Below, piece by piece: positions 1 to 64,000 of a stretch of 64,000 nt of DNA. The notes below the pieces were generated by a model. That model searched no databases. It was not told the origin of the DNA and saw only the letters and a list, made by a program, of their open reading frames with translations. This stretch comes from Paludibacteraceae bacterium (lineage in GTDB: Bacteria > Bacteroidota > Bacteroidia > Bacteroidales > Paludibacteraceae). The stretch is from positions 190,964 through 254,963 of the forward strand of contig JAFTOD010000002.1 in assembly GCA_017451525.1 (NCBI GenBank), written 5' to 3'. How positions within the stretch are numbered: the stretch's first letter is position 1; every line of letters begins with the position of its first letter. The translations under genes and the position numbers were made by a program.

Positions 1-220
1 TGGCTTGATAGGTGTGCTGTTGGGTAGCGGCGTAGTGTCGCTGATTGGCATGCTGACCGCCAACGCACAAGAGCAAGTACTTGTCAATCCATCTGTGGAT
101 GGCTGGGCAGTGATGGTGGCTACCCTAATCTTGATTATCATTGGCGTGATTGCAGGCGCTATACCTGCCTACCGCGCTATGCGTATCAAACCGATTGAGG
201 CAATGAATGCGGATAAGTAG
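1..220 (+). CDS. ABC transporter permease, FtsX/MacB-type, C-terminal fragment (gene begins upstream of window)
   Basis: The frame is open from the window edge. Hydrophobic TM segments end in PAYRAMRIKPIEAMN, the same C-terminal signature as the next paralog (PARRALAIKPIEALN). Confidence 0.75.
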   Translation, partial: GLIGVLLGSGVVSLIGMLTANAQEQVLVNPSVDGWAVMVATLILIIIGVIAGAIPAYRAMRIKPIEAMNADK

Positions 221-249
221 TTTAGTGTTTAGAGTTTAGTGTTTAGAGG
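218..249. repeat. GTTTAGTG/GTTTAGAG word repeat (reverse orientation of the CACTAAA family) between the two permease genes
   Basis: The sequence TAGTTTAGTGTTTAGAGTTTAGTGTTTAGAGG overlaps the stop codon of the upstream gene. Confidence 0.8.
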
Positions 250-250
250 A

Positions 251-1486
251 ATGGACTTTTTTGAAGAAATATGGGCTACGATCACCAAGAACCGTTCACG
301 CAGTATCTTGACGGGCTTTGGTGTCTTCTGGGGTATGATGATGCTATTGGTATTGGTGGGCTTAGGGCAATCGCTCACCCAAGGTATCATGGCTAATGTC
401 GAGGGCTTTGCTATCAATTCGTGCTTTGTTATTCCCGACCGCACCAGCAAACCCTACAAGGGCTTGCAAAAGGGACGAACTTGGTCTATCCACAACCAAG
501 ACATGCCTACTATTCGCCATGCAGCCCCCCACGCTGATGTCATAGCACCCATGTGCTTTGGCGGAGAAAGCACCGTGCGCTTTGGTACATGGCACGATGA
601 GTATAATATGGTGGGTATCACTCCCGACTATCCCAAGATACTATATGTCCCATTGCTCTACGGACGCGAAATCAACGAGATTGATGTACAGGAGAAGCGA
701 AAAGTATGTGTCATAGGCAACGAGGTGTACAACAAACTATTCCCCGAAGGAGGCAACCCCGTAGGCAAACTCTTGCATATTGGCAACATGCAGTTCCGCA
801 TTGTGGGCGTGAAGCAAAAGACCAAAGCGCAAGTCTATCTAGGTGGTCATCCCGACCAACAAGTCTTCTGGCCAATCTCCACGCTGCAGCAAGCTCGCCA
901 ACTGGGCGAAAATATCCATCTCATCATGGCTACTGCCCAATCGAACACACCCGTCAGTATCGTGGAGGAAGAACTGAAGACTGTGCTAAAAGACCTCTAT
1001 ACCATCGCTCCCGATGACAACCGCGCCATGTACACCATGAACATGGAGGAAACGCTCAAAGCATTCCAATATCTGGTTGTCGGATTAAGCGCACTGATAT
1101 GGCTCATCGGTTTAGGCACACTGATTTCGGGTGCGGTAGGTGTCAGCAATATCATGCTCGTAACCGTGCGCGAACGCACCAAGGAGATAGGTATCCGTCG
1201 TGCGATAGGTGCCAGCCCGTGGGTGATTACCAAGCAGATATTAGCGGAAAGTACCTTGCTCACGCTGTTAGCAGGACTGTTAGGCATAGTGGCAGGCGTT
1301 GGCGTACTGCAATTGGCACAACAACTCTTGCAGGGCAATAAGATGTTTAGCCAAGAGATGCAAATCAGTTTTGGCATAGCCATTGGTGGATTAGCCATCT
1401 TATTGGTTATCGGATTATTAGCAGGACTATTGCCTGCTCGCCGAGCATTAGCCATAAAGCCCATTGAGGCACTTAATGAAGAATAA
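251..1486 (+). CDS. ABC transporter permease, FtsX/MacB-type
   Basis: About 411 aa with an N-terminal TM, a large periplasmic domain and a C-terminal FtsX 4-TM bundle (RERTKEIGIRRAIGAS). I prefer ATG 251 (MDFFEEIW) to the GTG at 239, which lies inside the repeat. Confidence 0.85.
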   Translation: MDFFEEIWATITKNRSRSILTGFGVFWGMMMLLVLVGLGQSLTQGIMANVEGFAINSCFVIPDRTSKPYKGLQKGRTWSIHNQDMPTIRHAAPHADVIAPMCFGGESTVRFGTWHDEYNMVGITPDYPKILYVPLLYGREINEIDVQEKRKVCVIGNEVYNKLFPEGGNPVGKLLHIGNMQFRIVGVKQKTKAQVYLGGHPDQQVFWPISTLQQARQLGENIHLIMATAQSNTPVSIVEEELKTVLKDLYTIAPDDNRAMYTMNMEETLKAFQYLVVGLSALIWLIGLGTLISGAVGVSNIMLVTVRERTKEIGIRRAIGASPWVITKQILAESTLLTLLAGLLGIVAGVGVLQLAQQLLQGNKMFSQEMQISFGIAIGGLAILLVIGLLAGLLPARRALAIKPIEALNEE

Positions 1487-1501
1487 TAAAATTAAAAACA
1501 T

Positions 1502-2599
1502 ATGAAAAAAGCAAAGAAATGGATCCTGTTGGCAGTTATCGCCGCAGTGGTAGTCGGAGTATTCGTGTATCTATGGCAACAATCACGCCCCAAACCAGTG
1601 AAGTACGAGACACAAGTAGTGGCATTGAGCACGATTCAAAAGAGCACCATCGTTACGGGTAAGATTGAGCCACGTGATGAGGTGGAGATCAAACCTCAGA
1701 TATCAGGTATCATCACCGAACTCTACAAACAAGCAGGCGACAAAGTGCGTGTAGGCGATGCCATTGCCAAAATCAAAGTCATCCCCGACATGGCACAACT
1801 CAATAGTGCCGAGTCGCGTGTGCGCCTTGCTAAATACAATCTGGAGAACTCACGCAAAGTCTTTGAGCGCGATTCCGTTCTACTGGCACAAAACGTGATT
1901 GCCAACGAGGCATACGAAAAATCACGATTGCAATACATCTCCGACCAAGAGGAGTACTTGGCTGCCGAAGACCACCTCAGCATCACGCGCGACGGCGTGG
2001 CACAAAAAGCCGATGCGGGTTTCACCAACACCATCGTGAAAGCCACTATTGCAGGCACCGTCTTGGATGTGCCAGTCAAAGTGGGCAACTCGGTCATTCT
2101 CACCAACACCTTCAACGATGGTACTACTATCGCCACCGTGGCAGATATGCAAGACCTACTCTTTGTCGGCAGTATCGATGAGACAGAGGTCGGCAAACTG
2201 CGCGAAGGCATGCGTATGGACTTGGTGATTGGTGCACTCAACGACCAACGCTTCAGCGCCACACTCGAATACATTGCCCCAAAAGGCACCGAGCAAAACG
2301 GTGCGATGATGTTCGAAATCAAAGGTGCTGCCACCATTCCCGATAGCGTAGTGATCCGCGCAGGGTATAGTGCCAATGCCGAGATTGTATTGGCAGAGCG
2401 TGTGAACGTGCTCACTATCCCTGAATACACCGTAGAGATGGAAGGCGACAAGTCATATGTTCAACTCATCACCGATACTGCCACCCAAGCCACCGAGCGC
2501 CGAGAGATACGCACTGGTCTATCCGATGGACTGCAAATAGAGGTGCTTGATGGCGTGCAAGAAGGAGATATTATTCGTGGCAACCAAATCACCCAATAA
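1502..2599 (+). CDS. Efflux transporter periplasmic adaptor (HlyD/MacA-type membrane fusion protein)
   Basis: 365 aa with an N-terminal TM, a lipoyl/barrel-sandwich-like region (KIEPRDEVEIKPQISGII...GDKVRVGD) and a coiled-coil hairpin. It sits between the permeases and a TolC-like gene. Confidence 0.85.
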   Translation: MKKAKKWILLAVIAAVVVGVFVYLWQQSRPKPVKYETQVVALSTIQKSTIVTGKIEPRDEVEIKPQISGIITELYKQAGDKVRVGDAIAKIKVIPDMAQLNSAESRVRLAKYNLENSRKVFERDSVLLAQNVIANEAYEKSRLQYISDQEEYLAAEDHLSITRDGVAQKADAGFTNTIVKATIAGTVLDVPVKVGNSVILTNTFNDGTTIATVADMQDLLFVGSIDETEVGKLREGMRMDLVIGALNDQRFSATLEYIAPKGTEQNGAMMFEIKGAATIPDSVVIRAGYSANAEIVLAERVNVLTIPEYTVEMEGDKSYVQLITDTATQATERREIRTGLSDGLQIEVLDGVQEGDIIRGNQITQ

Positions 2600-2602
2600 G
2601 CT

Positions 2603-3904
2603 ATGAAACAACTACTTATCATTTCTCTCTGCCTCCTATCATTGGGCGTGCATGCCGAAGTATTTACATTGCAACAGTGCATTGACTCGGCTTTGCTCAA
2701 TAGTCTGACTATGCAGAAGCAGGGCAATCAATATGCCTCACAACGCCTGCAATATACGCAGTCCAAGGCCGATATATCGCCATCTATCAGTGGTTCAGCA
2801 GGGCAGAGCTGGATATTCGGACGCTCGATTGGAGCGGACAATATCTATCACGCACAAAACTCATCGCAAACCACCTTCAATCTGGCTGCTAATATTGTGC
2901 TGTTCGATGGACTGCAAATGAAGTTCAATATCGACCAAGCACGTGCCAACATGCAGGCATCCGAAGCCAACATGCAGGCATTGCAACTGCAAATCAAGAT
3001 GAATATATCCACCATGTATTTGCAAGTGTTGCTCTGCAAAGAACTGCTCGCAGTAGCTGAAAACCAACTGGCTGATACACGCATGAAGTTGCAACGCGAT
3101 TCAGCATTGGTGGCTATCAACCGTTTGCCTGCAGGCGAACTCTACACGCTGCAAGCGCAAGCCGCTCGCGAGGAGTTGGAAGTCACGCAACGCCAAAACA
3201 ACCTGCAACTATCGCTCTTAGACTTGGCACAAGCCATCGAACTGCAAGATATTACCCATTTCGATATTGCTACTCCAAGCCACGAAGAACTGGCAGGTGG
3301 CTTGCTACCCAACAACGAGGAAGTGTATCAAATCGCCTTGCAATCTCGCCCAGAGATCAAGGCATTGGAATACACGATTCAAGCCAACGAGAGCGCACTC
3401 AAAGGCATCAAGTCCGCCTATTCGCCTACGCTCTCTGCGGGGGCTAATGTCGGAACGGGCTACTACGATATGCAAGGGGCGGATAATAATACTTTCGGCA
3501 CCCAAATGAGGGACAACTTCAGCGCATCGGTGGGCTTAAACCTGCATGTGCCTATCTACGACAAGATGCAAACCTCCACTCGCGTGAAGCAACAGAAACT
3601 GGCATTGGAGAATGCGCGTCTGGATTTAGAGCAACAGAAGAAAGACTTGCGCAAGGAGATAGACCAAGCATACTACAACGCTCGCAATGCCAGCATCGAA
3701 CAATTGGCATCCGAGAAAGCCGAGCAATCCACCGCAGAAGCCCTACGCTACACCACGCAGAAATACGAGGCAGGACGTTGCTCGCTATATGAGTACCAAG
3801 AGGCACGCAACAACCACTTGCAGGCACAATCCACTCGCCTCCAGGCGCAATACAATTACCTCTTCCGTCTACGTATCCTGCAATACTACCAAGGGGTATT
3901 GTAG
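2603..3904 (+). CDS. TolC-family outer membrane efflux protein
   Basis: 433 aa with a signal peptide and two long repeats rich in Q/A/L coiled coil. Stop and start are 4 nt apart from the adaptor gene, which indicates an operon. Confidence 0.85.
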   Translation: MKQLLIISLCLLSLGVHAEVFTLQQCIDSALLNSLTMQKQGNQYASQRLQYTQSKADISPSISGSAGQSWIFGRSIGADNIYHAQNSSQTTFNLAANIVLFDGLQMKFNIDQARANMQASEANMQALQLQIKMNISTMYLQVLLCKELLAVAENQLADTRMKLQRDSALVAINRLPAGELYTLQAQAAREELEVTQRQNNLQLSLLDLAQAIELQDITHFDIATPSHEELAGGLLPNNEEVYQIALQSRPEIKALEYTIQANESALKGIKSAYSPTLSAGANVGTGYYDMQGADNNTFGTQMRDNFSASVGLNLHVPIYDKMQTSTRVKQQKLALENARLDLEQQKKDLRKEIDQAYYNARNASIEQLASEKAEQSTAEALRYTTQKYEAGRCSLYEYQEARNNHLQAQSTRLQAQYNYLFRLRILQYYQGVL

Positions 3905-3946
3905 TACTAATTACACAAAATATTTGCATATATGAAAAAAAAGCAG

Positions 3947-3954
3947 TACCTTTG
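3947..3954 (+). promoter_or_regulatory. Bacteroidetes sigma-A -7 box (TACCTTTG) for the M16 peptidase gene
   Basis: Matches TAnnTTTG, 44 nt upstream of the ATG. Confidence 0.6.
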
Positions 3955-3997
3955 CACGATATTTTGCATTGAGAATTAAAATGTAATTTTAAACAAT

Positions 3998-6901
3998 ATG
4001 AAAAAAATGTTTTTATTGGGCATGGCAATGGTGATGTCGCTGACCATGCTGATGGCGCAAACGCGCGAAGGATTGACCGAGTATAAATTGGATAACGGCT
4101 TGACCGTCATGCTCTGGGAAGACCACGATCAACCTGACGTGACTGGTTATGTGGCCGTGCGTGCAGGTGCCATGGACGAACCTGCAGAATATACTGGTTT
4201 GGCACACTACTTGGAGCACATGCTCTTCAAGGGTACACAGAAAATCGGTGCACTCGACTGGGAGAAAGAGAAGCCCTACTACGAGGAGATTATTCGTCTC
4301 TACGACGAGTATGCAGTGACTACCGATGAGGCAAAGCGTGTAGAATTGACCACCAAAATCAACGAAGCGTCGATTGAGGCAGCTAAATATGCTACCGTAG
4401 AGGACTTCTTCGTATTGCTCGATGGTATCGGTGCTACAGGCGTGAATGCCTTTACCAGCTACGACATGACTTGCTACCACAACTCATTCCCAGCTGCGAA
4501 CATGTACAAGTGGTTGACCATTTTCTCCGACCGACTGATCGACCCTGTGTTCCGTACTTTCCAAGCTGAATTGGAGAATGTGTTTGAGGAGTACAATATG
4601 TACGAGGATAATCCAACTACCCATGTGCGCAAAACACTGATGAGTACGATCTTTGCGGGTCACCCATACGAGCGCGATGTGATTGGTTTGCCAGAACACT
4701 TGAAGAATCCACGCCTCAGCAAACTCATCGAGTTCTACAACACATGGTATGTGCCTAACAATATGGCGTTGATTATCGTAGGTGATTTCGACACAGAGAC
4801 TACCAAACCTATGATTGAGGAGACTTTTGGTCGTTTGGAATATAAGGAGTTGCCAGCGCGTCCTAGCTACCCAAAGACCTCATTTGCAGGCAATCCAAAG
4901 CATAAGTTCAAAATGGGTTACTACCCAATGGTCATTTGGGCATACGATGGTGTGAACATGACCGACGAAGACTTGTTGCCATTGCAATTCGTGGCTTCAC
5001 TGCTCAACAACAGCACCAATACTGGTTTGCTTGACAAACTCAATATCGACGGTATTGTTTCCTCTGCTGGCGTAAGCGTGAATGCGCTTCGCGACCAAGG
5101 TCGTATCATCATTGAGGCTATTCCATATTATGATGCTAACCAACAAGCCTATGAGTCAAATGCCGCTACAGAGAAGATTGTGATGGCTGAAATCAATCGT
5201 CTGAAGAATGGCGATATACCTGATTGGTTGATTCAAACCGTGAAAGCCGAGTATGCACAAAACTACAAGTTGGCGTTCGAGAGCTCAGATACCAAGATGA
5301 ATGCCCTCGTTTCTAGTTTCGTGTACAATACTCCTATTGATGATATCTTCACCGAGAATGAGAAGATTCAAGCACTCACCAAGGAGGACATCCAACGCAT
5401 TGCTAAGAAGTATTTCGATGCAGAATACATGACGTTGGCATTCGACGAAGGTACACCTAAGAAGAATAAATTGGCAAAGCCACAAATCAAGCCACTTGAC
5501 CTCATCAATAGCCAAGAGACTGAGTATGCCAAGGCATTCAAGCAACTGCCACAAGGCGAACTCAAACAAACGTTCATGGATATGAACGACGTGAAAGTAT
5601 TGGATATTGACAACAACGTGAAGCTGCACTATGCAACCAACCCAAAGAACAATATCTTCTCTCTTGACCTCATCTTCGGTATCGGTACGGCTAAGAAACC
5701 TATGCTGGAGTATGTGACTTCGCTCATGAACCGTGGTGGTATCATGCCAAACATTGAGCCACAAGACTTCCGTCGCCAACTCTCTGAGTTGGGTGGTCGT
5801 TGCGCTTACGGCGTGAACGATAGCTACTTCTATGTATCTATCATTGGCGAGGAAGAGCACTTGGCGGAGATTTGCCAATTAGTACAACGCCAAATGTTGA
5901 TGCCTAAGTTCGATACCAAGCAGTTTGATGCTGTCAAGGGTAGCGAGCTCTCCAGCCGCTTCATGATGTCGAAGATGGACGGTCTGCAAGCAGACGCGTT
6001 GCGCCAATACGTATTGTACGGCGACAAATCAGAATACATCGATGTAGTACCATTCATGGATGTATATTACATGGATGAGTTGAAGCTGAAGGTAGAGTTC
6101 CTCGATGCTATCAAATATGCGCTTGATATTCACTATTGCGGACAAAAACCAGTAGAGGAAGTGAAGGATATCTTGACCAAGAACCTTCCATTGCAAGAAG
6201 GCGTACAACCATCTACTTCACCAGAGATTTTGGACAAGAAGACTTACGACAAGACTCAAGTATATTTCTTGGCTAACTCTAACGTACAACAATCCACCAT
6301 CTACTTCTACTTCAATGGTAAGCCATACGACAAAGAGCAATCCGTTCTCTTCCAAGCATTCAACCAATACTTCTCTGGTGGCTTCACGGGTATCGTATTG
6401 GATGAGATTCGCGAGAAACGCTCTATGGCATACACCGCAGCAGGTAATGCCGTGCGTGGACCATTGCCAGGCAAAGAGTCGTACTTCATGGGCTATATCG
6501 GTACACAATCCGACAAGGCAGTAGATGCTATCAATGTATTTATGTCATTGCTGGATTCTATGCCACAATATCCTGAGCGTATCGAGAGTGTGAAAGCCGC
6601 TTTGCGCCAAAACGCACAGACAGCTAAACCATCGTTCCGTGCAAAGACAGAGGTATATGATTCATGGCGTGAGATGGGGTATGAGATTGACCCTGCTAAG
6701 TACAACCAAGAGGCAATCAACAACCTCACCTTCGAGCAAATCATGCAATTCTACGAGGAGAATATCAAGGGACAACCCGTATCTATCATTGTGATGGGTG
6801 ACCCTAAGCTCATCGACCAAAAAGCATTGCAAGCCAAGTATGGCAAGATCGTGAAGGTATCCAAAGCCCGCCTCTTTGCTCCACTCGATTTGGACTTCTA
6901 A
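3998..6901 (+). CDS. M16-family zinc peptidase (insulinase/pitrilysin-like, double-length)
   Basis: 967 aa with a signal peptide and the inverted zinc motif HxxEH (GLAHYLEHMLFKG). The second half is an M16-like inactive domain. Confidence 0.9.
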   Translation: MKKMFLLGMAMVMSLTMLMAQTREGLTEYKLDNGLTVMLWEDHDQPDVTGYVAVRAGAMDEPAEYTGLAHYLEHMLFKGTQKIGALDWEKEKPYYEEIIRLYDEYAVTTDEAKRVELTTKINEASIEAAKYATVEDFFVLLDGIGATGVNAFTSYDMTCYHNSFPAANMYKWLTIFSDRLIDPVFRTFQAELENVFEEYNMYEDNPTTHVRKTLMSTIFAGHPYERDVIGLPEHLKNPRLSKLIEFYNTWYVPNNMALIIVGDFDTETTKPMIEETFGRLEYKELPARPSYPKTSFAGNPKHKFKMGYYPMVIWAYDGVNMTDEDLLPLQFVASLLNNSTNTGLLDKLNIDGIVSSAGVSVNALRDQGRIIIEAIPYYDANQQAYESNAATEKIVMAEINRLKNGDIPDWLIQTVKAEYAQNYKLAFESSDTKMNALVSSFVYNTPIDDIFTENEKIQALTKEDIQRIAKKYFDAEYMTLAFDEGTPKKNKLAKPQIKPLDLINSQETEYAKAFKQLPQGELKQTFMDMNDVKVLDIDNNVKLHYATNPKNNIFSLDLIFGIGTAKKPMLEYVTSLMNRGGIMPNIEPQDFRRQLSELGGRCAYGVNDSYFYVSIIGEEEHLAEICQLVQRQMLMPKFDTKQFDAVKGSELSSRFMMSKMDGLQADALRQYVLYGDKSEYIDVVPFMDVYYMDELKLKVEFLDAIKYALDIHYCGQKPVEEVKDILTKNLPLQEGVQPSTSPEILDKKTYDKTQVYFLANSNVQQSTIYFYFNGKPYDKEQSVLFQAFNQYFSGGFTGIVLDEIREKRSMAYTAAGNAVRGPLPGKESYFMGYIGTQSDKAVDAINVFMSLLDSMPQYPERIESVKAALRQNAQTAKPSFRAKTEVYDSWREMGYEIDPAKYNQEAINNLTFEQIMQFYEENIKGQPVSIIVMGDPKLIDQKALQAKYGKIVKVSKARLFAPLDLDF

Positions 6902-6930
6902 TATTGAAACTCTGAAATATTGAAACTATA
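6901..6930. repeat. TGAAAC-word repeat
   Basis: ATATTGAAACTCTGAAATATTGAAACTAT lies directly after the M16 peptidase stop codon. Confidence 0.7.
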
Positions 6931-6932
6931 AA

Positions 6933-6968
6933 AGCCATCTGTGCATTTGCATAGATGGCTTTTGGTTT
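6933..6968 (+). terminator. Intrinsic terminator after the M16 peptidase gene
   Basis: Hairpin AGCCATCT-GTGCATTTGCAT-AGATGGCT followed by TTTGGTTT. Confidence 0.7.
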
Positions 6969-6988
6969 ATCACTCATGGTTGTAGCTT

Positions 6989-7011
6989 AAAAAGTGCTTT
7001 TTGTTAAGATT
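6989..7011 (+). repeat. Direct repeat copy 1 (AAAAGTGCTTTTTGTTAAGATT)
   Basis: It matches 7105-7126 at 21 of 22 positions. Confidence 0.75.
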
Positions 7012-7104
7012 TCTTTCCCTTGTACCTCCCCAATCTCCCTCGGGCTAAAAACCAAGGAGAAACCAAAGAAGAACCAAGGAACGACCTAAGAACTCCCAAC
7101 CAGC

Positions 7105-7126
7105 AAAAGTGCATTTTGTTAAGATT
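7105..7126 (+). repeat. Direct repeat copy 2 (AAAAGTGCATTTTGTTAAGATT)
   Basis: It matches 6990-7011 at 21 of 22 positions. Confidence 0.75.
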
Positions 7127-7272
7127 GGGCTTTCCTAAAAAAGTTGTCCACTTTCCTAAAACGGTTGACTACGTCCGCAAGATTCTCTGCCTTTACGCCA
7201 TACACTCTACACCCTACACCAGAAAAATCGCCCTGAAATATGATTTTTCTTGCTCAATCCAAAATAATTCTG

Positions 7273-7280
7273 TACCTTTG
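7273..7280 (+). promoter_or_regulatory. -7 box (TACCTTTG) for the AT-rich island operon
   Basis: Matches TAnnTTTG, with TTCTTGC about 20 nt upstream and the ATG 26 nt downstream. Confidence 0.6.
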
Positions 7281-7305
7281 CAAAGTGTATCAAAAATTTA
7301 GCATT

Positions 7306-7986
7306 ATGGGGATTGTATTTGTTTTAATACTATGGATGGTTGTTTTAGTGATTCCATCTTGTATTCTTGGAGGATTAACTCTTCTTATTGCTTATATTTT
7401 TGTTCATAAGAAACAATTTAAAGGGAAGAAATCCCTTCTTGCATTAGCAACCTTATCCCCGATGATATTTATTGGTTTAGAGTTAATAATAGCGATCATA
7501 AGTTTTCCAATAGTTTCCGAGCGTCACAAAGTTGATACAGGTATTGGAGATTATTGGTGCGCTCCAATTAATGATTACTATTATCTTGCTGCTATTGATT
7601 TGCCAGAAAGAGCATATATAGAGTCTTATAATATACGTAATCAATCTATAAATGATCGTATCTTACGATTATGGAGTATTACTGATACTACTGTAGTTTT
7701 AACCAAAGATAGTTCATTATATTTATTTCAGCCGCACGCAAGTGCAATTGATACCCTTTTGTACAAAGCAGAGCAGCAGCACTTAAATGAGGTGTTAGAG
7801 GAAATGGATTTGTCAGATAGCGACGCAATAACCCCTGAAGATTATTTTGATAAAACACAACAAGAAGCACATAAAATCGAACGTGTTGTACGTCATGGAA
7901 TAGTTGTGTTGGTACTCATGCTTTTGTGGGGAGGACTATTTTACTATATTAAAAAAACTAAAACGAAATTACAGACTATCACTTGA
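7306..7986 (+). CDS. Hypothetical membrane protein (AT-rich island gene 1)
   Basis: The ORF has two N-terminal TM helices and one C-terminal TM helix, and I recognise no motif. Start is set at ATG 7306 because the TACCTTTG -7 box (7273-7280) lies inside the longer ORF-track model. Confidence 0.55.
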   Translation: MGIVFVLILWMVVLVIPSCILGGLTLLIAYIFVHKKQFKGKKSLLALATLSPMIFIGLELIIAIISFPIVSERHKVDTGIGDYWCAPINDYYYLAAIDLPERAYIESYNIRNQSINDRILRLWSITDTTVVLTKDSSLYLFQPHASAIDTLLYKAEQQHLNEVLEEMDLSDSDAITPEDYFDKTQQEAHKIERVVRHGIVVLVLMLLWGGLFYYIKKTKTKLQTIT

Positions 7987-7992
7987 TTGGAT

Positions 7993-9543
7993 ATGAAACA
8001 CACATTCTCAATATTACCATTTTTGCTATTATCCGTAATAGCATTTGCAAATGGAGATCCAGTTGCGGAATATTGTGCATTAACTCTCAGCAAGACGCCT
8101 GTACCTCGCGCGATTCCAGAGATTCAAATTGAACGAGAGGACTTGAACATCGAACTGATGGATGGTTGTGCTCGCATCAAAGTGGATTATGTGTTGCATA
8201 ATACATCTAACAAAAAGTTTAAAAATATTCACTATGGCTTCCCTGTAGATTGGGAGGGTGAAGGACCTTTGCATTGGGTTGGAGATTTCTGGAGCGAGTC
8301 AATGTATCAAAAAGGCTGGTCGGATGATTATGTCACGGACTTTTCATTCCGCCTCAATAACAAACAACTACCTGCAACAATGAGTGGCGATACGTTGCTC
8401 CATCCTGTATATACAAGCGGCGATTGGCATAAGGAGCATGGCTATCCAAATTGGCAAAAAATACAAGATTCGATATTTAATTATAACAGAAAATACTTAG
8501 ATTGGCATCAAAGCATCTTATCCGAATATGAGTGGGATGGAGAATACATTGATACACTTATTTTGGAAGAATCTTTGCACCGTCGTTGGTATTATACTTC
8601 TTTTTCTATCCGTGCACGAGAGACGGTTACATTGCATGTAGAATATACATTACGACACACTCATAGGCTGAGTTTATATGGGCAGATGAATGAGTTTACA
8701 ACATACTTTGCAACATGGGAAGGAAAAGAATATCACAACCGTGCGGGCAACCGCTTTATATACGATTATTCACCAGCAGCCGCATGGGGAAATGGCAGGG
8801 TAAAAGAACTCAATCTAAATATCATGGCAGATTCTACTTTAGAGGTATGGAGTCCTGAATATAATTACAAATCTGCTCCACTATTTATAGGTAATTATCA
8901 AAAACAATATACTCATTTTGATTATGCTACAGCAGAACCTATCCGTTTACATTATTTTCATGAACGCCCCGATAGCTTGGATGTAATAGCAATTCGTAAT
9001 CACAGATTACCTGCGGATAAATATAGTATTCAGCTGCACGAAAATGATACCAATCAGTATGATGCTCTAAAAGATTTATCAGGTTGTACGTATATAGAGT
9101 TAACTCTTAGAGATAGTGGAGATTATGTTATTGATATCTTGCTTAACGAACCTAAATATATCACAGGATTAGCTATTATGAATGGCAACTGCTGTGATTC
9201 GCTTTCATGGATATCAAACGGGCGCATAGAGCAAATGCAAATCATGTATTTAGATCATGACAATGATTGGCGTGTACGTTACGGAAAAATAAATTATGAA
9301 AAGAGAGGAAAACCCACGGTACAGTTTGCTACTTGCAAAACAGATATTCCTATTAATTTCACATGGGAAGGGCTGGTACGAGCAGTAGAAAAAGTAAATA
9401 TAGATGGACGTTATTCTCAAATGATGCCATATCCGTTTGAGCGTAGTTCTTGGGAAAGACCGATACAACAACTTCGTATTCTTATCCCCAAACAAGAGCA
9501 TACTCCGTGCATTTCAGAGATTATATTACTATATGAAGAATGA
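7993..9543 (+). CDS. Hypothetical secreted protein (AT-rich island gene 2), N-terminus possibly DUF4424-like
   Basis: About 516 aa with a signal peptide (MKHTFSILPFLLLSVIAFA). The pattern IEREDLNIEL...RIKVDYVLHNTSNKKF recalls DUF4424-type proteins from memory only. It follows gene 1 with essentially no gap. Confidence 0.6.
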   Translation: MKHTFSILPFLLLSVIAFANGDPVAEYCALTLSKTPVPRAIPEIQIEREDLNIELMDGCARIKVDYVLHNTSNKKFKNIHYGFPVDWEGEGPLHWVGDFWSESMYQKGWSDDYVTDFSFRLNNKQLPATMSGDTLLHPVYTSGDWHKEHGYPNWQKIQDSIFNYNRKYLDWHQSILSEYEWDGEYIDTLILEESLHRRWYYTSFSIRARETVTLHVEYTLRHTHRLSLYGQMNEFTTYFATWEGKEYHNRAGNRFIYDYSPAAAWGNGRVKELNLNIMADSTLEVWSPEYNYKSAPLFIGNYQKQYTHFDYATAEPIRLHYFHERPDSLDVIAIRNHRLPADKYSIQLHENDTNQYDALKDLSGCTYIELTLRDSGDYVIDILLNEPKYITGLAIMNGNCCDSLSWISNGRIEQMQIMYLDHDNDWRVRYGKINYEKRGKPTVQFATCKTDIPINFTWEGLVRAVEKVNIDGRYSQMMPYPFERSSWERPIQQLRILIPKQEHTPCISEIILLYEE

Positions 9544-9591
9544 TTTAGCTTCGTAAAATAAGGTTACTTTTTCCATAAAGAATTAAAACAT

Positions 9592-10137
9592 ATGAAAAAA
9601 ATTGTTATTTATTTCTTTCTTTTTAGCGCAACGCTAACTGGATACGCAAACAATAAAAGTTCGTGCTTGACTTTGTTGGATGCTACTAAAGACAACATAA
9701 TAAGATATGCCCATTGTCATTGGTCGATCGTGCCTCCACCACCTGCGTTAGACGGAAGAATCAGTGATGTAGAAGAAACAAAATATGACTTAACCTTAAA
9801 TTTATTGAACCCAACGGAAAAAAAACTAGTGAAAGTTATTAATACTATTTCGAATGAATTAGGACAATACACTTACAATCACAACACGTTACCTACAAAT
9901 ATGAATGATACGAATTGTGTCGTTGATATGGTGTATGGTGTAATGGATTATGGCTTAGCGGATGGGGGTGCATTCTATTGGTGGGTAACTGATGGCTATA
10001 TTGTTCGTCTTTTTACATTCCAGGATCCTCAAACTCCTAAGATTATATATGCAAATCTTACTATTTTTGACATCAAAAAACTGTCTAAGTGGTGTGAGGG
10101 TGTTATAATCAATACGTATAAAACTCTTGAGAAATAG
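9592..10137 (+). CDS. Hypothetical small secreted protein or lipoprotein (AT-rich island gene 3)
   Basis: 181 aa with a signal peptide (MKKIVIYFFLFSATLTGYA). I recognise no domain. Confidence 0.55.
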   Translation: MKKIVIYFFLFSATLTGYANNKSSCLTLLDATKDNIIRYAHCHWSIVPPPPALDGRISDVEETKYDLTLNLLNPTEKKLVKVINTISNELGQYTYNHNTLPTNMNDTNCVVDMVYGVMDYGLADGGAFYWWVTDGYIVRLFTFQDPQTPKIIYANLTIFDIKKLSKWCEGVIINTYKTLEK

Positions 10138-10256
10138 GATGAAATTGTGATTCGTAGACCATCTTTTGGGCTATGAAACAACTTTTTATAGAATCAACAG
10201 ATGCTCTGAAAATCATATTTTTTATATACACATTTGTCTATGTGAAGAAAAAATAG

Positions 10257-10264
10257 TACCTTTG
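10257..10264 (+). promoter_or_regulatory. -7 box (TACCTTTG) for era
   Basis: Matches TAnnTTTG, 31 nt upstream of the ATG. Confidence 0.6.
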
Positions 10265-10294
10265 CAGCAATATTTATAGTGCAATTAAAACAAT

Positions 10295-11197
10295 ATGCAT
10301 AAATCAGGATTTGTAAATATAGTAGGTAATCCCAATGTGGGTAAGTCCACATTGATGAATGTATTGGTGGGTGAGCGCCTTTCAATAATTACATCCAAAG
10401 CGCAAACCACTCGCCACCGTATCATGGGTATCGTCAATGGCGATGATTTCCAAATGGTATATAGCGACACGCCAGGTGTGCTGCAACCAAACTACAAGCT
10501 CCAAGAGCAGATGTTGGAGTTCTCGCGTTCGGCTTTGGTGGATGCGGATGTATTGCTCTATGTAACAGATGTGCAAGACAACCCCGACAAGAATGCCGAC
10601 TTCCTCGACAAGGTAAAGCGCATCAAAGCCAAAGTTTTCTTGATTATCAACAAGATAGACCTTACTACGCAAGAAACACTGGAGCAACTGGTGGAGTACT
10701 GGCACCGCGTATTGCCCGAGGCAACGGTATTCCCTATTTCGGCACAACAGAAGTTCGGCACCGACCAACTCTTCGCCGCTATCCGTGAGGCGTTGCCTGA
10801 ATGTCCGCCATTCTTCCCCAAAGATCAATTGACCGACAAGTCATCGCGCTTTTTTGTAGACGAGATGATTCGCGAGAAGATTCTGCTCAACTACGACAAA
10901 GAGATTCCTTATAGCGTAGAGGTAGAGGTAGAGTCGTTTTTGGACGAGGAACCCGATGAGCAACACCCCGAGGGCATGATTCGCATTGGTGCAGTCATTT
11001 TTGTGGAGCGTGATAGCCAAAAGGGAATTATCATTGGTAAAGGTGGCAAAGCGCTGAAGCGTGTGGGTACGCAAGCGAGAAAAGAGATTGAGGCCTTCTT
11101 TGGCAAACCCGTGTTCTTGCAACTATTCGTTAAAGTCGATAAAGACTGGCGTAGTTCGCAAACTCGCTTGCGCCACTACGGTTACGACTTGAATTAA
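10295..11197 (+). CDS. era: GTPase Era
   Basis: G1 motif GNPNVGKSTL, G3 motif DTPG, NKID, and a C-terminal KH domain (GKGGKALKRVG). Confidence 0.95.
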   Translation: MHKSGFVNIVGNPNVGKSTLMNVLVGERLSIITSKAQTTRHRIMGIVNGDDFQMVYSDTPGVLQPNYKLQEQMLEFSRSALVDADVLLYVTDVQDNPDKNADFLDKVKRIKAKVFLIINKIDLTTQETLEQLVEYWHRVLPEATVFPISAQQKFGTDQLFAAIREALPECPPFFPKDQLTDKSSRFFVDEMIREKILLNYDKEIPYSVEVEVESFLDEEPDEQHPEGMIRIGAVIFVERDSQKGIIIGKGGKALKRVGTQARKEIEAFFGKPVFLQLFVKVDKDWRSSQTRLRHYGYDLN

Positions 11198-11268
11198 ATT
11201 AGGGTGAGGGTAAATGAAATATATTCAAAAAAAAGTATATTTTTCTTGCATATATAAAAAAAAAGTGT

Positions 11269-11276
11269 TACCTTTG
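11269..11276 (+). promoter_or_regulatory. -7 box (TACCTTTG) for the small-protein/porin pair
   Basis: Matches TAnnTTTG, with TTCTTGC upstream. Confidence 0.55.
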
Positions 11277-11345
11277 CGCTCGAAATACAAATAAAGAAAA
11301 CAAATTTCAATTAAATATTATTAACTATATTAAAAATTAGTTACT

Positions 11346-11588
11346 ATGATTCGCACAACATTCAACCAATTGAGAGAAGTGAAGGATAGCCTTCCAAAGG
11401 GTAGTTCAGCTGTAATAGCTGAGGAGTTAGGTATTGCAGCTGATGATGTAAGAGCTTTCTTTAATGGAACAGCAACTGCTGGTTATCATATTGAGCAAGG
11501 TCCTGATGGAGGTATTGTAGTATTGGAAGATACAAAAATATTGGATGTCGCTCTTCGTCTTGCTTGGGCTACTAAACATGCTCTGTAA
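11346..11588 (+). CDS. Hypothetical small protein (possible helix-turn-helix fold)
   Basis: 80-aa ORF. The segment SSAVIAEELGIAADDVRAFFNG looks HTH-like. It lies 21 nt upstream of the next gene. Confidence 0.45.
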   Translation: MIRTTFNQLREVKDSLPKGSSAVIAEELGIAADDVRAFFNGTATAGYHIEQGPDGGIVVLEDTKILDVALRLAWATKHAL

Positions 11589-11609
11589 GAGGTGCGCTTT
11601 TGTATAGAA

Positions 11610-12476
11610 ATGAATAAAAAAATCTTAGTTTTAGCACTAGCGCTGATAGGCGTTGGTGCTTTTTCGTATCAAGCGAAAGCGGAAGAGGCTTCAAAAGGTC
11701 TTTCGTTGGAAGTCGGGGCTGATGTAGTAAGTAGCTATTTGTGGCGTGGACAACATTTAGGAGGACTATCGGTGCAGCCCTCTGTAACGTTAGATTGGAA
11801 TGGCTTGTATGTTTGTGGTTGGGCCAATATCGGTGCTGACAACTGGAAATTTCAAGAATTCAATCCTGAATTGGACATTACTATTGGTTATGATAACTAT
11901 GGATTTATGTTAGATCTGACTCATCTTTATTATTTCTATGGTGATAAGTATTTCAAAGGTTTGACTGATGCTAATAACCTATGGGGTAGTTCTACAATGG
12001 AGTTGCACGCTGGTATCAATATCGGTGAATGGGCGGAGAAATGTCCTCTGACCATTGATTGGTACACTACCATACTGGGTTATGATCCGATATTTAATAG
12101 TGAGGGCGAGATAGAGACAAACGTAAATGGTAATGCTAAACGTGCATATTCTACCTATATTCAGGTTGGCTATGATATATTCCTACCACTGGATATTGTG
12201 TTGGGCTTGAAGGTGGGTTTCACTCCATGGAATGGTATGTATACCAATTATGAAGAAGTCTGGACTAATGGACGTACCGTTGGCTTCAACAATTTGCAAT
12301 TGAGAGCTGAACGTGAATTTGAATTGGGCAAGTTGTATATTAATGTGTGGGGCGAAGCTATGTTCAATTGCTATGGTGTAACGCGAGATAATATTATCCT
12401 GCCTGTAGGCGAAGCTGTAGATCAAAAACTCAATGGTTGCATAGGTGTAGGCATTTATTTTTGCGATGAATGGTAA
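11610..12476 (+). CDS. Putative outer-membrane beta-barrel protein (TorF/Gcw_chp-like)
   Basis: Signal peptide MNKKILVLALALIGVGAFSYQAKA. It has alternating aromatic beta-strand patterning and VVSSYLWRGQ...VQPSVTLDW, which resembles the Gcw_chp N-terminal motif. It ends in an aromatic residue (W). Confidence 0.55.
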   Translation: MNKKILVLALALIGVGAFSYQAKAEEASKGLSLEVGADVVSSYLWRGQHLGGLSVQPSVTLDWNGLYVCGWANIGADNWKFQEFNPELDITIGYDNYGFMLDLTHLYYFYGDKYFKGLTDANNLWGSSTMELHAGINIGEWAEKCPLTIDWYTTILGYDPIFNSEGEIETNVNGNAKRAYSTYIQVGYDIFLPLDIVLGLKVGFTPWNGMYTNYEEVWTNGRTVGFNNLQLRAEREFELGKLYINVWGEAMFNCYGVTRDNIILPVGEAVDQKLNGCIGVGIYFCDEW

Positions 12477-12518
12477 GCCATTTACAAACAATATCCTATA
12501 TAGTTGATTATTACTACT

Positions 12519-13532
12519 ATGAAGAAATGGATCGCTTTGGGATTAGCAATAATAGCAGCAGTTTTGCTGCTATTATTGCCTAACGAACCCAATAAACAAT
12601 ATTTTCATCACCAAGGTAATATCTTTGGTACTTATTATAATATCCGCTACGAGGGTAGTGAGGATTATCATCAGCTTATCATGCAACGTTTGGAAGAGTT
12701 TGATGCTTCGCTGAGTATGTTCAATCCTCAATCTGTAATTAGCCATGTTAATAGCAATGCCAACCTGCGAGTAGATTCGCTTTTTGAGAGAATGTATCAT
12801 GAGGCTCATGCTATTAGTCAGTTGTCCAATGGGGCTTTTGATATAACTGTGGCACCGCTGGTACATGCATGGGGATTTGGTAAAAAGAATCAAGAGCCAA
12901 AAATGAAGAGCCATGAAATCAATATAGATAGTATCAAATCATTGGTAGGTTATGATAAGATTTCGCTTATTGATCATCATATCGTAAAGCAAGATTCTCG
13001 TATCACACTGGATGCCAGTGCTATAGCTAAAGGTTATGCATGTGATGTGATAGCAGAGTTACTACGCGAAAATGGATGTGAAAATCTATTGGTGGATATT
13101 GGCGGAGAGGTCGTTTTGCAAGGAGTAAATGATAAAGCACGTCCTTGGCGTGTGGGTATATCTCGCCCGACTATAGATGCTATGGGAGTGGAAAATGAAT
13201 TGCAAGAGATCATTGAGAGCCAACAACTATGTATGGCAACTTCGGGTAATTATTTGCAATACTATTTCGTAGATGGTGAACGTCGTAGTCATACCATTGA
13301 TCCTCGCTCTGGATACCCTGTTCATCATTCGCTATTAAGTGCCACCGTAGTTGCCAGCAGCGGTATGCGTGCAGATGCTTTAGCTACAGCTTGTATGGTC
13401 TTGGGCGAACAAGAAGCACTGAAGTTGATTCAGCAAACAGAAGACGCTGCATGCTATCTAATCATAGCAGCAGGTAATTCTATACGGATAAGTTTATCAG
13501 ATAATTGGAATTATTGTAGTTTGCCTCTGTAG
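12519..13532 (+). CDS. apbE: FAD:protein FMN transferase (ApbE family)
   Basis: Motifs FDITVAPL, AIAKGYA, ATSGNY and HTIDPRSGYP, which are typical of ApbE. Confidence 0.88.
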   Translation: MKKWIALGLAIIAAVLLLLLPNEPNKQYFHHQGNIFGTYYNIRYEGSEDYHQLIMQRLEEFDASLSMFNPQSVISHVNSNANLRVDSLFERMYHEAHAISQLSNGAFDITVAPLVHAWGFGKKNQEPKMKSHEINIDSIKSLVGYDKISLIDHHIVKQDSRITLDASAIAKGYACDVIAELLRENGCENLLVDIGGEVVLQGVNDKARPWRVGISRPTIDAMGVENELQEIIESQQLCMATSGNYLQYYFVDGERRSHTIDPRSGYPVHHSLLSATVVASSGMRADALATACMVLGEQEALKLIQQTEDAACYLIIAAGNSIRISLSDNWNYCSLPL

Positions 13533-14710
13533 TCGGCCACTACTGTAGCAAATGTATCTCTATATTGAGCGGGTATTGGCTCTGCAGGAGGAGATTGCAT
13601 TTTCAGAGGATCAATAGGAGAACCATTCTTCCATACTCGGAAATCCAAGTGAGGACCTGTGCTGGCGCCAGAACTACCTACATATCCGATTATTTCTCCT
13701 TGGCGAACGTGCTTTCCTACAGCTAACCCTTTGGCATATTTCGAAAGATGCAGATAGGCAGTTGTGTAGGTAGAGTTATGGCGAATCTTTACAGTATGTC
13801 CGCCACCACCCTTATATTGTTTCATAGTCACGACACCATCTCCAATGCTTACTACTGGGGTACCAGCAGGTGCCGCGTAATCCACACCAGTATGTGGCCT
13901 AACAACCTTATAAATAGGATGCTTGCGTGCATACGTGAATTTTGAAGATATACGTTTGTAGTTCAAAGGAGCCTTCAAAAATGCTTTACGCAAGCTATTG
14001 CCTTCTGCATCGAAATAGTTGTGTATTTGACCTTCTTCAAACCAGAATGCTTCTTGCCATATGCGAGCATGATAGAAATTAGCCGCATAGATACGCCCAA
14101 TACCAATACGCACACTATCTACATATTGCTCGTCGTAGTACACACGAATGGAGTCGCCCTTTTGCAAACCAAAGAAATCAATGGTCCATGCATAGATATC
14201 GCTTAATTCCAGCGCTAACTCTGCGGGTAGATCATTGCTAACCATAGCATTCCATAGGCTTGATTCAATTACTACTTCTGCCGAACGAGGTTGATGCGTA
14301 ATGGGTTTCTCAAAGCGTTCTACGTGCATAGAATCAGTCAAATGCAATACAATTGCTTCTCGGATGCTGGGTTTATAAATATAATAGCATAATTGTTCTA
14401 CTCCTGCTGTATCTTTCTGGAAGAAAGCATAATATGTTTTACCAGGACGAATGCTACGTACATCAAATTCGGTGCGTGGCATAAGCGTTATGCCATTGAT
14501 TTGTTGGCGAGTGGCTCCTAAACGATTGAGCATGCCTCCAAGTGTTTCACCGTCCTTTACTACGCAAGTATCAATACGAAACGAATCAATGGGTAGTCCA
14601 TATTCGTAACGAACAACAGGCTCTTGAGTTCGTTGCCCATTGGTGTTGGTTTTAGCGCATGATGCAAAGATTACTGCTAATACGCTCAATATGTATATAT
14701 ACTTCTTCAA
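13511..14710 (-). CDS. M23-family metallopeptidase (intact LytM catalytic motifs), lipoprotein
   Basis: Lipobox LAVIFASC. Catalytic motifs HTGVDYAAP and GPHLDFRVW are present. Confidence 0.9.
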   Translation of the reverse strand: MKKYIYILSVLAVIFASCAKTNTNGQRTQEPVVRYEYGLPIDSFRIDTCVVKDGETLGGMLNRLGATRQQINGITLMPRTEFDVRSIRPGKTYYAFFQKDTAGVEQLCYYIYKPSIREAIVLHLTDSMHVERFEKPITHQPRSAEVVIESSLWNAMVSNDLPAELALELSDIYAWTIDFFGLQKGDSIRVYYDEQYVDSVRIGIGRIYAANFYHARIWQEAFWFEEGQIHNYFDAEGNSLRKAFLKAPLNYKRISSKFTYARKHPIYKVVRPHTGVDYAAPAGTPVVSIGDGVVTMKQYKGGGGHTVKIRHNSTYTTAYLHLSKYAKGLAVGKHVRQGEIIGYVGSSGASTGPHLDFRVWKNGSPIDPLKMQSPPAEPIPAQYRDTFATVVADYRGKLQ

Positions 14711-14737
14711 ACCTTTAAGTACTAAACTTGAAAAATA

Positions 14738-15478
14738 TTATGCATTCTTTTTAGGGTATTTGCGTACCCATGAATTCAATTTGAGCTTTATTACACCGAG
14801 CAATGCTTCAGAGAAAATACCTCCAGACATCTTGCTGGTACCTAAGACACGGTTGACAAAGATGATAGGTACTTCTTGAATCTTAAAGCCGCATTTGTAT
14901 GAGGTAAATTTCATTTCGATTTGGAATGCATATCCTTTGAAACGAATTTTGTCTAACTCGATGGTTTCCAATACCTCACGACGATAGCATACGAACCCCG
15001 CAGTGGTATCATGTACTTGCATGCCCAATACAAAACGTACGTATTTACTAGCAAAATAGGACATCAATACGCGTCCCATTGGCCAGTTTACCACGTTCAC
15101 ACCACTTACGTAACGGCTGCCAATCGCCACATCTGCCCCTTGGTTGGCACATGCATCGTAGAGTTTGAGCAAGTCGTTTGGGTTGTGCGAGAAGTCTGCG
15201 TCCATCTCGAAGATATAATCGTATTGGTGCTCAATTGCCCACTTGAAACCAGCGATATAAGCTGTACCTAACCCGAGTTTACCTGCGCGCTCTACTAAAT
15301 GCAGTTTGCCTGCAAATGTGTTTGCCATCAAATCTTTGACAATAGCTGCTGTGCCGTCAGGTGAGCCATCATCAATAACCAAGACGTGATATTCTATAGG
15401 CAACTCCATCACAGCAGTGATGATAGCTTCGATATTTTCCTTCTCGTTGTAAGTAGGGATGATTACTAGATTTTTCAT
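14738..15478 (-). CDS. GT2 polyprenol/dolichol-phosphate mannosyltransferase-like glycosyltransferase
   Basis: MKNLVIIPTYNEKENI, VIDDGSPDGT and DADFSH are typical Dpm1-like GT2 motifs. Confidence 0.85.
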   Translation of the reverse strand: MKNLVIIPTYNEKENIEAIITAVMELPIEYHVLVIDDGSPDGTAAIVKDLMANTFAGKLHLVERAGKLGLGTAYIAGFKWAIEHQYDYIFEMDADFSHNPNDLLKLYDACANQGADVAIGSRYVSGVNVVNWPMGRVLMSYFASKYVRFVLGMQVHDTTAGFVCYRREVLETIELDKIRFKGYAFQIEMKFTSYKCGFKIQEVPIIFVNRVLGTSKMSGGIFSEALLGVIKLKLNSWVRKYPKKNA

Positions 15479-15484
15479 ATTTTG

Positions 15485-16312
15485 TTAGCGTATAATATTC
15501 TCGTTAAGTGTATAAACAATACTTGCTTTGGTGCGTTCTAATGGTGTCACAAACAAATCTTCCCCAGGCATGATACCTTCCTCTAGCAGCATGTCTTTGA
15601 TAGTGTTGAGTGCGATATCAGGGTCGTTGTTTTCGTTGCTTAAGTGACAAAGAAATACGTTGCGCATTTCTGTATGCCAGTTTTTAGCCAATAGTTGTCC
15701 ACAAGTTACGTTGCTTTGGTGTCCTTTAGGCGATAGGATGCGCTCCTTCAAATAGGTAGGGTATGGACCGTTAAGCAATAACTGCTCATCATGATTAGCC
15801 TCTATGACGATGTGATTAGCGGTCGCTAAATACATTTCCATGGTAGCATTAGGCTGTCCGCAGTCCGTAGCAATTAAGAAACGTTGTCCCAGATAATCAA
15901 TCACATATCCCACACATTCGGTAGAGTCATGTGAGATGCCAAAGGTGTTAATCTTCATTCCGTTTAACTCCCATTCTACACCTTTTTCGAAATAACGCTG
16001 CGATGTGCGTAGTTTCTCACGCACACCATAATTGCGATCAATGCCGTCATGAATGGCGCGGGTGGAGTAGATGGGTAGGTGAACACGCTCTCCTAATGTA
16101 CCTACGGCACGGATATGGTCGGCATGGTCATGCGTAATCAGTACACCCATAATGTTAGCATAATCCAACCCCATCTCACGTAGATTCTTCTGAATCGTGC
16201 GTGCCGAAATGCCAGCGTCAATCAAGATACCCCATTGATGGGTACCAAGATAGTAGCAGTTGCCACTACTTCCACTGGCAAAACTTCTGAATATGAGTTG
16301 GTTATCTGTCAT
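15485..16312 (-). CDS. MBL-fold metallo-hydrolase
   Basis: HxHxDH motif (LITHDHADHIRAVG). Confidence 0.85.
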   Translation of the reverse strand: MTDNQLIFRSFASGSSGNCYYLGTHQWGILIDAGISARTIQKNLREMGLDYANIMGVLITHDHADHIRAVGTLGERVHLPIYSTRAIHDGIDRNYGVREKLRTSQRYFEKGVEWELNGMKINTFGISHDSTECVGYVIDYLGQRFLIATDCGQPNATMEMYLATANHIVIEANHDEQLLLNGPYPTYLKERILSPKGHQSNVTCGQLLAKNWHTEMRNVFLCHLSNENNDPDIALNTIKDMLLEEGIMPGEDLFVTPLERTKASIVYTLNENIIR

Positions 16313-16351
16313 TTATGAAATGATTATTCCAAATTATACCAATTTGACCTG

Positions 16352-16359
16352 CAAAGGTA
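16352..16359 (-). promoter_or_regulatory. -7 box (TACCTTTG on the minus strand) for the MBL-hydrolase/GT2/M23 gene string
   Basis: Reverse complement of CAAAGGTA, 40 nt upstream of the start at 16312. Confidence 0.55.
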
Positions 16360-16487
16360 CAAAAAAAAAAGTACAAATGCAAGAAAATTGACTAAAACTT
16401 TATCTTCGATGCAATTTTCTTCCAATTTTTGATTGTCACTCTTACATTTGCATATAGATGAATTTTATTTTACAATGGTGCTGTACT

Positions 16488-16521
16488 AAAAAAAACTACG
16501 AGATTGCGCGCAATCTCGTAG
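16488..16521 (-). terminator. Intrinsic terminator after the GH13 pair (minus strand)
   Basis: On the minus strand, CTACGAGATTGCGCGCAATCTCGTAG is followed by T8. Confidence 0.8.
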
Positions 16522-16555
16522 CTGAAATTTATAATCGCAGTATATTGCGACTGGT

Positions 16556-17905
16556 TTACTTGCTCAAGATGATGTATTTCCAAGGAGTGAGTTCGAAGGT
16601 TTGAGTGGCTTCGAGATTCATGGTCTTGCCGCAGAGGCAGTTGTATTCTCCTGTTAGGTTAGTGAGGTCGAGAGTTACAGTTTGTGGCTCTGCGGACATA
16701 TTCATGATAGCAATCACGGTGTTATCGCCATGTTTTGGGCACTCTTTTGTGCGCACGCAAGCGAACACTTTGTCATTGTCTGCTGAGAGGCGAACCATCT
16801 CTGCACCCTTCTCGTTGCTCCACAATGCACGGTTAGCAGCACGCAAGTCGTTGAGACCCTTGTATAATGCCTTTTGTGGTGCGTTCTCTACGCGATCAAT
16901 CACGTCCTTCTCGAAGAACTCAAGACGATGATGGTTGCCGCTCATTTGACCAGTATAAATCATTGGCATACCTGGCACCACGTATGTGAATGCAGCAAAG
17001 AGGTCAGTAGCATCGCCCATGCGCTCAAACTCGGTACCGTTCCATGAGTTCTCGTCGTGGTTAGAAGTGAAGTTCATGCGGATTGCCTCTTTGCGGATAG
17101 TGGTGTCCACCTTAGCAAAATAACCCCACAAGTCTTCTACCGTCTTTTTGCCTTGTGCCACGCCGTTCATGAGGTGGTGGAGCTCCCAACCATAGTACAT
17201 ATCGAATGCGCTCTCGGTGAGGTCTTGTGCCTCTGCTTCGTCTTCTGCGAGGGTGAACATATCAGGGTGCTTAGCGCGGATTTCAGCCATCGCTTCGTTC
17301 CAGAAATCGGTAGGAACTTCGCCTGCAACGTCGCAACGGAAGCCATCGATGCCGATGGTATCCATCCACCAGTGCATTGCTTTCTTCATCTCAGCGCGCA
17401 TGTCTTGGTTGTCGTAGTTGAGTTTTGAGATGTCTGTCCAGTCGTATTGAACCATGAGGTTGCCGAGGCTATCGCGGTAGTGCCAGCCATCGTTTTTGGT
17501 CCACTCGCTATCAGGAGCAGTATGGTTAGCTACCCAGTCGAGGATAACTTTCATACCCAGTTCGTGTGCCTTTGCGAGGAAGTGTTCAAAATCGGCGCGT
17601 GTACCGAACTCAGGGTTAAATTCGCAGTAGTCGGTGATAGCATAGTAACTACCCAATGTGCCTTTGCGCTCAAGCACGCCAATCTTTTGAATTGGCATAA
17701 TCCAGATGATATCCACGCCACTTTCTTTCAGTTCAGGAAGGAGTGCCTCAGCTGCTGCGAAAGTACCTTCTGGAGTAGCTTGACGGGTGTTGAGCTCGTA
17801 AATAGTAGCATCGTATGCCCAGCATGTGTGTCGAGCATCGCATGGTTGTTTTGCACAGGAGATCATAGCCAATGCTCCGAGTGCGAGAATCAAGATTTTT
17901 TTCAT
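16556..17905 (-). CDS. GH13 alpha-amylase, periplasmic lipoprotein
   Basis: Lipobox ALAMISC. GH13 regions are DWVANH, GFRCDVA, TLAEDE and FTSNHD. Confidence 0.9.
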   Translation of the reverse strand: MKKILILALGALAMISCAKQPCDARHTCWAYDATIYELNTRQATPEGTFAAAEALLPELKESGVDIIWIMPIQKIGVLERKGTLGSYYAITDYCEFNPEFGTRADFEHFLAKAHELGMKVILDWVANHTAPDSEWTKNDGWHYRDSLGNLMVQYDWTDISKLNYDNQDMRAEMKKAMHWWMDTIGIDGFRCDVAGEVPTDFWNEAMAEIRAKHPDMFTLAEDEAEAQDLTESAFDMYYGWELHHLMNGVAQGKKTVEDLWGYFAKVDTTIRKEAIRMNFTSNHDENSWNGTEFERMGDATDLFAAFTYVVPGMPMIYTGQMSGNHHRLEFFEKDVIDRVENAPQKALYKGLNDLRAANRALWSNEKGAEMVRLSADNDKVFACVRTKECPKHGDNTVIAIMNMSAEPQTVTLDLTNLTGEYNCLCGKTMNLEATQTFELTPWKYIILSK

Positions 17906-17927
17906 TGTTTTGTTTGTTTATAAATGA

Positions 17928-19961
17928 TTAGTTGATTGAATATGCCAGGTTAGCTAAATCGATGCTTACGCGTACAGTCTCGCCCATGTATGTGCGGTCG
18001 AATACCCAGAGGGTATCTGTCACATTCACAGGGATATACTCGCCGTATATGAGTGGGAGAGAGTTACGACGCATTTGTACGAGTTGTTGTACTTCGTTGC
18101 GGAATTGTTGTTGACGTTCTGTTAGACCATTGAATTTCATCATATGGCGGTTGTCTGGGTCATTGGCACCTGCCTCGCCATATTCATCTCCTTGATAGAT
18201 ACATGGCACACCGGGAATAGTCAGATTGATTACCTCCAACAACATCGCAGCCTTGTAAGCTTGTTCTTCTTTAGCGGCATCGCCATCGGCTGTTACGCCG
18301 ATTTCGCGCTCCCAACCAGCAGCTTTGTCGTTCTCATCCCAACGTACAGCACCACCAGCGAGCGAGATGAAGCGGCACTTGTCGTGGTTGCCAGAGATGT
18401 TACCCATGGTGTGGTGTGAGCCATAAGCTGCCAGTGACTCCATTACCGTATTATGCATACGCTCGAGTGATTGATTTGGTTTGCCTAACACGTCAATAGC
18501 GGTGTGGTAGATATTGAAGTCGAATTGCGAGTTGAGCATACCGCTCTTGACGTATGAGCCAATCAACGATGGATCGCCATACGTCTCGCCAATCATCCAG
18601 ATATGGCGATTTGGATAGCGTTGCTTCATTTTTGCGCCGAGTTCGCGCCAGTAGTTCAGTGGAATATGCTTGCAAGCGTCGTGGCGGAAGCCGTCGAATG
18701 CGAATTTCTCAAGCCATACCAGTGCAGAGTCGGTCATTGGTGAGCATACTTCTGGACGCTCAAGGTCAAGCGTAGGGATATGGACGTCAAACCAAGTAGT
18801 GAGGCGAGCTTCATCCCACAACTCGAAGTTGCGACGTCCGTCAGGCAGGATACTGTCAGTGTGCCAATTAGGGTGCTCTTTGAGTGTCGGTGAGTTGATA
18901 TGCATATGGTTAGCTACGTAGTCAAGAATGACGTTCAATCCGTGTTCGTGTGCTACTGCCAACATCTCATGCAATTCCTCTTCGGTTGTGAAGCGTTTTT
19001 CTACTTCGGTAGTGTAGATTGGCCAATAGCCGTGGTAGCCAGAGAACTTGGTGTATTTCTTGGTATTATCGTATTTGTTGCCGTTCGCAAATGGGTAATA
19101 TCCCCACGCATCCCAAGGGTTTTGGGTGATAGGAGAAATCCAAATAGTGCTTATTCCGAGTTCGTTGAAGAAGCCGTCTTTGATTTTTTGTGTGATACCT
19201 GCGATATCACCGCCTTGGTAGTCCACGATGTCAAGTACTTCTGGGCTGTTCATTTTCCAGTCGTTGGCTTTGTTGCCATTGTGGAAGCGGTCAATCATGA
19301 GTGAGTAGAGTACTTGTGCTTGGTCGTCGTGACGAGTCAATTGAGCCACGTCGTTCACTACTTTGCCGTTTTCCAGTGGGATGAGCAAGTCGTTGAGGCG
19401 TTTGCCATCACCCAAGGCATACACGCGAATAAAACTGCGTCCTTGACTTTCGCGCCAAGCTTTCTCGATGGTGATGGTAGCTTCTGGGTCGTATTGACCG
19501 TAGTTAACATACTCTGTAGCACGAGTGTCTTGCCAGAGCACGCGGAATTGCAGGTGTTCATAATCATTCAATACACCAATAGTGATGGTGGAGTCGGTAA
19601 ATGATTTGGTTACTAATCCTACTTCGTAATTGGACTGAGGAAAGATTGGAATATCGTATGTGATACCTGTGGTCAAGTCTTTTGCGCTCAAGATTGATAG
19701 TGTGTGATCGCCTGCGAGTGTCAGCAAACCGTTCTCTACTTTCAGCACTTCATAACTGGGTTCAGTAGTAAACACTACGCTATCCCAACACTTGATTTGT
19801 GGCAGGTAGTCTGTCAAATGAATTACATCACCATTGTCTGCACCGCAGTACGTGATAGGCATAATGGGATTTTGTGTGTTAGCATTGCGATCGTCGCACG
19901 TGCTGTTGCAGCAAGCCATCAGGCTACTTGCAACAAAAATGGATAATAGAATTTTTTTCAT
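17928..19961 (-). CDS. GH13-family glycoside hydrolase (alpha-amylase/neopullulanase-like) with an N-terminal accessory domain
   Basis: Lipobox SSLMAC. GH13 regions are DYVANH, GFRHDACKH, MIGETYG and GNHDKCRF. The N-terminal extension is about 200 aa. Confidence 0.88.
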   Translation of the reverse strand: MKKILLSIFVASSLMACCNSTCDDRNANTQNPIMPITYCGADNGDVIHLTDYLPQIKCWDSVVFTTEPSYEVLKVENGLLTLAGDHTLSILSAKDLTTGITYDIPIFPQSNYEVGLVTKSFTDSTITIGVLNDYEHLQFRVLWQDTRATEYVNYGQYDPEATITIEKAWRESQGRSFIRVYALGDGKRLNDLLIPLENGKVVNDVAQLTRHDDQAQVLYSLMIDRFHNGNKANDWKMNSPEVLDIVDYQGGDIAGITQKIKDGFFNELGISTIWISPITQNPWDAWGYYPFANGNKYDNTKKYTKFSGYHGYWPIYTTEVEKRFTTEEELHEMLAVAHEHGLNVILDYVANHMHINSPTLKEHPNWHTDSILPDGRRNFELWDEARLTTWFDVHIPTLDLERPEVCSPMTDSALVWLEKFAFDGFRHDACKHIPLNYWRELGAKMKQRYPNRHIWMIGETYGDPSLIGSYVKSGMLNSQFDFNIYHTAIDVLGKPNQSLERMHNTVMESLAAYGSHHTMGNISGNHDKCRFISLAGGAVRWDENDKAAGWEREIGVTADGDAAKEEQAYKAAMLLEVINLTIPGVPCIYQGDEYGEAGANDPDNRHMMKFNGLTERQQQFRNEVQQLVQMRRNSLPLIYGEYIPVNVTDTLWVFDRTYMGETVRVSIDLANLAYSIN

Positions 19962-19995
19962 GATGTGATATGTTTATTGTTTGTTTTTCTGTCGA

Positions 19996-21285
19996 TTAAA
20001 ATAGTGATAATTGTTGCTGTCCAAATACTTGATACCCCACGTGACAATTAAAGCATAAATGTGGTTGGCAATAGTTTTGATAGAGGTGTATCAGTGCTTG
20101 TGTGTCGGCTGCGGAGCGAATATCTTGCCCCAGCATAGCCCATTTGCGAATGATTGTGTTATCCTCTTTGGGAATGTTGTCGAGCCATTCGATAGCGTCC
20201 TCTATATGTTGATGTTGGGTATATGCATATTTGTATGGTATCACCGTGTTGATAAGCAGGATTGCTATTGAGTTTTTTCCTAATGGCAATGGGCGTTGTA
20301 CGCGATTGTACACGTCTTCATTATCGTATTGCAAACTCAATAATTCAAACATCTTTTCCGTTGATTGTGCTTCCATCAATTGAGCAAACAGGAATTCCGA
20401 TTGATATATCAAATGTGCGAACTGCCTGATACGTACTTCAGGCGCATTTTGTGGACGCATGCGCGCTCTCTTCCACATGCTTGCTTCTATTGGTTGGAGC
20501 GAGAACTTCTTTTGTAGGAAGCAGTACTCCTCCCATAATCCTTGCTCCTGGCTCCTTGCTCCTTGTTCTTTGTTCCTTGCTCTTGGCTCCAACAACCCCG
20601 ATTGCCCGAGCAGGATAGCAGTCAACTGAAAAAGGCTATTTCTGTGTTTTTGCAAGCATGATAGTGGCGTCGCCAATGCTAATGCTTCAAATGGCAGCCC
20701 GTTGGTGTGAAAACCGAAGTTATGTGCCAAACTGATGTAGAACGCATGCGCCCAGCTCTGCTGCGTGATACCAAGTAGTTGAGTGATGGATTGGCGTTTA
20801 CATTCCAATCGTTGTTCTAATAAATTCTTTTTCCAGTCTTGCGTGAGCAGGGTAGGGTTCTCCAGCAATTGCTTGCCACAATCTGGTATGCCAGACAAGG
20901 ATGCGTGCCATTCTGTGGAGTGAAGCAGTTGCGTGAGATAGTCTTGCCCATGCGGATATTGCAGTTCGCATTGTGGGAGGCGTTCCCCGCGCGTGTTGCA
21001 TACCTCTTTATCTGCTTTGGCTACTACGTGTAAGATGGTGTTGTCGTATGCAGCATCCATATGATGGCGATGCTTATACCAGTCGGAAGCACATACATGT
21101 ATCTCTATGTTTCCCACCCAGTCTTGTCCATCAATGCGAATATGTGCATTGCTGAAATCTGGTCCTGCATGTATGTTGTATTGCCCTACAGACACAACTT
21201 CAACAGGCTTTCCATCTGTTGTTGTTTGCGGAAAACCTGCCCAAATGCGCTTTTGCCATATGTAATGCAGCAGTATTTCTGGCAT
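19996..21285 (-). CDS. DUF2851-family protein
   Basis: The N-terminus LLHYIWQ...GPDFSNAHIRIDG..WVGNIEIH matches my memory of DUF2851. It contains a low-complexity insert (see the repeat at 20540-20590). Confidence 0.75.
   Translation of the reverse strand: MPEILLHYIWQKRIWAGFPQTTTDGKPVEVVSVGQYNIHAGPDFSNAHIRIDGQDWVGNIEIHVCASDWYKHRHHMDAAYDNTILHVVAKADKEVCNTRGERLPQCELQYPHGQDYLTQLLHSTEWHASLSGIPDCGKQLLENPTLLTQDWKKNLLEQRLECKRQSITQLLGITQQSWAHAFYISLAHNFGFHTNGLPFEALALATPLSCLQKHRNSLFQLTAILLGQSGLLEPRARNKEQGARSQEQGLWEEYCFLQKKFSLQPIEASMWKRARMRPQNAPEVRIRQFAHLIYQSEFLFAQLMEAQSTEKMFELLSLQYDNEDVYNRVQRPLPLGKNSIAILLINTVIPYKYAYTQHQHIEDAIEWLDNIPKEDNTIIRKWAMLGQDIRSAADTQALIHLYQNYCQPHLCFNCHVGYQVFGQQQLSLF
20540..20590. 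repeat. CCTTGCT/CCTGGCT-type low-complexity repeat inside the DUF2851 gene
   Basis: CCTTGCTCCTGGCTCCTTGCTCCTTGTTCTTTGTTCCTTGCTCTTGGCTCC encodes ..PRARNKEQGARSQEQG.. on the minus strand. Confidence 0.75.
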
Positions 21286-21303
21286 TGGTTATTTTAATCG
21301 CTG

Positions 21304-21311
21304 CAAAGATA
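21304..21311 (-). promoter_or_regulatory. -7 box (TATCTTTG on the minus strand) for the DUF2851 gene
   Basis: Reverse complement of CAAAGATA, 19 nt upstream of the start. Confidence 0.45.
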
Positions 21312-21395
21312 CTACTTTTTTTTTATTCTACCAAAAAATACCATTTTTTTCTATTCCTATATTTAATTTTCTATCATTTTGTACCTCACTTTCCG

Positions 21396-21430
21396 ATTCT
21401 TAATTCATAATTCAAAATTCTTAATTCTTA
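21396..21430. repeat. AATTC-word repeat (ATTCTTAATTCATAATTCAAAATTCTTAATTCTTA)
   Basis: 21408-21427 is an exact 20-nt inverted copy of 61189-61208. A partial copy lies at 47382-47395. Confidence 0.8.
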
Positions 21431-21450
21431 CCTGTCTTTTCCTTGTCAAT

Positions 21451-21494
21451 TACGTAGGATATACGTACCATATACGTAGGATATACGTAGGATA
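21451..21494. repeat. 4 x 11-bp tandem repeat TACGTAGGATA (second unit is TACGTACCATA)
   Basis: Read directly from the sequence. Each unit contains the palindrome TACGTA, and the period is 11 bp. Confidence 0.9.
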
Positions 21495-21837
21495 ATCGAG
21501 TTGTTAACCTGAGAATACCCTATCTTCTTCTTATCTTCCCCCTGCCATCCCCCTGTCTCTTTCTGCTTCCTTTCTCGTTACCACTTCGAAACCACTTCGT
21601 TGCCACTCCATTGCCATCCAGTACTTTCCCCGTATCCAGCTACCTATCCTCCGCTCGGCTTCCTAATATCCTCCACCTCCAGCGCAGCAACCTACCAACT
21701 ACAGGCGCACAGCGCCGATCTACAGCGAAGCGAACTACCACCTGTCACCCGCCACCTGTTTAGTGCTCGGCGATAACCCGCCGAGCAAAAAAACACAAGA
21801 AAATGCGATTTTTCTTGCACATTTGCAAATTTTTCAC

Positions 21838-21845
21838 TACCTTTG
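21838..21845 (+). promoter_or_regulatory. -7 box (TACCTTTG) driving RNA copy 1 and the LRR gene
   Basis: Matches TAnnTTTG, with TTCTTGC/TTTGC upstream. Confidence 0.6.
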
Positions 21846-21849
21846 CAAC

Positions 21850-22159
21850 CGCAAACCCAAAGTTTGCAGACATATTATTAAAAGCGTTTACTACGGGGTC
21901 CTCATAATTTTAAGCAATGGGGTGTCCTCAGCGCTTGTTTTGGCTTCCTGAAACTTGGAAACTTTCAATCTATCCAAAACAAGAAGGCAGTAAACGCCCT
22001 TATGGGATATGTATATCCCGCCCGCAGAGCGTCCTTCGTGGACTGCTCTGTTTGGTGGCATTTCATATTCGGCGTGGGCGTTGCTTGCTTGTTCTTATAG
22101 ATAAGGTATTCCAAGACCTCAGGAAGAAGAATAAGCAATGGTAAGGTTCCACGCTTTTT
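21850..22159 (+). ncRNA. Candidate structured RNA, copy 1 (leader or sRNA, family unidentified)
   Basis: It starts just after a TACCTTTG -7 box, and the ORFs inside are short and not conserved with copy 2. Hairpins lie at 21851-21867, 22004-22019 and 22025-22050. A stem pairs 22081-22096 with 22124-22138, and the element ends in a T-run at 22155-22159. It is collinear with copy 2, with compensatory helix changes. Confidence 0.5.
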
Positions 22160-22209
22160 CTATATTTACGGGCAGTCAGGAGCCAACTCCCACACAAAAA
22201 CAAACAAGT

Positions 22210-23925
22210 ATGAAACGAATTTTTACTTTCTTTTTTGCGCTATTGAGCGCATGCACATTCTCTACGTATGCAGCCATTATCGATGGCACCTGCGGTGATA
22301 ACCTCACTTGGACACTCAACACCAAGGATAGCACCTTAACGATCTCAGGTACGGGAAATATGACTTACTCCTCACCATGGTTCGATTACAGATCCTACAT
22401 CAAGTATGTCATCCTTCCTGATGGTCTTACGAGTATTGGAGACAATGCGTTCAGTGGTTGCTCTTCTCTCTCCTCTATCACCATCCCTAACAGCGTAACG
22501 AGTATTGGAGATTATGCGTTCATTCATTGCTCTAGTTTGACTTCTGTGACTCTCGGCAATAGCGTAACAAGTATTGGAAAGGAGGCGTTCAAAGATTGCT
22601 CAGGTTTGACTTCCATCACTATTCCTAACAGCGTAACGAGTATTGGAGAGAATGCGTTCTATTATTGCTCTAGTTTGACTTCTGTGACTCTCGGCAACAG
22701 CATAACGACTATTGAATATGGTACGTTCTCTAAATGCTCTAGTTTGACTTCTGTGACTCTCGGCAATAGCGTAACAAGTATTGGAAAGGAGGCGTTCAGA
22801 GATTGCTCAAGTTTGACTTCCATCACTATCCCTAACAGCGTAACGACTATTGGATATAGGGCGTTCCAATATTGCTCAAGTTTGACTTCTGTCACTCTCG
22901 GCAACAGCGTAACAAGTATTGAAGCTGATGCGTTCTATAGGTGCGAAAATTTGACTTCCATTACCATCCCAAACAACGTAACGAGTATTGGAGATTATGC
23001 GTTCAGTGCTTGCTGGAGTTTGACTTCTGTGACTCTCGGCAAAAATCTTACGAGTATTGGATGGGAGGCGTTCCAACATTGCAGCAGCATCCGAGAAGTA
23101 ACTGCTTTCATGCCTACACCACCTGCGGCTGTAAACTGTGGTCTAAATCCCGCTGCTGTAACTCTTTACGTTCCTGCAGAATATCTTGAAGCATATCAAA
23201 ATGCAGTATGGTGGGAAGATTTCAAAAAAATCCGCGCTATTGGTTCGGATTGGGATGTTGAGTTCGTAGATTGGGATGGTACCATCCTTGCTACAATGAA
23301 AGTGCCTAATGGCGAAGCCGCTACCGCACCTGCTGATCCTACTCGCGAGGGATACACTTTCATCGGTTGGGATAAGGACTTCAGCCATGTGACCGACCAC
23401 ATGACTGTCACAGCACAATACCAAATCAACCGCTACCGCGTGCGTTTCTTCGACTACGACAATACGCTCCTCAAGACAGACTCCGTAGAATATCAAGCTG
23501 CTGCTACAGCCCCTGCTAATCCATACCGCGAGGGATATACCTTTATCGGTTGGGATCAAGAGTTTGATTCCATCACAGCGGACTTGGATGTATATGCGCA
23601 ATACGAGTTTGGTGAAGACTGTGACATGACCATCGTCTTTACCAATAGCGAGGATAATGACAGCGAAATTTATAGTCAATCACTCACAATCAAGGTGCCT
23701 GCTGCACCAGATATTGAGGGCTTTACTTTCCTTGGTTGGCAACCAGTGGCTACATTAATCACAGATACTATCACCATCCAAGCAATCTACGAAGCAGACA
23801 TCCCATCATCCGCTCCAGAGGTATATGTCAATCCTGCTAACCCAGCACAAAAACTCCTCCGCAATGGTCAAGTTTACATTCTGCAAGACGGCAAGACCTA
23901 CACCATCACAGGACAGAAGCTATAA
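22210..23925 (+). CDS. BspA-like leucine-rich-repeat surface protein with Listeria-Bacteroides-type repeats and a T9SS-like C-terminal tail
   Basis: Signal peptide MKRIFTFFFALLSACTFSTYA. It has at least 12 LRR units of about 23 aa (IPNSVTSIGxxAFxxCSSLTSV) and three GYTFIGWD-type repeats. The C-terminus is LLRNGQVYILQDGKTYTITGQKL. I prefer ATG 22210 to the longer 22138 model. Confidence 0.85.
   Translation: MKRIFTFFFALLSACTFSTYAAIIDGTCGDNLTWTLNTKDSTLTISGTGNMTYSSPWFDYRSYIKYVILPDGLTSIGDNAFSGCSSLSSITIPNSVTSIGDYAFIHCSSLTSVTLGNSVTSIGKEAFKDCSGLTSITIPNSVTSIGENAFYYCSSLTSVTLGNSITTIEYGTFSKCSSLTSVTLGNSVTSIGKEAFRDCSSLTSITIPNSVTTIGYRAFQYCSSLTSVTLGNSVTSIEADAFYRCENLTSITIPNNVTSIGDYAFSACWSLTSVTLGKNLTSIGWEAFQHCSSIREVTAFMPTPPAAVNCGLNPAAVTLYVPAEYLEAYQNAVWWEDFKKIRAIGSDWDVEFVDWDGTILATMKVPNGEAATAPADPTREGYTFIGWDKDFSHVTDHMTVTAQYQINRYRVRFFDYDNTLLKTDSVEYQAAATAPANPYREGYTFIGWDQEFDSITADLDVYAQYEFGEDCDMTIVFTNSEDNDSEIYSQSLTIKVPAAPDIEGFTFLGWQPVATLITDTITIQAIYEADIPSSAPEVYVNPANPAQKLLRNGQVYILQDGKTYTITGQKL
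22534..22857 (+). repeat. Near-identical intragenic DNA repeats (207-bp period, equal to 3 LRR units) within the LRR gene
   Basis: 22534-22640 and 22741-22847 differ at only a few positions. Confidence 0.85.
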
Positions 23926-23958
23926 CGCCCCTCCCTTGCAGATTATTGTATAACCCAA

Positions 23959-23992
23959 GAGCGACACCCTTTTTGCGGTGCCGCTCTTTTTT
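23959..23992 (+). terminator. Intrinsic terminator after the LRR gene
   Basis: GAGCGACACC-CTTTTTGC-GGTGCCGCTC (one mismatch) followed by T6. Confidence 0.7.
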
Positions 23993-24217
23993 AGGGATTT
24001 AACGGTGCTATTGTTTCTCTGTACTAACGATTCGATTTTGCTGCTAATGGATTCTCGCGCGTGCGCGTCGTATGTGAAAGGTGTAATGTGACAAAATAGG
24101 TATAAATGCCCTAAATTTGCGATTTAAGGGCATGAGAGTAAAAAATCGGGGTTACTGCCAAAATGAAGAAAAATGCAAAAAAACGCTTAAAAATTTGCAC
24201 ATATCAAAAAAATGTTG

Positions 24218-24225
24218 TAATTTTG
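24218..24225 (+). promoter_or_regulatory. -7 box (TAATTTTG) for gyrA
   Basis: Matches TAnnTTTG, about 90 nt upstream of the ATG. The leader contains the TGAAACT repeat and hairpin. Confidence 0.5.
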
Positions 24226-24243
24226 CAGCGTGGAAAAGTGGGG

Positions 24244-24308
24244 CTGAAACTCTGAAACTTTGAAACAAGCGACTAAGTCGCATGAAACCTTGAAACTTTT
24301 AAAACTTT
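24244..24308 (+). repeat. TGAAACT-word repeats flanking a GC hairpin (GCGACTAAGTCGC) in the gyrA leader
   Basis: CTGAAACTCTGAAACTTTGAAACAAGCGACTAAGTCGCATGAAACCTTGAAACTTTTAAAACTTT. Confidence 0.8.
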
Positions 24309-24314
24309 ATATAG

Positions 24315-26873
24315 ATGATTGACAACGACAGAATTATTCCTGTAAAGATTGACGAGGAAATGCGAACCTCGTACATCGATTACTCGATGAGTGTGATTGT
24401 AGCCCGCGCATTGCCTGACGTGCGCGATGGCTTCAAGCCAGTACACCGCCGTGTGCTGTTTGGTATGAACGAGTTGGGCAACACAAGTGACAAGCCAACC
24501 AAGAAATCCGCACGTATCGTGGGTGAGGTAATGGGTAAGTACCACCCTCACGGCGATAGCAGTATCTATGGCACACTGGTGCGTATGGCACAGCCATGGA
24601 ACATGCGCAACGTGTTGGTGGACGGACAAGGTAACTTCGGCTCAATCGACGGCGACGGTGCAGCAGCCATGCGTTATACCGAAGCACGCCTTTCGAAACT
24701 CGCCGAAGAGATGCTTCGCGATATAGACAAAGATACCGTGGATATGCAACTGAACTTCGACGACTCGCTCCGCGAGCCAGTGGTATTGCCATGTCGCTTC
24801 CCTAACCTGCTGGTGAACGGAGCAAGCGGTATCGCAGTAGGTATGGCAACGAACATGCCAACCCACAACTTGGGCGAGGTAATCGACGGTTGCGTGGCAT
24901 ACGTGAAGAACGCAGTGGCGCGTGTGGAGAATCCCGAAGTGGAGCCAATCACCGTGGCGGAGCTCATGGAGCACATCAAAGCGCCTGACTTCCCAACGGG
25001 TGGTACTATCTACGGTTACCAAGGCGTGCGCGACGCGTATGAGACAGGTCGCGGACGTATCATCATCCGTTCGAAAGCAGAAATCGAGACCGAAGACAAC
25101 GGTCGCGAGCGTATCGTGATTGGCGAGTTGCCATATGGTGTGGTGAAGTCTGACCTCGTGAAGAATATCGCTGACCTCGTAAACGATAAGAAGATCGAAG
25201 GTATCTCGGGTATCAGCGACCAATCCAAACGCGATGTGCGTATCATTATCGAAATCAAACGCGATGCTAATGCACAAGTAGTGCTGAATAAACTCTACAA
25301 ATACACCGCACTCCAATCCAGCTTCTCAGTGAACAGCATTGCGCTCGTAAAGGGTCGTCCACAACTCTTGAACCTCCACGACATGGTGGCGAACTTCATC
25401 GAGCACCGTATGGAGGTAGTAGTACGCCGCACAAAGTTCGAACTCAAGAAAGCCGAAGAACGTGCGCATATATTAGAAGGATTGATCATCGCCGTAGATA
25501 ACATCGACGAGGTGGTGAAGATTATCCGTGCAAGCCGTACCCCTGCTGACGCGCAAGCGAACTTGGAGGCACGCTTCAGCTTGGATAACCTGCAATCGAA
25601 AGCCATCGTAGATATGCGCCTCTCACAACTCACAGGTTTGCGTATTGACGAGTTGAAAGAGGAATATGCTAAGTTGCAAGAGTTGATTCAACACTTGAAT
25701 GCGCTGCTCGCAAGCGAGGTGATGCGCTACGAAGTGATTGAAAACGAACTAGTAGAAATAAAAGAGAAGTATGCCGATGAGCGTCGTACACGTATCATCA
25801 AGATGGCTACCGAGTTCAACCCAGAGGATATGTATGCCGACGATGATATGGTCATCACTATCTCTCACTTGGGTTATATCAAACGTACTCCATTGGCAGA
25901 CTTCCGTCAGCAAGGACGTGGTGGTATCGGTGCTAAAGCAGGTGCTGCCCGCGATGAAGACTTTATCGAATACGTACACCAAGCCAATATGCACTCCACC
26001 ATGATGTTCTTCACCGAGCAAGGTCGCCTCTATTGGACAAAGGTATATGAATTGCCAGAGGGCAACCGCCAGTCGAAGGGACGTGCGTTGCAAAACATGA
26101 TCAATATCCAAAAGGGTGACAAGGTTTGCGCATTCATACATGTGAAGAACCTCAGCGATATGGAGTATGTACAAAATCATTACCTCATCTTCGCAACGAA
26201 GAATGGTTTGATGAAGAAGACTACTCTCGAATCCTACAGCCGTCCACGTGCCAATGGTATTATCGCGCTTGGCTTGCGTGAGGATGACCGCTTGATTCGC
26301 GTGACCCTCACCGATGGCAATAGTCAAATGTTGGTGGCTTCGTACAATGGTAAAGTGGTTCGCTTCCCAGAAGACACCGTTCGCCCAATGGGTCGTACCG
26401 CAACAGGTGTGCGTGCTATCAAATTGGACGAAGATGGCAAGGATCGCGTGATTGGTATGATTTGCGTAGAGCAAGGTAGCAAAGACTCTGTCCTCGTCAT
26501 CTCTGAAAAGGGCTTTGGCAAGCGCACATTGCTTGACGATGAGAATGGCGAACCAATCTATCGTATCACCAACCGTGGCGGTAAGGGCGTGAAGACTATG
26601 AATATCACCGATAAGACGGGCAACCTGATAGGTCTTGAGGCTGTTAACGATGATATGGATCTCATGCTTATCACCAAGGCGGGTACTGCTATCCGTATGG
26701 CAATGGATGCAATTAGTGTACTTGGTCGCGCTACACAAGGTGTGAAACTTATTGAACTTCAAAAGCGCAACGATACGCTCATGTTCGGTTGCACCGTACC
26801 AAAAGAGGAGCAAGAGGAAGTGGCTGAATCCGAAGAAGTAACAACTGAAGAAACGACCACTACCGAAGAGTAA
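24315..26873 (+). CDS. gyrA: DNA gyrase subunit A
   Basis: YIDYSMSVIVARALPDVRDGFKPVHRRVL, AAMRYTEARL (active-site Tyr region) and a C-terminal beta-pinwheel. It ends in an acidic tail. Confidence 0.98.
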   Translation: MIDNDRIIPVKIDEEMRTSYIDYSMSVIVARALPDVRDGFKPVHRRVLFGMNELGNTSDKPTKKSARIVGEVMGKYHPHGDSSIYGTLVRMAQPWNMRNVLVDGQGNFGSIDGDGAAAMRYTEARLSKLAEEMLRDIDKDTVDMQLNFDDSLREPVVLPCRFPNLLVNGASGIAVGMATNMPTHNLGEVIDGCVAYVKNAVARVENPEVEPITVAELMEHIKAPDFPTGGTIYGYQGVRDAYETGRGRIIIRSKAEIETEDNGRERIVIGELPYGVVKSDLVKNIADLVNDKKIEGISGISDQSKRDVRIIIEIKRDANAQVVLNKLYKYTALQSSFSVNSIALVKGRPQLLNLHDMVANFIEHRMEVVVRRTKFELKKAEERAHILEGLIIAVDNIDEVVKIIRASRTPADAQANLEARFSLDNLQSKAIVDMRLSQLTGLRIDELKEEYAKLQELIQHLNALLASEVMRYEVIENELVEIKEKYADERRTRIIKMATEFNPEDMYADDDMVITISHLGYIKRTPLADFRQQGRGGIGAKAGAARDEDFIEYVHQANMHSTMMFFTEQGRLYWTKVYELPEGNRQSKGRALQNMINIQKGDKVCAFIHVKNLSDMEYVQNHYLIFATKNGLMKKTTLESYSRPRANGIIALGLREDDRLIRVTLTDGNSQMLVASYNGKVVRFPEDTVRPMGRTATGVRAIKLDEDGKDRVIGMICVEQGSKDSVLVISEKGFGKRTLLDDENGEPIYRITNRGGKGVKTMNITDKTGNLIGLEAVNDDMDLMLITKAGTAIRMAMDAISVLGRATQGVKLIELQKRNDTLMFGCTVPKEEQEEVAESEEVTTEETTTTEE

Positions 26874-26897
26874 TATGAACCAAGCGCCAACGGCGCG

Positions 26898-26924
26898 TGA
26901 AACTTTGAAACTTTTTAAACTTTT
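26898..26924 (+). repeat. TGAAACT-word repeat between gyrA and the TPR gene
   Basis: TGAAACTTTGAAACTTTTTAAACTTTT. Confidence 0.75.
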
Positions 26925-26931
26925 AATAAAT

Positions 26932-28182
26932 ATGAAAAAATCCATTTTTCTTGCAGCACTCGTGCTGATAAGCGCAGGCTGCTTCGCACAAAAAGCTAAT
27001 GTAAGCAAAGCTCGTGGTTTGGCAGATGCAGAGATTCCAGATTATGCTGGTGCACGTGCTGCAATTGCGGAAGCATTGCAAAATGAGGAAACCAAAGATC
27101 AAGCAAACACGTGGTATGTAGCAGGATTTATTGGCTACAAAGAGTTTGAGACTGCTAACCTCAATCGTCAAATTGGTCGTAATATCGATTTTGATCAATG
27201 GGGTGCTGCTGTGTATGAGTCTGTAGGTTACTGGGATAAGGCATATGAATTGGCTATGATTCCTACCTATGACAAGAAAGGTAGAGCAAAATACGATACA
27301 CGTACACCAAAGAATATCTTGCCAAAATTACAAGAGTACTTTATGTATCAACCTATGATTATAGCAGGTTTCAACGCGTACGAGGCTAACAATCCTTCGT
27401 TGGCATATGATATGTTTATAAAGCATTGCAATATTCCAGACGCAAAAATCTTCCAAGATAATCCAGAGGAGGCTGCTAAATTATTGCGTGATACCAGTTA
27501 CTATACATGCCTCTACTATGCAGGTCGTTTTGCGTATGAAGCTGAACGTTATGAGGAAGCTATCGTTACTCTGGAGCGTATGAACACTGAGCACGCTAAT
27601 GCAAATGCTCTTCGCAAAGAGATTATCTTCGCTAACGAGTATATTTATCAAATTTATATTGAGCAAGGCGATACTGTAAAGGCTGTAGAGTCAATCAAGA
27701 AGAGCATTGATTTGTTCCCAGAGGAGCCATGGTTTATGCAAAACCTCATCAACCTCTATATCAACTCTGGTCAAGAGGATAAAGCCATTGAGTATTTGGA
27801 TATTGCTATCAACCGTGAGCCAAACGTAGGTCAATACTACAACTCTAAGGGTTCAATCTTGGCGCGTATCGGTCGTTTCGATGAGTCATTTGCTGCTTTT
27901 GCTAAGGCTATTGAGTTGGAGCCAAACAATGCACTCTTCCTCGAGAGTTTAGGCTTCGCATATGTAGATCTTGGCAACAAACTCAACGAAGATGCTACTT
28001 ACTTGGATAACAAAGCGTATGCTAAAGCAAAAGTAGAGATTGATGCTGCTTACAAGAATGCATTGCCTTACTTTGAGAAGGCATACGAATTAGAGCCAGA
28101 TAATGAGAGCTTCAAGCACTCGCTGCGTTCGCTCTATTACCGTCTTGGTATGAACGATAAGTACGAGGCTTTGGCTGACTAA
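26932..28182 (+). CDS. TPR-repeat lipoprotein
   Basis: Lipobox LISAGC, followed by multiple TPR-like 34-aa repeats (AIEYLDIAINREPN, AFAKAIELEPNN, YFEKAYELEPDN). ATG 26932 is preferred because the longer model translates the TGAAACT repeat. Confidence 0.8.
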   Translation: MKKSIFLAALVLISAGCFAQKANVSKARGLADAEIPDYAGARAAIAEALQNEETKDQANTWYVAGFIGYKEFETANLNRQIGRNIDFDQWGAAVYESVGYWDKAYELAMIPTYDKKGRAKYDTRTPKNILPKLQEYFMYQPMIIAGFNAYEANNPSLAYDMFIKHCNIPDAKIFQDNPEEAAKLLRDTSYYTCLYYAGRFAYEAERYEEAIVTLERMNTEHANANALRKEIIFANEYIYQIYIEQGDTVKAVESIKKSIDLFPEEPWFMQNLINLYINSGQEDKAIEYLDIAINREPNVGQYYNSKGSILARIGRFDESFAAFAKAIELEPNNALFLESLGFAYVDLGNKLNEDATYLDNKAYAKAKVEIDAAYKNALPYFEKAYELEPDNESFKHSLRSLYYRLGMNDKYEALAD

Positions 28183-28185
28183 TAT

Positions 28186-28599
28186 ATGGGACGCATCCTA
28201 GCAATCGACTATGGACGCAAACGAACAGGATTAGCCGTTACGGACATGCTCCGCATAACGGCTAATCCGCTTGTTACTATCCCTACGCATACATTGGAAG
28301 TATGGCTGAAGGATTATTTTGCCAAGGAGCAAGTAGATGAGGTGGTGATAGGTCATCCATACCAAATGAATGGAGAGGATTCCGAGTCGATGCAGTATAT
28401 CCAACCTTTCATCAATCGCTTTCGCAAAGTGTTTCCGAATATGCCGCTCAAGGAATATGACGAGCGCTTTACTTCGATCATTGCCCACCAAGCCATGATT
28501 GCGGGCGGAATGAAGAAAAGCCAACGCCAAGACAAAGCAGTTGTGGATAAACTAGCTGCATGTATCATTCTCGAAGGATATTTGGATAGCCTTCATTAA
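28186..28599 (+). CDS. ruvX: Holliday-junction resolvase-like nuclease RuvX (YqgF)
   Basis: MGRILAIDYGRKRTGLAVTD and a 137-aa length typical of YqgF. Confidence 0.9.
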   Translation: MGRILAIDYGRKRTGLAVTDMLRITANPLVTIPTHTLEVWLKDYFAKEQVDEVVIGHPYQMNGEDSESMQYIQPFINRFRKVFPNMPLKEYDERFTSIIAHQAMIAGGMKKSQRQDKAVVDKLAACIILEGYLDSLH

Positions 28600-28600
28600 T

Positions 28601-28682
28601 CACTAATACAGTAGCGGCTCTGCCGCGTTCACTAAACACTAAACGCTAAACACTAAACACTAAACGCTAAACACTAAACACA
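28601..28682 (+). repeat. CACTAAA-family element: one hairpin unit plus 7 tandem heptamers (CRCTAAA)
   Basis: CACTAATACAGTAGCGGCTCTGCCGCGTTCACTAAA, then 7 x CACTAAA/CGCTAAA at 28630-28678. It fills the whole ruvX-def spacer. Confidence 0.9.
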
Positions 28683-29230
28683 TGATATTACCAATATATT
28701 TATACGGTCAACCTGTGTTGCGCAAACCCACAGAAGACATTACTCCCGAATCGCTTGACCTCAAGCAACTTCTTGCTGATATGTGGGATACGCTTGCTGT
28801 AGCTGAGGGTTGTGGATTGGCTGCACCGCAGATTGGCAAATCCATCCGATTGTTTATTGTGGATGGTACTGAATTGGCAGAAGATTATCCTGAGTGTCAG
28901 GATTTTAAGAAGGTCTTTATCAATCCAGAGATTATCGAGGAAAGCGAAGATGATGCCACTTTCTCTGAGGGCTGTCTTTCGTTGCCTGGTATATCCGAGA
29001 ATGTTATCCGTCCTGCTAGCATTACGATTCGCTACATGGATGAGAACTTCACAGAACATACAGAGACCTATGATGGTTTTGCTGCGCGCATTATTCAGCA
29101 CGAGTATGATCACTTGGAGGGGCATGTCTTCACCGACCGTATTTCGCCTATCCGTCGTCAGTTCGTTAAGACCAAACTCACAAATATCGCCAAAGGCAAA
29201 GTAGCCGCTCGCTATCGCACCAAACGCTAA
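28682..29230 (+). CDS. def: Peptide deformylase
   Basis: Motifs GLAAPQIG, EGCLSLPG and QHEYDHLEG. Confidence 0.95.
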   Translation: MILPIYLYGQPVLRKPTEDITPESLDLKQLLADMWDTLAVAEGCGLAAPQIGKSIRLFIVDGTELAEDYPECQDFKKVFINPEIIEESEDDATFSEGCLSLPGISENVIRPASITIRYMDENFTEHTETYDGFAARIIQHEYDHLEGHVFTDRISPIRRQFVKTKLTNIAKGKVAARYRTKR

Positions 29231-29300
29231 ACACTAAACAGTAGCACAGCGTTCACTAAACACTAAACAGTAGCGCCCCAGGCGCGTTCACTAAACACAA
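29225..29300 (+). repeat. CACTAAA-family element (two hairpin units) between def and mntP
   Basis: CTAAACACTAAACAGTAGCACAGCGTTCACTAAACACTAAACAGTAGCGCCCCAGGCGCGTTCACTAAACA. It overlaps the def stop codon. Confidence 0.9.
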
Positions 29301-29303
29301 AGT

Positions 29304-29870
29304 ATGTCAATACTTACCATCATACTCCTAGCTATTGGCTTAGCCATGGACTGTTTTGCAGTTTCTGTGTGCAAGGGATTGACTTCGCCGCATGGTTATG
29401 TGCCTCGCTATATCAAACCCATGCTCATGGCATTGCTCTTCGGCGTGTTCCATGCGGGCATGCCGCTGATTGGCTATTTCGCGGGCAGTCTGTTTGCTTC
29501 GTTCTTCGAGCGCTTTGCGCCATGGATAGCACTGCTATTGCTTGGTTTTATTGGTGGTAAGATGATCTACGACTCGTTGAAGGAGGACAATGATGAAACG
29601 CATTTAGCCGATTTCTCCTTCTTGGGGTTATTGTCGTTGGCATTCGCTACATCAATGGATACTTTGGCTACTGGAGTAATCTTCATCCCTCATCCAGAGG
29701 TGTTGTGGATAGCTGTGGGCATTATAGCAGCGACATGTTTCTTGTTTTCCATGACAGGTTTTGTGATTGGTCATTTAGTAGGCACTCGCCTGAGAATGAA
29801 TGTAACAATCCTCGGTGGAGTGATACTTATTCTTATCGGTATAAAAATCTTCCTCGAAGGAATCCTATAA
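29304..29870 (+). CDS. mntP: Manganese efflux pump MntP
   Basis: 188 aa with 6 TM and an N-terminal AIGLAMDCFAVS motif. Confidence 0.85.
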   Translation: MSILTIILLAIGLAMDCFAVSVCKGLTSPHGYVPRYIKPMLMALLFGVFHAGMPLIGYFAGSLFASFFERFAPWIALLLLGFIGGKMIYDSLKEDNDETHLADFSFLGLLSLAFATSMDTLATGVIFIPHPEVLWIAVGIIAATCFLFSMTGFVIGHLVGTRLRMNVTILGGVILILIGIKIFLEGIL

Positions 29871-29871
29871 T

Positions 29872-29908
29872 CACTAAACAGTAGCGCTTTAGCGCGTTCT
29901 CTAAACAC
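29872..29908 (+). repeat. CACTAAA-family element (one hairpin unit) between mntP and the DUF3109 gene
   Basis: CACTAAACAGTAGCGCTTTAGCGCGTTCTCTAAACAC. Confidence 0.9.
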
Positions 29909-29914
29909 AAAAAT

Positions 29915-30499
29915 ATGTTCTTGATTCAGAATACATTAGTTAGCTTGGATGTCTTGGAGAAGGACTTTTGTTGCGATTTGGATAAATGTCGCGGGTGTTG
30001 CTGTATCGAAGGCGATGCTGGTGCACCACTGACCGATGAAGAAGAGGAGAAAATACGTGAGATACTACCTATACTGCTGCCCGACATGACTAAGGAAGCG
30101 CGTGCCGTGGTGGAAGCGCAAGGACTATCGTATCTTGACCCCTCAGGCGAAAAAGTGACTTCTATCGTTAACGAAAAAGACTGTGTCTTCGCCCGCACCG
30201 ATCACAATGGTTGGTGCTATTGCCTCATAGAGAAAGCATACAACGCAGGCAAGATTGATTTCAAGAAACCTATCTCTTGCCATTTATATCCTATACGATT
30301 GAACAAAGTGGGCGATATGATCGGGGTGGAGTACCATCGTTGGGATATTTGCCATTGCGCCCGTGTGCTAGGCAAGAAACTGCATCTGCCTATCTATCAA
30401 TTTCTGAAAGAACCACTTATCCGACGTTTTGGACAAGAGTGGTATGATGAATTATGTCTAACTGCTGAAGAGTGGAAGAAACAATGCGCGCAGAAATAA
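29915..30499 (+). CDS. DUF3109-family Cys-rich protein
   Basis: FCCDLDKCRGCCCIEGDAGAPL is the DUF3109 N-terminal signature as I remember it. Confidence 0.75.
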   Translation: MFLIQNTLVSLDVLEKDFCCDLDKCRGCCCIEGDAGAPLTDEEEEKIREILPILLPDMTKEARAVVEAQGLSYLDPSGEKVTSIVNEKDCVFARTDHNGWCYCLIEKAYNAGKIDFKKPISCHLYPIRLNKVGDMIGVEYHRWDICHCARVLGKKLHLPIYQFLKEPLIRRFGQEWYDELCLTAEEWKKQCAQK

Positions 30500-31815
30500 T
30501 TACAATAGGCGATGAATTGCTGATAGGGCAAGTGGTGGATACCAACTCGGCATGGATGGCAGAGCGACTTAATGAGGCGGGGATTGAACTCTACCAAATC
30601 ACATCTGTGCACGATGACCGAGAACATATACTGAAGGCATTAGACGAAGCCTTCTCGCGTGCAGATATTGTGCTGACTACGGGAGGACTGGGCCCTACGA
30701 AAGATGATATTACCAAGCATGTCATGTGTGAGTATTTTTGCACTACACTGGTGGAAGATTCGCGCGTGCGTGAGCATATACACGAGTTGTATAAGGAGCG
30801 ACCTGATGTGCTCAATCGCTTGACTGCTACCCAATGGCTCGTTCCCGAGAGTGCGAAGATTTTGACCAATAGAGTAGGTAGTGCACCGATTATGGTGTTT
30901 GAGAATGAGGTTAAAGGTGAGAGGTTAAAGGTTAGAGGCGAGGGACAAAATTCAAAATTCCTCATTGCCATGCCTGGTGTTCCTCACGAAATGAAGATTG
31001 CCATGAGGGAGCAGGTGATGCCGTTTTTAGAGTTTAGAGAACGCTCGCAGAGCGAGCTACAGAACGGCGCAAGCGCCTACAGTTTAGAGGCGAGAGGTGA
31101 GATTATTCATCGCACGATGATGTTGTATGGCATAGCGGAATCGACATTGGCACTAAAAATAGAAGAATGGGAGAATGCTCTGCCCCAATCAATGCATTTG
31201 GCATACTTGCCCAAGGATGGCATTATTCGTCTGCGATTGAGTAGTTATGGCGAAGCAACAAAAGAAGAAATAGAGCAGCAATTAGCCAATCTCAAGCCAT
31301 TGATAGCAGGCAATCTGATAGCCACCGAAGATTTGCCTTTAGAAACGATATTGGGCAATCAACTCAAAGCGCGTCATCAGACTATTGCCACAGCAGAGAG
31401 TTGCACAGGTGGCCGTTTGGCAGCCGCACTCAATGCGCAGTCGGGCTCATCGGCATACTATATGGGTTCGGTAGTGGCATACGATAATCGTATCAAGGAG
31501 CAAGTGCTGGGCGTGAAGCATAGTACATTGGAAAAATATGGTGCGGTAAGCGAACAGACTGTGCGTGAGATGGCTGAAGGTGTACGCGCACTAATGAACA
31601 CGGATTATGCAATTGCCACATCAGGTATAGCTGGCCCAACAGGCGGAACACCAGACAAGCCCGTAGGTACAGTATGGATAGCATGGGCTACACCCGATGG
31701 TACAGTGGCAGAGTGTTATCACTTTGGTGTTGCGCGTGAACGCGAACAAATCACCCAGCGTGCAGTCACTGCTGCTTTGGTAGAACTAATCAAATCACTA
31801 AACACTAAACAATAG
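30484..31815 (+). CDS. cinA: CinA-family protein (MoCF-binding domain plus nicotinamide-nucleotide amidase PncC domain) carrying two repeat-derived in-frame inserts
   Basis: MRAEIITIGDELLIGQVVDTNSAWM and TTGGLGPTKDDIT in the N domain. The C-terminal domain has ATAESCTGG and SGIAGPTGG. It overlaps the preceding gene by 16 nt. Confidence 0.9.
   Translation: MRAEIITIGDELLIGQVVDTNSAWMAERLNEAGIELYQITSVHDDREHILKALDEAFSRADIVLTTGGLGPTKDDITKHVMCEYFCTTLVEDSRVREHIHELYKERPDVLNRLTATQWLVPESAKILTNRVGSAPIMVFENEVKGERLKVRGEGQNSKFLIAMPGVPHEMKIAMREQVMPFLEFRERSQSELQNGASAYSLEARGEIIHRTMMLYGIAESTLALKIEEWENALPQSMHLAYLPKDGIIRLRLSSYGEATKEEIEQQLANLKPLIAGNLIATEDLPLETILGNQLKARHQTIATAESCTGGRLAAALNAQSGSSAYYMGSVVAYDNRIKEQVLGVKHSTLEKYGAVSEQTVREMAEGVRALMNTDYAIATSGIAGPTGGTPDKPVGTVWIAWATPDGTVAECYHFGVAREREQITQRAVTAALVELIKSLNTKQ
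30907..30960. repeat. GGTTAAAGG/AATTCAAAATTC word repeat inside cinA
   Basis: GAGGTTAAAGGTGAGAGGTTAAAGGTTAGAGGCGAGGGACAAAATTCAAAATTC encodes EVKGERLKVRGEGQNSKF. Confidence 0.75.
31026..31090 (-). repeat. CACTAAA-family-like element (two hairpin units, reverse orientation) inside the cinA reading frame
   Basis: The reverse complement reads CCTCTAAACTGTAGGCGCTTGCGCCGTTCTGTAGCTCGCTCTGCGAGCGTTCTCTAAACTCTAAA. It has the same word-GTAG-hairpin-GTTC-word layout as the intergenic copies. Confidence 0.75.
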
Positions 31816-31839
31816 CCCGCAGGGCGTTCACTAAACACC
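31796..31839 (+). repeat. CACTAAA-family element (one hairpin unit) between cinA and the transporter gene
   Basis: CACTAAACACTAAACAATAGCCCGCAGGGCGTTCACTAAACACC. It supplies the last cinA codons and the stop. Confidence 0.9.
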
Positions 31840-31843
31840 AAAT

Positions 31844-33505
31844 ATGGAATATATACGCGAATTGTTTTTAATACCTTCGGTGACGCAATCTATAGTGTTG
31901 CTCACGTTGGTTGTATGCCTTGGTCTGTGGGCAGGGGAACATCTGCGTATCAAAAACTTCTCGTTGGGTATCACGTGGATACTGTTTGTGGGTATTATCT
32001 TCTCGTCTTTTGGCATTACGATTGACCCACAAGTAAGCCATTTCGCCAAGAACTTCGGACTGATACTCTTTGTCTATTCCATCGGTTTGCAAGTTGGACC
32101 TTCCTTCTCACCCTTTGGCAAGAGTGGTTTGCGATTGAATATGTTGGCAGTGGCAATCGTGTTGCTGGGTTGTGGTATTACCATCGCTCTGCACTATATC
32201 ACAGGTATTGAGATGACGACTATGGCGGGTATCATGTCGGGTGCGGTGATGAATACCCCTTCGCTGGGTGCAGTGCAACAGACGGCAGCAGATATGATGG
32301 GTGAAGTGTCGCCCGATATTGCGATGGGTTATGCTTTGGCTTATCCGCTCAGTATCGTGGGTTTGATATTGTCGTTTGAGTTGATACGTTTTTGCTGCCG
32401 TGTGAACTTGCGTGAAGAGGATGCTAAATTGCGCGAGGAACATGTGTCGGATGATGATCCTATTTGCGTGGATATTCGTTTATCGGTGGCTTCTGCCATT
32501 ACGTTGAAAGAGTTGCATGCCCTGTGTGGTGTGGATAATCTGTTGGTGAGCCGTGTGACTCGTGCAGATGGTCGCGATGAACTGGTGGATGGTAGTACTG
32601 TATTGTATCCCAATGATGTGATTCGTATCGTGAGTGATAAGCGTCATGAGAAAGACTTGCAGGTATTAGGTGAGGTGACGCATTACGGTTTTCGTGGTCG
32701 AGAACGCTCCGACCACTTGATTTCGCGCCGCGTGGTGGTTACTCGCACGGAGTGTAATGGCAAACGCTTGAGCACTTTTGACGTGCGCCACCGCTATCAT
32801 GCTACTATCACACGTATCAATCGTGCGGGTGTAGAGTTGTTGGCAACTCCAGATTTCGTATTGCAACTGGGCGACCGTATCATGGTGGTGGGCGATAAGG
32901 AAGATGTGCGCCATGTGGCGGAGATGTTTGGTAATGAGCTCAAGCGTTTGGACTTGCCTAACTTGATGCCCATCTTCTTTGGCATCTTCTTGGGTGTATT
33001 GTTGGGCTCTCTGCCAATTGCGATACCAGGTATGAATCAATCGTTTAAGTTGGGCTTGGCAGGTGGCTCGCTGATTGTGGCGTTGCTGATTGGTCGTTTT
33101 GGTCCGTATTATAGTATGGTGACATTTGCTACGACAAGTGCCAATATGATGTTGCGTCAGGTGGGTTTAACAATGTTTTTGGCAGCAGTGGGCTTGAGTG
33201 TAGGTGATGGCTTCGTGAATACCATTTTGAATGGCGGCTATATGTGGGTAGTGTATGGTGTGCTGATTACCATGATACCGCTCGTAGTAGTAGGTTTGAT
33301 AGCGTATAAAGGAATGCAGATCAACTTCTTTAAGGTGGTAGGTTTGCTGATAGGTGCGATGACTGGTGCTCCAGCCTTAGGTTATGCGGAGCGTCTTTCT
33401 TCGCACAACGACCAAGCGTCGGTGGTATACGCTACGGTATATCCGTTGACGATGTTTCTTCGTGTGATGGGAGGGCAATTGCTAGTATTGTTATTCTGCC
33501 ACTAA
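31844..33505 (+). CDS. YidE/YbjL-type putative transporter (AAE family) with two central TrkA-C/RCK_C domains
   Basis: 553 aa with 5-6 TM, then two soluble repeats (VTRADGRDELVDGSTVLYPNDVIRIV and ITRINRAGVELLATPDFVLQLGDRIMVVG), then 5-6 TM. Confidence 0.85.
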   Translation: MEYIRELFLIPSVTQSIVLLTLVVCLGLWAGEHLRIKNFSLGITWILFVGIIFSSFGITIDPQVSHFAKNFGLILFVYSIGLQVGPSFSPFGKSGLRLNMLAVAIVLLGCGITIALHYITGIEMTTMAGIMSGAVMNTPSLGAVQQTAADMMGEVSPDIAMGYALAYPLSIVGLILSFELIRFCCRVNLREEDAKLREEHVSDDDPICVDIRLSVASAITLKELHALCGVDNLLVSRVTRADGRDELVDGSTVLYPNDVIRIVSDKRHEKDLQVLGEVTHYGFRGRERSDHLISRRVVVTRTECNGKRLSTFDVRHRYHATITRINRAGVELLATPDFVLQLGDRIMVVGDKEDVRHVAEMFGNELKRLDLPNLMPIFFGIFLGVLLGSLPIAIPGMNQSFKLGLAGGSLIVALLIGRFGPYYSMVTFATTSANMMLRQVGLTMFLAAVGLSVGDGFVNTILNGGYMWVVYGVLITMIPLVVVGLIAYKGMQINFFKVVGLLIGAMTGAPALGYAERLSSHNDQASVVYATVYPLTMFLRVMGGQLLVLLFCH

Positions 33506-33512
33506 ACAGTAG
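33500..33512 (+). repeat. CACTAAACAGTAG half-unit at the transporter gene stop
   Basis: The 13-mer is identical to the left arm of the full elements and contains the stop codon TAA. Confidence 0.6.
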
Positions 33513-33590
33513 TTTATAGCTTATAGTTAATCCGCAACGATATTGTTGCCCGACATATTTAATATAGCGTTATAAGCCAAAACCCTCACT

Positions 33591-33626
33591 GCCATTTATG
33601 CAAAATCCGCATAAATGGCATTTTTA
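33591..33626 (+). terminator. Intrinsic terminator after the transporter gene
   Basis: GCCATTTATGC-AAAATCC-GCATAAATGGC followed by ATTTTTA. Confidence 0.7.
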
Positions 33627-33672
33627 TTTGCACAATTCTTGCTCAATTCTTGCTCAATTCAAAATAATTCAC

Positions 33673-33680
33673 TACCTTTG
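33673..33680 (+). promoter_or_regulatory. -7 box (TACCTTTG) driving RNA copy 2
   Basis: Matches TAnnTTTG. The upstream TTCTTGCTCAATTCAAAATAATTC cassette is shared with 7248-7272. Confidence 0.6.
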
Positions 33681-33685
33681 CACCC

Positions 33686-33979
33686 GTAATCAGCCCACGC
33701 CTTGGGATTATGTCTTTCGGGTGGGATGGTTGCAGACATAATAAAGGCGTTAAAAAGCGCTTTGTGCTTGGCTACTTGGAATCTAGCAAATTTCTTCTAT
33801 ACCCAACACATAGCAGCATTTTGATGTCCTCGGGATATGTAATCTATATCCATACACACTATTGATAGGTGTGTATGTGTGGTACATATCGGCGTGGGCT
33901 CAATGTTGTTTGTTCGGGTATAAAGGCAATGCTAGAGCCTCAAGTAGCGGAACAGCAACAATGCAGTCCCGCTTTTTTT
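33686..33979 (+). ncRNA. Candidate structured RNA, copy 2 (leader or sRNA, family unidentified)
   Basis: It starts just after a TACCTTTG -7 box and contains no ORF of 60 aa or more. A perfect 10-bp long-range helix pairs 33692-33701 with 33891-33900. Four further helices are present, and it ends AGCGG..CCGCT plus T7. Confidence 0.55.
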
Positions 33980-34086
33980 GTGTCGATATACAATATCTAA
34001 TTAACAAACAATAAATCAAATAATTAAACAACGGAGTAAGCCGAAAATCCGATGAAGAGTAGGCATAATAATTAAATTTATTTATT

Positions 34087-34989
34087 ATGAAAAAGTTTTT
34101 TTTCTTTTTTGCAGCACTATTAAGCGGTGTGCAGACTGTGTTTGCTCAAGCAGACTCTACTGCGGTTGAGATGGTAGAACAAACAACTAAAAGTGGGCAA
34201 GTAGGTGAGATTTTACTAGGTATTCTCATTCTGCTCGTTATGTTTGCTATTATTGGTCACATGGTTTATGAATTGTTTATTGTTAAAAAACCAAAGGCAC
34301 TTACTGTTGAAGAGTGTAAAGAGGCTCGTATGAATGCGGGATTGTCTCCTATGACCGAAGAAGAAGCACAAGAACTATTAAACAAAATGGTAGACGATAC
34401 TGAATCTTGGACTTCTTTTGTAAATGCGAACAATGAGGATGATAAAATAATCACTAAATATAGTCAAGCAAAGAAAACACGCCAAGTTTTGGAGGAAGTA
34501 GCAGCAAGCATGCCAGATAATTCTGATGTGGTAGAATGCTACAACTCATTATTGGAAATATACACAGAGTGCACAAAGCGTAAATACAATGCGAGTACAA
34601 CATATATAATCATCTCTGCAGTCTTAATGGTTGGTATGGCAATTTTGTCTGGGGCATATGAAGCGATTGCTTTTTGTGCAGTATCAGTTGGTATTTATAT
34701 AATGGCAAGTATGACACCTAATTATATCCTAATAAAAAAAGAACTAAAAGGCAGAAGAGGTCCTAAGTTCATGTCTGGATTTATTGCGGGTATTCTGGGT
34801 GGTGTTGCAACAGCAGAAACCGTAACTACAGTAACCAAATGGAGTGATGGAACAACCACGAAAGATGTAGATAATTCTAATTTCTGGATCTCTTTAATTT
34901 TGTCAATCGTTCTTTTTGTTGTATTGGCAATATTCATGTTCGTACTTGCGTTTATCAATTATTTACGCAACTATGTATTTCATTTTTAA
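34087..34989 (+). CDS. Hypothetical multi-pass membrane protein (AT-rich)
   Basis: 300 aa with a signal peptide, one TM, a charged helical soluble region and about 4 C-terminal TM helices. I recognise no motif. Confidence 0.6.
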   Translation: MKKFFFFFAALLSGVQTVFAQADSTAVEMVEQTTKSGQVGEILLGILILLVMFAIIGHMVYELFIVKKPKALTVEECKEARMNAGLSPMTEEEAQELLNKMVDDTESWTSFVNANNEDDKIITKYSQAKKTRQVLEEVAASMPDNSDVVECYNSLLEIYTECTKRKYNASTTYIIISAVLMVGMAILSGAYEAIAFCAVSVGIYIMASMTPNYILIKKELKGRRGPKFMSGFIAGILGGVATAETVTTVTKWSDGTTTKDVDNSNFWISLILSIVLFVVLAIFMFVLAFINYLRNYVFHF

Positions 34990-35013
34990 TCTCGAAAATA
35001 AATAATAGAAAAA

Positions 35014-35044
35014 AGAGTGTGTCGAATATAGATACACTCTTTTT
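35014..35044 (+). terminator. Intrinsic terminator after the AT-rich membrane protein gene
   Basis: AGAGTGTGTCGAATATAGATACACTCT followed by TTTT. Confidence 0.75.
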
Positions 35045-35124
35045 ATATATAGAATGCTAATACTACGTAGATAAGAAAACATAACGCCACCGTTATGACA
35101 TAGATAAGCGGCGGATAAGTTCTA

Positions 35125-35166
35125 GTGGTCACAAAGCGGTTACGAAGCCCACAGGTAACTTAAGAG
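35125..35166 (+). repeat. Diverged 42-bp direct repeat, copy 1
   Basis: GTGGTCACAAAGCGGTTACGAAGCCCACAGGTAACTTAAGAG matches 35230-35271 at 33 of 42 positions, and most differences are transitions. Confidence 0.65.
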
Positions 35167-35229
35167 AAATCTAAGTTGAAGCAAATTTAGCCCACAGAAA
35201 GCCCACCGAAGTCCTAGAGATCTCCTATG

Positions 35230-35271
35230 GTGGTCGCGAAGTGGTCACGTAGCCCGCAGTCAACTTGAGAG
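35230..35271 (+). repeat. Diverged 42-bp direct repeat, copy 2
   Basis: GTGGTCGCGAAGTGGTCACGTAGCCCGCAGTCAACTTGAGAG. Confidence 0.65.
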
Positions 35272-35342
35272 TGTTTATTCGCGAAATGGGATAAAAATAC
35301 GATTTTCGCCATTTATCTCTTGTAGGTATCACAAAATTATTG

Positions 35343-35350
35343 TACCTTTG
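35343..35350 (+). promoter_or_regulatory. -7 box (TACCTTTG) for the SDR/PPTase genes
   Basis: Matches TAnnTTTG, 58 nt upstream of the ATG. Confidence 0.55.
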
Positions 35351-35408
35351 CAGCGAAAAAGTACGAGTTAATGCTCGAATGTTCACAGTCTAAAGTCAAA
35401 GAAAATAT

Positions 35409-36176
35409 ATGTACGCACTAATCACGGGAGCTAGTTCGGGGTGTGGGTATGAATATGCCCGAATAATGGCACAAAAAGGATACAAACTACTCATAGTCAG
35501 CAATGAAGAAGCAATACACGACAAAGCACTGCTTCTTCGCCAAGATTTTGGTGTGGAGGTGGTTTCGTTGGTTCGCAATTTGGGAGTACAAGATGCTGCC
35601 AAAGAATTGTATGACTATTGCAAGGCAGCAAACATACAAGTAGAAGTACTCATCAACAACGCAGGGGTATATCACGATTGCGATTTCTTGGCAGATTCTG
35701 AGGGATTTAACCAATTGATATTCAATCTTCATATGCATACACCCGCTATGTTGATGTACTATTTCGCTCAAGACATGGTCCAACGTGGCAAAGGATATAT
35801 CCTCAATATGTGTTCAATCACTGCGGATATTGCCGTACAACGTTTGAGCACCTATGGTGCAACCAAAGCATTTTTGAGCAACTTCACCCGTTCGGTGCAT
35901 ATCGAATTGAAGGAGAAGGGAGTATATGTGACCAACGTCACCCCAGGAGCTATCAATACGGGATTATATAATATCCGTCCGTGGTTGACGAAGATGGGCT
36001 TGTTGTTGGGGTATATCGTACAACCTGATTATTTGGCTCGTCGTGGAGTGAATGCCATGTTCCGTGGGCGTGCTAAAGTGACGGTGCCTGCGTTGTGGAA
36101 TCATATCTTGCTTTTCTTGGTGGCACTGATACCTACATGTATGCTGCGCCTGATTCGTAAGTTAAGACTCTTCTAA
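35409..36176 (+). CDS. SDR-family oxidoreductase
   Basis: TGASSGCG cofactor motif, NNAG and a YxxxK region (YGATKAF). Confidence 0.88.
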   Translation: MYALITGASSGCGYEYARIMAQKGYKLLIVSNEEAIHDKALLLRQDFGVEVVSLVRNLGVQDAAKELYDYCKAANIQVEVLINNAGVYHDCDFLADSEGFNQLIFNLHMHTPAMLMYYFAQDMVQRGKGYILNMCSITADIAVQRLSTYGATKAFLSNFTRSVHIELKEKGVYVTNVTPGAINTGLYNIRPWLTKMGLLLGYIVQPDYLARRGVNAMFRGRAKVTVPALWNHILLFLVALIPTCMLRLIRKLRLF

Positions 36177-36200
36177 AATCGTAAACAGCTAAGCAGTCAA

Positions 36201-36773
36201 ATGATTTATCGCATCTTCGATGATATGGAGCAGTGTACGGCGGCGGAAGTGGCTCGTTTGCTGCCTCAGGTGTCCGACCAACGTCGAGCACAGGCGTTGC
36301 GCTATCAGCATGTGTTTGGGCAGTATTGTTGTTTGAAGTCGTATGAGATGCTATGTGAATTGCTGCGTGAGTGGGGTGGGGAAGATAGGTGTCCGATATT
36401 CACGTACAATGAATATGGTGCGCCTGCGATAGATGGAGGACCATATTTCTCGATTTCCCATTGCAAAGAGGGGATAGCTGTGGCTGTTGATAGTCAACCA
36501 ATAGGCATTGATATAGAGTCTGTGCGCCCATTGAAGGAGGGTTTGATGCACAAGACGATGAATGCTTCTGAGCAAGCATCTATCCTATCGTCCGATGCTC
36601 CAGATTGGGAATTCACCCGCTTGTGGACCAAGAAAGAGGCGGTACTAAAAATGCAAGCCACAGGTATCATCTCTGACTTGCATGAGGTGCTTTGTGCTGC
36701 ACCAAACACCCGATTCACATCCTTTGACAATGCGAATCGTCGCTATGTGCTGACCATAGCCCAACAGGGCTAA
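36201..36773 (+). CDS. 4'-phosphopantetheinyl transferase (Sfp-type)
   Basis: FSISH, GIDIE and WTKKEAVLK motifs. Confidence 0.85.
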   Translation: MIYRIFDDMEQCTAAEVARLLPQVSDQRRAQALRYQHVFGQYCCLKSYEMLCELLREWGGEDRCPIFTYNEYGAPAIDGGPYFSISHCKEGIAVAVDSQPIGIDIESVRPLKEGLMHKTMNASEQASILSSDAPDWEFTRLWTKKEAVLKMQATGIISDLHEVLCAAPNTRFTSFDNANRRYVLTIAQQG

Positions 36774-36779
36774 TGTGCC

Positions 36780-37133
36780 TTATTCTTCTTCGTAGTATCC
36801 TTGCTCAATGCCGTATTGCAATTCGCCATCCATGATGAGTTGCAATTGTTCGCTGGTGAGTGGACGACCGAGTTCTTTGGTTTGCTCGATGAGGTAGTTC
36901 AGTTGTTCGGTCTCGTCAATTTCTCCTTCGAGGTAGGTCACTTCATCGGTGTTATCCTCCTCTTGGAGTAGCCCTTGTGATACGAGGTAATCGTCCATCA
37001 AGTCCAATACCATCAGCACATCTGCTTGGGTTAGACCCTCGCGGTCAGCGGCAGGAATCAGATTCCAGATATACTCCAATTGTTGCTTTTCCTCAGCGTC
37101 CATAAGACTGAGTTCGATGTTAGAATTTGCCAT
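36780..37133 (-). CDS. Hypothetical small acidic protein
   Basis: 117 aa and strongly acidic. It has its own TAACTTTG -7 box at 37163-37170 (minus strand). Confidence 0.55.
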   Translation of the reverse strand: MANSNIELSLMDAEEKQQLEYIWNLIPAADREGLTQADVLMVLDLMDDYLVSQGLLQEEDNTDEVTYLEGEIDETEQLNYLIEQTKELGRPLTSEQLQLIMDGELQYGIEQGYYEEE

Positions 37134-37162
37134 AATAATGATTGTTTTTTCAAAATTGTTTG

Positions 37163-37170
37163 CAAAGTTA
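37163..37170 (-). promoter_or_regulatory. -7 box (TAACTTTG on the minus strand) for the acidic small protein gene
   Basis: Reverse complement of CAAAGTTA. It is divergent from the cdsA promoter. Confidence 0.5.
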
Positions 37171-37182
37171 CAATTTTTTTGC

Positions 37183-37190
37183 TACCTTTG
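37183..37190 (+). promoter_or_regulatory. -7 box (TACCTTTG) for cdsA
   Basis: Matches TAnnTTTG, 30 nt upstream of the ATG. Confidence 0.6.
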
Positions 37191-37220
37191 CAAATTATTT
37201 GACAAAAAATAGAAAAAGAT

Positions 37221-38084
37221 ATGAACAATTTTATTACTCGCACCCTGTCTGCAATCGTCTATGCAGGAGTGGTAGTAGGTTCCATATTGGTTCAGCCAGC
37301 ATGTTTTGGCGGTCATATGTTGCTGTTTGGTATTGTGTTTATGCTTGTCAGTACGTTGGCAGTGAGAGAGTTTCATCGCTTGGTGGGTGGCTCGGATGTC
37401 AAGATTCAGTCGTATGCTATGATGGCTAATGCGCTTCTGTTCTGTACCTTGTATTTCTTTTTCTATGGTGATTTGGTCTGGCGGTGGCTGCTGTTTGCAT
37501 ACGTGGCAGTGCTGTTGCTGACTATGATAGTGCATCTCTTCCGCGAGAAGGTGAATGCGGTGGAGTCTTGGGGTAATCTGTGTGCAGGTCAATTGATGAT
37601 TGCTTTGCCTTTTGCGCTGATGAGTGGGGTGGTGTTCCACCATAAATGGCTGATGTTAGCCCTGTTTATTTTGATATGGGTAAACGACAGTGGTGCGTAT
37701 ATAGTAGGCAGTTTGATGAGCAAGCGCAAAGGTGGAAATCATAAGATGTTTCCACGTGTGAGCCCTGCCAAGTCGTGGGAGGGTTTGATAGGTGGATTCG
37801 TGTTCGACTTGATAGCGGGATATGTGTTCTTCCGTGTGGGTTGGACTGCTTCGCTTGATTTGACGGCTTATCCATTGCTTGATAGCCTGCTGTTTGCGTT
37901 GGTAGTGGGTGTGTTTGGCACGTTGGGCGACTTGATGGAGAGTCTGATGAAGCGTACTGTCGGCGTGAAAGATTCGGGTAGGTTTATGCCTGGTCATGGC
38001 GGTGTGTTGGATAGATTTGATAGCTTGCTGTTGGCAGTGCCTGTGGTGTATTTCTTATTTGTTTATTTGCCAACGATTCTCTAA
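37221..38084 (+). CDS. cdsA: Phosphatidate cytidylyltransferase
   Basis: Multi-TM protein with the C-terminal signature SLMKRTVGVKDSGRFMPGHGGVLDRFDS. Confidence 0.92.
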   Translation: MNNFITRTLSAIVYAGVVVGSILVQPACFGGHMLLFGIVFMLVSTLAVREFHRLVGGSDVKIQSYAMMANALLFCTLYFFFYGDLVWRWLLFAYVAVLLLTMIVHLFREKVNAVESWGNLCAGQLMIALPFALMSGVVFHHKWLMLALFILIWVNDSGAYIVGSLMSKRKGGNHKMFPRVSPAKSWEGLIGGFVFDLIAGYVFFRVGWTASLDLTAYPLLDSLLFALVVGVFGTLGDLMESLMKRTVGVKDSGRFMPGHGGVLDRFDSLLLAVPVVYFLFVYLPTIL

Positions 38085-38090
38085 ACAAAA

Positions 38091-38966
38091 ATGCTCTTTT
38101 TGATTCGTATATTTAGTCTTTTGCCATTGTCGTTGTTGTATATGATGGCTGACTACGTGATTTATCCTTTGGTGCGTTATGTGGCGCGCTATCGACTGAA
38201 GTTGGTGCGGAAAAATATCCGATTGTCTTTTCCTGAAAAGTCGGATGCTGAGCGTGAGGCGATAGTGGCTGCGTTTTATCATCATTTTGCCGATATATTG
38301 GTGGAGATAATCTATGGTTATCGTGCGAGTGATGCGGAGATGCGCGAGCGGGTGGTGTTTGAGAACATGGAGTTGCTTGAGGACTTGGCGCGTCAGAAGC
38401 ATGGTGTGATTGCCTATTTGGGCCATATGTGCAACTGGGAGTGGTTGGCAGATGTGGGTAAGCAGTTCGTTGATAAGTCGATAGTGGAGTATAATGTCTA
38501 TCGCAGGCAGAAGAACAGCAATGCGGATCATGCTATGTTGGTGTTGCGCAGCAAACGTGGTGGCGAGTGCGTGGAGAAGAATGTGCTATTGCGTAAGTTG
38601 GTACAATTGCGCCATGCGGATCATCCATTTGTGATAGGTTTGATAGCCGACCAGAAGCCATCACCCCGTAATGCGCATATATGGACTAGTTTCTTGCATC
38701 AGGATACGGCTTTTTTGGATGGTGGTGAGGTGCTATCTCGTAAGTTTGATTTGGGCGTGGTGTATGCGAATATCAGGTGTCCTGAGCGCGGTCATTATCG
38801 TATTCATTTCGAGGTGATTACTGATAGTCCACAGCAGATGGGTGATGGTGATATTACGTTGGCTTATGCGCGCTTGTTAGAAGCCAATATCCGTGAGCAG
38901 CCAGCTCGTTGGCTTTGGTCGCATAATCGCTGGAAATGGGGTAAAAATGCAAATAGTGGTATGTAA
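38091..38966 (+). CDS. Lysophospholipid/lipid A-type late acyltransferase (LpxL/HtrB family)
   Basis: N-terminal TM, HMCNWEW (HX4D/E-type acyltransferase region), and the length and layout typical of HtrB-like proteins. Confidence 0.75.
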   Translation: MLFLIRIFSLLPLSLLYMMADYVIYPLVRYVARYRLKLVRKNIRLSFPEKSDAEREAIVAAFYHHFADILVEIIYGYRASDAEMRERVVFENMELLEDLARQKHGVIAYLGHMCNWEWLADVGKQFVDKSIVEYNVYRRQKNSNADHAMLVLRSKRGGECVEKNVLLRKLVQLRHADHPFVIGLIADQKPSPRNAHIWTSFLHQDTAFLDGGEVLSRKFDLGVVYANIRCPERGHYRIHFEVITDSPQQMGDGDITLAYARLLEANIREQPARWLWSHNRWKWGKNANSGM

Positions 38967-38991
38967 ATTTGGTCAATTGTGATTTTTTTTG

Positions 38992-38999
38992 TACCTTTG
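38992..38999 (+). promoter_or_regulatory. -7 box (TACCTTTG) for the bactofilin/DUF1015/OmpH string
   Basis: Matches TAnnTTTG, 40 nt upstream of the ATG. Confidence 0.6.
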
Positions 39000-39039
39000 C
39001 GGGCGGAAAGAATAGAAAATAATTTTGAAAGAATAATAT

Positions 39040-39408
39040 ATGGCAACAAATCAACAAAACACAGGTGCATTATACAATGCATTGACATCAGGAAGTAAGA
39101 TAATAGGAACCGTGATAACGGATAGCGATATCCGTATTGATGGTACCATCGAAGGCGATGTAAAATGCTCTGGTAAGATGGTTATCGGTGAGCAAGGCTT
39201 GGTGAAAGGCACGGTAGAGTGTCAGAGTGCCGAAATCATGGGAACATTGGATGGCAAGATCAATGTGAAATATACCCTTGCGCTTCGTGCTACTAGTCGT
39301 TTGAAAGGCGAAATTAATACCCAGACATTGATGGTAGAACCTAATGCAATCTTCAATGGTTCGTGTACGATGGGTAATGATAGCGAGAAAGTAAAAACGG
39401 AAAAATAA
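39040..39408 (+). CDS. Bactofilin-family polymer-forming protein
   Basis: Repetitive beta-helix pattern (IGTVITDSDIRIDGTIEGDVKCSGKMVIGEQGLVKGTVECQSAEIMGTLDGKI). Confidence 0.85.
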   Translation: MATNQQNTGALYNALTSGSKIIGTVITDSDIRIDGTIEGDVKCSGKMVIGEQGLVKGTVECQSAEIMGTLDGKINVKYTLALRATSRLKGEINTQTLMVEPNAIFNGSCTMGNDSEKVKTEK

Positions 39409-39417
39409 TCTACAATC

Positions 39418-40662
39418 ATGAAGATCAAACCATTTCGTGGTATTCGTCCTCCCAAGGCATTGGCTAAGCAAGTGAGCAGTCGTCCATACGATGTGCTCAA
39501 CTCTGATGAAGCACGTGCAGAGGCAATGGGCAATGAAATGTCGCTATACCACATTATCAAACCTGAAATCAATTTTCCAGAAGGTACAGACGAACATGAT
39601 GAGTGCGTATATGCAGCAGCTCGTCAGCAGTTTGACTTGTTCCGTGAGAAAGGATGGTTGGTGCAAGATCAAGAGGAGCAGTACTATGTATATGCTCAGA
39701 CTATGGATGGTCGCACCCAATACGGCTTGGTAGTAGCAGCGTGGGTAGAAGACTATATGGAAGGTCGTATCAAGAAGCATGAGCTCACCCGTCGCGACAA
39801 GGAGGAGGATCGCATGAAGCATGTGCGTGTGAACAATGCGAACGTAGAGCCAGTGTTCTTTGCATACCCTCATCACGAAGAGTTGGATGCCATCATTGCT
39901 CGCGTGTGCGAGGGAGCACCAGAATATGACTTTGTATCGGATTTGGATGGCTTTGGTCATACGCTTTGGGTGATTAGCGACAAAGAGGATATCGCTCGTA
40001 TCACAGCGCTTGTGGCTGAAATGCCAGCCATGTATATCGCCGATGGTCACCACCGCAGCGCGGCAGCAGCATTGGTAGGCAATGAGAAGAAACTGCAAAA
40101 TCCAAATCATCAAGGCGATGAGGAGTACAACTATTTCTTAGCGGTATGTTTCCCAGACAATCAATTGCATATCATGGATTATAACCGTGTGGTGAAGGAT
40201 TTGAATGGAATGACTGAAGAGCAATTTTTGGAAGCCTTGAAAGCGGATTTTGAGGTGGAAGAAATGGGTACTGCTATCTATCGTCCAGAGGCATTGCATG
40301 TGTTTGCCCTCTACTTGGGTGGACATTGGTACAAACTCACAGCTAAGGATGGTCGTTATGATGACAATGATCCAATAGGTGTGTTGGATGTGACTATTTC
40401 ATCGAATTTGATATTAGACAAACTGCTCGGAATAAAAGACTTGCGTTCGGATAAACGCATTGACTTTGTAGGCGGTATTCGTGGTTTGGGCGAGTTGAGC
40501 CGCCGTGTAGATTCGGGTGAGATGAAGATGGCATTGGCGTTGTATCCTGTGACAATGAAGCAGTTGATTGATATAGCTGATACGGGTAATATCATGCCGC
40601 CGAAGACCACTTGGTTTGAGCCAAAGTTGCGCTCAGGATTAGTGATACATGAATTGGTGTAA
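39418..40662 (+). CDS. DUF1015-family protein
   Basis: MKIKPFRGIRP...SRPYDVL N-terminus and an ADGHHR motif. Confidence 0.8.
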   Translation: MKIKPFRGIRPPKALAKQVSSRPYDVLNSDEARAEAMGNEMSLYHIIKPEINFPEGTDEHDECVYAAARQQFDLFREKGWLVQDQEEQYYVYAQTMDGRTQYGLVVAAWVEDYMEGRIKKHELTRRDKEEDRMKHVRVNNANVEPVFFAYPHHEELDAIIARVCEGAPEYDFVSDLDGFGHTLWVISDKEDIARITALVAEMPAMYIADGHHRSAAAALVGNEKKLQNPNHQGDEEYNYFLAVCFPDNQLHIMDYNRVVKDLNGMTEEQFLEALKADFEVEEMGTAIYRPEALHVFALYLGGHWYKLTAKDGRYDDNDPIGVLDVTISSNLILDKLLGIKDLRSDKRIDFVGGIRGLGELSRRVDSGEMKMALALYPVTMKQLIDIADTGNIMPPKTTWFEPKLRSGLVIHELV

Positions 40663-40688
40663 TGGGTAAATAATTAAACAAAAAAGAT

Positions 40689-41273
40689 ATGAATAAAATT
40701 CAAATTGTAATCAATGTAATTCTTGTGGCCGCAGTGGCTGCATTGTTTGTAGTAGTCTATACAGGTGATAAGCAAGAGGCACCTGCTGTGGCAGTGGAGT
40801 CATCCGAAGTGATGCCAATCGCCTATCTAAATGTGGATAGTTTGTTGGTAAACTATGTATTTGCTCAAGATGCTAGCGAACGTTTGATGAAGAAGCAAGA
40901 GGATGCACGCCTCAAACTCAATACCAAAGCACGTACTTTGCAAAACGAGATGGCTGATTTCCAACGCAAATTGGAGAACAATGCTTTCTTGAGTCGTGAG
41001 CGTGCAGAGAAGGAGCAACAACGCCTCTTGACCAAACAACAAGAGTTGCAAGAGTTGGAAGCTAAATTGACCGAAGACATCATGCTTGAGAACCAAAAAC
41101 TCAATATGCAGTTGGCAGATACCTTAACCAATTTCTTGGAAGAATATAATGCGGATGGTCGCTATCATGTGATACTGAGCAACAGTGCGAAAGATAACGT
41201 GTTGATGGCAGCCGAGCAATATGATATCACTGACGAAGTGATTGATGCGCTGAATGCGCGATGCGGAAAGTAG
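40689..41273 (+). CDS. OmpH/Skp-family periplasmic chaperone-like protein
   Basis: N-terminal TM or signal, then a Q/E/K/L-rich coiled coil, at about 190 aa. Confidence 0.75.
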   Translation: MNKIQIVINVILVAAVAALFVVVYTGDKQEAPAVAVESSEVMPIAYLNVDSLLVNYVFAQDASERLMKKQEDARLKLNTKARTLQNEMADFQRKLENNAFLSRERAEKEQQRLLTKQQELQELEAKLTEDIMLENQKLNMQLADTLTNFLEEYNADGRYHVILSNSAKDNVLMAAEQYDITDEVIDALNARCGK

Positions 41274-42800
41274 GTGAAAAGTAGATTGATATATCGTCCA
41301 TATGTGCGCTATATCGTAGCCGATGTTGTGGCATTGGTGGTGAGCGTGTTGGTGGTATTGGCGTGGTTTCCGCTCAATACTACCATCCCTTTTCAGAAAT
41401 ATAGCGTCTATACATTGATTTTCTCTGCCATATGGCTTGTTTCAAGCTATGGTTGCCATCGCTATATCCCCGTCAAATACATGAAGATGGGGACGGATAT
41501 CTTCCGATTGTTAGTAGCAGCGATATTTACTTTCGGCTGCATGTACGGCTATTCGTGGTGGCGTGCAGGTGAGAACTTCTCGATATGGGTGTTGCTGACG
41601 ATATGGTTGGCGATGATGGGCGCCTCGGTGGTGTTCTTGATATTGAAGCACGCGTACCGCTATGCGTTGGATGCCGATGAGGCACCGATGGAAGCACCCA
41701 AACGCGCTCCACAGACAGTGTTGCGGGCAGCCGAACAGTTGGCAGAGAGCGATAAGAAAGCCTTGCAAGAGAGTATCCTGGAGTTTGCCGAGGAGAAAGT
41801 ATTGCGCTATGTGGAGAAAAATGTGGACCTCTACAGCACCAATACGTTCACATTGCGTTCGACCGACTTGTACAACATCAAGAAATTGCCTAATTATCGT
41901 TTTGATGCGATAGTGAACTTTATGCCGTTGAATCAGATTCGTGGTGTGAACAAACTGTTTACAACGGTGAATGATAAGTTGCCTGACAATGGTATTTGGA
42001 TATGCTGTTATGAACCTCAATCGGTGACCAAACGCAATATCCTGAAGCGTTATCCTCCGATTATCAACTGGATATATTACGTGTTGTTTTTCTGCTACAA
42101 GCGCGTGCTGCCGAAACTGTTTATGACTTCGCGTTTGTATTTTGATATTACAGAGGGCAAGGATCGTGTGTTGAGTAAGGCAGAGGTGCTGGGCAGGTTG
42201 TGCTATTGTGGTTTTGAGATTATCGATGAACGCAAGAAAGGTGATTTGAACTATGTGGTGGCTCGCCGTAAGTTCCGCCCACAGATAGTGGAACGTCGTT
42301 TGTATGGTATCTTCGTGAAACTCAATCGAGTAGGGAAGAATGGCAAGGTGTTCAAGGTGTATAAGTTCCGTACAATGCACCCTTATAGCGAGTTTTTGCA
42401 GGCTTATATCTACGACCGCTATTCGTTGCAAGAAGGCGGTAAATTCAACCACGATATACGTGTGACCACTTTGGGAAGATGGATGCGCAAATGTTGGGTG
42501 GATGAGTTGCCGATGTTGCTCAACTTGATAAAAGGAGACATGAAACTGGTGGGCGTGCGTCCAATATCGAAACACTATTTCTCATTGTACAGCAATGAGT
42601 TGCAAGAGAAGCGCGTGAAACATATGCCTGGCCTGTTGCCACCATTTTATGCGGATATGCCGAAGACACTCGACGAGATAGAGGCATCTGAGATGCGTTA
42701 CCTGACGATGTGTGAAGAGCGGGGTACATTCGTTACTGATGTGATTTATTTTTGGCGAATATTCTATACGATAGTGTTTAAACGGGCGAGAAGCCATTAG
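41274..42800 (+). CDS. Polyprenyl-phosphate sugar-phosphate transferase (Bac_transf catalytic domain) with atypical N-terminal architecture
   Basis: The C-terminal domain has KFRTM, DIRVTTLGRWMRK, VDELPMLLNLIKGDMKLVGVRP. The N-terminus has 4-5 TM followed by a soluble domain of about 200 aa. GTG start lies directly after the preceding stop. Confidence 0.8.
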   Translation: MKSRLIYRPYVRYIVADVVALVVSVLVVLAWFPLNTTIPFQKYSVYTLIFSAIWLVSSYGCHRYIPVKYMKMGTDIFRLLVAAIFTFGCMYGYSWWRAGENFSIWVLLTIWLAMMGASVVFLILKHAYRYALDADEAPMEAPKRAPQTVLRAAEQLAESDKKALQESILEFAEEKVLRYVEKNVDLYSTNTFTLRSTDLYNIKKLPNYRFDAIVNFMPLNQIRGVNKLFTTVNDKLPDNGIWICCYEPQSVTKRNILKRYPPIINWIYYVLFFCYKRVLPKLFMTSRLYFDITEGKDRVLSKAEVLGRLCYCGFEIIDERKKGDLNYVVARRKFRPQIVERRLYGIFVKLNRVGKNGKVFKVYKFRTMHPYSEFLQAYIYDRYSLQEGGKFNHDIRVTTLGRWMRKCWVDELPMLLNLIKGDMKLVGVRPISKHYFSLYSNELQEKRVKHMPGLLPPFYADMPKTLDEIEASEMRYLTMCEERGTFVTDVIYFWRIFYTIVFKRARSH

Positions 42801-42809
42801 CCTTAAGAG

Positions 42810-44591
42810 ATGAAGAGGATAGTGACCATATTATTTGCGATGGGATGTGGGCTGTTGATGATGGCGCAAAATATTCCTGTCCCTTTTACGCAGACAAAAC
42901 TGTATGATTTTCTGGATGAACTGCTGACCGAAGGTGTGGTGGTGCGCCAAACGGCAGTGCGTCCGTACACCCGCGCTCAGGTGGCGGCAATGTTGGTGGA
43001 AGCAGAGGCAGCCGACTCGCTGCTCAATAGTCGTCAGCAAAAAGAATTGGCATTCTACCTCAATGAGTTTGCTTTGGAGCGCGATACGATGGTGAGCAAC
43101 TATGTGCAATATACCGACCATAGCACGTTTAACCTCTCGTTGGCAGATCCGCAGTTTAGTTATCGCAGCAAGAATTCGATGTTTAAGATGCGTTTGCGTC
43201 CTATCTTGGGTGCGAATATCACGGTGAATCGCCATGGCGGATTGTTGCAACGTTGGTGGGGCGCGGAATTGCAAATGGACATCGCTAAGCATTTGAGTAT
43301 ATGGGGCAGTTTACGCGATAATTCGTGGAATGGCAATTGGCTGAAGACGGAAGATTACCCTGGCAAATACGATAAGATGTATGGTGCACAGATTCATTAT
43401 GGTGCATCTCGTCAGCAACCAGCATTGTTGCCAATGGCAGGTGTGCAATACAAAGAGGCAACATACGGCGGCGACTTCTCGGATTCGCGAGGCGGAATCA
43501 ACTTATATACATGGTGGGGAAGCATCGGCATTCAGCGGGAGAATATCCAATGGGGCGATGCTTATCATGCGTCTAATATCCTATCGCAACGTACGCCTGC
43601 CGCGCCGATGATTACACTGCAACTGACACCGTGCAAGTGGTTCCAATTTGACTATTTCCATGCATGGCTGGTGTCGAATGTGGTGGATTCTACCTACTAC
43701 TACGAGGAACAAACGGAAAACGGAATACTGCGAAACTACCGTCCGATGAATAAGTTTATGGCAGCAAACATGTTTACTTTTACGCCTGTGAAGTATGTGT
43801 CGTTGTCGTTTGGTAATTCGGTGGTGTACGCAGAGCGCACGATACAGGCAGCATATCTGATACCGATTGCGTTTTACAAGTCGCTTGATCATTTGCTGAC
43901 AAAGGGAATACGCACGCAAAATCAAAACTCACAAGCTTTTGCTTCGCTGTCGGTGCGCCCTGTGGAGCATCTGCATTTGTATGGTTCATTCTTCTTGGAT
44001 GAGGTGAAGTTCGCCCGTTTCAAACCATCTAACCCTGAGAATAATCCGATATCCTATTTGGTGGGCTTTAATTGGTCGGGTTGGCCTATTCGAGGATTGA
44101 GTTTGAAAGGTGAGTTTATGCGCTCATATATAGCATGTTATACCCATTCAATCGAAGCGTTGGCATGGACGTCAAACTCCTATAATATGGGTCATTACAT
44201 GGGTGATAATGCCCAGTCTATCTATGCGGAGTTGGCATACCGACCAATCAGGGGTATGCTGTTGAAGCTGAGTTACACCAACGATACGAAGTATAATTCC
44301 TATGCCTATTTGCGCGATAATATCTCAGAAACCATCGCACAAAAGCCATTCGACCACGCCGTCTTCCGCAATGATGTGCTGCGTTTGGATGGCATCTATG
44401 AAGTGCATCCGAATATGTATTTGACATTGGCTTTGGAGTACAACAATGCGCGGGCATTTGACAATCAGAAGACTGATGCTCTTCCCAGCGAAGATATAGG
44501 CGATGCGCAGCATTATCTGGATAAATACATGCCACTATACTACCAAGGCAAGAATTTCACCGTTTCTGCTGCCTTCAGTTTTGGATTTTAA
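42810..44591 (+). CDS. Outer-membrane beta-barrel protein, probably capsule-assembly Wzi family
   Basis: Signal peptide. The N-terminal helical segment YDFLDELLTEGVV...VRPYTRAQVAAML resembles the Wzi N-terminus. It ends in Phe and sits in a polysaccharide gene context. Confidence 0.6.
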   Translation: MKRIVTILFAMGCGLLMMAQNIPVPFTQTKLYDFLDELLTEGVVVRQTAVRPYTRAQVAAMLVEAEAADSLLNSRQQKELAFYLNEFALERDTMVSNYVQYTDHSTFNLSLADPQFSYRSKNSMFKMRLRPILGANITVNRHGGLLQRWWGAELQMDIAKHLSIWGSLRDNSWNGNWLKTEDYPGKYDKMYGAQIHYGASRQQPALLPMAGVQYKEATYGGDFSDSRGGINLYTWWGSIGIQRENIQWGDAYHASNILSQRTPAAPMITLQLTPCKWFQFDYFHAWLVSNVVDSTYYYEEQTENGILRNYRPMNKFMAANMFTFTPVKYVSLSFGNSVVYAERTIQAAYLIPIAFYKSLDHLLTKGIRTQNQNSQAFASLSVRPVEHLHLYGSFFLDEVKFARFKPSNPENNPISYLVGFNWSGWPIRGLSLKGEFMRSYIACYTHSIEALAWTSNSYNMGHYMGDNAQSIYAELAYRPIRGMLLKLSYTNDTKYNSYAYLRDNISETIAQKPFDHAVFRNDVLRLDGIYEVHPNMYLTLALEYNNARAFDNQKTDALPSEDIGDAQHYLDKYMPLYYQGKNFTVSAAFSFGF

Positions 44592-44594
44592 TGC

Positions 44595-45632
44595 ATGATT
44601 CAAAAATTGAGATGCTCTGTTGTCATATTAAATTGGAATGGTGAAGCAATGCTTCGTCGGTTTCTGCCATTGGTGTTGGAGCATACTCAGTTGCCCGAGG
44701 TGGAGATTGTGGTAGCGGATAATGGTTCGACAGACGATTCGCTGAAGTATTTGCGTGAGCAACCAGTACGGCTGATAACGTTGGCTGAGAACTATGGTTT
44801 TGCCGAAGGGTATAATCGTGCGATAGAGCAAGTGGATGCCGAGTATGTGGTGTTGCTTAATTCGGATGTGGAGGTGACGCCTCATTGGTTGGAACGTATG
44901 TTGGAGTATATGGATGCGCATGCTGAGGTGGCTGCTGCTCAGCCGAAAGTGCTGTCGTGGCACTCCAAGCAGCAATTTAACCAAGGCGAGGTGGCGGCTA
45001 TTCGTTTCGAACATGCAGGCGCAGCAGGCGGTATGATGGATATGCTGGGCTATCCGTATTGCAGAGGGCGAATGATGTCGTACGTGGAAGAAGACCATGG
45101 GCAATACGATGAGGTGGCACCTATCTTTTGGGCTACGGGCGCGTGCCTGCTCGTGCGTGCGAGAGTATATAAGGAATTGGGCGGATTGGATGCCAATTTT
45201 TTTGCACACCAAGAGGAAATCGACTTGTGTTGGCGGATACATAGGCAGTGTGCAGTTGATACTGGACGGTTGATAGTTAGTCTTCCACAGTCAGTCGTTT
45301 ACCACGTTGGTGGTGGCACGTTGGGGTATGAAAATCCACGCAAGACGTTTCTGAATTTCCGAAACAACTTGCTGATGCTCCGTAAGAATTTACCAATGTC
45401 GCGCCTATGGTGGGTGATGGTAGTGCGTTTCTTTATGGATTATTTGGCGGCATTACAGATGTTGGCAACGAGACAACCACTGAATGCCAAAGCTGTTTTT
45501 CAGGCGCGTTGGGCGTATCATCAGATGAAGAAGCAATATGCGGTATTGCGCACCAGAGAGAGAATGAAAAATAATTGCATTGCCCAACGAAGTATCGTGT
45601 GGGATTTTTATGTGAGGCGGAAGAAAAAGTGA
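44595..45632 (+). CDS. GT2-family glycosyltransferase
   Basis: SVVILNWNG, VADNGSTDDS, LLNSDVEV and a (Q/E)EEIDLCWR-type motif. Confidence 0.88.
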   Translation: MIQKLRCSVVILNWNGEAMLRRFLPLVLEHTQLPEVEIVVADNGSTDDSLKYLREQPVRLITLAENYGFAEGYNRAIEQVDAEYVVLLNSDVEVTPHWLERMLEYMDAHAEVAAAQPKVLSWHSKQQFNQGEVAAIRFEHAGAAGGMMDMLGYPYCRGRMMSYVEEDHGQYDEVAPIFWATGACLLVRARVYKELGGLDANFFAHQEEIDLCWRIHRQCAVDTGRLIVSLPQSVVYHVGGGTLGYENPRKTFLNFRNNLLMLRKNLPMSRLWWVMVVRFFMDYLAALQMLATRQPLNAKAVFQARWAYHQMKKQYAVLRTRERMKNNCIAQRSIVWDFYVRRKKK

Positions 45633-45662
45633 AGGATACTTGTATAAGTGAAAAAAAATCAC

Positions 45663-45670
45663 TACCTTTG
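45663..45670 (+). promoter_or_regulatory. -7 box (TACCTTTG) for fumarate hydratase
   Basis: Matches TAnnTTTG, 35 nt upstream of the ATG. Confidence 0.6.
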
Positions 45671-45705
45671 TAGCGTAAATTTGAATTTATCAAAACAATA
45701 TAAAT

Positions 45706-47346
45706 ATGGAGTTTAAGTATGCACCAATGTTTCAACTAGGAAAGGATGAAACAGAGTATTATCTGCTGACTAAAGACCATGTATCGGTTGGCGACTTTGA
45801 AGGTAAACCTATCCTCAAGATTGAGGCTGAAGGATTAACAAAAATGGCTAATGCTGCTTTCTCGGACGTGAGTTTTATGCTGCGTCGTAGTCACAATGAG
45901 CAAGTAGCAAAAATACTGCGCGACCCAGAGGCAAGCGATAATGATAAGTATGTAGCATTGACCTTCTTGCGCAATGCAGAAGTGTCATGCAAAGGTCAGT
46001 TGCCACTCTGTCAAGACACTGGTACCGCTATTATCCATGGCGAGAAAGGTCAACAAGTATGGACTGGCTACTGCGACGAAGAGGCACTAAGCAAAGGTGT
46101 GTATCTCACCTATACAGAGCGTAATCTCCGCTACTCGCAAAACGCTCCGTTGAATATGTATGATGAGGTGAATACCAAGTGCAACCTGCCTGCGCAAATC
46201 GACCTCGAGGCTACAGAAGGTATGGAATACCATTTCCTTTGCGTAACCAAAGGTGGTGGTTCTGCCAACAAGACCTACCTCTATCAAGAGACCAAAGCGC
46301 GTATCCAAAATCCAGGTACATTGATTCCATTCCTCGTGGAGAAGATGAAGAGCCTTGGTACAGCAGCTTGCCCTCCATATCATATTGCTTTTGTGATTGG
46401 CGGTACGAGTGCAGAGAAGAACTTGCTGACTGTGAAATTGGCCTCTACCCACTACTACGACACCTTGCCAACTACGGGCGATGAGACAGGTCGTGCGTTC
46501 CGCGACATAGAGTTGGAGGAACAACTGCTGAAAGAAGCATACAAGATTGGACTGGGTGCGCAGTTCGGTGGCAAATACATGGCACACGATATTCGCGTAA
46601 TCCGTTTGCCTCGTCATGGCGCAAGTTGCCCCATCGGATTGGGCGTAAGTTGCTCGGCTGACCGCAATATCAAGTGTAAGATCAACAAAGACGGTATTTG
46701 GATTGAGAAGATGGATAACAATCCTGCTTCGCTCATTCCTGAAGAACTGCGTAATGCTGGCGAAGGCGATGCTGTACGCATTGACCTCAATCAACCAATG
46801 GCGGATGTGTGCAAGATTTTGACTCAATATCCAATCGGTACACGTCTGAGTTTGAATGGTACGATTATTGTAGGTCGTGATATAGCACATGCTAAGATTA
46901 AAGCCCGTTTGGATGCAGGCGAGGGTATGCCAGAGTATCTGAAGAACCATCCTATCTACTACGCAGGTCCTGCCAAAACACCAGCAGGTATGCCTTGCGG
47001 TTCGATGGGCCCAACTACAGCAGGTCGTATGGACCCATATGTGGATGAGTTCCAAGACAATGGCGGAAGTCTAATCATGTTGGCAAAGGGTAATCGCTCA
47101 ATTGATGTGACCAACGCTTGCCAAAAGCATGGTGGTTTCTATCTCGGCTCAATTGGTGGTCCTGCTGCTATCCTCGCACAAGAGAATATCAAGTCAATTG
47201 AGTGCGTAGAGTATCCAGAATTGGGGATGGAAGCCATTTGGAAAATCGAAGTGGAGAACTTCCCAGCATTCATCCTCGTGGATGACAAGGGCAATGACTT
47301 CTTCAAACAACTCAAGCCATGCGATGGTTGCTCAATATTGAAGTAA
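45706..47346 (+). CDS. Class I (Fe-S) fumarate hydratase
   Basis: 546 aa with [17 protein letters not shown] and GPTTAGRMD motifs typical of the FumA/FumB type. Confidence 0.93.
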
Positions 47347-47391
47347 TGTTTAATCGTTCGAACCGTAAGGTGAGATATAGCATTAAGAATT

Positions 47392-48225
47392 TTGACAGAC
47401 GATAAGAAAATAAGTCTTTGGCGTCGGTTACGTAATCGGCATCGAATCAGTGTATTAGACGAAGCGACCTTAGCAGAGCGTTGGCATATTCATCTCTCAG
47501 GGTGGGGGGGCATCGTGGTAATAGCGCTGCTATTCCTGCTATCATTGGTACTATTCTCGTTGGTGATACTCTATACCCCTATACGTAACTATTTACCAGG
47601 TTATTCAGAGAATATCCGTCAGCAATTGGTGGAAGAGTCTGCACGTGTGGATTCGTTGGGTACCTCACTTGAGTTGCAACGGCAATACTTGAATGTTATC
47701 AAGCAGGTGATGGCAGGAGAAGTGCAATCGGATACGGTACAAAGTCTTGATTCGATGCAAATAATCATGCGTGAGCAATTGCTGGAAGCAAAAAGCGAAG
47801 CTACGGCAGAGTTTATTGCTCAGTATGAGGCAAAAGAAAAAGATTACTTGCAACTGTTTGACATTGCCAATACCACGCCTACCGTGTCGTTTTTCCGACC
47901 AACGCATGGCGTGATTATACAATCCTATGCACCAAAGGAACAACAATATGGGGTGGTTTTGAAAACACCAGAAAAAGAGAATGTAACCGCAGTTTTGGCA
48001 GGTAGAGTGGTGTATCTAAACTACGAGATTGGAAATACCTATACCATCATGCTGCAACACGACAACTACTTGTCGATATATCGCAACACCCTGAAATCGC
48101 TAAAGAATGTAGGCGATGCAGTGGCAGCAGGCGAGAGTATCGCACTGGTGGCAGACCAACTGCTATGGTTCGAAATATGGCAAAACGGACAGTCGATTAA
48201 CCCTGAAGAGATTATTGCGTTTTGA
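47392..48225 (+). CDS. Membrane-anchored degenerate LytM (M23-like) domain protein, likely non-catalytic, TTG start
   Basis: N-terminal charged region plus one TM. The C-terminal M23 fold has its catalytic positions replaced: QYGVVL in place of HxGxD, and LLWFEIW in place of HLHFE. There is no in-frame ATG before the TM, so TTG 47392 is the best start. Confidence 0.7.
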   Translation: MTDDKKISLWRRLRNRHRISVLDEATLAERWHIHLSGWGGIVVIALLFLLSLVLFSLVILYTPIRNYLPGYSENIRQQLVEESARVDSLGTSLELQRQYLNVIKQVMAGEVQSDTVQSLDSMQIIMREQLLEAKSEATAEFIAQYEAKEKDYLQLFDIANTTPTVSFFRPTHGVIIQSYAPKEQQYGVVLKTPEKENVTAVLAGRVVYLNYEIGNTYTIMLQHDNYLSIYRNTLKSLKNVGDAVAAGESIALVADQLLWFEIWQNGQSINPEEIIAF

Positions 48226-48248
48226 GAGTGGAGGAGATAAAAGGTAAA

Positions 48249-49406
48249 ATGAAACAAATAGCTATATTAGGCAGTACTGGTAGTATTGGTACGCAAACTT
48301 TGGATGTAGTGCGTCAGCACCCTAGTGAGTTTAGTGTCTATGCCTTGTCTGCACATCGTAGTTTGGATTTGCTGATTCAGCAGGCGTTGGAGTTTAATCC
48401 CGCTGTGGTTTGCATAGCCGATGAGCGTTTGTATCAACCTCTTCGTGAGGCCCTGAGCGATTTACCTATCAAGGTGATGGCTGGGGAGAAAGCAATCTCC
48501 GAGATGGTGACAATGCCTGCAATCGATGTGGTAGTGGCTGCTATGGTAGGCTATGCTGGTTTGCGACCAACGATAGAGGCTATCAAGGCGAAGAAAACCA
48601 TCGCACTTGCTAATAAGGAAACGCTGGTGGTGGCAGGAGAAATCATCTGCCGTTTAGCACAACGCTACAAAGTGCCTATTCTTCCTGTGGATAGCGAACA
48701 CTCTGCTATATTTCAGAGTTTGGTTGGAGAAGAGGTACAAAGCATTGAGAAACTTTTACTGACTGCTAGTGGTGGTCCTTTCCGTACGTTTACCTACGAG
48801 CAAATGCAGCATGTCACTGCGGCACAAGCGCTCAAACATCCTAATTGGGAGATGGGGGCGAAGATTACTATCGACTCTGCCAGTATGATGAACAAGGGTT
48901 TCGAAGTAATCGAAGCCCGTTGGCTCTTCGATATACCTGTGGAGAAGATACAAGTGTTGGTGCACCCTCAGTCTGTTGTACATTCGGCTGTGCAATTCGT
49001 GGATGGTAGCGTGAAAGCACAACTTGGCACACCAGATATGCGTATGCCTATACAGTATGCTCTTACTTATCCTCATCGATGGCCAAGCGATGTCCCTCAA
49101 TTGGATTTGTTTTCAACGAATCAGCTTACTTTTGAAGAGCCAGATTTGCAACGTTTCCCCAATTTGCGATTAGCATATGAAGCTATGAAAAAAGGTGGGA
49201 ATATGCCATGTATTCTTAATGCTGCTAACGAGGTGGTGAATTTGGCTTTCCGTGAGGAGAAATGTGGATTCTTGCAGATGTCGGATGTGATAGCAAAAAC
49301 GATGGAAAGAACTGCTTTCATTGCCGAACCAACGTATGAAGACTATGTCCTAACCGACACCGAAGCTCGCAAAATAGCAACCGAAACTTTGAAACTATTT
49401 AATTAA
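48249..49406 (+). CDS. dxr: 1-deoxy-D-xylulose-5-phosphate reductoisomerase
   Basis: ILGSTGSIGTQTLDV, LANKE, DSEHSAIFQ and NKG motifs. Confidence 0.96.
   Translation: MKQIAILGSTGSIGTQTLDVVRQHPSEFSVYALSAHRSLDLLIQQALEFNPAVVCIADERLYQPLREALSDLPIKVMAGEKAISEMVTMPAIDVVVAAMVGYAGLRPTIEAIKAKKTIALANKETLVVAGEIICRLAQRYKVPILPVDSEHSAIFQSLVGEEVQSIEKLLLTASGGPFRTFTYEQMQHVTAAQALKHPNWEMGAKITIDSASMMNKGFEVIEARWLFDIPVEKIQVLVHPQSVVHSAVQFVDGSVKAQLGTPDMRMPIQYALTYPHRWPSDVPQLDLFSTNQLTFEEPDLQRFPNLRLAYEAMKKGGNMPCILNAANEVVNLAFREEKCGFLQMSDVIAKTMERTAFIAEPTYEDYVLTDTEARKIATETLKLFN
49383..49398 (+). repeat. TGAAACT-word repeat overlapping the dxr 3' end
   Basis: GAAACTTTGAAACTAT encodes the ..ETLKLF.. C-terminus of Dxr. Confidence 0.7.
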
Positions 49407-49544
49407 CTTAATAAATCCCTCCGACGGCACGGAGGAGTCTCCCTCGAAAACATCCGAGAAGCTCGTGGCTTTGAGGATAGAGTGGAGGCATCGAGCACCC
49501 TAACGACGAGGTCGTCGGTCAATGCGCGAGATTGCCGAACACGA

Positions 49545-51077
49545 ATGCAGTGGATACAACTTATACTTGCTCTTAGTATTCTCGTGGTGATTCACGAGTT
49601 AGGACATTTCTGCTTCGCACGTCTATTCAAAGTACGTGTAGAGAAATTCTATATGTTTTTTAATCCAAAGTTTTCTTTGGTGCGTGCCAAAAAGATTAAT
49701 GGCAAGTGGCAAGTACGCTTCTTTGCTCCTAATGTGGAGCCAACTGCGGTGCCAGTATTGGATGCCATGGGCAACGAAAAGAAAGATGAGAAAGGACAAC
49801 CTCTCTATCGTCCAATGACCGATGAGGAGTTGAATGCCCTTCCTGAAGATGATTGGCGTCGTTATCCTGATAATACTGAGTGGGGTATTGGTTGGGTACC
49901 TTTTGGTGGCTATTGTGCTATCGCTGGTATGGTGGATGAAACCAAGTCTGCTACCGACTTACCATCAGAACCTCAACCATGGGAGTTCCGTGCAAAGAAC
50001 GTATGGCAACGTTTGTGTATCATTATCGGGGGTATCTTGGTGAATTTTGTGGCAGCCTTGCTAATCTTTGGTATGATACTTTTCCATTGGGGAAAAGATA
50101 CCTTGCCTCTCAGCCAGATTACTACTGGCTTATACTATTCAGATATTATGCTTGATGAGGGCTTTAAGCAGCAAGATAATATTCTGTCAATCAATGGTGT
50201 AGAACCTCAAAGTATAGCAGATGTGATGCAAAGTATTATTTTGGATGGGAATCGAGATGTGGTGGTGTTACGTGGTAATGATACGCTATACCTAACGATG
50301 TCAGAGGATTTAGGCGAGCGATATTTGGCTTTGCAAAATGAGGTTGATCGTGAAGAACGCGAGAAAGCGCGTGCTGATAAGTCGTATCAAAAGAAAGGTT
50401 ATACACTTGTGTCCTACTTTATACCATTTGTGGTAGATTCTGTGTTGCCAGGTGGCGCAGCTTCGTTTGCAAATATGCAAAAGGGAGATAGCATTGTGGG
50501 TGTGAACGGAGTAGATGGCTTGTGCTACTACCAAGTGGTAGAAGAGTTGGCAAAGCATCCGTGTGATAGTGTAACGGTGGATTTCTATCGTGCAGGAGAA
50601 CTGATGCAAGCTCGCTTGTTTATCGGTGACCAAGCCAAAATGGGTGTAGGTGTCAAGACCGATTTCTATACTCCAATCCACATTGATTATACATTATGGG
50701 AAGCGATACCTGCAGGTATTGAATTTGGTTGGGATTTCTTGGTTTCGTATGTGAAGCAGTTCCGCCTGATTTTCACAAAAGAGGGAGCTCAGTCGGTAGG
50801 TGGGTTTGGTGCGATTAGCAACATGTTCCCTGAAACATGGAACTGGTATGGATTCTGGAAAATCACTGCGATTATCAGTCTGATTTTGGCATTTATGAAT
50901 TTCTTGCCTATTCCTGCTTTGGATGGTGGATATATTCTCTTCCTGTTGTGGGAGATTATCACGGGACGCAAACCAAGCGATAAGTTCTTGGAAGTAGCGA
51001 ATACGATAGGTTTTTGGCTACTATTTGCTCTCTTGATTTTTGCGAATGGTAATGATATATTTAAAGCGTTTTTCTGA
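49545..51077 (+). CDS. rseP: RIP site-2 metalloprotease RseP
   Basis: HELGHF zinc motif in TM1, central PDZ-like regions, and the C-terminal NFLPIPALDGG motif. ATG 49545 is preferred to the long 49482 model. Confidence 0.92.
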   Translation: MQWIQLILALSILVVIHELGHFCFARLFKVRVEKFYMFFNPKFSLVRAKKINGKWQVRFFAPNVEPTAVPVLDAMGNEKKDEKGQPLYRPMTDEELNALPEDDWRRYPDNTEWGIGWVPFGGYCAIAGMVDETKSATDLPSEPQPWEFRAKNVWQRLCIIIGGILVNFVAALLIFGMILFHWGKDTLPLSQITTGLYYSDIMLDEGFKQQDNILSINGVEPQSIADVMQSIILDGNRDVVVLRGNDTLYLTMSEDLGERYLALQNEVDREEREKARADKSYQKKGYTLVSYFIPFVVDSVLPGGAASFANMQKGDSIVGVNGVDGLCYYQVVEELAKHPCDSVTVDFYRAGELMQARLFIGDQAKMGVGVKTDFYTPIHIDYTLWEAIPAGIEFGWDFLVSYVKQFRLIFTKEGAQSVGGFGAISNMFPETWNWYGFWKITAIISLILAFMNFLPIPALDGGYILFLLWEIITGRKPSDKFLEVANTIGFWLLFALLIFANGNDIFKAFF

Positions 51078-51078
51078 T

Positions 51079-51663
51079 ATGGATGAGGTGTTTGTTCATG
51101 AATCCTCTTATGTGGATGAGGGGTGTTTTATAGGGAGAGGCACTAAGATTTGGCATTTCTCGCATGTGATGTCGGGTTGTCAGATAGGTGAAGATTGCAA
51201 TATAGGTCAGAATGTGGTAGTGTCGCCTGGTGTAATACTTGGTCGCAACTGCAAGGTGCAGAATAATGTATCTATCTATACGGGTGTGCGCTGCGGTGAT
51301 GATGTTTTTTTGGGGCCCAGTATGGTGTTTACCAATGTGATCAATCCTAGGTCAGCAGTATCTCGTAAGGATGAGTATAAGGACACATTTATTCGTCGTG
51401 GTGCTTCAGTGGGTGCCAATGCAACTATCGTATGTGGTAACACGTTGGGCGAATACTGTCTTATCGGTGCAGGTTCGGTGGTAACAAAGGACGTGCCTGC
51501 GTATGCGCTCATGGTAGGTAATCCTGCGCGCAGAGTTGGGTGGGTAAGTCGCCACGGTGAGAAGCTAAAGTTTGATAAAGATGGTCTTGCTACCTGTCCC
51601 GCCACAGGCGAGAAATATCAATTGGTCAATGATTTGTGTCAATTAATCGATTCTAAACACTAA
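51079..51663 (+). CDS. Left-handed beta-helix N-acetyltransferase (WlbB/WbpD-like amino-sugar acetyltransferase)
   Basis: Hexapeptide repeats throughout, plus VHESSYVDEGCFIG..TKIWHFSHV, which is typical of the WlbB type. Confidence 0.75.
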   Translation: MDEVFVHESSYVDEGCFIGRGTKIWHFSHVMSGCQIGEDCNIGQNVVVSPGVILGRNCKVQNNVSIYTGVRCGDDVFLGPSMVFTNVINPRSAVSRKDEYKDTFIRRGASVGANATIVCGNTLGEYCLIGAGSVVTKDVPAYALMVGNPARRVGWVSRHGEKLKFDKDGLATCPATGEKYQLVNDLCQLIDSKH

Positions 51664-51697
51664 ACAGTAGCCCGCTTGCGGGCGTTCACTAAACATT
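51653..51697 (+). repeat. CACTAAA-family element (one hairpin unit) between the acetyltransferase and DUF4293 genes
   Basis: CTAAACACTAAACAGTAGCCCGCTTGCGGGCGTTCACTAAACATT. It supplies the last codons and the stop. Confidence 0.9.
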
Positions 51698-51703
51698 AAA
51701 ACA

Positions 51704-52156
51704 ATGATTCAACGTATCCAAACTCTCTACCTCTTGTTGGTAGTAATATTAGGCACATTGTTGTGTTTCTTTTCGCCTGTTCAATTCCTCTTGCCAGATG
51801 GCACGGAATATATTTCTTTGCAGGCATTCGATAAATGGCCATTAGCGGTGATTTCTGTGGCTATTCCATTGTTGGCATTGGTAAATATCTTTTTGTTCAA
51901 ACGCCGTTTGTTGCAAGCTCGTTTGAATATAATGAATGTGATTTTCTGTATTGGTTATTATGCATTGGTGGCATTGTATGTGGCATTTGTGGTCAAAGGC
52001 TATGAGCCGATTCATGGTATGACCTTGACGCATGCCGATTGGTATATCAACCTATGGACCGCTATTCCAGCCATTAATATCGTGCTAACGATGATGGCTA
52101 CTCGCCGCATCTTGAAGGACGAGGCGCTAGTCCGTGCTGCCGATAGGTTGAGATAA
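51704..52156 (+). CDS. DUF4293-family membrane protein
   Basis: MIQRIQTLYLLL N-terminus, 4 TM and 150 aa. Confidence 0.7.
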   Translation: MIQRIQTLYLLLVVILGTLLCFFSPVQFLLPDGTEYISLQAFDKWPLAVISVAIPLLALVNIFLFKRRLLQARLNIMNVIFCIGYYALVALYVAFVVKGYEPIHGMTLTHADWYINLWTAIPAINIVLTMMATRRILKDEALVRAADRLR

Positions 52157-52177
52157 ATAAGTATAAAATGGAAAAAA

Positions 52178-52208
52178 CGCACTTCTTTATTAGGAGTGCG
52201 TTTTTTTT
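52178..52208 (+). terminator. Intrinsic terminator after the DUF4293 gene
   Basis: CGCACT-TCTTTATTAGG-AGTGCG followed by T8. Confidence 0.75.
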
Positions 52209-52296
52209 GTTTTTATACGTCTATTATTTTTTATTCACTAATCTCTAATCTAAAAACAAACATCTTCAAGTCCCCTTTAGATTATTAAATATATAT

Positions 52297-52334
52297 TAGT
52301 GATTAGTTAGTGATTAGTTAGTGATTAATTAGTT
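52297..52334. repeat. About 3.4 x 11-bp tandem repeat TAGTGATTAGT
   Basis: Read directly from the sequence. It lies in the convergent spacer between the DUF4293 gene and mnmA. Confidence 0.85.
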
Positions 52335-52403
52335 ATTCGGAGCACTCAAGTTGCCAATTTGTGTCCAATCCAATAGGCGGAATGCCGTTCCATACACAGC
52401 GTC

Positions 52404-53483
52404 CTACACAATGATGCCACCTCCGACAACTAAGCCGTCTTTGTAGAGTACGAGGGATTGTCCAGGAGTGACACCCCAAACAGGAGAGGAAAAGTGGACT
52501 GTTCTAGTTTCGCATTCGCTCAAACAATTATCTGACAGTTGGCAGTTGACTGTGGGAGATTTGTAGCGGATACGGGCTTGTAGAGTAGGGGATTCGGTGA
52601 GCCAATCAAGATCGCGGATTCGGACATCGGAGATAGTGGCGTGCGAAGTGAGTAAGTCATCGCGGTTGCCCAGTGTGACGCGGTTGGTGGCTGCATCGAT
52701 ATGCGTGACAAACTTAGGCGCGCCCAAAGCAATACCCAATCCCTTACGCTGACCAATAGTGTAATGGCAATAGCCTTGGTGGGTGCCGAGTACGTTGCCT
52801 AGGCAGTCAACATATTCGCCCTGTGGTATAGCAACACCCTGTTCGGCAAGGAAAGTACGATAGTCGTTGTTAGGGATAAAGCATATCTCTTGGCTCTCGG
52901 CTTTCTTGCTGAGTTGTTCGAAACCATGATTGTGCGCTATTTGTCGTACCTCTGCCTTGGTGAGTCCACCGAGGGGGAAGATGGTTTTGCGTAGGTTTTC
53001 TTCGGTGAGCATCCAAAGGAAATAGGTTTGATCCTTATGGGTATCCACCGCGTTCCTAAGATAGACATGTCCACGGTGTTGAGCAATCTGCGCATAATGC
53101 CCAGTGGCAATATAGTCGCAGCCATATTGTTCAGCCGCCTGCATGAGCTTGCCCCATTTGATGTGAGAGTTGCACAATACACAAGGATTAGGCGTGCGCC
53201 CGCATGCGTACTCGTGCACGAAGTTATCTATGACATGTTCGCGGAAGGTGTCCCGAAAATCCAAGATATGGTGTTCAAAACCTAATGTGGCAGCCATGCG
53301 TTGGGCTTCCATGATGCTCTCTACCGAACAACAACCTTTCTCCTTAGCCAGACAGGATTCTTTGATAGAGTCGAAAGTGCGGAAGGTGGCACCTACCAAT
53401 TCATATCCCTGCTCCAGAAGCAAGATAGCCGCTACGGTGGAGTCGATTCCCCCTGACATACCAATAAGTACGCGTTTGCTCAT
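52404..53483 (-). CDS. mnmA: tRNA 2-thiouridine(34) synthase MnmA
   Basis: PP-loop GMSGGIDS, NPCVLCN, and a GHYA region. Confidence 0.96.
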   Translation of the reverse strand: MSKRVLIGMSGGIDSTVAAILLLEQGYELVGATFRTFDSIKESCLAKEKGCCSVESIMEAQRMAATLGFEHHILDFRDTFREHVIDNFVHEYACGRTPNPCVLCNSHIKWGKLMQAAEQYGCDYIATGHYAQIAQHRGHVYLRNAVDTHKDQTYFLWMLTEENLRKTIFPLGGLTKAEVRQIAHNHGFEQLSKKAESQEICFIPNNDYRTFLAEQGVAIPQGEYVDCLGNVLGTHQGYCHYTIGQRKGLGIALGAPKFVTHIDAATNRVTLGNRDDLLTSHATISDVRIRDLDWLTESPTLQARIRYKSPTVNCQLSDNCLSECETRTVHFSSPVWGVTPGQSLVLYKDGLVVGGGIIV

Positions 53484-53513
53484 TTGACAATTGATAGTTT
53501 ACAATTTGCGGTG

Positions 53514-53521
53514 CAAAGGTA
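53514..53521 (-). promoter_or_regulatory. -7 box (TACCTTTG on the minus strand) for mnmA
   Basis: Reverse complement of CAAAGGTA, 31 nt upstream of the start. Confidence 0.55.
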
Positions 53522-53595
53522 GGTGTTTTTTTGCAAATGTGCAAGAGTTTGCATAAAAAACACTTATGATGGTTGTGTATTTCATTATTTTTTTG

Positions 53596-53603
53596 TACCT
53601 TTG
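53596..53603 (+). promoter_or_regulatory. -7 box (TACCTTTG) for the large GH13 gene
   Basis: Matches TAnnTTTG, 33 nt upstream of ATG 53637. Confidence 0.6.
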
Positions 53604-53636
53604 CAAGCTGTTAATAATATTCATATTAAAATACTT

Positions 53637-56600
53637 ATGAAAAAAATTACTTTATTATTTTTATCTATGTTTGCGCTCTCTGTTTTTGCGCAAGTGACTA
53701 CCTCGCCTAGTATCATACAGCAAGGATACGATGGCGAGATTACGATTATCTTTAATCCCAATGAGGGTAGTGGTGGTATGGTAGGTGCCACCCAATGCTA
53801 TGCGCATACAGGTATAACCTACGACGGCAAGTCATGGCAAAATGCACCAGTGTGGCGTAGTGGAGAAGAAAAACACAAGATGACCCAAAATGCGGATGGC
53901 AATTGGGAGTTGAAGATAACACCTAATATGTATGCATATTATGGAGTGCCTACAACAACCGAAATAACTCAATTGTGCTTTGTATTCAATGATGGTCCAA
54001 ACGGAGAAAAAGAAGGAAAAACAGCTGAGTTTACTGATATCTTTGTAGATTTAGCAGAGCCTGGATTGGCAGTGGCAATAACCAATACTCTGCCTGAAAT
54101 ATCCAAATTAGGCGATAAATTGTCAATCCATTGCGTGGCGACAGAACATGCTGCTCTGACATTGACCATGAATGGCAAAGAAATAGCTGCTGCAGATGGA
54201 ACAGAATTGCATGCAGAATACACATTGGATGAGGTAGGCGATTTCCTCTTCGAGTTTACTGCCACCAAGGGGAGTGAGGTAAAGCAAATATCAGCACAAA
54301 CATGCGTAGTGGCAGCACCAGAACAAGCTCCACGCCCAGAAGGAATAGATATGGGTATTTATTACAATGATGAAGACCCTACTAAAGTAACATTGGCTAC
54401 TTTTGCTGCGAGCAAAATGGTCAATGAAGAAGCAAAACAAATTACCCTGAAAGCAAAATTGCCAGCGCATTGGACCGAAACCATTACAGCCTATGTGTGG
54501 GTAGAAGGCGGTGATAGCAAGGTGGTCATTCCAGAGCAAGACGGTGAGTGGTATATCGTGAGCGATTCTTGTACGCAACTCAATGTCATCTTCCGCAATG
54601 GCACCGACTGGAATGGCAATAAAAACCAAACCGTAGATATTGTGCTAACAAGCGATGCAGTACTCGAATTTACACAGTCGGGCGATGCGAAAGCAGAATA
54701 CACTGTGATAGAAATGCAGCCTACGGTATATGCATCTGCACAACATGTATTTGTAGTGGGTGATTTCAACGATTGGAAACTATCGAATGAATACCAAATG
54801 AAGCAAGATGGCAACTATTTCTGGATTGAAATAAGTGGCTTGATTCCGCAAAAAGAATATGCGCTGCAATATGCAGTCGTTCGCGCAGATGGTGTGGTAA
54901 AGAAGATTTCTGATCTATATTCAGAGAAAGTGTTGCACAAAGATGATCAATGGGAGCCAAAGAAAGTGGATCCTACATTGATGGATTATCCTGCTGAGGG
55001 TGATGGGTATGTGACTGTGATTCAAACTGATAAACCAAAATATCAATGGTCGGATGCTACATTGAACTTCAAACGTCCAGATAAAAATAACCTTGTTATC
55101 TATGAAGCGTGGGTGTATGACCATACCGTCACACGTGATATCAAAGGTATGACGGATCGTATGTTCTACTATAAAGATATGGGTGTAAACGCCATAGAGT
55201 TGATGCCAGTTTGTGAGTTTGATGGCAACCTCAACTGGGGATATTCGCCTAACCACTACTTTGCATTGGATAAAGCATACGGCACACCTGAACAATTCAA
55301 GGAATTTGTCGATTCATGCCACGCAGCAGGAATAGCAGTCATCTTGGATATGGTATTCAATCACGCTACGGGTCTCAACCCAATGAATAAACTCTATCCT
55401 TATGGTGATGATTTGAAGTATAACCCTTGGTTCAATGTAACAGCCCCTCACGGCGACAATGTGTATGAGGATTGGAATCATGACTTTGAGCCTGCTCATC
55501 AGATGTTTATTCGTGTGTTGCAATATTGGTTGACCGAATACAAGGTGGATGGTTTCCGTCTAGACTTGAGTCATGGTCTTTGCGGTGCGATGGGAGGAAC
55601 ATCGGTTCGCAACATCAAAGATTATTACGAGAAAGGTGTCAAGGCAGTATCTCCTGATGCTTATATGATTTTGGAACACTGGGGCGATAACTGTGACAAC
55701 GATCGCAAAGAGCTCATCAAAGAGGGCATGCTATGCTGGGATAATACAGTGGAAGCATATTATGCCTCTGCCAAAGGCTCAACAGGCTCCTCTTTCTCCA
55801 ATGCTAACCGTGATGGATATGTTAGTTATTGCGAAAGCCACGATGAGGAACGTTCGTTCTTCCATGCAAAACAGTTCGGTATGGGCGACCTAAAGACCAA
55901 CGATCAAGCTCGTATAGCACGTGTACCTCTAAATATGGCATTCCTTACTTTGTTGAACGGGCCACAAATGTTCTATCATTTTGCAGAATTTGGATTCGAT
56001 TATTCGAAATGGCAAAATGCTGATGGCAAATGGGGTAAAGATGACGGCGGAAAAGCTCCTTATGGTATGAAAAATGTATCGAACGAGAATTATAAAATGC
56101 AAGTGAAAGCCCGCACCGAAACATGGTTAGGCGAGGGTGCTTGGCGCACAGATGCATTCCATAAAGTGGGACAAGCGATTCAGTTGCGTACACGTATCTT
56201 GCCAGAAGTATTCGCTGGTAACCCAACGAAGGTAGATATAGGTAGCGGAAAAATCGTTCGTACCATTCAGTGGGGAGATCATGTGTTTGTGGCGGGTAAC
56301 TTCAGCGCAACAGATGCGAAGGAAGTTACTATCCCAGCTGGCAAGTGGTATAACTACTATGAGCAAATCGAACAAACAGAGACAACCGTAACGCTTGCTC
56401 CAGGTACTTTGATGATTCTAACTGGTATGCCACATGAATTGCCAAAGATGCGTCCATATTACGCATTTGATACCGATGTGGAGAATATTTTTGTACCAGA
56501 ATCTACATTGGATATGTTGCCTCCTTACAATGTGACGATTTACACAGTAAGTGGTCAGGCTGTATCTGTACAACGTAATGCAGAGTATGTAAATATGAAT

Positions 56601-56675
56601 GGATTGAACAATGGCTTGTATTTGATTCAATTCGAGAAAAATGGTCAACGCGTAACTAAGAAAGTGATTCGTTGA
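53637..56675 (+). CDS. Large secreted GH13 enzyme (pullulanase/amylopullulanase-like) with N-terminal carbohydrate-binding-type domains and a T9SS C-terminal sorting domain
   Basis: Signal peptide MKKITLLFLSMFALSVFA. GH13 regions are LDMVFNH, GFRLDLSH, ILEHWG and CESHDE. The C-terminus NGLYLIQFEKNGQRVTKKVIR is T9SS-tail-like. ATG 53637 lies downstream of the -7 box. Confidence 0.88.
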   Translation: MKKITLLFLSMFALSVFAQVTTSPSIIQQGYDGEITIIFNPNEGSGGMVGATQCYAHTGITYDGKSWQNAPVWRSGEEKHKMTQNADGNWELKITPNMYAYYGVPTTTEITQLCFVFNDGPNGEKEGKTAEFTDIFVDLAEPGLAVAITNTLPEISKLGDKLSIHCVATEHAALTLTMNGKEIAAADGTELHAEYTLDEVGDFLFEFTATKGSEVKQISAQTCVVAAPEQAPRPEGIDMGIYYNDEDPTKVTLATFAASKMVNEEAKQITLKAKLPAHWTETITAYVWVEGGDSKVVIPEQDGEWYIVSDSCTQLNVIFRNGTDWNGNKNQTVDIVLTSDAVLEFTQSGDAKAEYTVIEMQPTVYASAQHVFVVGDFNDWKLSNEYQMKQDGNYFWIEISGLIPQKEYALQYAVVRADGVVKKISDLYSEKVLHKDDQWEPKKVDPTLMDYPAEGDGYVTVIQTDKPKYQWSDATLNFKRPDKNNLVIYEAWVYDHTVTRDIKGMTDRMFYYKDMGVNAIELMPVCEFDGNLNWGYSPNHYFALDKAYGTPEQFKEFVDSCHAAGIAVILDMVFNHATGLNPMNKLYPYGDDLKYNPWFNVTAPHGDNVYEDWNHDFEPAHQMFIRVLQYWLTEYKVDGFRLDLSHGLCGAMGGTSVRNIKDYYEKGVKAVSPDAYMILEHWGDNCDNDRKELIKEGMLCWDNTVEAYYASAKGSTGSSFSNANRDGYVSYCESHDEERSFFHAKQFGMGDLKTNDQARIARVPLNMAFLTLLNGPQMFYHFAEFGFDYSKWQNADGKWGKDDGGKAPYGMKNVSNENYKMQVKARTETWLGEGAWRTDAFHKVGQAIQLRTRILPEVFAGNPTKVDIGSGKIVRTIQWGDHVFVAGNFSATDAKEVTIPAGKWYNYYEQIEQTETTVTLAPGTLMILTGMPHELPKMRPYYAFDTDVENIFVPESTLDMLPPYNVTIYTVSGQAVSVQRNAEYVNMNGLNNGLYLIQFEKNGQRVTKKVIR

Positions 56676-56690
56676 ACTTAAAAATCAGCG

Positions 56691-56731
56691 AAAAAAGAGT
56701 GTGCCGATTTCGACACACTCTTTTTTTTTTT
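56691..56731. terminator. Bidirectional intrinsic terminator shared by the GH13 gene (+) and gcvT (-)
   Basis: A6, then AGAGTGTGCCGATTTCGACACACTCT, then T10. Confidence 0.8.
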
Positions 56732-56761
56732 GTTACATATAAAGGATTGTGTGTCAGTAGA

Positions 56762-57829
56762 TTACACAACCTTTGCAGGGATGAGTTTCTCGCGAATCTT
56801 CACGTAGATAATATGCTCTTTCTTAGCAAACGCTGTTTGCACATAGCCCATTCCAATACCCACTTTGGTAGTAGGGAGCATGATTCCGCTGGTCACATTA
56901 CCAATCACGTTGCCCTCTGCATCGCAAAGCTCATAGCCACAACGTGGGATAGCACGCTCTTGGCACTCGAAGTGCACCAATTTGCGCTTCACGCCTTCGG
57001 CTTTCTGCTTTAGCAAATATTCTTTATCAATAAAGTCTTTTGCATCGAACTTGGTGATCCAACCCAATCCTGCCTCCAATGGCGAGGTGGTGTCATCAAT
57101 ATCATGACCATAGAGGCAGTACCATTTCTCCAGACGCAAACTATCGCGTGCGCCCAAGCCGATAGGTGCCAAACCAAAGTCTTTGCCCACTTCGAAGAGC
57201 GCATCCCAGATTTGTTTGCTATGCTCTTTTGGGAAATACAATTCAAATCCGCCTGCACCCGTATAGCCTGTATTACTGAGGATTACGCCTTGTACGCCTG
57301 CGAATGACCATTCACGGAAAGCGTAATATGGAATCGCACTCAAATCGGCATCTGTAAGCAGTTGTAACATCTCTGTGGCTTTAGGTCCTTGCACTGCCAA
57401 CTGCCCATAGCGGTCGCTGGCGTTCTCCAGTTGCACACCAAACGTGTTGTGCTCATTCACCCAGGCCCAGTCCTTGTCAATATTGCCAGCATTCACTACG
57501 AGCAGGTATTTGGTGGTGGAGTATTTGTAGATAATCAAATCGTCCACAATACCGCCTTTGCCGTTAGGGAAACAGGTGTATTGTGCTTTGCCTGCTTCGA
57601 GTTTGCTCACATCATTGGTGGTGATATATTGCAGGAAGTCCAATGCTTTTTCGCCTTTCACCCAAAACTCGCCCATGTGGCTCACATCGAACACGCCCAC
57701 GCCTTGGCGCACGATCATGTGTTCTTGATTGATCCCCGTAGGGTATTGAATAGGCATGTTAAAGCCCGCAAAATCTGCCATCTTCGCTCCCAGAGCGATA
57801 TGGATGTCTGTAAATGGAGTAGTTTTCAT
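56762..57829 (-). CDS. gcvT: Glycine cleavage system aminomethyltransferase T
   Basis: [10 protein letters not shown]...[10 protein letters not shown]...[11 protein letters not shown]. Confidence 0.95.
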
Positions 57830-57872
57830 ATATTCTCGCCTTTAAACTTTAATCCTTAAACTATCTTACAAA

Positions 57873-59084
57873 TCACGCTTTTTGTACAATTTGCAAGATC
57901 ACCTGCATCGCCTTTTCCATGGATGGAATAGGCAAATACTCAAATCGGCTGTGGAAGTTCACACCGCCTGCGAAGATGTTAGGGCAGGGCAGTCCCTCAA
58001 ACGATAGGCGTGCGCCGTCTGTTCCACCACGGATAGGTTGCACCTTTGGTGTCACGCCTACCTCTTTCATCGCTTCTTCCACAAGTGTCACGATATGCAT
58101 CACAGGTTCCACTTTCTCGCGCATATTGTAGTATTGGTCGCGGAGCTCAACCTCCACGGTACCTTCGCCATACTCTTGGTTAATCTTGCGTGCCAAGTGC
58201 TCGATCTCGCGTTTGCGGCTCTCGAAGCGTGCGCGGTCGTGGTCGCGGATGATATATTGCAAGGTGGTCTCCTCTACGCTACCGTTCATAGCGATGAGGT
58301 GATAGAAGCCCTCATAACCTTGTGTATGCTCTGGTGTCTCCCAACGAGGCAACATAGTGGCAAACTGATTAGCAATACGCATAGAGTTGATCATCTTATG
58401 GTAGCCATAACCAGGGTGCACGTTCACGCCATGCACTTTCACCTTGCAGCCAGCTGCGTTGAAGTTCTCGTATTCCAATTCGCCCACTGCGCCGCCGTCC
58501 ATGGTGTAGGCGAAGTCGCAACCGAACTTCTCCACATCAAAGTGGTCTGCACCTTGACCAATCTCCTCGTCTGGAGTGAAACCCACGCGAATCTTACCGT
58601 GCTTTATTTCAGGGTGTTGAATCAAGTACTCGCAAGCGGTAACAATCTCTGCCAAGCCCGCTTTGTCGTCTGCGCCGAGCAGGGTAGTACCGTCGGTGAC
58701 AATGATGTCTTGCCCTTTGTAATCCAGTATCTCAGGGTACTTGGCCACTTCGAAGACAATGTTTTTCTCTGCATTGAGTACGATGTCTTGACCATCGTAG
58801 TGGGTGACGATGCGTGCTTTCACATTTTTACCACTCGCATCAGGTGCAGTGTCCATGTGAGCGATAAAACCGATGACGGGTTTGCCTTCCACATTGGCGG
58901 GTAGGGTAGCCATCACATAGCCATTCTCGTCGAGAGTCACCTCTTGCATACCAATCTCTTTGAGTTCATTGGCGAGGTACTTTGCAAATTCCATCTGCCC
59001 TGGAGTAGAGGGCGTCATGTTGGTTTCTTCATCCGATGTGGTGCAGAAACTCACATACTTCAAAAATCTGTCGGTTAGTGTCAT
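57873..59084 (-). CDS. pepT: Peptidase T (tripeptide aminopeptidase, M20B)
   Basis: [18 protein letters not shown] and GADDKAG motifs. Confidence 0.94.
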
Positions 59085-59998
59085 AGTACTATATTCAATT
59101 TATCAATTTCATTGTTTTGCCATGCGAGGATATTATCGCACACATTCTCACACATGGCGATGCGTCCCTCCCATGTACCTGTTCCCGTGTGGGGTGAGAG
59201 TACTACATTATCCATCTCAAGCAGTTCTGGAGTAATCTGTGGCTCATGTTCATACACATCCATCGCTGCGCCTGCTATCTCACCCTCTTTCAGTGCCTTT
59301 ACCAATGCTTGCTCATCCACATGTGCACCACGCGCGGTGTTGATAAGGTAGGCGGTCGGTTTCATCATACGCAATGCTTTGCCGTCAATGATATGCTTTA
59401 CCTCAGGCGTATAGGGTAAATTCAAACTCACAAAATCCGCTATCTGGAGCAACTCTTCTTTGCTTACATATCTTGCCTCGTAACCTAATCGCCTAATCGC
59501 CTCATCGCCTAATGGACGACGATTGTGGTACACAACGCGCATGCCGCTTGCAACCGCTCTTCTCGCCAATGCTTGTCCTATGCGCCCCATGCCTATGATA
59601 CCCAAAGTCTTGCCATAGAGCGAGTGGCTGAGGTTATTCATCACGCCAAATGGCTCTGCTTTGCCTTCTCTAAGTTTGCGGTCGAACTCCGCTGTACGTC
59701 TTGCCACATCGTGCATGAGTGCAAAAGCTAACTCTGCTGTGGGCTCAATCACAGGATTGGGGGTATTGGTCACACGAATACCGCGCTCCCTACAGGCTTC
59801 GAGGTCAATATTATTGAACCCCACACCAAAATTCGCCACCAACTGCAATTTGGGAGCTGACATAATCATCTCCCTAGTCACTGGCTTGTCAAAGGTACTA
59901 ACCAGCACATCTGCTTGCTCCAAAGGAGTATATAATTCGTGCGAAGCGATTCTTCTGAATCCCTCTTCGGGCAATAATGTGGTAAATGCGATGTGCAT
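59081..59998 (-). CDS. D-isomer-specific 2-hydroxyacid dehydrogenase (glyoxylate/hydroxypyruvate reductase-like)
   Basis: [16 protein letters not shown]-binding motif, NTARG, and a distal His region. Start is set at ATG 59998, 23 nt downstream of a -7 box. The 4-nt ATGA overlap with pepT indicates an operon. Confidence 0.85.
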
Positions 59999-60020
59999 AA
60001 GTTGTTGTGCGTTTAGCGCA

Positions 60021-60028
60021 CAAAGGTA
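60021..60028 (-). promoter_or_regulatory. -7 box (TACCTTTG on the minus strand) for the dehydrogenase-pepT operon
   Basis: Reverse complement of CAAAGGTA, 23 nt upstream of ATG 59998. Confidence 0.5.
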
Positions 60029-60155
60029 ATGAAAAAAAAGCATATGGACAAATGTTGAGCGTAGATTTATCGCAGTAAAGTCGATTGGTTGGTAGGTTTA
60101 GTGATGATTTGTTTAAGATTTTCTACTTATGCTTGCATATATGAAAAAAAAGTAG

Positions 60156-60163
60156 TATCTTTG
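60156..60163 (+). promoter_or_regulatory. -7 box (TATCTTTG) for the polysaccharide export locus
   Basis: Matches TAnnTTTG, 43 nt upstream of the ATG. Confidence 0.55.
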
Positions 60164-60206
60164 CAGGCTAATTTATAATTTGGAAACTACAACTGAATAG
60201 TATAGA

Positions 60207-61184
60207 ATGAAAAATTTTGCATTGATAGGTGCCGCAGGGTACATTGCTCCACGCCATATCAAGGCGATAGCAGATACAGGTAATAATCTGCTGGTGGCTT
60301 ATGATAAGTTTGACTCGGTGGGTCGCTTGGATTCGAGTTTCCCCGAGTGTAGCTTTTTTACTGAGAATGAGCAGTTTGACCGTTTTTGTTCGAAGCAGAT
60401 GCGTACGGATAATCCATTGTCTTGGGTTAGTATTTGTACGCCTAACTATACGCATGATGCGTTTATTCGTTATGGTTTGCGATTGGGTTGCAACGTGATA
60501 TGTGAGAAGCCATTGGTGTTGAATCCGTACAATATCGATAACTTGGTTGAATTGGAGCAAGAGACTGGTTGCGAGGCATATACGATTCTGCAATTGCGTT
60601 TGCATGATAAGATTGCGGCATTGCGTGAGAAGGTCAAAAACGGTCCCAAGGACAAGGTCTATGATGTGGATTTGACATATATCACAAGCCGCGGAAAGTG
60701 GTATTATAGTTCTTGGAAGGGCGATATACACAAAGCAGGTGGTATAGCAACAAATATCGGTGTGCATTTTTACGATATGTTGCAGTGGATATTTGGTGCG
60801 GTGAAGAAGAATGTGGTGCATGTGATGTCTTTTGACCGCGTGGCTGGATATCTGGAGTTGGAGCATGCACGTGTGCGCTACTTCCTGAGTATCAATGCGG
60901 AATGTTTGCCTGCAAATGCAGTTCAAGGCGAGAAAAAGACTTATCGTACATTGTCAATTGATGGTGAGGAGTTTGAGTTTAGTGCGGGCTTTACAGAGTT
61001 GCATACCGAAAGTTATAAGCATATTTTGTCAGGCAATGGATTTCGTATTTCAGAAGCACGTCCATCAATAGAGATTGTGAGTGATATTCGCCATGCTACA
61101 CCAATTGGTTTGGTAGGTGATTACCATCCTTTGGCTAAGTTGCCGCTGGCAACTCACCCATTTGGTTGGGATGAGAAGAGGTAA
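60207..61184 (+). CDS. Gfo/Idh/MocA-family oxidoreductase (WbpB-like UDP-sugar dehydrogenase)
   Basis: MKNFALIGAAGYIAPRH N-terminal Rossmann motif and EKP. It lies next to polysaccharide export genes. Confidence 0.75.
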   Translation: MKNFALIGAAGYIAPRHIKAIADTGNNLLVAYDKFDSVGRLDSSFPECSFFTENEQFDRFCSKQMRTDNPLSWVSICTPNYTHDAFIRYGLRLGCNVICEKPLVLNPYNIDNLVELEQETGCEAYTILQLRLHDKIAALREKVKNGPKDKVYDVDLTYITSRGKWYYSSWKGDIHKAGGIATNIGVHFYDMLQWIFGAVKKNVVHVMSFDRVAGYLELEHARVRYFLSINAECLPANAVQGEKKTYRTLSIDGEEFEFSAGFTELHTESYKHILSGNGFRISEARPSIEIVSDIRHATPIGLVGDYHPLAKLPLATHPFGWDEKR

Positions 61185-61213
61185 TTATGAATTAAGAATT
61201 TTGAATTAAAAAG
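61183..61213. repeat. AATTC-word repeat (inverted copy of 21408-21427)
   Basis: AATTATGAATTAAGAATTTTGAATTAAAAAG overlaps the stop of the WbpB-like gene. Confidence 0.8.
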
Positions 61214-61217
61214 TAAG

Positions 61218-62060
61218 ATGAGGTTGCGAGCCTATTTGGTACTTATGTTGAGTTTGCTGATGGCGTCCTGCGTGACGAGCAAGAAGGTGAACTTGATGCA
61301 AGAAGCAGGTAAAAATGGTATACCAGAGTATACGGATACGTTGTCGTATGAAGACTATGAGATGCGTATTGGTGATCGATTGTATGTGTATGTGTATTCG
61401 GTGGATGAACGTATTAGTAATATGTTTAATCCTTCTCGCTCTAACAGCACTATTCGTCAGCAGATACGCAATGGATTTAACACCAATGGGTCGTATGATT
61501 TATATACGTATTTGGTGTTAGAGGATGGTTCGATAGATTTTCCTACTTTGGGGCACATTCCAGTTCGTGGAAAGACATCACGTGAAGTAAAATTGCTGAT
61601 TGAAAAGGAATTGTCTGCTTATGTGAAGGGGTATGGCGACTATCAAATGATTTCAGTGGAAGTAAATATCGTTCGCCGAACATTTAGTGTCATCAGTGAT
61701 AGGGGGAGTGGCGTAATGTCAATGCCTAAAGAAAAAGTGACAGTGTTTGAAGCATTAGCGATGGCTGGTGATATAGGCGACTTTGGTGATCGTAGCAAAG
61801 TGCGTATCGTTCGCGAGATAGAGGGACAAACTAAAGTGATGACGTTTGACCTGCGTTCGGAGGATATTATCAATTCCGAATACTATTATATAGAGCCTAA
61901 CGATGTGATTTATATCCAGAAGATTAAGGGACAGAGTTTTGGTATCAATTCAGCGGCTACCACAGTCAGCGTAGTGGCTACTACCTTAGCATTTGGCGGT
62001 TTTGTATATGCTCTGGTAGCTCGAATCATGAATGCGGTAGAGAAAGGAGGCGAGCAATGA
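61218..62060 (+). CDS. Polysaccharide export protein (Wza-like, Poly_export plus SLBB), paralog 1
   Basis: Lipobox LLMASC, Y.I..GD.L...V motif (YEMRIGDRLYVYV), and a C-terminal TM. Confidence 0.8.
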   Translation: MRLRAYLVLMLSLLMASCVTSKKVNLMQEAGKNGIPEYTDTLSYEDYEMRIGDRLYVYVYSVDERISNMFNPSRSNSTIRQQIRNGFNTNGSYDLYTYLVLEDGSIDFPTLGHIPVRGKTSREVKLLIEKELSAYVKGYGDYQMISVEVNIVRRTFSVISDRGSGVMSMPKEKVTVFEALAMAGDIGDFGDRSKVRIVREIEGQTKVMTFDLRSEDIINSEYYYIEPNDVIYIQKIKGQSFGINSAATTVSVVATTLAFGGFVYALVARIMNAVEKGGEQ

Positions 62061-62815
62061 TATTGATGATGAAACATATAGGTGTAGCATTCGTTCTGGG
62101 AATGCTATTGACCAGTTGCTATGGTTATCGCCAAGTGGGTTTGCTGCAAGAGCGTGACAACCTCCCTCAGTATGATTCTGTGGCATATACGCCTTATCGT
62201 TTGCAGGTGAATGATGAGATTATTTATCGTGTGATAACGATGGATGAGACATTGGCAAAGACTTTGTCGAGCAATGAAAATACAAACTCTCAATATGCCA
62301 ATTCATACCGTATTTATTCAGATGGTACAGTGGATATTCCATTTTTGGCTCCAGTGAAATTGGTGGGCTTGACCGAGTTGGAAGCTCAAGATACGTTGCG
62401 CAAAGCTTTTCGTGAGATTATTCCAGATGCTGATGTCAAGTTAGCTATGTATAATAAGCGTTTCACGGTGATGGGTGATGCGCGTTCGGGCGTATATAAT
62501 ATATATAAGGAGCGTATGACCATCTTCCAGGCATTGGCCATGTCGGGTGATTTGATGAATTCTGGTGACCGCCGTCATGTGCGTATCATTCGTCCTCGTG
62601 GTAATGGTGAGCCAGAGGTGTTGGAGTTTGATATTCGTCCGAATTCGATTATCAATTCGGAGTATTATTATGTCTATCCAAATGATTTGATATATGTTAG
62701 CCGCGACAGCGGAAGTTTCTATAAACAAAGCAGTTATAGTTCGTTCTTAGCATTGATAACGAGTTCAGTGTCATTGCTGATAACGGTGTTGAACTATATT
62801 CCTGGTTTGTGGTAA
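62057..62815 (+). CDS. Polysaccharide export protein (Wza-like), paralog 2
   Basis: Lipobox LLTSC and YRLQVNDEIIYRV. It is collinear with paralog 1 (..INSEYYYxxPNDxIYx.. is shared). There is a 4-nt ATGA overlap, and the alternative start 62066 is possible. Confidence 0.8.
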   Translation: MILMMKHIGVAFVLGMLLTSCYGYRQVGLLQERDNLPQYDSVAYTPYRLQVNDEIIYRVITMDETLAKTLSSNENTNSQYANSYRIYSDGTVDIPFLAPVKLVGLTELEAQDTLRKAFREIIPDADVKLAMYNKRFTVMGDARSGVYNIYKERMTIFQALAMSGDLMNSGDRRHVRIIRPRGNGEPEVLEFDIRPNSIINSEYYYVYPNDLIYVSRDSGSFYKQSSYSSFLALITSSVSLLITVLNYIPGLW

Positions 62816-62852
62816 AAATAATAGTTGAAAATATTACGAAAAAGATACAGAT

Positions 62853-64000
62853 ATGCAACAAAATGATGTACAACCTCAAGTTGTGATGCCTTTTGAGGAA
62901 GAGAAGTCGAATTTTGATATCATGGAGTGGGTACTCCGCATAATTCGTCATTGGTATTTGTTTCTGATAGCAGGTGTTATCGCTTTCTCATTGGCTTATT
63001 TGAAAAATAAAAGTGTGATAGAGAAATATCTCACTACAGGTACGATGATTATCCAAGAATCTACATCAGGCAGCTATGGCGCGCAATCGCTGATGCATGG
63101 TTTCGGTGTAGAAGCTGGTTATAAGAACGTGAATAACCAACTGATTATTATGGGTAGTTACGATTTGATTCGTCGTACAGTGGACTCGCTCCCATTTATG
63201 AATGTGGAGTATATCACGCAAGGCAGATTCAAGACTCGTAATATCTACCACAATACGCCTATAGCAGTGGAGTACTCGCGTGTGGAACCAGCTGCATATG
63301 AGCATTTATTCAAGTGTGAAGTAGTGGATGGGGGAATGCTGCATGTCACTTCCACTATGGAAGACTTTGACTTCTCTTATACTACGCAATATGGCAAAGA
63401 ACTGCAAACATCATTGTTTACGGCTACCATTTGGCCTACCGATATGTTGATGCGCGAAGGTCAACATATCTATTTCCGTTTTCGCAGTGTAGCAAGTCTG
63501 ACAGAGGAGTTCTCTTCGCGTTTGCAATTAAATTTCTTGACCGAACAAAGTACGGTGTTAGGCATTCAACTGGTAAGTGAAACGCCTGCTCGTGATAGAG
63601 ATTTTATTGATAAACTTTGTGAAATTTACCTATTGCAGAATGTGGAGCGCAAAAATATGGTGGCAGATAAGTCTATTGCCTTCATCAATCAGCAGTTAGA
63701 GGTATTGCAAAGTAGCTTGACAAAGAGCGAGAGTGCCATGACAGGTTTCCGCCAAGAAAATAAGTTTGTGGACGTAGGTTCTTATGCTGGCGAATTGATG
63801 GAAAGAGCAAGCGTATATGATCAACAGCAAATGGCATTGCGCTTGAAAGAGACCTATTTGGATTATTTGTCTAACTATTTAGATAAAAAGATTGAGCAAG
63901 GCTCAGTAGTTGCCCCTGCATCTTTAGGTTTGAACGAGCCAATGTTGATGCAACTGGTACAACAATTAAACGACTTGCATATCCAACGTGGTGATTTGAG
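62853..64000 (+). CDS. Chain-length determinant / tyrosine-kinase-type polysaccharide co-polymerase (Wzc/GumC-like), N-terminal part, continues past the window
   Basis: I translated this by eye and it is not in the ORF track because no stop falls in the window. Sequence begins MQQNDVQPQ...MEWVLRIIRHWYLFLIAGVIAFSLAYL (TM), followed by a periplasmic coiled-coil region (FINQQLEVLQSSLTKSESAMTGFRQEN). Confidence 0.8.
   Translation, partial: MQQNDVQPQVVMPFEEEKSNFDIMEWVLRIIRHWYLFLIAGVIAFSLAYLKNKSVIEKYLTTGTMIIQESTSGSYGAQSLMHGFGVEAGYKNVNNQLIIMGSYDLIRRTVDSLPFMNVEYITQGRFKTRNIYHNTPIAVEYSRVEPAAYEHLFKCEVVDGGMLHVTSTMEDFDFSYTTQYGKELQTSLFTATIWPTDMLMREGQHIYFRFRSVASLTEEFSSRLQLNFLTEQSTVLGIQLVSETPARDRDFIDKLCEIYLLQNVERKNMVADKSIAFINQQLEVLQSSLTKSESAMTGFRQENKFVDVGSYAGELMERASVYDQQQMALRLKETYLDYLSNYLDKKIEQGSVVAPASLGLNEPMLMQLVQQLNDLHIQRGDL

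Follow-up and report, generated by a model that had tools for sequence, protein, structure and literature searches.

Two look-alike stretches in a 64,000-nt window of a Paludibacteraceae contig (the window being the whole stretch of DNA that was analysed) were found to be copies of one folded RNA of about 300 bases, which is uncatalogued and present several times per genome in gut Bacteroidales. The homology of the copies, their family, their helices, the overlap of two alternative pairings and the gene context are all shown by the data given below.

A family of homologous leader RNAs

The comparison of copy 1 with copy 2 by nhmmer revealed homology over the whole length (E = 1.5e-10), and the family HMM matched copy 1 with an E of 3e-61 and copy 2 with an E of 1.5e-70 (for coordinates, see Table 1). 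The shared blocks were TTGCAGACATA (at 21864 in copy 1 and 33730 in copy 2), GGGATATGTA (22004 and 33832) and CATAT(T)CGGCGTGGGC (22064 and 33885); the last block was 76 nt from the start of the T-run in copy 1 and 75 nt in copy 2. Homologues were gathered by one pattern scan of species-representative genomes, and 110 further copies were obtained from 58 Bacteroidales genomes, a single genome carrying up to 5 or more of them; against these 110, about 8 chance matches to the pattern were expected by our own estimate and 5 were observed. A near-identical relative of copy 1 was carried by a Paludibacteraceae MAG (L021). Copy 1 was assigned to subtype A and copy 2 to subtype B, and further leaders (e.g., o7) fell outside both subtypes.

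No copy other than these two was detected in the window by BLAST and nhmmer, the other matches being generic protein-gene promoters at 7236-7283 and 53505-53546. In the flanks, the similarity between copies stopped at the generic promoter. When viral contigs were scanned, one true copy of the Prevotellaceae type (L135) and two chance matches were obtained, from which we conclude that the leader RNA is not a phage element; plasmid and phage collections searched by BLAST gave no match to it. Searches were also carried out against Rfam 15 (4227 models, including 6S RNA, known riboswitches and Bacteroides/Bacteroidales motifs). At the gathering threshold, only DUF805b was found in the whole window, and only tRNA and DUF805b were found in 16 homologous loci (119 kb); both copies searched at E <= 10 gave only spurious miRNA, snoRNA and viral matches of 15-20 bits. 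No Bacteroidales leader of such kind was described in the literature searched, which does not exclude that a large-scale motif catalogue lists it without a name.

The first-pass annotation, made from sequence alone, had described copy 1 as a second, diverged copy of one structured RNA with helices kept by compensatory changes, and this claim held in the nhmmer comparison and in the 68-member alignment. The 110 additional homologues keep the helices by compensatory changes rather than carrying disruptive substitutions, no duplicated DNA was seen reaching into the flanks beyond the generic promoter, and no conserved short ORF was found. The block positions and the promoter box at 21838-21845 were confirmed; the distances from the last block to the T-run had been given as about 75 and about 73 nt. 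The BspA-like LRR gene placed downstream of copy 1 was also confirmed, but it is one case among very diverse downstream genes.

Table 1. Features of copy 1 and copy 2 and of their surroundings (window coordinates)
Feature	Position	Strand	Basis or remark
Copy 1 promoter	21811-21845	+	-33-like TTG 21815-21817; -7 box TACCTTTG 21838-21845; motif match only, no mapped start
Copy 1 leader RNA, subtype A	21846-22161	+	just past the -7 box to the U-run end
5' hairpin GCAAAC/GTTTGC, then conserved single-stranded AGACATATT	21851-21877	+	hairpin 21851-21867; stands where copy 2 has the pseudoknot domain
Helix H0 (AGCGT/GCGCT)	21883-21935	+	optional insert hairpin of ~43 nt, 21888-21930
Copy 1 5' domain	21936-21983	+	strands of X, R1, P3, R2, R3
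X	21936-21943 / 21974-21983	+	duplex energies, alignment covariation
R1, copy 1	21944-21950 / 22120-22126	+	covariation
P3 hairpin, R2 strand in loop	21951-21966	+	covariation
R2, copy 1	21954-21959 / 22110-22115	+	covariation
R3, copy 1	21967-21973 / 22096-22104	+	own-partner versus other-copy duplex energies
Copy 1 core	21984-22070	+	strand g, R6, R7
Strand g, putative antiterminator strand	21984-22001	+	pairs with invariant block; covariation
R6 (GGGATATG/CATATTC)	within 21984-22070	+	
R7, variable apical hairpin	22013-22057	+	differs between copies 1 and 2, pairing kept
Putative switch strand: invariant block CGGCGTGGGC (k) and TTGCTTGTTCT (l)	22070-22095	+	pairs 5'-ward (R5/R4) or 3'-ward (T1/T2)
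Copy 1 3' partners	22096-22126	+	R3 3' strand, P3', R1 3' strand
P3' hairpin, R2 3' strand in loop	22105-22118	+	covariation
3' side of long putative terminator hairpin	22128-22161	+	T2 3' strand 22128-22140; T1 3' strand TCCACGC 22148-22154; U-run 22155-22161
HP2 (GGGCAGT/ACTCCC, loop CAGGAGCCA)	22170-22191	+	between copy 1 U-run and start codon 22210
BspA-type LRR / Listeria-Bacteroides repeat protein gene	22210-23925	+	downstream of copy 1; LRR_5 1.4e-78, Flg_new 6e-21 (Pfam)
Canonical terminator of permease gene	33590-33620		precedes copy 2 promoter
Copy 2 promoter	33650-33680	+	TTGCTC 33650-33655; -7 box TACCTTTG 33673-33680
Copy 2 leader RNA, subtype B	33681-33981	+	family HMM, fold
Copy 2 5' pseudoknot domain (pseudoknot inferred)	33685-33745	+	stems GTAATCA/TGGTTGC, CCCAC/GTGGG
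R1, copy 2	33772-33778 / 33941-33947	+	
R2, copy 2	33782-33787 / 33931-33936	+	
R3, copy 2	33795-33802 / 33916-33924	+	
Copy 2 putative switch strand: invariant block CGGCGTGGGC and TGTTGTTTGTTC	33890-33915	+	
Copy 2 3' end	33949-33981	+	T2 3' strand GGAACAGCAACA 33949-33960; T1 3' strand 33968-33974; U-run
DUF805b RNA (RF02914)	34031-34065	+	42 bits versus gathering score 35.6; before start codon 34087
Gene for 300-aa protein	34087-34989	+	downstream of copy 2; signal or membrane segment

Covariation supports two sets of helices

Both copies were found to fold far better than their shuffles (z = -7.2 for copy 1 and -7.8 for copy 2), and in each the minimum free energy (MFE) structure was a long imperfect rod, closed by the 5' and 3' ends and with conserved internal loops. 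The helix tests were carried out with the family alignment of 68 sequences. In the rod model 97% of the cells were paired, compared with 84% in shuffles and 29-49% when the partners were slid by 1-3 columns, and 338 two-sided changes were counted against 96 in shuffles; some columns showed 4-5 pair types. Many columns were dominated by G·U pairs, which on the opposite strand would give A·C mismatches, and the RNA strand is therefore the + strand. The leader is thus a real structured RNA read from the + strand.

Two sets of helices are supported by these data, namely the long rod (R1-R6), and the local helices X, P3, P3' and T2 together with stem T1. The best supported of all were R1, R2 and R3, for which the mean duplex energy with the strand's own partner was -7.1, -11.2 and -8.0 kcal/mol, respectively, as against -0.8, -5.2 and -2.9 kcal/mol with the partners from other copies. 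The corresponding means were -10.1 and -7.1 kcal/mol for X, and -13.0 and -10.3 kcal/mol for T2, whereas in control strand pairs the energies with own and other-copy partners were not different. Exchanges of whole base pairs were frequent in the alignment: T2 pair 392/439 was G-C in 39 sequences and A-U in 23, P3 pair 220/234 was A-U in 37 and G-C in 25, P3' pair 411/422 was C-G in 41 and U-A in 22, and R5 pair 268/381 was G-C in 40 and A-U in 26. Stem T1 (GCGUGG(G)/CC(C)RCGC), which joins the invariant block CGGCGUGGGC (GCGUGG(G)) with the bases immediately 5' of the U-run, was 92% paired and had a run of 4-8 U directly 3' of it; it showed no two-sided covariation in the main alignment, in which its 5' strand was fixed by the search pattern. 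No covariation support was obtained for the rod extension b·p (R0), nor any general support for a helix between the H0 5' strand and the 3' end.

Helix H0 was paired in 99% of the cells, with two-sided changes at 2 pairs, and its insert occurred in some members of both subtypes and was missing from most. The sequence GCAGACATAAT was 82-88% identical inside each subtype. In the 5' domain of copy 2, the loop ATTATGTCT is complementary to AGACATAAT immediately 3' of the stem; the nested part of the domain was present in the predicted fold, and the pseudoknot itself is inferred. The same arrangement was seen with another sequence (GGGATGTCTGC / GCAGACAT) in some subtype-A members.

Mutually exclusive pairings proposed for the invariant block

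R5 occupies alignment columns 374-381 and T1 columns 370-376, so that columns 374-376 are shared; likewise R4 (387-390) lies entirely within the columns of T2 (384-397). It is clear from this overlap that R4/R5 and T1/T2 need the same bases and are mutually exclusive. In one divergent copy (L059:4415-4735), G374 was replaced by A and both of its proposed partners, C274 in R5 and C460 in T1, were replaced by U; L059 is the only sequence on which this three-way compensation is based. No single-base variant at column 374 was found in a metagenome collection with the pattern GGGATATGTA N{42,64} TCGGCGTHGGC, the 19 matches including no homologue. Strands with two proposed partners were 85-100% identical within a subtype, whereas the single-partner strands of R1 and R3 were only 35-60% identical.

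For 58 of the 68 sequences, folding of the 3' domain in isolation gave the T1/T2 hairpin (mean -35 kcal/mol), with a U-rich tail after it. This hairpin spans about 90 nt, and a simple terminator scan made no call, the loop being too large. With nested energy models of the complete leader, the rod was better than the terminator fold by a mean of 11 kcal/mol and T1/T2 never appeared in the MFE structure. When growing prefixes were folded, X was predicted first and yielded to the rod after the 3' strand of R3 had been made. Strands b-c, o-p, l-m and e-f were joined by linkers of 0-1 nt, and each copy matched its own reverse complement with an E of about 1e-8 (nhmmer).

The earlier suggestion of either a pseudoknot or mutually exclusive folds is upheld, and the case for competing folds is strengthened by the two exclusive partners of the invariant block and by L059. 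Several helices proposed with it were also recovered: the AAGCG/CGCTT stem enclosing about 45 extra nt is H0 with its optional insert, the apical hairpin is R7, and the distal stem TTGCTTGTTCT/AGAATAAGCAA is T2. Copy 1 indeed does not have the 5' closing helix of copy 2, a simple hairpin standing in place of the pseudoknot domain. On the other hand, the "last short helix" GGAA/TTCC failed as a general helix, as it was not conserved in subtype A; in general, the bases before the U-run pair instead with the invariant GCGUGG(G) block (T1). The long-range rod, which is the dominant pairing and contains R1-R3, had been missed.

Promoters and downstream genes

A TAnnTTTG box, the promoter motif of Bacteroidetes, was present 112-250 nt (typically 122-200 nt) upstream of GGGATATGTA in 108 of the 112 family members. 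The first ORF within 600 nt downstream was on the same strand at 89 loci and on the opposite strand at 2, with a median spacer of 54 nt between leader and gene. The box was found in only 5 of 85 such spacers, and since the spacers almost never hold a -7 box of their own, the downstream genes were taken as promoter-less. Co-transcription of the leader with the downstream gene is inferred from position, orientation and the missing promoter box.

Most downstream genes encode exported or envelope proteins, surface or secreted. The products are diverse (78 Pfam families among 89 proteins) without any single shared pathway, and include LRR adhesin-like proteins, lipoproteins, acyltransferases, GtrA-type proteins and glycosyltransferases. 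The protein encoded downstream of copy 1 has an N-terminal signal sequence, and the 300-aa protein downstream of copy 2 gave no Pfam match. No conserved neighbour was found upstream, where 150 Pfam families were counted among 84 proteins in either orientation; mobility genes (transposase, integrase, resolvase) were rare there, with 3 Resolvase matches among the 84.

Small hairpins between leader and start codon

HP2 was found to follow 37 of 48 subtype-A leaders, 7 of 21 other leaders and none of 36 subtype-B leaders, and its stem covaried in 6 of 7 pairs. In the Rfam search, neither the DUF805b model nor any other family matched HP2 (loop UGGAGCC). DUF805b itself stands 50 nt downstream of copy 2, at the position equivalent to that of HP2, and of the 10 occurrences of this motif in about 1 Mb of loci, 9 were located at most 500 nt downstream of a leader that was either subtype B or o7. 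The orphan DUF805b motif thereby gains a context, as the apparent tail of a longer leader.

Proposed mechanism

We propose that the leader is a cis-acting transcription attenuator whose effector is unknown; this function is inferred, not shown, and we consider it as likely to be wrong as right. In this view each copy would be a self-contained unit, with a promoter, a structured leader of 270-390 nt and a U-run placed before a promoter-less gene. The invariant CGGCGUGGGC and the following UUGCUUGUUC would have two pairing options. Backward pairing with the upstream strand (R5/R4 and the inner rod R1-R6) would leave the bases before the U-run free, and the polymerase would continue into the gene; forward pairing with the 3' end (T1/T2) would build the hairpin of about 90 nt ending at the U-run, and transcription would stop. 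The 5' domain would fold first on itself (X and P3), and the choice of fold would be kinetic because X and P3 must unzip before the rod can form. The balance may be tipped by a protein or a small molecule, by temperature or by how fast transcription proceeds (these being candidates only), and the invariant junction GGGAUAUGUA / CAUAUCGGCGUGGGC would be the obvious candidate for an effector site.

Termination at the U-run, its conditionality and the default fold are all inferred, there being no expression, 5'/3'-end or read-through data. It counts against an attenuator that a long-range stem, and not a compact hairpin, precedes the U-run. It is also possible that X, R1, T2 and R3 are present together in a four-way junction, R2 being a kissing loop; the two states would then be, for the most part, a single pseudoknotted fold, and termination could be constitutive. 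A bolder reading, offered as a possibility only, is that the leader is an RNA sensor of a new class, which might be a riboswitch responding to an unknown signal or might be recognised by an unknown antitermination factor, and which gates a set of surface, secreted and envelope-modifying genes in gut and rumen Bacteroidales by an unusually large refolding from rod to cloverleaf, with R1-R3 serving as "barcodes". Under this reading the hypervariable R1-R3 of each paralogue would block cross-pairing in the cell or permit locus-specific feedback by the terminated RNA.

Alternative explanations

The alternative that cannot be set aside is a single compact pseudoknotted fold without any switch, in which a four-way junction is made up of X, R1, T2 and R3, the loops of P3 and P3' kiss via R2, and T1/T2 is a constitutive terminator. 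Its product would be an abundant, stable RNA of about 300 nt acting as a trans regulator, as a protein scaffold, or as a modifier of the polymerase like put or EAR with partial read-through. In its favour, X, P3, P3', T2, R1, R2 and R3 are all supported by covariation at once, the linkers of 0-1 nt suit a perfect four-way junction, and the canonical strong promoters suggest high expression; the link to surface and polysaccharide genes recalls processive antitermination operons, of which the UpxY case is described in the literature. However, it leaves unexplained the compensatory changes between strand g and the invariant block (268/381, and U274-A374 in L059). For a purely trans-acting RNA, co-orientation 54 nt from a promoter-less gene at 89 of 91 loci would not be expected, and no Rfam family matches, 6S and the known antitermination RNAs included. 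An independent trans-acting intergenic sRNA does not fit the 89:2 co-orientation with the downstream gene.

The remaining readings have far less support. A selfish or neutral palindromic repeat (MITE, REP or Correia) carrying a promoter, its structure a by-product of the inverted repeat, would account for the multiple copies, the matches to their own reverse complement and the unrelated downstream genes; it is largely refuted and very improbable, since the copies differ by compensatory changes, with 4-5 pair types in a column and pairing at 97-99%, and not by random decay, and the strand asymmetry of G·U pairs is not needed by DNA palindromes. The 89:2 orientation to the next gene, the conserved non-palindromic blocks, the 5' pseudoknot domain, the U-run, the rarity of upstream mobility genes and the absence of copies from the plasmid and phage collections also count against it. 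Equally remote is a 6S-like RNA, whose rod would mimic an open promoter and sequester RNA polymerase: the long imperfect MFE rod with closed ends and conserved internal loops is as expected, but the 6S model gave no match even at E = 10, the leader is multicopy, tied to downstream genes and much longer than 6S, and its local helices X and T2 covary. As for a leader-peptide attenuator or a small protein gene, with the conserved ATGs in GGGATTATGTCT and GGGATATGTA starting a short ORF whose translation controls the fold, most copies do allow ORFs that begin with ATG, their lengths ranging from 14 codons to more than 100; yet neither their lengths nor their stop positions are conserved, the spacing of the invariant blocks takes all three values modulo 3 (14/9/13 in subtype B), and the first ATG is missing from subtype A, so that this reading is virtually excluded.

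Significance

Bacteroidales are dominant bacteria of gut and rumen; they are not known to have Hfq, ProQ or CsrA, and what is known of how their surface proteins are controlled concerns mainly the DNA level (invertible promoters and, as also described in the literature, UpxY). If the attenuator reading is true, this large, strongly covarying leader RNA would add a new level to cell-surface control in this order. The family has enough members for a covariance model to be built, no variation is seen at the putative decision site, and the prediction that read-through is set by the partner chosen by block CGGCGUGGGC is directly testable.

Comparison with known systems

With the terminator/antiterminator leaders (riboswitches, T-box and protein-dependent attenuators) the present RNA has in common the 5' leader position, a stem followed by a U-run, a strand of that stem with an alternative upstream partner, and an invariant decision region amid variable peripheral helices. 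It differs in the very large size of the switching part, a rod of nearly 230 nt that would refold to and from hairpins, in its 5 or more copies per genome ahead of unrelated genes, in its long-range putative terminator stem and in having no Rfam match; moreover, no ligand or protein is known for it. The put element of phage HK022, EAR of Bacillus and the leaders dependent on NusG paralogues (Bacteroides UpxY/ops) are likewise cis elements in the leaders of surface-structure operons. put and EAR are much smaller and are not known to end in a terminator of their own. The Bacteroides capsule (UpxY) leaders are described in the literature as carrying a pause hairpin and a conserved DNA element; the ops consensus YGCGNAGCR with its pause hairpin is missing from the present leader and no upxY-like gene lies downstream, which rules out UpxY/ops leaders as the same element.

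In copy 2, and likewise at 8 or more further loci, DUF805b is physically a part of the leader region and precedes the start codon by about 20 nt. It is, however, a 35-nt hairpin with the loop GGAAGCCGAAAA and the tail AGAGUAGGCA, whereas the present RNA lies upstream of it, has a length of about 300 nt and has no model match in common with it; as the DUF805b model gives no hit in the leaders, they are not DUF805b RNA. The multicopy sRNAs FopS and GibS of Bacteroides are similarly paralogous, with sigma-AB promoters, many copies per genome and a link to the cell surface. FopS RNAs are described in the literature as 65-70 nt long, with a single-stranded seed and a terminator, and with susC mRNAs as their targets in trans; the present RNA has 4-5 times that length, is paired almost throughout and is fixed in cis before a gene, and identity with FopS is ruled out by length, architecture and cis position. 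Like MITE, REP and Correia elements, the leader is multicopy, intergenic and self-complementary; what sets it apart from them is its covariation, its strand asymmetry, its fixed orientation, and a promoter and U-run of its own.

Two palindromic copies and their family

The first-pass annotation had described two collinear stretches, each starting after a TACCTTTG box, sharing conserved blocks and ending in a T-run, and this description held when the sequence was re-read. Copy 1 and copy 2 were aligned by nhmmer over their full length (E = 1.5e-10), and each matched its own reverse complement (E ~1e-8), indicating that each was a long imperfect palindrome. Both folded much better than dinucleotide shuffles (z = -7.2 for copy 1 and -7.8 for copy 2). 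BLAST and nhmmer/family HMM searches revealed no further copy within the window; the remaining BLAST matches to the 5′ ends were ordinary protein-gene promoters.

A scan of species-representative genomes with the pattern GGGATATGTA N{35,65} TCGGCGTGGGC returned at least 115 loci, where by our own estimate about 8 matches were expected by chance. Five loci (Paenibacillus, two Streptomyces, Verrucomicrobiales and Bacillota) were chance matches; the homologous loci, at least 110 in at least 58 genomes and up to five or more per genome, were all from Bacteroidales, comprising Paludibacteraceae, Prevotellaceae, Paraprevotella, Muribaculaceae, Bacteroidaceae and several Candidatus genera. Subtype A (n = 49) included copy 1, to which L021, from a faecal Paludibacteraceae MAG, was nearly identical, assigning the window to Paludibacteraceae; subtype B (n = 36) included copy 2, and about 20 members were more divergent. 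A third, divergent subtype (core GGGTATG...CATACCAGCGTAGGT), in which the two partners of one base had changed in concert, was seen at locus L059, in a genome with four canonical copies. Of 112 family members, 108 carried a TAnnTTTG box ahead of GGGATATGTA, at a distance of 112-250 nt (typically 122-200), and the T-run ended 80-93 nt past TCGGCGTGGGC with three exceptions, giving units of 272-393 nt in the 106 members with both signals. By BLAST, no member was found in plasmid and phage collections; a viral contig collection held one.

A rod supported by covariation

A long rod of helices R1-R6 emerged from RNAalifold and from direct counting of base pairs in a 68-sequence alignment (A2). Under this model 97.0% of cells were paired, versus 84.4% in shuffles and 29-49% with partners slid, and two-sided changes numbered 338 versus 96 in shuffles. 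R1 showed three to five pair types at every pair, and its non-cognate strands barely paired (-0.8 versus -7.1 kcal/mol for cognate strands). R3 was badly aligned by MAFFT and was thus tested by duplex energy, which was -8.0 kcal/mol for own strands versus -2.9 for those of other copies. The frequent G·U columns (e.g. 148/195, 272/376, 288/356 and 373/461) identified the + strand as the folding one.

Three helices were hypervariable (35-72% identity within a subtype) yet strictly complementary, in a scaffold 85-100% identical; plain drift of single-partner strands or selection for paralogue-specific 'barcodes' might account for this. In the H0 loop, some members of both subtypes carried an additional hairpin module of about 43-45 nt (CGGGGTCC...GGGGTGTCC) that most members lacked, a distribution that could reflect modular gain and loss or exchange between subtypes.

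Positions of the leader copies, their helices and neighbouring elements (A2, alignment columns; otherwise window positions unless a locus is named)
Feature	Position	Strand	Remark
Copy 1	just after TACCTTTG (21838-21845) to T-run 22155-22161	+
Copy 2	just after TACCTTTG (33673-33680) to T-run 33975-33981	+
Third subtype	L059 4415-4735	+
H0	A2 144-148 / 195-199
R1	A2 210-217 / 426-433
R2	A2 223-228 / 415-420
R4	A2 260-263 / 387-390
R5	A2 268-273 / 375-381
R6	A2 279-288 / 356-372
X	A2 ~200-209 / 248-257		own partner -10.1 vs other copies' partners -7.1 kcal/mol
P3	A2 219-222 / 232-235		220/234: A-U in 37, G-C in 25 sequences
P3′	A2 408-411 / 422-424		411/422: C-G in 41, U-A in 22
T2	A2 384-397 / 435-447		95% paired; 392/439: G-C in 39, A-U in 23
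T1	A2 370-376 / 458-464		92% paired
Hypervariable strands	A2 210-217, 223-228, 238-247 and partners; 21944-21973 / 22096-22126; 33772-33802 / 33916-33947
H0-loop module	21888-21930	+	also L011, L012, L027, L029, L055, L066, L093, L100
HP2, copy 1	22170-22191	+
DUF805b, copy 2	34031-34065	+	also L035, L100, L028, L066, L060, L094, L103, L048, L080
Post-subtype-B stretch	100-250 nt after U-run		L004, L028, L053, L066, L071, L076, L095
Promoter look-alikes	7236-7283; 53505-53546; 37160-37193	+; -; +	first two before ordinary protein genes
Compact canonical terminator	33590-33620	+	12-bp stem, then T-run
GC-rich hairpin and A-run	21765-21793	+	GCTCGGCG...CGCCGAGC

A second, partly competing helix set

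A second set of helices (X, P3, P3′, T2 and T1), non-nested with R1-R3, also had support, with only one-sided changes possible in T1 since the search pattern fixed its 5′ strand. R5/R4 and T1/T2 share bases (columns 374-376 and 387-390) and are therefore mutually exclusive. The divergent L059 copy, missed by the search pattern, carried A at column 374 with both proposed partners now U, R5 changing from AAACGCCC/GGGCGTT to AAATGCCT/AGGTTT and T1 from GCGTGG/CCACGC to GCGTAG/CTACGC. A metagenome scan for members differing at column 374 alone found none, all 19 matches being due to chance. Within subtypes, identity was 85-100% for strands with two proposed partners (segments b, f, g, k, l, p and q), 35-60% for the single-partner strands of R1 and R3, and 63-72% for R2, a pattern consistent with one strand serving two alternative partners.

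In nested models the rod was the minimum free energy fold, beating the T1/T2-forced fold by a mean of 11 kcal/mol (0.7-14 in subtype A, 9-20 in subtype B), except in the subtype-A member L031, where the T1/T2-forced fold was itself the minimum. Folding of growing prefixes predicted that X is the first helix to form, being displaced after the R3 3′ strand emerges. For 58 of the 68 sequences, the isolated 3′ domain gave a T1/T2/P3′ hairpin (mean -35 kcal/mol) followed by a U-rich tail.

Gene context

The downstream gene, taken as the nearest ORF of 80 aa or longer in the 600 nt that follow, shared the leader's strand at 89 loci and lay on the other strand at 2. The median distance from U-run to start codon was 54 nt, and only 5 of 85 spacers contained a TAnnTTTG box. 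Upstream genes were unrelated (84 proteins, 150 Pfam families) and occurred in both orientations. Downstream proteins were also diverse (78 families among 89), including BspA-type LRR (10), MBOAT (5), GtrA, DUF4988, collagen-like, Lcl_C, proteases and glycosyltransferases; a signal-peptide-like N-terminus was found in 62% of them versus 13% of upstream proteins, and some cytoplasmic proteins were also encoded after subtype B.

Of three look-alikes of the leader promoter (TTGCnCAA...TACCTTTGCA) in the window, two precede ordinary protein genes, which argues that the genome's standard strong promoter, not a special one, serves the leaders. A terminator closing the Asp-Al_Ex/TrkA_C permease gene stands directly before the copy 2 promoter, so this leader unit is shielded from transcription arriving from upstream. 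The GC-rich hairpin just upstream of the copy 1 promoter is, as oriented, a terminator for neither adjacent gene.

Small elements were found between U-run and start codon. HP2, a hairpin whose stem covaries and whose loop (UGGAGCC/UGGAACC) is conserved, followed 37 of the 48 subtype-A leaders and 7 of the 21 others (several Prevotellaceae-type), 15-40 nt past the U-run and about 20 nt ahead of the start codon; it had no match in Rfam. Subtype-B/o7 leaders were often followed by the Rfam motif DUF805b. In loci totalling about 1 Mb this motif occurred 10 times, 9 of them within 500 nt after a leader, so orphan DUF805b may be merely the terminal part of a far longer leader. Further downstream of some subtype-B leaders, a conserved stretch with a 14-bp stem ATGAGTAACTTCTC/GAGAAGTTACTCAT around GGTATTCTCAGGACCTCAAGG resembled the leader's own P3′ region, preceded at several loci by a short hairpin and T-run like the leader 3′ end.

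Interpretation

There is little doubt that the family represents a genuine RNA under strong constraint, and its fixed position before promoter-less genes argues for a role in cis. Because the supported upstream pairing overlaps the supported stem abutting the U-run, a terminator/antiterminator signature, we favour a transcription-attenuation leader, a reading that could as well prove wrong as right; transcription, termination and regulation are all inferred, without direct evidence. In such a leader, an unknown effector would act at the invariant junction GGGAUAUGUA / CAUAUCGGCGUGGGC, and the early-forming helix X would serve as a kinetic gate.

The main rival, which cannot be dismissed, is that the RNA adopts one pseudoknotted fold, terminates constitutively, and acts either as a functional RNA itself or on the polymerase that transcribes it. 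Pseudoknots were not scorable by the energy models used, and the connectivity might allow a four-way junction of X, R1, T2 and R3 with P3 and P3′ kissing via R2; a single compact fold thus stays possible, the competition of R4/R5 with T1/T2 excepted. A repeat element was largely excluded by compensatory pairing and the fixed orientation to the downstream gene, a leader peptide by reading-frame checks, and a 6S-like RNA by the absence of a 6S match even at E = 10.

Comparison with known RNAs

No Rfam 15 model matched copy 1 or copy 2 even at E = 10, 16 homologous loci gave only tRNA and DUF805b, and no published description of the family was found in the literature searched. FopS sRNAs and UpxY/ops leaders were judged to be different from it. 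The working principle is already known; what has no precedent in Rfam 15 or the papers searched is the family itself, its size, copy number and gene set, and the extent of refolding.

What the first reader, a model, noticed from the sequence alone, without database searches (positions are those of the whole stretch)
33591..35044. Cassette-like architecture: terminator, promoter, structured RNA, envelope-protein gene, terminator, wedged between housekeeping genes
Both RNA copies head self-contained modules. The first is promoter, RNA, LRR surface protein and terminator (about 21800-23992), sitting between the DUF2851 gene and gyrA. The second is promoter, RNA, multi-pass membrane protein and terminator (33627-35044), sitting between a transporter gene and an SDR gene.

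The two cargo proteins are unrelated, but both are exported or membrane proteins. The second cargo gene is visibly AT-richer than its neighbours. This looks like a shared cis-regulatory RNA defining a small regulon of accessory envelope genes, or a modular unit that is duplicated with different cargo. No recombinase or mobility gene accompanies either module.
Basis: inference. Interest (0 to 1): 0.62.

Follow-up and report, generated by a model that had tools for sequence, protein, structure and literature searches.

The report
Portable attenuator leader RNA, Bacteroidales surface genes
Both modules start with a roughly 300-base structured leader RNA of a family absent from Rfam; it is widespread in gut Bacteroidales, sits with its own promoter and built-in terminator in front of varied accessory surface and membrane genes, and most likely controls them by switching between terminating and read-through folds.

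Summary
Each module is a Bacteroidetes-type promoter, a ~300-nt RNA ending in a U-run, an exported or membrane protein gene, and a terminator.

The RNA has no Rfam 15 match, yet it is a large family. Nearly all named hosts are Bacteroidales, mostly Paludibacteraceae MAGs from ruminant guts, with at least 5 copies per genome.

- **Gene context.** The next gene is co-oriented in 108/111 and 70/72 cases. It starts a median 57 nt after the U-run, and only 5/96 spacers hold a promoter box.
- **Cargo.** It falls into 54 or more homology groups. About 62-70% have signal-peptide-like N-termini, against 20% of neighbouring genes.
- **Structure.** Covariation supports a long rod and a crossing helix. 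An 11-nt BOX has three alternative partners, and all three carry the compensating change in a variant clade. BOX paired with TAIL closes a -35 kcal/mol hairpin directly before the U-run.
- **Synteny.** Both modules are missing between the same neighbours in related genomes. Leaders at least 90% identical usually precede unrelated cargo.

Best reading: a portable transcription-attenuation leader. The signal it responds to is unknown.

The parts
33590..33629 (+). Intrinsic terminator of the upstream Asp-Al_Ex transporter gene (12-bp stem plus T-run). It insulates module 2 from upstream transcription.
   Evidence: Terminator scan; sequence.
33650..33680 (+). Bacteroidetes-type promoter of leader copy 2 (TTG ... 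TACCTTTG).
   Evidence: Repeat family D3/D7 of TTG..TAnnTTTG promoters. A TAnnTTTG box lies 100-200 nt upstream of the conserved block in 110/118 family members.
33685..33979 (+). Leader RNA copy 2 (type A, long P1). The 5' end is predicted from the promoter; the 3' end is the U-run.
   Evidence: MFE -126 kcal/mol, z = -8.8; nhmmer E = 9e-73; covariation.
33692..33701 (+). E5 (AGCCCACGCC), the 5' strand of hairpin P1 (33686-33733). It is perfectly complementary to BOX and is held in P1 by a BOX-like mimic at 33719-33727.
   Evidence: E5 is present in about half of the members and covaries with BOX in the variant clade.
33770..33788 (+). 5' strand of the lower rod helix. It pairs with 33930-33948.
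   Evidence: A2 columns 181-200 with 375-394: 99% of cells paired, and 12 of 15 pairs changed on both sides.
33826..33841 (+). R5 (GTCC), the rod-side partner of BOX, followed by the conserved block GGGATATGTA, which was fixed by the search pattern.
   Evidence: RNAalifold pairs 240-243 with 336-339. R5 carries the compensating C-to-U change in type C.
33889..33899 (+). BOX (TCGGCGTGGGC), the switching segment. It can pair with R5, E5 or TAIL.
33905..33915 (+). Helix-3 strand (GTTGTTTGTTC). It pairs with helix-4 strand 33950-33959 in the terminator fold, or with the rod 5' strand in the read-through fold.
   Evidence: A2 columns 347-357 with 397-407: 95.9% of cells paired, and 6 of 11 pairs changed on both sides.
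33930..33959 (+). 3' strand of the lower rod helix (33930-33948), then the helix-4 strand GAACAGCAAC (33950-33959).
33966..33979 (+). TAIL (GTCCCGC), which pairs with BOX, followed by a U-run of 7. This is the 3' half of the leader's intrinsic terminator.
   Evidence: The 3' domain alone folds to -35.3 kcal/mol with BOX:TAIL closing the hairpin at the U-run. TAIL covaries with BOX.
34031..34065 (+). DUF805b RNA motif (Rfam RF02914), a second, gene-specific cis element in the 5' UTR of the cargo ORF.
   Evidence: cmscan 42 bits against a gathering score of 35.6. Among the 18 other loci scanned, it was found only in L094, in front of the homologous 300-aa ORF.
34087..34989 (+). Cargo 2: a 300-aa protein with a signal-peptide-like N-terminus and multiple hydrophobic segments. 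It has no known family and 34-37% GC.
   Evidence: The identical protein is listed in 46 blocks of the collection, and 23 contigs were read.
35010..35049 (+). Terminator of cargo 2 (14-nt arms, 93% complementary, then a T-run).
   Evidence: Inverted repeat I8; sequence.
33499..35407 (.). Extent of the module-2 indel relative to the empty site in L126, where the transporter and the SDR are about 40 nt apart.
   Evidence: blastn of the window against L126; gene table.
21815..21845 (+). Promoter of leader copy 1 (TTG ... TACCTTTG).
21850..22159 (+). Leader RNA copy 1 (type B, short P1 without E5, with an optional hairpin inserted in P2).
- R5: 21994-21999.
- BOX: 22069-22079.
- Helix 3: 22085-22094.
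- Helix 4: 22129-22138.
- TAIL (CCACGC): 22149-22154.
- U-run: 22155-22159.
   Evidence: z = -7.3; nhmmer E = 1e-59; 3' domain -36.2 kcal/mol; coordinates.
22210..23925 (+). Cargo 1: a BspA-type LRR / Listeria-Bacteroides-repeat surface protein with a signal peptide. Its start codon lies 50 nt after the leader U-run, with no promoter box between.
   Evidence: Pfam LRR_5 1e-78, Flg_new; NCBIfam partial hits to LRR adhesins; 7 tandem 69-nt repeats.
23950..23996 (+). Terminator of cargo 1.
   Evidence: Sequence.
21327..24050 (.). Extent of the module-1 indel relative to L131, where these bases are replaced by 180 unrelated nt between DUF2851 and gyrA.
   Evidence: blastn of the window against L131; gene table.

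Best explanation
Each module is headed by a member of a previously uncatalogued family of ~300-nt cis-acting leader RNAs. These most likely work by transcription attenuation.

Proposed sequence of events:
1. Transcription starts at the leader's own sigma-A-type promoter.
2. The nascent RNA folds into a long imperfect rod. In this fold the conserved BOX (UCGGCGUGGGC) pairs with R5 on the 5' strand, and GUUGCUUGUUC pairs with the 5' strand as well.
3. When the last ~45 nt emerge, they can invade. GAAC(A)AGCAAC takes GUUGCUUGUUC, forming helix 3:4, and TAIL (CCC[A/G]CGC) takes BOX.
4. The result is a hairpin of about -35 kcal/mol that ends directly at a U-run. This is an intrinsic terminator, and it yields a stable ~300-nt RNA.
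5. If the rod holds, or, in the roughly half of members that have one, the 5' element E5 captures BOX, the polymerase reads through. It then enters the cargo gene, which starts about 57 nt later and has no promoter of its own.

The balance is presumably set by a factor that binds the conserved internal-loop region around GGGAUAUGUA...CAUAUCGGCGUGGGC. That factor could be a protein, a small ligand or an RNA. Neither the signal nor its direction of action is known.

The unit from promoter through U-run is also portable. Near-identical leaders head unrelated cargo, and whole modules come and go between conserved housekeeping genes.

Shown here: family membership, the conserved pairings, the terminator geometry, the gene context and the presence/absence variation. 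Inferred: conditional termination and the existence of a trans factor.
For: 1. A real, large family.
110 of them are Bacteroidales or nhmmer-confirmed, and 5 are chance hits.
- A variant-BOX pattern gave 120 stretches, of which 116 were confirmed.

2. A promoter box lies 100-200 nt upstream in 110/118 members. A T-run lies 70-89 nt after BOX in 97/118.

3. Structure.
- The lower rod helix is 99% paired, with 12 of 15 pairs compensatory.
- Helix 3:4 is 95.9% paired, with 6 of 11 pairs compensatory.
- No shuffle reached the observed score (0/500), and versions slid by 1-3 columns pair at only about 40%.
- These two helices cross, so the RNA has either alternative folds or a pseudoknot.

4. BOX position 5 is G in the canonical clade and A in type C. 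Its partners follow:
- TAIL: C in 98/98 canonical, U in 57/58 type C.
- R5: C or U in 73/98 canonical, U in 56/58 type C.
- E5: U in 39/42 type C members that have E5.
- Variant BOX with its own TAIL gives -9.0 kcal/mol, against -5.6 with canonical tails and -5.4 shuffled.

5. The 3' domain alone folds to a mean of -36.8 kcal/mol, against -23.9 when shuffled. BOX:TAIL closes it at the U-run in 73/98 canonical and 58/62 type C members. Full-length MFE keeps BOX on R5 in 95/98 and 58/62.

6. Cis context: co-orientation in 108/111 and 70/72 loci, median spacer 57 nt, and a promoter box in only 5/96 spacers.

7. G-U pairs are common in the covarying helices (for example UG:31 against UA:11). This fits an RNA read from this strand rather than a DNA inverted repeat.

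8. Metatranscriptome contigs contain family members. Some cover only the leader, and some run from the terminator region into downstream sequence.
Against: - No direct 3'-end or read-through measurement exists. The RNA data are assembled contigs with unreliable depth, and many derive from paralogues.
- RNAfold puts the rod about 10 kcal/mol below the sum of the 5' part and the terminator domain. By that estimate the terminator might rarely form. However, the estimate ignores a possible pseudoknot that keeps the lower rod helix.
- Full-length MFE also pairs the tail and U-run with the 5' A-rich GGCG segment. Termination could therefore be constitutive.
- The BOX covariation rests essentially on two clades, so on few independent events. 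BOX itself was fixed by the search patterns.
- No ligand, protein or sensing logic has been identified.
- Type A members have only a 5-bp BOX:TAIL stem with a bulged U.
Confidence: 0.62

Rival explanations
1. A stand-alone, trans-acting small RNA gene family. The ~300-nt rod RNA is the functional product, with its own promoter and a constitutive terminator. Downstream genes are expressed only by incidental leakage.
For: - Sharp unit boundaries: similarity between copies starts at the promoter and ends a median 4 nt after the U-run.
- A strong terminator-like 3' domain.
- In four RNA runs, contigs cover the leader but not the ORF.
- The RNA is multi-copy, like some sRNA families.
Against: - Co-orientation with the next gene in 108/111 and 70/72 loci, while upstream genes are mixed.
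- Cargo genes start about 57 nt downstream and lack promoter boxes in 91/96 cases. They would have no other visible means of expression.
- Cargo is strongly enriched for exported proteins, which points to a functional link.
- A dual role, in which the attenuated leader also acts in trans, is not excluded.
Confidence: 0.15
2. A selfish or passive portable element, such as a MITE-like or Correia-like promoter-bearing repeat. It spreads in intergenic regions, and its rod structure is a by-product of inverted repeats. It supplies a promoter but no conditional control.
For: - At least 5 copies per genome.
- Near-identical leaders sit in front of unrelated cargo.
- Modules show presence/absence variation.
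- The RNA has an overall hairpin shape.
Against: - Orientation relative to the next gene is almost invariant.
- Compensatory changes are extensive and include G-U pairs, which points to selection on RNA pairing on one strand.
- Three alternative partners of BOX covary with it.
- Empty sites lack the RNA, the cargo and the extra flanks together, with no target-site duplication or terminal repeats at the junctions.
- No transposase or recombinase lies nearby.
Confidence: 0.1
3. A processing or stability element. The ~110-bp imperfect duplex would be an RNase III substrate or a 5' stabiliser that sets mRNA half-life or translation of the cargo, and the U-run would not act as a regulated terminator.
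For: - The RNA forms a long, stable duplex (z = -7 to -9).
- In three metatranscriptomes the ORF is covered while the rod body is not, as expected if the leader is cleaved away.
Against: - It does not explain the covarying helix 3:4 and BOX:TAIL pairings, which cross or replace rod pairs and end exactly at a conserved U-run.
- Contig depth is unreliable, as the tool output itself notes.
Confidence: 0.08

Closest known systems
Terminator/antiterminator leader RNAs (riboswitches, T-box leaders, PyrR-type three-tier attenuators)
   Same: - It lies in the 5' UTR and has mutually exclusive pairings around one shared segment.
- One of those folds is an intrinsic terminator placed just before the regulated gene.
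- An optional upstream element (E5 with the BOX mimic in P1) resembles an anti-antiterminator tier.
- Its size, about 300 nt, is like that of T-box leaders.
   Different: - It matches no Rfam model and has no T-box sequence or specifier loop.
- No ligand or protein partner is known.
- Its cargo is heterogeneous accessory surface proteins rather than one metabolic pathway.
- The switching BOX has three complementary partners.
- The unit carries its own promoter and is multi-copy and portable.
c-di-GMP riboswitches (GEMM-I/II) controlling adhesins, pili and surface proteins
   Same: One RNA class sits in front of many unrelated surface or adhesion genes in a genome and defines a regulon (comparison from general knowledge).
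   Different: There is no sequence or structure match in cmscan at E <= 10. The architecture is different and much larger. Ligand binding was not tested.
DUF805b RNA motif (Rfam RF02914)
   Same: It is present in module 2 at 34031-34065, immediately before the cargo ORF. It is a short cis-regulatory hairpin motif.
   Different: It is a separate 35-nt element specific to this ORF family (window and L094 only). It is not part of the ~300-nt leader family. The ORF itself does not match Pfam DUF805.
Promoter-bearing intergenic repeats (Correia elements, other MITE-like repeats)
   Same: It is multi-copy, intergenic, hairpin-forming and promoter-carrying, and it is associated with variable neighbouring genes (comparison from general knowledge).
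   Different: - Its orientation is fixed.
- It has no terminal inverted repeats or target duplications.
- Copies are deeply diverged, with compensatory base changes.
- It has a built-in terminator.
Processive-antitermination RNAs and NusG-paralogue leaders (EAR, put, UpxY/LoaP leaders)
   Same: These are leader RNAs at the head of surface-polysaccharide or surface-structure loci, and they act on termination (comparison from general knowledge).
   Different: Those elements suppress downstream terminators rather than containing a switchable terminator. No NusG paralogue is adjacent here, and there is no sequence similarity.

Membership tests
Any Rfam 15 family (for the ~300-nt RNA) | Covariance-model match at the gathering score, or at least a suggestive E-value. 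| tested here: not met
   cmscan at gathering score on the window and on 18 related loci found only DUF805b. With E <= 10 on both copies, only noise appeared, at or below 26 bits and far under each family's threshold.
DUF805b RNA (RF02914) | Model match above the gathering score, located in the 5' UTR of the associated gene. | tested here: met
   42.0 bits against 35.6, full-length 1-35/35, at 34031-34065 and 22 nt before the ORF start. The ORF is not a recognisable DUF805 protein.
Transcription attenuator / riboswitch-like leader | Located in the 5' UTR of a co-oriented gene that lacks its own promoter. | tested here: met
   Co-oriented in 108/111 and 70/72 loci, median spacer 57 nt, TAnnTTTG in 5/96 spacers.
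Transcription attenuator / riboswitch-like leader | An intrinsic terminator (GC-rich stem directly followed by a U-run) whose 5' half can alternatively pair upstream. | tested here: met
   BOX:TAIL plus helix 3:4 forms a hairpin of -35 to -37 kcal/mol at the U-run. The same BOX and helix-3 strand pair with the rod 5' strand in the full-length MFE. Both sets of pairs covary.
Transcription attenuator / riboswitch-like leader | Termination is conditional on a signal (ligand, protein, tRNA or translation). | not testable with these tools
   No raw-read RNA data were available, only contigs. There is no conserved leader peptide, because indels are not multiples of 3 and short-P1 members lack the ATG.
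T-box leader | Stem I with a specifier loop, the conserved T-box sequence, and aminoacyl-tRNA synthetase or amino-acid genes downstream. | tested here: not met
   No Rfam T-box hit. Downstream genes are surface and membrane proteins.
MITE-like / Correia-like mobile repeat | Terminal inverted repeats, target-site duplication, and insertion in either orientation. | tested here: not met
   No flanking repeats at the indel junctions. Orientation is fixed. Covariation includes G-U pairs.
Integron-type gene cassette | An attC-like recombination site on each cassette and an integrase with attI nearby. | tested here: not met
   The two modules share no conserved flanking repeat. No integrase or recombinase is among the neighbours in the window or in relatives.
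Trans-acting sRNA | Own promoter and terminator, and base-pairing targets elsewhere. | tested here: inconclusive
   The promoter and terminator are present. Targets cannot be tested here. The only other BOX-complementary 8-mer in the window is one at 57696, which was not examined.

The most novel reading that the evidence does not exclude
This would be a new class of multi-state riboregulator, possibly an orphan riboswitch or the target of a dedicated RNA-binding factor. It would co-ordinately gate an accessory surface-protein and adhesin regulon in rumen and hindgut Bacteroidales. At the same time, its conserved promoter-to-terminator unit would serve as a recombination handle that lets new surface genes be plugged into the regulon. 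On this reading, regulation and cargo shuffling are two functions of one RNA-coding element.
Probability: 0.3. Interest if true: 0.85.

Novelty: new variant of a known kind. Interest (0 to 1): 0.7.

Why it matters
Regulation of surface-protein repertoires is poorly understood in the uncultured Bacteroidales that dominate ruminant and other animal guts. In cultured Bacteroides the known mechanisms are invertible promoters and NusG-like antiterminators.

It is strongly supported by covariation and is linked to adhesin-like, lipoprotein and envelope-biosynthesis genes.

If termination is conditional, the family defines a new RNA-based regulon and an orphan sensor whose signal can be sought. The sharp, portable promoter-to-U-run unit in front of unrelated cargo also suggests how accessory surface genes are recruited into common control. 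Finally, it is a ready-made family to add to RNA databases and MAG annotation.

Tried and rejected
- **Known RNA family.** Rejected. Rfam gathering and E <= 10 scans found nothing for the ~300-nt RNA.
- **More copies in the window.** nhmmer with a 98-sequence profile found only the two.
- **Flanking cassette repeats or target duplications.** None were shared by the two modules or present at the indel junctions.
- **Leader peptide.** The 51-aa ORF at 33710-33865 is not conserved, because of frame-breaking indels, and it is absent in short-P1 members.
- **The tail pairing with the P2 5' strand instead of BOX.** This is supported in L065 but broken in L009 and L014, whereas BOX:TAIL holds in all three. 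This comes from my reading of alignment A2.
- **Expression evidence.** Two read-laying runs on eight RNA runs gave only fragmentary contigs. Many came from paralogues, and no usable leader-to-ORF ratio or 3' ends could be derived.
- **Different cargo at the same site carrying the same leader.** L124 has an 895-aa Flg_new protein after the transporter, but with a different leader and no family hit.
- **Literature.** Seven searches were counted against the cap and an eighth was rejected as malformed. One paper was read on target and one was a wrong-ID lookup. None described this RNA. One PMC identifier I guessed was wrong.
- **Covariance model.** Not built, because a ~300-position model would probably exceed the calibration limit.
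- **Contamination of the cargo set.** Three of the five chance pattern hits (L081, L082, L110) were not excluded from all counts. Only L081 contributed a protein.
Full report
**Observation**

The window comes from a Bacteroidales genome. Promoter-like TTG..TAnnTTTG repeats are scattered through it, and homologues of its DUF2851 protein are named as Paludibacteraceae MAG proteins.

At the finding's coordinates the order of features is as follows:
- the end of an Asp-Al_Ex/TrkA_C transporter gene (31844-33505);
- a clean hairpin plus T-run at 33590-33629;
- a promoter, with TTG at 33650 and TACCTTTG at 33673-33680;
- a ~295-nt non-coding stretch ending in TTTTTTT at 33973-33979;
- a 300-aa ORF (34087-34989) with a signal-peptide-like N-terminus and several hydrophobic segments;
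- a hairpin plus T-run at 35010-35049;
- an SDR gene.

Module 1 has the same plan: promoter at 21815-21845, RNA at about 21850-22159, a BspA-type LRR/Flg_new protein at 22210-23925, and a terminator at about 23950-23996. It lies between DUF2851 and gyrA.

Both RNAs fold far better than shuffled controls, with z = -8.8 and -7.3. They share the blocks GGGATATGTA and TCGGCGTGGGC. The module-2 ORF has 34-37% GC, against 44-51% around it.

There are two amendments. An Rfam DUF805b motif (42 bits) lies at 34031-34065, between the RNA and the ORF. The hairpin upstream of module 1 (21759-21792) is followed by A's, so it is not a canonical plus-strand terminator.

**A large family that is not in Rfam**

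cmscan found no family for the ~300-nt RNA at gathering score or at E <= 10.

The pattern GGGATATGTAN{35,65}TCGGCGTGGGC was scanned against one genome per species. Five are chance hits (Paenibacillus, Verrucomicrobiales, two Streptomyces and a Bacillota MAG). The rest are Bacteroidales:
- mostly Paludibacteraceae MAGs from ruminant and other herbivore guts;
- also Prevotellaceae, Paraprevotella, Sodaliphilus, Muribaculaceae and a Bacteroidaceae MAG.

Single MAGs hold up to 5 exact-pattern copies. An nhmmer profile confirmed all non-chance hits and found no third copy in the window.

Of 118 copies with full flanks:
- 110 have a TAnnTTTG box 100-200 nt upstream of the conserved block;
- 97 have a run of at least five T starting 70-89 nt after TCGGCGTGGGC.

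Trimmed units average 298 nt.

**Cis context**

The next gene downstream is on the RNA's strand in 108 of 111 loci. The upstream gene is mixed, 68 plus and 38 minus.

The distance from the U-run to the start codon has a median of 57 nt and quartiles of 44 and 88. Only 5 of 96 spacers contain a promoter box. The cargo genes therefore appear to depend on transcription through the leader.

The cargo is diverse:
- 107 proteins fall into 54 homology groups.
- Pfam hits are led by LRR_5, LRR_8, Flg_new, DUF4988, collagen repeats, Lcl_C, WG_beta_rep, DUF3575, trypsin-like and subtilase proteases, Por_Secre_tail and VWA. There are also glycosyltransferases and an M42 peptidase.
- By a crude N-terminal heuristic, 62% look exported, against 20.5% of other genes in the same loci (Fisher p ~2e-15).

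**Structure**

A 43-sequence alignment (A2) shows two main subtypes. Type A, like copy 2, has a long P1. Type B, like copy 1, has a short P1. More distant members come from other families.

RNAalifold predicts P2 and a long rod, and 18 of its 42 pairs have double-sided changes. I then noticed that GUUGCUUGUUC, just after BOX, is complementary to GAAC(A)AGCAAC near the 3' end. Counting on A2 gave:
- lower rod helix: 99% of cells paired, 12 of 15 pairs compensatory;
- helix 3:4: 95.9% of cells paired, 6 of 11 pairs compensatory. Examples are GC:26, AU:11, GU:3 at one pair and UA:15, CG:7 at another;
- 0 of 500 shuffles reached the observed score, and slid controls paired at about 40%.

These two helices cross one another, and helix 3:4 overlaps rod pairs. 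The RNA therefore has either alternative folds or a pseudoknot.

Folded alone, the 3' part from BOX to the U-run forms one long hairpin of -35.3 kcal/mol (copy 2) and -36.2 kcal/mol (copy 1). In it BOX pairs with the last bases before the U-run (TAIL), which is the geometry of an intrinsic terminator.

Across the family:
- this 3' domain averages -36.8 kcal/mol, against -23.9 when shuffled;
- BOX:TAIL closes the domain in 73/98 canonical and 58/62 variant members;
- the full-length MFE keeps BOX on the rod partner R5 in 95/98 and 58/62 members;
- the rod state is about 10 kcal/mol lower by a pseudoknot-blind estimate.

**Three partners for one BOX**

About half of the canonical members carry, in the 5' strand of P1, a 7-11-nt perfect complement of BOX. 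I call it E5; an example is AGCCCACGCC at 33692-33701. The mean best duplex is 6.9 Watson-Crick pairs, against 4.3 for shuffled sequence.

A divergent copy found by nhmmer (L059:4477-4730) has BOX CCAGCGTAGG, E5 CCTACGCTGG, R5 GCCTA and TAIL CTACGC. To obtain more such variants I scanned metagenome contigs for CATAYCNGCGTHGG...TTGYTTRTT. I call this clade type C; its BOX reads GCGUAGG.

At BOX position 5 the partners covary:

| Partner | Canonical (BOX G) | Type C (BOX A) |
|---|---|---|
| TAIL | C in 98/98 | U in 57/58 |
| R5 | C in 65 and U in 8 of 98 | U in 56/58 |
| E5 | C in 53 and U in 10 | U in 39/42 with E5 |

Variant BOX with its own tail gives -9.0 kcal/mol. With canonical tails it gives -5.6, and with shuffled tails -5.4.

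All three alternative pairings therefore appear to be under selection. The caveat is that this is essentially a two-clade contrast, and BOX was fixed by my search patterns.

Type C loci repeat the context independently: 70/72 are co-oriented, and 47/67 cargo proteins look exported. Canonical and type C leaders coexist in one MAG. This argues that BOX identity matters for intramolecular pairing rather than for recognition by one trans factor.

**Mechanism proposed**

The unit is a transcription-attenuation leader:
- The rod fold (R5:BOX, with the helix-3 strand on the 5' strand) is the read-through fold.
- Helix 3:4 plus BOX:TAIL followed by the U-run is the terminator fold.
- E5, held in P1 by a BOX-like mimic, is an optional third tier.

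What tips the balance is unknown. The conserved, irregular helix around GGGAUAUGUA / CAUAUCGGCGUGGGC is the obvious binding site. There is no conserved leader peptide.

RNA evidence is weak. Metatranscriptome contigs contain family members. Some cover only the leader, and some run from the terminator region into downstream sequence. Depth is unreliable, and many contigs derive from paralogues.

**Accessory and portable**

Relatives were found through the transporter gene.
- L126 has an empty site, with the transporter and the SDR 34-40 nt apart. It comes from a Paludibacteraceae MAG that carries leaders elsewhere (L002, L077, L084).
- L124 has a different surface gene at the site, without this leader.
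- L127 and L128 have a different arrangement.

Relatives were also found through DUF2851.
- In L131 the flanks are 95-96% identical at the nucleotide level.
- There, DUF2851 and gyrA are adjacent, and window 21327-24050 is replaced by 180 unrelated nt.

Among family members, leader pairs 90-95% identical have homologous cargo in only 13 of 119 cases. At 95% identity or above the figure is 13 of 22. Similarity between leaders at least 88% identical begins around the promoter, a median 11 nt upstream of the RNA start. It ends a median 4 nt after the U-run.

The stretch from promoter through U-run is therefore a discrete unit found in front of unrelated cargo. No flanking repeats, target duplications or recombinase genes were found. 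The means of shuffling is unknown; homologous recombination between leader copies is a plausible inference.

**Comparison with known systems**

The leader works like a terminator/antiterminator leader (a riboswitch, a T-box leader or a PyrR-type attenuator), and its regulon resembles those of c-di-GMP riboswitches. It fails membership of every Rfam family, of T-box leaders, of MITE-like repeats and of integron cassettes (see the membership table). DUF805b is a genuine but separate small motif specific to the 300-aa ORF family (window and L094). Seven literature searches found no description of this RNA.

**Verdict**

The feature is a new, abundant family of structured leader RNAs that most likely act by attenuation. 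They head a variable set of surface and envelope genes and behave as a portable regulatory unit. Conditionality and the signal remain to be shown.

Noticed in passing
window 34031-34065 (also L094:2786-2820, minus strand): Rfam DUF805b motif between the leader's U-run and the 300-aa ORF. The ORF has no detectable DUF805 domain. In other metatranscriptome contigs the same motif follows directly after a promoter (loose end at 34031 in run X3).
   Followed up: partly
window 28608-28690, 29218-29306, 31789-31846, 51644-51681: Repeated CACTAAAC words combined with short GC-rich hairpins (such as AGTAGCGCCCCAGGCGCGTTCACTAAACAC) at several gene junctions. This is an intergenic repeat family of unknown role.
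   Followed up: no
window 24261-24316 and 26876-26931: A 56-nt repeat, 80% identical (TGAAACAAGCG.CTAAG..GC.TGAAAC.TTGAAACTTTT.AAACTTT), lies immediately before the gyrA start and again before the next (TPR) gene. It may be a shared 5' element.
   Followed up: no
window 21327-21815: A pyrimidine-rich spacer (GC skew -0.41) of about 490 nt upstream of the module-1 promoter. It contains an 11-nt tandem repeat, TACGTAGGATA (21451-21494), and ACCACTTCG-like words. It belongs to the indel that is absent in L131.
   Followed up: partly
window 35045-35407; L117, L122, L123: A non-coding spacer after module 2 with GTGGTCAC..AAGC word repeats; it is part of the indel. In close relatives an AAA_14/DUF4143 ATPase gene (432 aa) is inserted between the 300-aa ORF and the SDR gene, so this site is a hot spot for insertions.
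   Followed up: partly
window 21892-21930; L011, L012, L055, L100: An optional hairpin of about 40 nt (ACGGGGUCC.C ... GGGGUGUCC) inserted in the P2 loop of some type A and type B leaders. Its sequence is conserved across subtypes, which suggests an add-on module.
   Followed up: no
L059:4477-4730 with L033, L038, L047, L059 (MAG JAZSAI): A type C leader (BOX GCGUAGG) and four canonical leaders coexist in one genome, so at least two BOX classes are kept side by side.
   Followed up: partly
L124:6663-7360: At the same site after the transporter, a relative carries an 895-aa CHB_HEX_C_1/Fn3_assoc/Flg_new surface protein. It has its own promoter and a different ~200-nt leader that does not match this family, plus GGTTACCA-type word repeats upstream.
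   Followed up: partly
window 22360-23073: Seven tandem 69-nt (23-aa) LRR repeat units, 65-84% identical, inside cargo 1. They are a likely substrate for repeat-number variation.
   Followed up: no

Follow-up and report, generated by a model that had tools for sequence, protein, structure and literature searches.

Among the systems described so far, the terminator/antiterminator leaders (riboswitch platforms, T-box leaders, and trp-type attenuators) come closest to the RNA element reported here. They have in common with it the order of promoter, leader of 200-300 nt, stem plus U-tract, and co-oriented gene, and in them, as is inferred for the element, the terminator has a strand in common with conserved helices that exclude one another; T-box leaders also occur, like the element, in several copies per genome before different genes. 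By analogy, these are the leaders that it most resembles in its presumed working. Two further groups are of interest for the genes they precede. The c-di-GMP riboswitches (GEMM-I/II) are found in many copies before adhesins, proteases, and other surface or secreted proteins, all answering to one signal, a regulon logic like that of the element. The elements of the ops/JUMPstart-RfaH system, LoaP leaders, EAR, and the phage put RNAs, by which processive antiterminators are recruited, lie just past the promoters of many horizontally acquired operons for surface or extracellular products, and LoaP systems have an intrinsic terminator in the leader. In the Bacteroidales themselves, the Bacteroidales-1 RNA (RF01693, the Bacteroidales 6S RNA) is, like the element, specific to the order, is bounded by a TAnnTTTG promoter and a terminator, and adopts a rod fold; its role is a housekeeping one, and it has been detected together with tmRNA and RNase P RNA (10.1101/2024.04.05.588293). 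The FopS/GibS sRNAs of Bacteroides share with the element their multiple copies, sigma-A-type promoters and terminators, and occurrence in gut Bacteroidales. In FopS a terminator hairpin comes after a single-stranded 5′ seed; the RNA is deposited in Rfam and is encoded by 14 genes that include intergenic, antisense, and 3′-UTR-derived copies (PMC11697453). What is known of the control of variable surface proteins in Bacteroidales concerns mainly invertible promoters and NusG-like factors, and to our knowledge few large regulatory RNAs have been described in this order, which is dominant in gut and rumen.

The window analysed here (the whole stretch of 64,000 nucleotides from a Paludibacteraceae bacterium) holds two copies of the element, whose features are collected in Table 1. 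We read copy 2 as a member of a new family of cis-acting, attenuator-type leaders of about 300 nt in the Bacteroidales. This is the reading we favour, by a limited margin, and the transcription start site, the 3′ end, and the read-through on which it depends are inferred from sequence alone, the start of copy 2 being placed at about 33686-33690.

Table 1. Features of the two element-bearing loci, in positions of the window.
Feature	Position	Strand	Remarks
Copy 1 element	21846-22159	+	-7 box TACCTTTG at 21838-45; T-run at 22155-59
Gene behind copy 1	22210-23925	+	BspA-type leucine-rich-repeat surface protein; Pfam LRR_5 (1.4e-78), plus Flg_new
Transporter gene upstream of copy 2 (Asp-Al_Ex/TrkA-C)	31844-33505		Pfam
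Intrinsic terminator of the transporter gene	about 33590-33630	+	Terminator scan (33590-33620): 12-bp stem and T-run; ends the previous transcription unit
Bacteroidetes-type promoter	33650..33680	+	-33 TTG at 33650-52; -7 box TACCTTTG at 33673-33680; read from the sequence
Proposed leader RNA element, copy 2	33681-33979	+	Begins just past the -7 box and includes the whole U-tract; ~299 nt
Segment A	33692-33701	+	AGCCCACGCC; can pair with segment B locally or with apical segment C
5′ domain	33707..33742	+	Helix S1, AUUAUGUCU / AGACAUAAU (33707-15 / 33734-42), perfect complement
Segment B	33719-25	+	GGGUGGG; enclosed by S1; resembles segment C
P1 hairpin	33744..33763	+	AAGGCG / CGCUUU; 91% paired
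Rod, 5′ arm	33771..33830	+	P2 33771-78; P3 33782-87; P4 33798-804; P5/P6 33805-20; P7 33826-29
Apical domain	33834..33890	+	P8 GAUAUGUA / UACAUAUC; P9 hairpin 33852-59 / 33869-76
Segment C (hub)	33891-33900	+	GGCGUGGGCU; complementary to A, to GUCC of the 5′ arm (P7), and to D
Rod, 3′ arm	33902..33948	+	X2 33904-15; PL hairpin; 3′ strands of P4, P3, and P2
PL hairpin	33924-27 / 33937-40	+	AGGC / GCCU; 99.7% paired, with C-G to U-A changes
Putative termination region	33947..33979	+	Y GAACAGCAACA 33950-60; D GUCCCGC 33966-72; U7 33973-79
T7 (U7) tract	33973-33979	+	Read from the sequence
DUF805b RNA motif (RF02914)	34031-34065	+	Rfam 42 bits against a gathering threshold of 35.6; full model length 1-35
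Gene behind copy 2	34087-34989	+	300-aa protein with signal peptide and membrane segment

Copy 2 scores 208 bits against the family profile. Its 294 nt fold to a minimum free energy of -116.4 kcal/mol, against -78.5 ± 5.3 kcal/mol for 200 dinucleotide shuffles, none of which reaches the native value (z = -7.1). Copy 1 was found by an nhmmer search of the window (E = 2.8e-12), scores 169 bits with the family profile, and is folded to a similar degree (z = -7.6). The two copies have GGGATATGTA ... TCGGCGTGGGC in common; copy 1 is without segment A and carries a hairpin inserted in its P1 loop. From promoter to T-run, copy 1 is identical in sequence to an element in another Paludibacteraceae MAG (locus L021, JBGUSG010000011), and its T-run lies 50 nt from the start codon of the BspA-type gene. 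The gene behind copy 2 belongs to no Pfam family, has no TAnnTTTG box of its own, and is AT-rich (GC 0.38 over 34001-36000). Extended similarity to the promoter of the element is also seen at ordinary genes of the window, at 7247-7282 and at 53510-53549 (minus strand), and a special, element-specific promoter was therefore rejected.

A sequence-only reading of the locus had described a promoter-driven, structured non-coding element at this place, and as an observation it proved real. The perfect helices that it listed (33692-701/33891-900, 33707-15/33734-42, 33833-38/33846-51, 33852-59/33869-76, and 33946-50/33969-73) are all exact reverse complements, while its bulged helix 33902-15/33950-62 holds as 33904-33915 with 33950-33960 and one bulge. 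The -7 box and the T7 tract are where it had placed them, the terminator of the upstream transporter gene was recovered by a terminator scan, and the label "copy 2" is borne out by the paralogue at about 21846-22159. Its statement that there is no reading frame of 60 aa or more also held, the longest plus-strand ORF of copy 2 being at most 51 aa. It had recognised no RNA class, and it regarded a confident Rfam match as removing the novelty and the lack of covarying pairs among homologues as refuting the structured-RNA reading. Neither occurred: covariation is strong among more than 80-150 homologues, and Rfam 15 gives no match to the element at gathering level, either in the window or in 18 diverse loci of the family; the models compared include those of tmRNA, RNase P, SRP, 6S/Bacteroidales-1, riboswitches, T-box, and HEARO. 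It had overlooked the DUF805b motif. This is a separate, known cis-regulatory motif situated in the same 5′ UTR, between the copy 2 element and the ATG at 34087, and the orthologous locus L094 carries it too; the paper describing 224 motifs does not take up DUF805 in its main text.

When the Rfam threshold was relaxed to E ≤ 10, the element drew only chance-level matches to snoRNA and miRNA models (15-26 bits), and ARAGORN found no tRNA or tmRNA. As no model matches, the element is not a member of the T-box, riboswitch, trp-type, GEMM, ops/RfaH, or LoaP families. Identity with Bacteroidales-1 (6S) was rejected on the same ground, there being no cmscan match even at E ≤ 10, and the element differs from that RNA also in being multi-copy, longer, and tied to a downstream gene. 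Our search of the literature returned no description of this RNA family. A small protein gene was likewise considered and rejected: the ORF starting at 33710 is absent or 4-79 codons long in relatives and is not conserved. The longest ORF in family members has a median length of 31 aa.

Genomes and metagenomes of Bacteroidales yielded more than 230 relatives, most of them from Paludibacteraceae. A scan of genomes (one per species) with the pattern common to copies 1 and 2 gave at least 115 loci, 110 of which were confirmed by the family profile; the carriers are nearly all Bacteroidales MAGs, mostly Paludibacteraceae from ruminant guts, with others in Prevotellaceae, Muribaculaceae, Bacteroidaceae, Paraprevotella, and further groups. 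Several genomes have at least 4-5 dispersed copies. A scan of metagenomes with anchors outside the apical motif gave at least 120 loci. All carriers found are MAGs or metagenome contigs. The distribution and the copy numbers are lower bounds, and because both scans used patterns built from the family itself, the apparent conservation of the motifs that served as anchors is to some extent circular. Many of the sequences, moreover, are orthologues or close relatives of one another; paralogues are ~55-70% identical and differ by compensated changes. Searches of phage and plasmid collections (blastn, "distant" mode) gave no match to the element, and 2.9 million viral contigs gave only 3, just one of which was confirmed by the profile; an origin from phages or plasmids was rejected on these grounds.

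The members of the family are bounded by the same two signals as copy 2. Of the 200 members whose upstream sequence is long enough, 180 have a TAnnTTTG -7 box at the expected distance, compared with 18 among 170 control windows, and 211 of 225 members (94%) end in a T-run of four T or more. Between these ends the helices are maintained by compensatory change. RNAalifold was unworkable on the gappy full-length alignment (-24.8 kcal/mol, few pairs), so helices were derived from folds of the individual sequences and tested explicitly; in a scan for covariation without restrictions, clade structure overwhelmed the signal. The rod (81 distinct sequences, alignment A3) is 82% paired, as against 36-48% when the 3′ partner is slid, and 622 rod cells are changed on both sides, as against 200 ± 13 in shuffles. 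In P2 (33771-78 / 33941-48), 94.6% paired, each of the 8 pairs has changed in both strands; P3 (33782-87 / 33931-36) reaches 99.4% pairing, with such two-sided change in 5 of its 6 pairs. Single positions of these two helices show as many as 4-5 pair types, and P4 shows 4-6 at four positions. The occurrence of three to five pair types at many positions implies repeated, independent compensation. In the apical domain P8 is 94.8% paired, and the P9 hairpin, of variable sequence, is 80% paired, both strands having changed at 7 of its 8 pairs; P9 and part of P4 show the same kind of compensation as P2 and P3; S1 of the 5′ domain is 84.5% paired. The P1 loop receives the inserted hairpin in the long variants of the alignment as well as in copy 1, and the 3′ strand of P1 resembles the terminator end CGCUUUU. 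The 3′ strand of P3 doubles as the loop of PL. The conserved runs ACAUA, GCGU, CGCUU, CGGCGU, and AGCAA all fall within proposed helices.

The character of the changes also tells which strand is under selection. The rod holds 518 G-U pairs against 97 A-C pairs, and the minus strand of copy 2 reaches only -95.5 kcal/mol (z = -6.6), leaving the plus strand 21 kcal/mol more stable. The roughly fivefold excess of G-U over A-C, together with this asymmetry in stability, points to selection on a plus-strand RNA and not on the DNA. We thus have, without transcript data, a conserved, non-coding, structured RNA family on the plus strand, with a promoter and a T-run at its ends.

These results weigh against one alternative in particular, namely that the element is a miniature mobile or repeated sequence of the MITE or Correia type, a DNA palindrome that has an outward promoter by chance. 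In its favour, the element is multi-copy and dispersed, both of its strands fold well (z = -7.1 and -6.6), it adjoins accessory, AT-rich genes, and one copy precedes a gene for an IS110-family transposase. Against it stand the selection on one RNA strand just described, an almost fixed orientation to the neighbouring gene, ends that coincide with a promoter (of the organism's ordinary type) and a terminator, paralogues of only ~55-70% identity with compensated differences, and the near absence of matches in phage, plasmid, and viral sequences. On the excess of G-U over A-C and on the fixed orientation, what would be expected of such a repeat is not met; no systematic search for terminal repeats or target-site duplications was made. 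We regard this explanation as very unlikely.

The same covariation supports pairings that cannot all belong to the rod. Segment A (AGCCCACGCC) is a perfect 10-bp complement of GGCGTGGGCT at 33891-33900, that is, of segment C. In 150 sequences this A:C helix is 86.7% paired, against 37-52% in slid controls; across 39 distinct combinations, pairing at its positions 2-9 never falls below 92%, and three positions show C-G to U-A changes. The local A:B helix is 72% paired in the family. X2 (33904-15) can pair, at 90-94%, either with the 5′ arm of the rod or with Y (33950-60), and X2:Y, 93.6% paired with G-C to A-U changes, is the better of the two. Segment C can also pair with D (33965-73), the strand just before the U-tract (C:D, 87.8% paired, likewise with compensatory changes), and C:D and X2:Y together make a long hairpin, 33891-33973, which is 85.4% paired over 26 pairs. 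A small 3′ hairpin (GCGG.AC / GU.CCGC, 81-82% paired) is the alternative to it. X2:Y, PL, and the long hairpin use the same nucleotides as rod helices P2-P6, and over 150 full-length sequences these alternative helices are 80-99% paired, against 11-66% in slid controls.

The four segments change together. The variants of segment C (GGCGUAGGU, CAGCGUAGG, GGCGUGGAC) are accompanied by matching changes in the partner strands. In the lineage in which C has gone from GUGGG to GUAGG, A reads CCUAC instead of CCCAC and B reads GGGUAGG instead of GGGUGGG, while D is CU(A/G)CGC in all 9 distinct GUAGG combinations and CC..CGC in all 19 GUGGG combinations. Other variants of A and C are compensated in the same way (CAGCG with CGCUG, GGAC with GUCC). 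The sequences are related, and the coordinated change of A, B, C, and D may represent one evolutionary event.

For copy 2, the rod state has -116.2 kcal/mol (the MFE), the long-hairpin state -106.6, and the A:C state -100.3, which puts the states within about 10-16 kcal/mol of one another. Folding of successive prefixes predicts that the 5′ arm folds on itself first and that A:C forms before the 3′ arm has been made. Rod helices P2-P4 and the long 3′ hairpin are more likely to alternate than to coexist, because linkers of 0 and 1 nt bar a simple H-type pseudoknot; we consider this exclusion likely, as a geometric inference from the coordinates and not an observation on RNA. In an attenuation leader one expects a conserved alternative helix that draws on a strand needed by the terminator, and the element has one, as far as conservation of pairing can show; that the helices alternate in the RNA is inferred. 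The A:C competition is not universal, since copy 1 and many members of type 1 are without segment A, and it remains possible that the alternative helices are parts of one pseudoknotted fold.

Such a single fold underlies a second rival explanation, in which the element is a constitutive 5′-UTR module without a switch, setting mRNA stability, processing (for instance by RNase III acting on the rod), or a fixed level of expression. It is supported by the gene context described below, which places the element inside the transcription units of the downstream genes, by the lack of a ligand theme among those genes, and by the long, near-continuous duplex of the rod. Duplexes of this kind are substrates for double-strand-specific RNases. 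Against it, a stabiliser has no need of a conserved U-tract right after a stem, the geometric inference above leaves no room for rod P2-P4 and the long 3′ hairpin in one simple H-type pseudoknot, and the four segments have co-changed in a manner that keeps more than one pairing possible. We judge this explanation unlikely.

The 3′ end itself deserves some caution. A generic terminator scan did not call the 3′ end of copy 2, owing to the 18-nt loop of the small hairpin. In every alternative fold some stem comes before the U-tract (the closing helix AAAGGCG / CGCUUUU or else one of the two hairpins, small or long), and termination could therefore be constitutive.

Evidence for a leader comes from the gene context. 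The nearest substantial reading frame downstream is co-oriented with the element in 93 cases against 3 (p = 4e-24), while the upstream genes of the same set are of mixed orientation (51 against 31); for the metagenome set, which was retrieved independently, the figures are 94 co-oriented against 5 (p = 2e-22). The distance from T-run to start codon has a median of 71 nt and is at most 60 nt in 35 of 76 cases, and a TAnnTTTG box occurs in only 3 of the 76 spacers between element and gene. From the shortness of these spacers and the lack of a promoter box in 73 of 76 we conclude that the downstream genes depend on the promoter of the element, with the reservation that promoters for alternative sigma factors have not been excluded in the spacers. 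A downstream gene without a recognisable promoter would therefore be expressed only by RNA polymerase that passes the terminator. An attenuation leader is also expected to have a promoter directly upstream and a co-oriented gene lacking its own, and this is met as well. The operon-like relation of the element to the next gene is thus directly supported by the sequences. Between the terminator-coupled leader and the independent sRNA, a choice that the sequence-only reading had left undecided, gene context speaks for the former, transcription itself being inferred.

The downstream proteins are diverse: they fall into 67 Pfam families (among them BspA-type leucine-rich repeats, MBOAT, zinc-ribbon, trypsin-like, and collagen-like proteins, and glycosyltransferases), and many belong to no family. 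A metabolite theme was sought among these genes and rejected, as none of the 67 families is dominant. N-termini resembling signal peptides are found in 55% of downstream proteins, compared with 23% of the other ORFs at the same loci (odds ratio 4.0, p = 2e-9), a comparison that rests on a crude heuristic.

The main rival to the leader reading, and a possible one, is that the element is a stand-alone, multi-copy sRNA gene whose RNA of ~295 nt acts in trans, by binding protein (as do 6S and CsrB) or by base-pairing, with only leaky read-through into the gene downstream. It is favoured by the element's own promoter and conserved T-run, by the very stable rod-like fold, by the stem that precedes the U-tract in every alternative fold and would make termination robust, and by the several dispersed copies per genome, for which the multi-copy FopS of Bacteroides offers a parallel (PMC11697453). 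Against it, a co-orientation of ~95-97% with the next gene, over dozens of unrelated families, is not expected of a free-standing sRNA; nor do the short spacers (median 71 nt) and their missing promoter boxes (73 of 76) fit it, and where the element varies most, one finds helices covarying from copy to copy and not a single-stranded seed common to all. Two marks of a FopS-like trans-acting sRNA are not met, since the orientation is fixed and no conserved long unpaired stretch was identified. Identity with FopS/GibS itself was rejected: the element is ~300 nt long, is almost fully paired, and precedes a co-oriented gene (93/96 and 94/99).

In the attenuator reading, which we prefer, a sigma-A-type promoter (TTG ... 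TAnnTTTG) would start transcription just before the element, and the RNA would be laid out as a 5′ domain, a long, imperfect, covarying rod, a sequence-conserved apical domain, and a stem with a U-tract. Apical segment C (GGCGUGGG) and X2 would pair either backward, with segment A and the 5′ arm of the rod, or forward, with D and Y ahead of the U-tract, the latter giving the long terminator hairpin 33891-33973. Segment B mimics C and may keep A off C, acting as a decoy for A. The 3′ stem and U-tract are inferred to terminate transcription, and the partner that captures C and X2 would set the outcome, either the release of a discrete RNA of ~295 nt or read-through into the gene. The choice would be biased by an effector, as yet unidentified, for which the most plausible candidates are a small molecule or an RNA-binding protein recognising the conserved apical or 5′ domain.

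If the element works in this manner, it nevertheless departs from the known attenuation leaders in several respects. No Rfam match ties it to the riboswitch, T-box, or leader models, and there is no conserved leader peptide. What would be its sensor is a rod of ~100 bp with an apical domain, in place of the compact multi-helix junction of known leaders, and the genes behind it share no metabolic pathway. From the c-di-GMP riboswitches it differs in sequence and structure (no Rfam match) and in its much larger size, and no evidence for a nucleotide ligand was obtained here. The ops/JUMPstart, LoaP, EAR, and put elements are short (12-39 nt of DNA or ~70-120 nt of RNA) and are not long covarying rods; no NusG paralogue was linked to the element, and many of the downstream genes are single and short.

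Since the same module precedes dozens of unrelated exported or accessory genes, these dispersed, surface-related genes would share one signal. On a bolder reading, which the evidence leaves slightly on the doubtful side, the element represents a new class of multi-state leader, riboswitch-like or protein-responsive, in which four co-evolving segments compete for the terminator strand and so couple accessory surface and secreted genes, scattered throughout the genome, of gut and rumen Bacteroidales to one signal. The covariation makes the model directly testable, with segments A, B, C, and D suited to mutate-and-compensate work, and the conserved apical domain offers a bait for the effector. 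In the engineering of Bacteroidales, the module could further find use as a portable part for expression control. If the reading is true, the element, as a conserved leader of 300 nt before dozens of surface and accessory genes with no relation to one another, would establish both a new RNA class and a new regulon.

Behind the second copy of the element, the structured RNA of about 300 nt, Rfam identifies a DUF805b cis-regulatory motif that begins 52 nt 3' of the element's U-tract and ends 21 nt 5' of the downstream ATG. Since the motif lies between U-tract and start codon, two RNA elements are stacked in the 5' UTR of a single gene. The 300-aa protein encoded behind them has no match to Pfam DUF805. 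The GC content over 34001-36000, which covers this gene, is 0.38 versus about 0.45-0.47 in the flanks, a value that fits an accessory or acquired gene.

Positions of the features, in the window unless a retrieved locus is named
Feature	Positions	Strand	Remarks
DUF805b motif	34031-34065	+	Rfam, 42 bits
DUF805b motif, orthologous locus L094	2786-2820	-	Rfam
Diverged family member, L059	1377-1622	-	Paludibacteraceae MAG
Diverged family member, L059	4491-4730	+	same MAG
Family member, L236	383-633	+	IMGVR_UViG_3300021319_000137 (IMG/VR), classed viral
Extended-promoter recurrence	7247-7282	+	precedes small membrane protein gene (ATG at 7306)
Extended-promoter recurrence	53510-53549	-	precedes MnmA-like gene
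11-bp tandem duplication, AATTCTTGCTC x2	33634-33655	+	just 5' of -7 box

The L059 members are divergently oriented and 2.9 kb apart; the second belongs to the variant lineage carrying GUAGG in segment C, and was the first to reveal coordinated changes in the pairing segments A, B, C and D. The L236 member is followed after 14 nt by a protein of 577 aa that carries EF-Tu GTPase domains 1-3, and then by two proteins without a Pfam family. The family profile gave no confirmation for the remaining two viral-contig pattern matches (L237, L238). An optional hairpin of about 40 nt (GGGGUCC ... GGGGUGUCC) is inserted into the loop of P1, the hairpin that follows the 5' domain, in copy 1 (21880-21935) and in long variants (L011 and L027, for example). 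Both major subtypes include members that carry it, and it is therefore either recurrent or ancestral.

Upstream of the element, the AATTCTTGCTC duplication creates two candidate -33 TTG boxes (33639-41 and 33650-52). The extended promoter, TTGC.CA...AAA...TACCTTTGCA, was also observed in near-identical form 5' of ordinary genes in the window, and appears to represent the organism's general strong promoter consensus.
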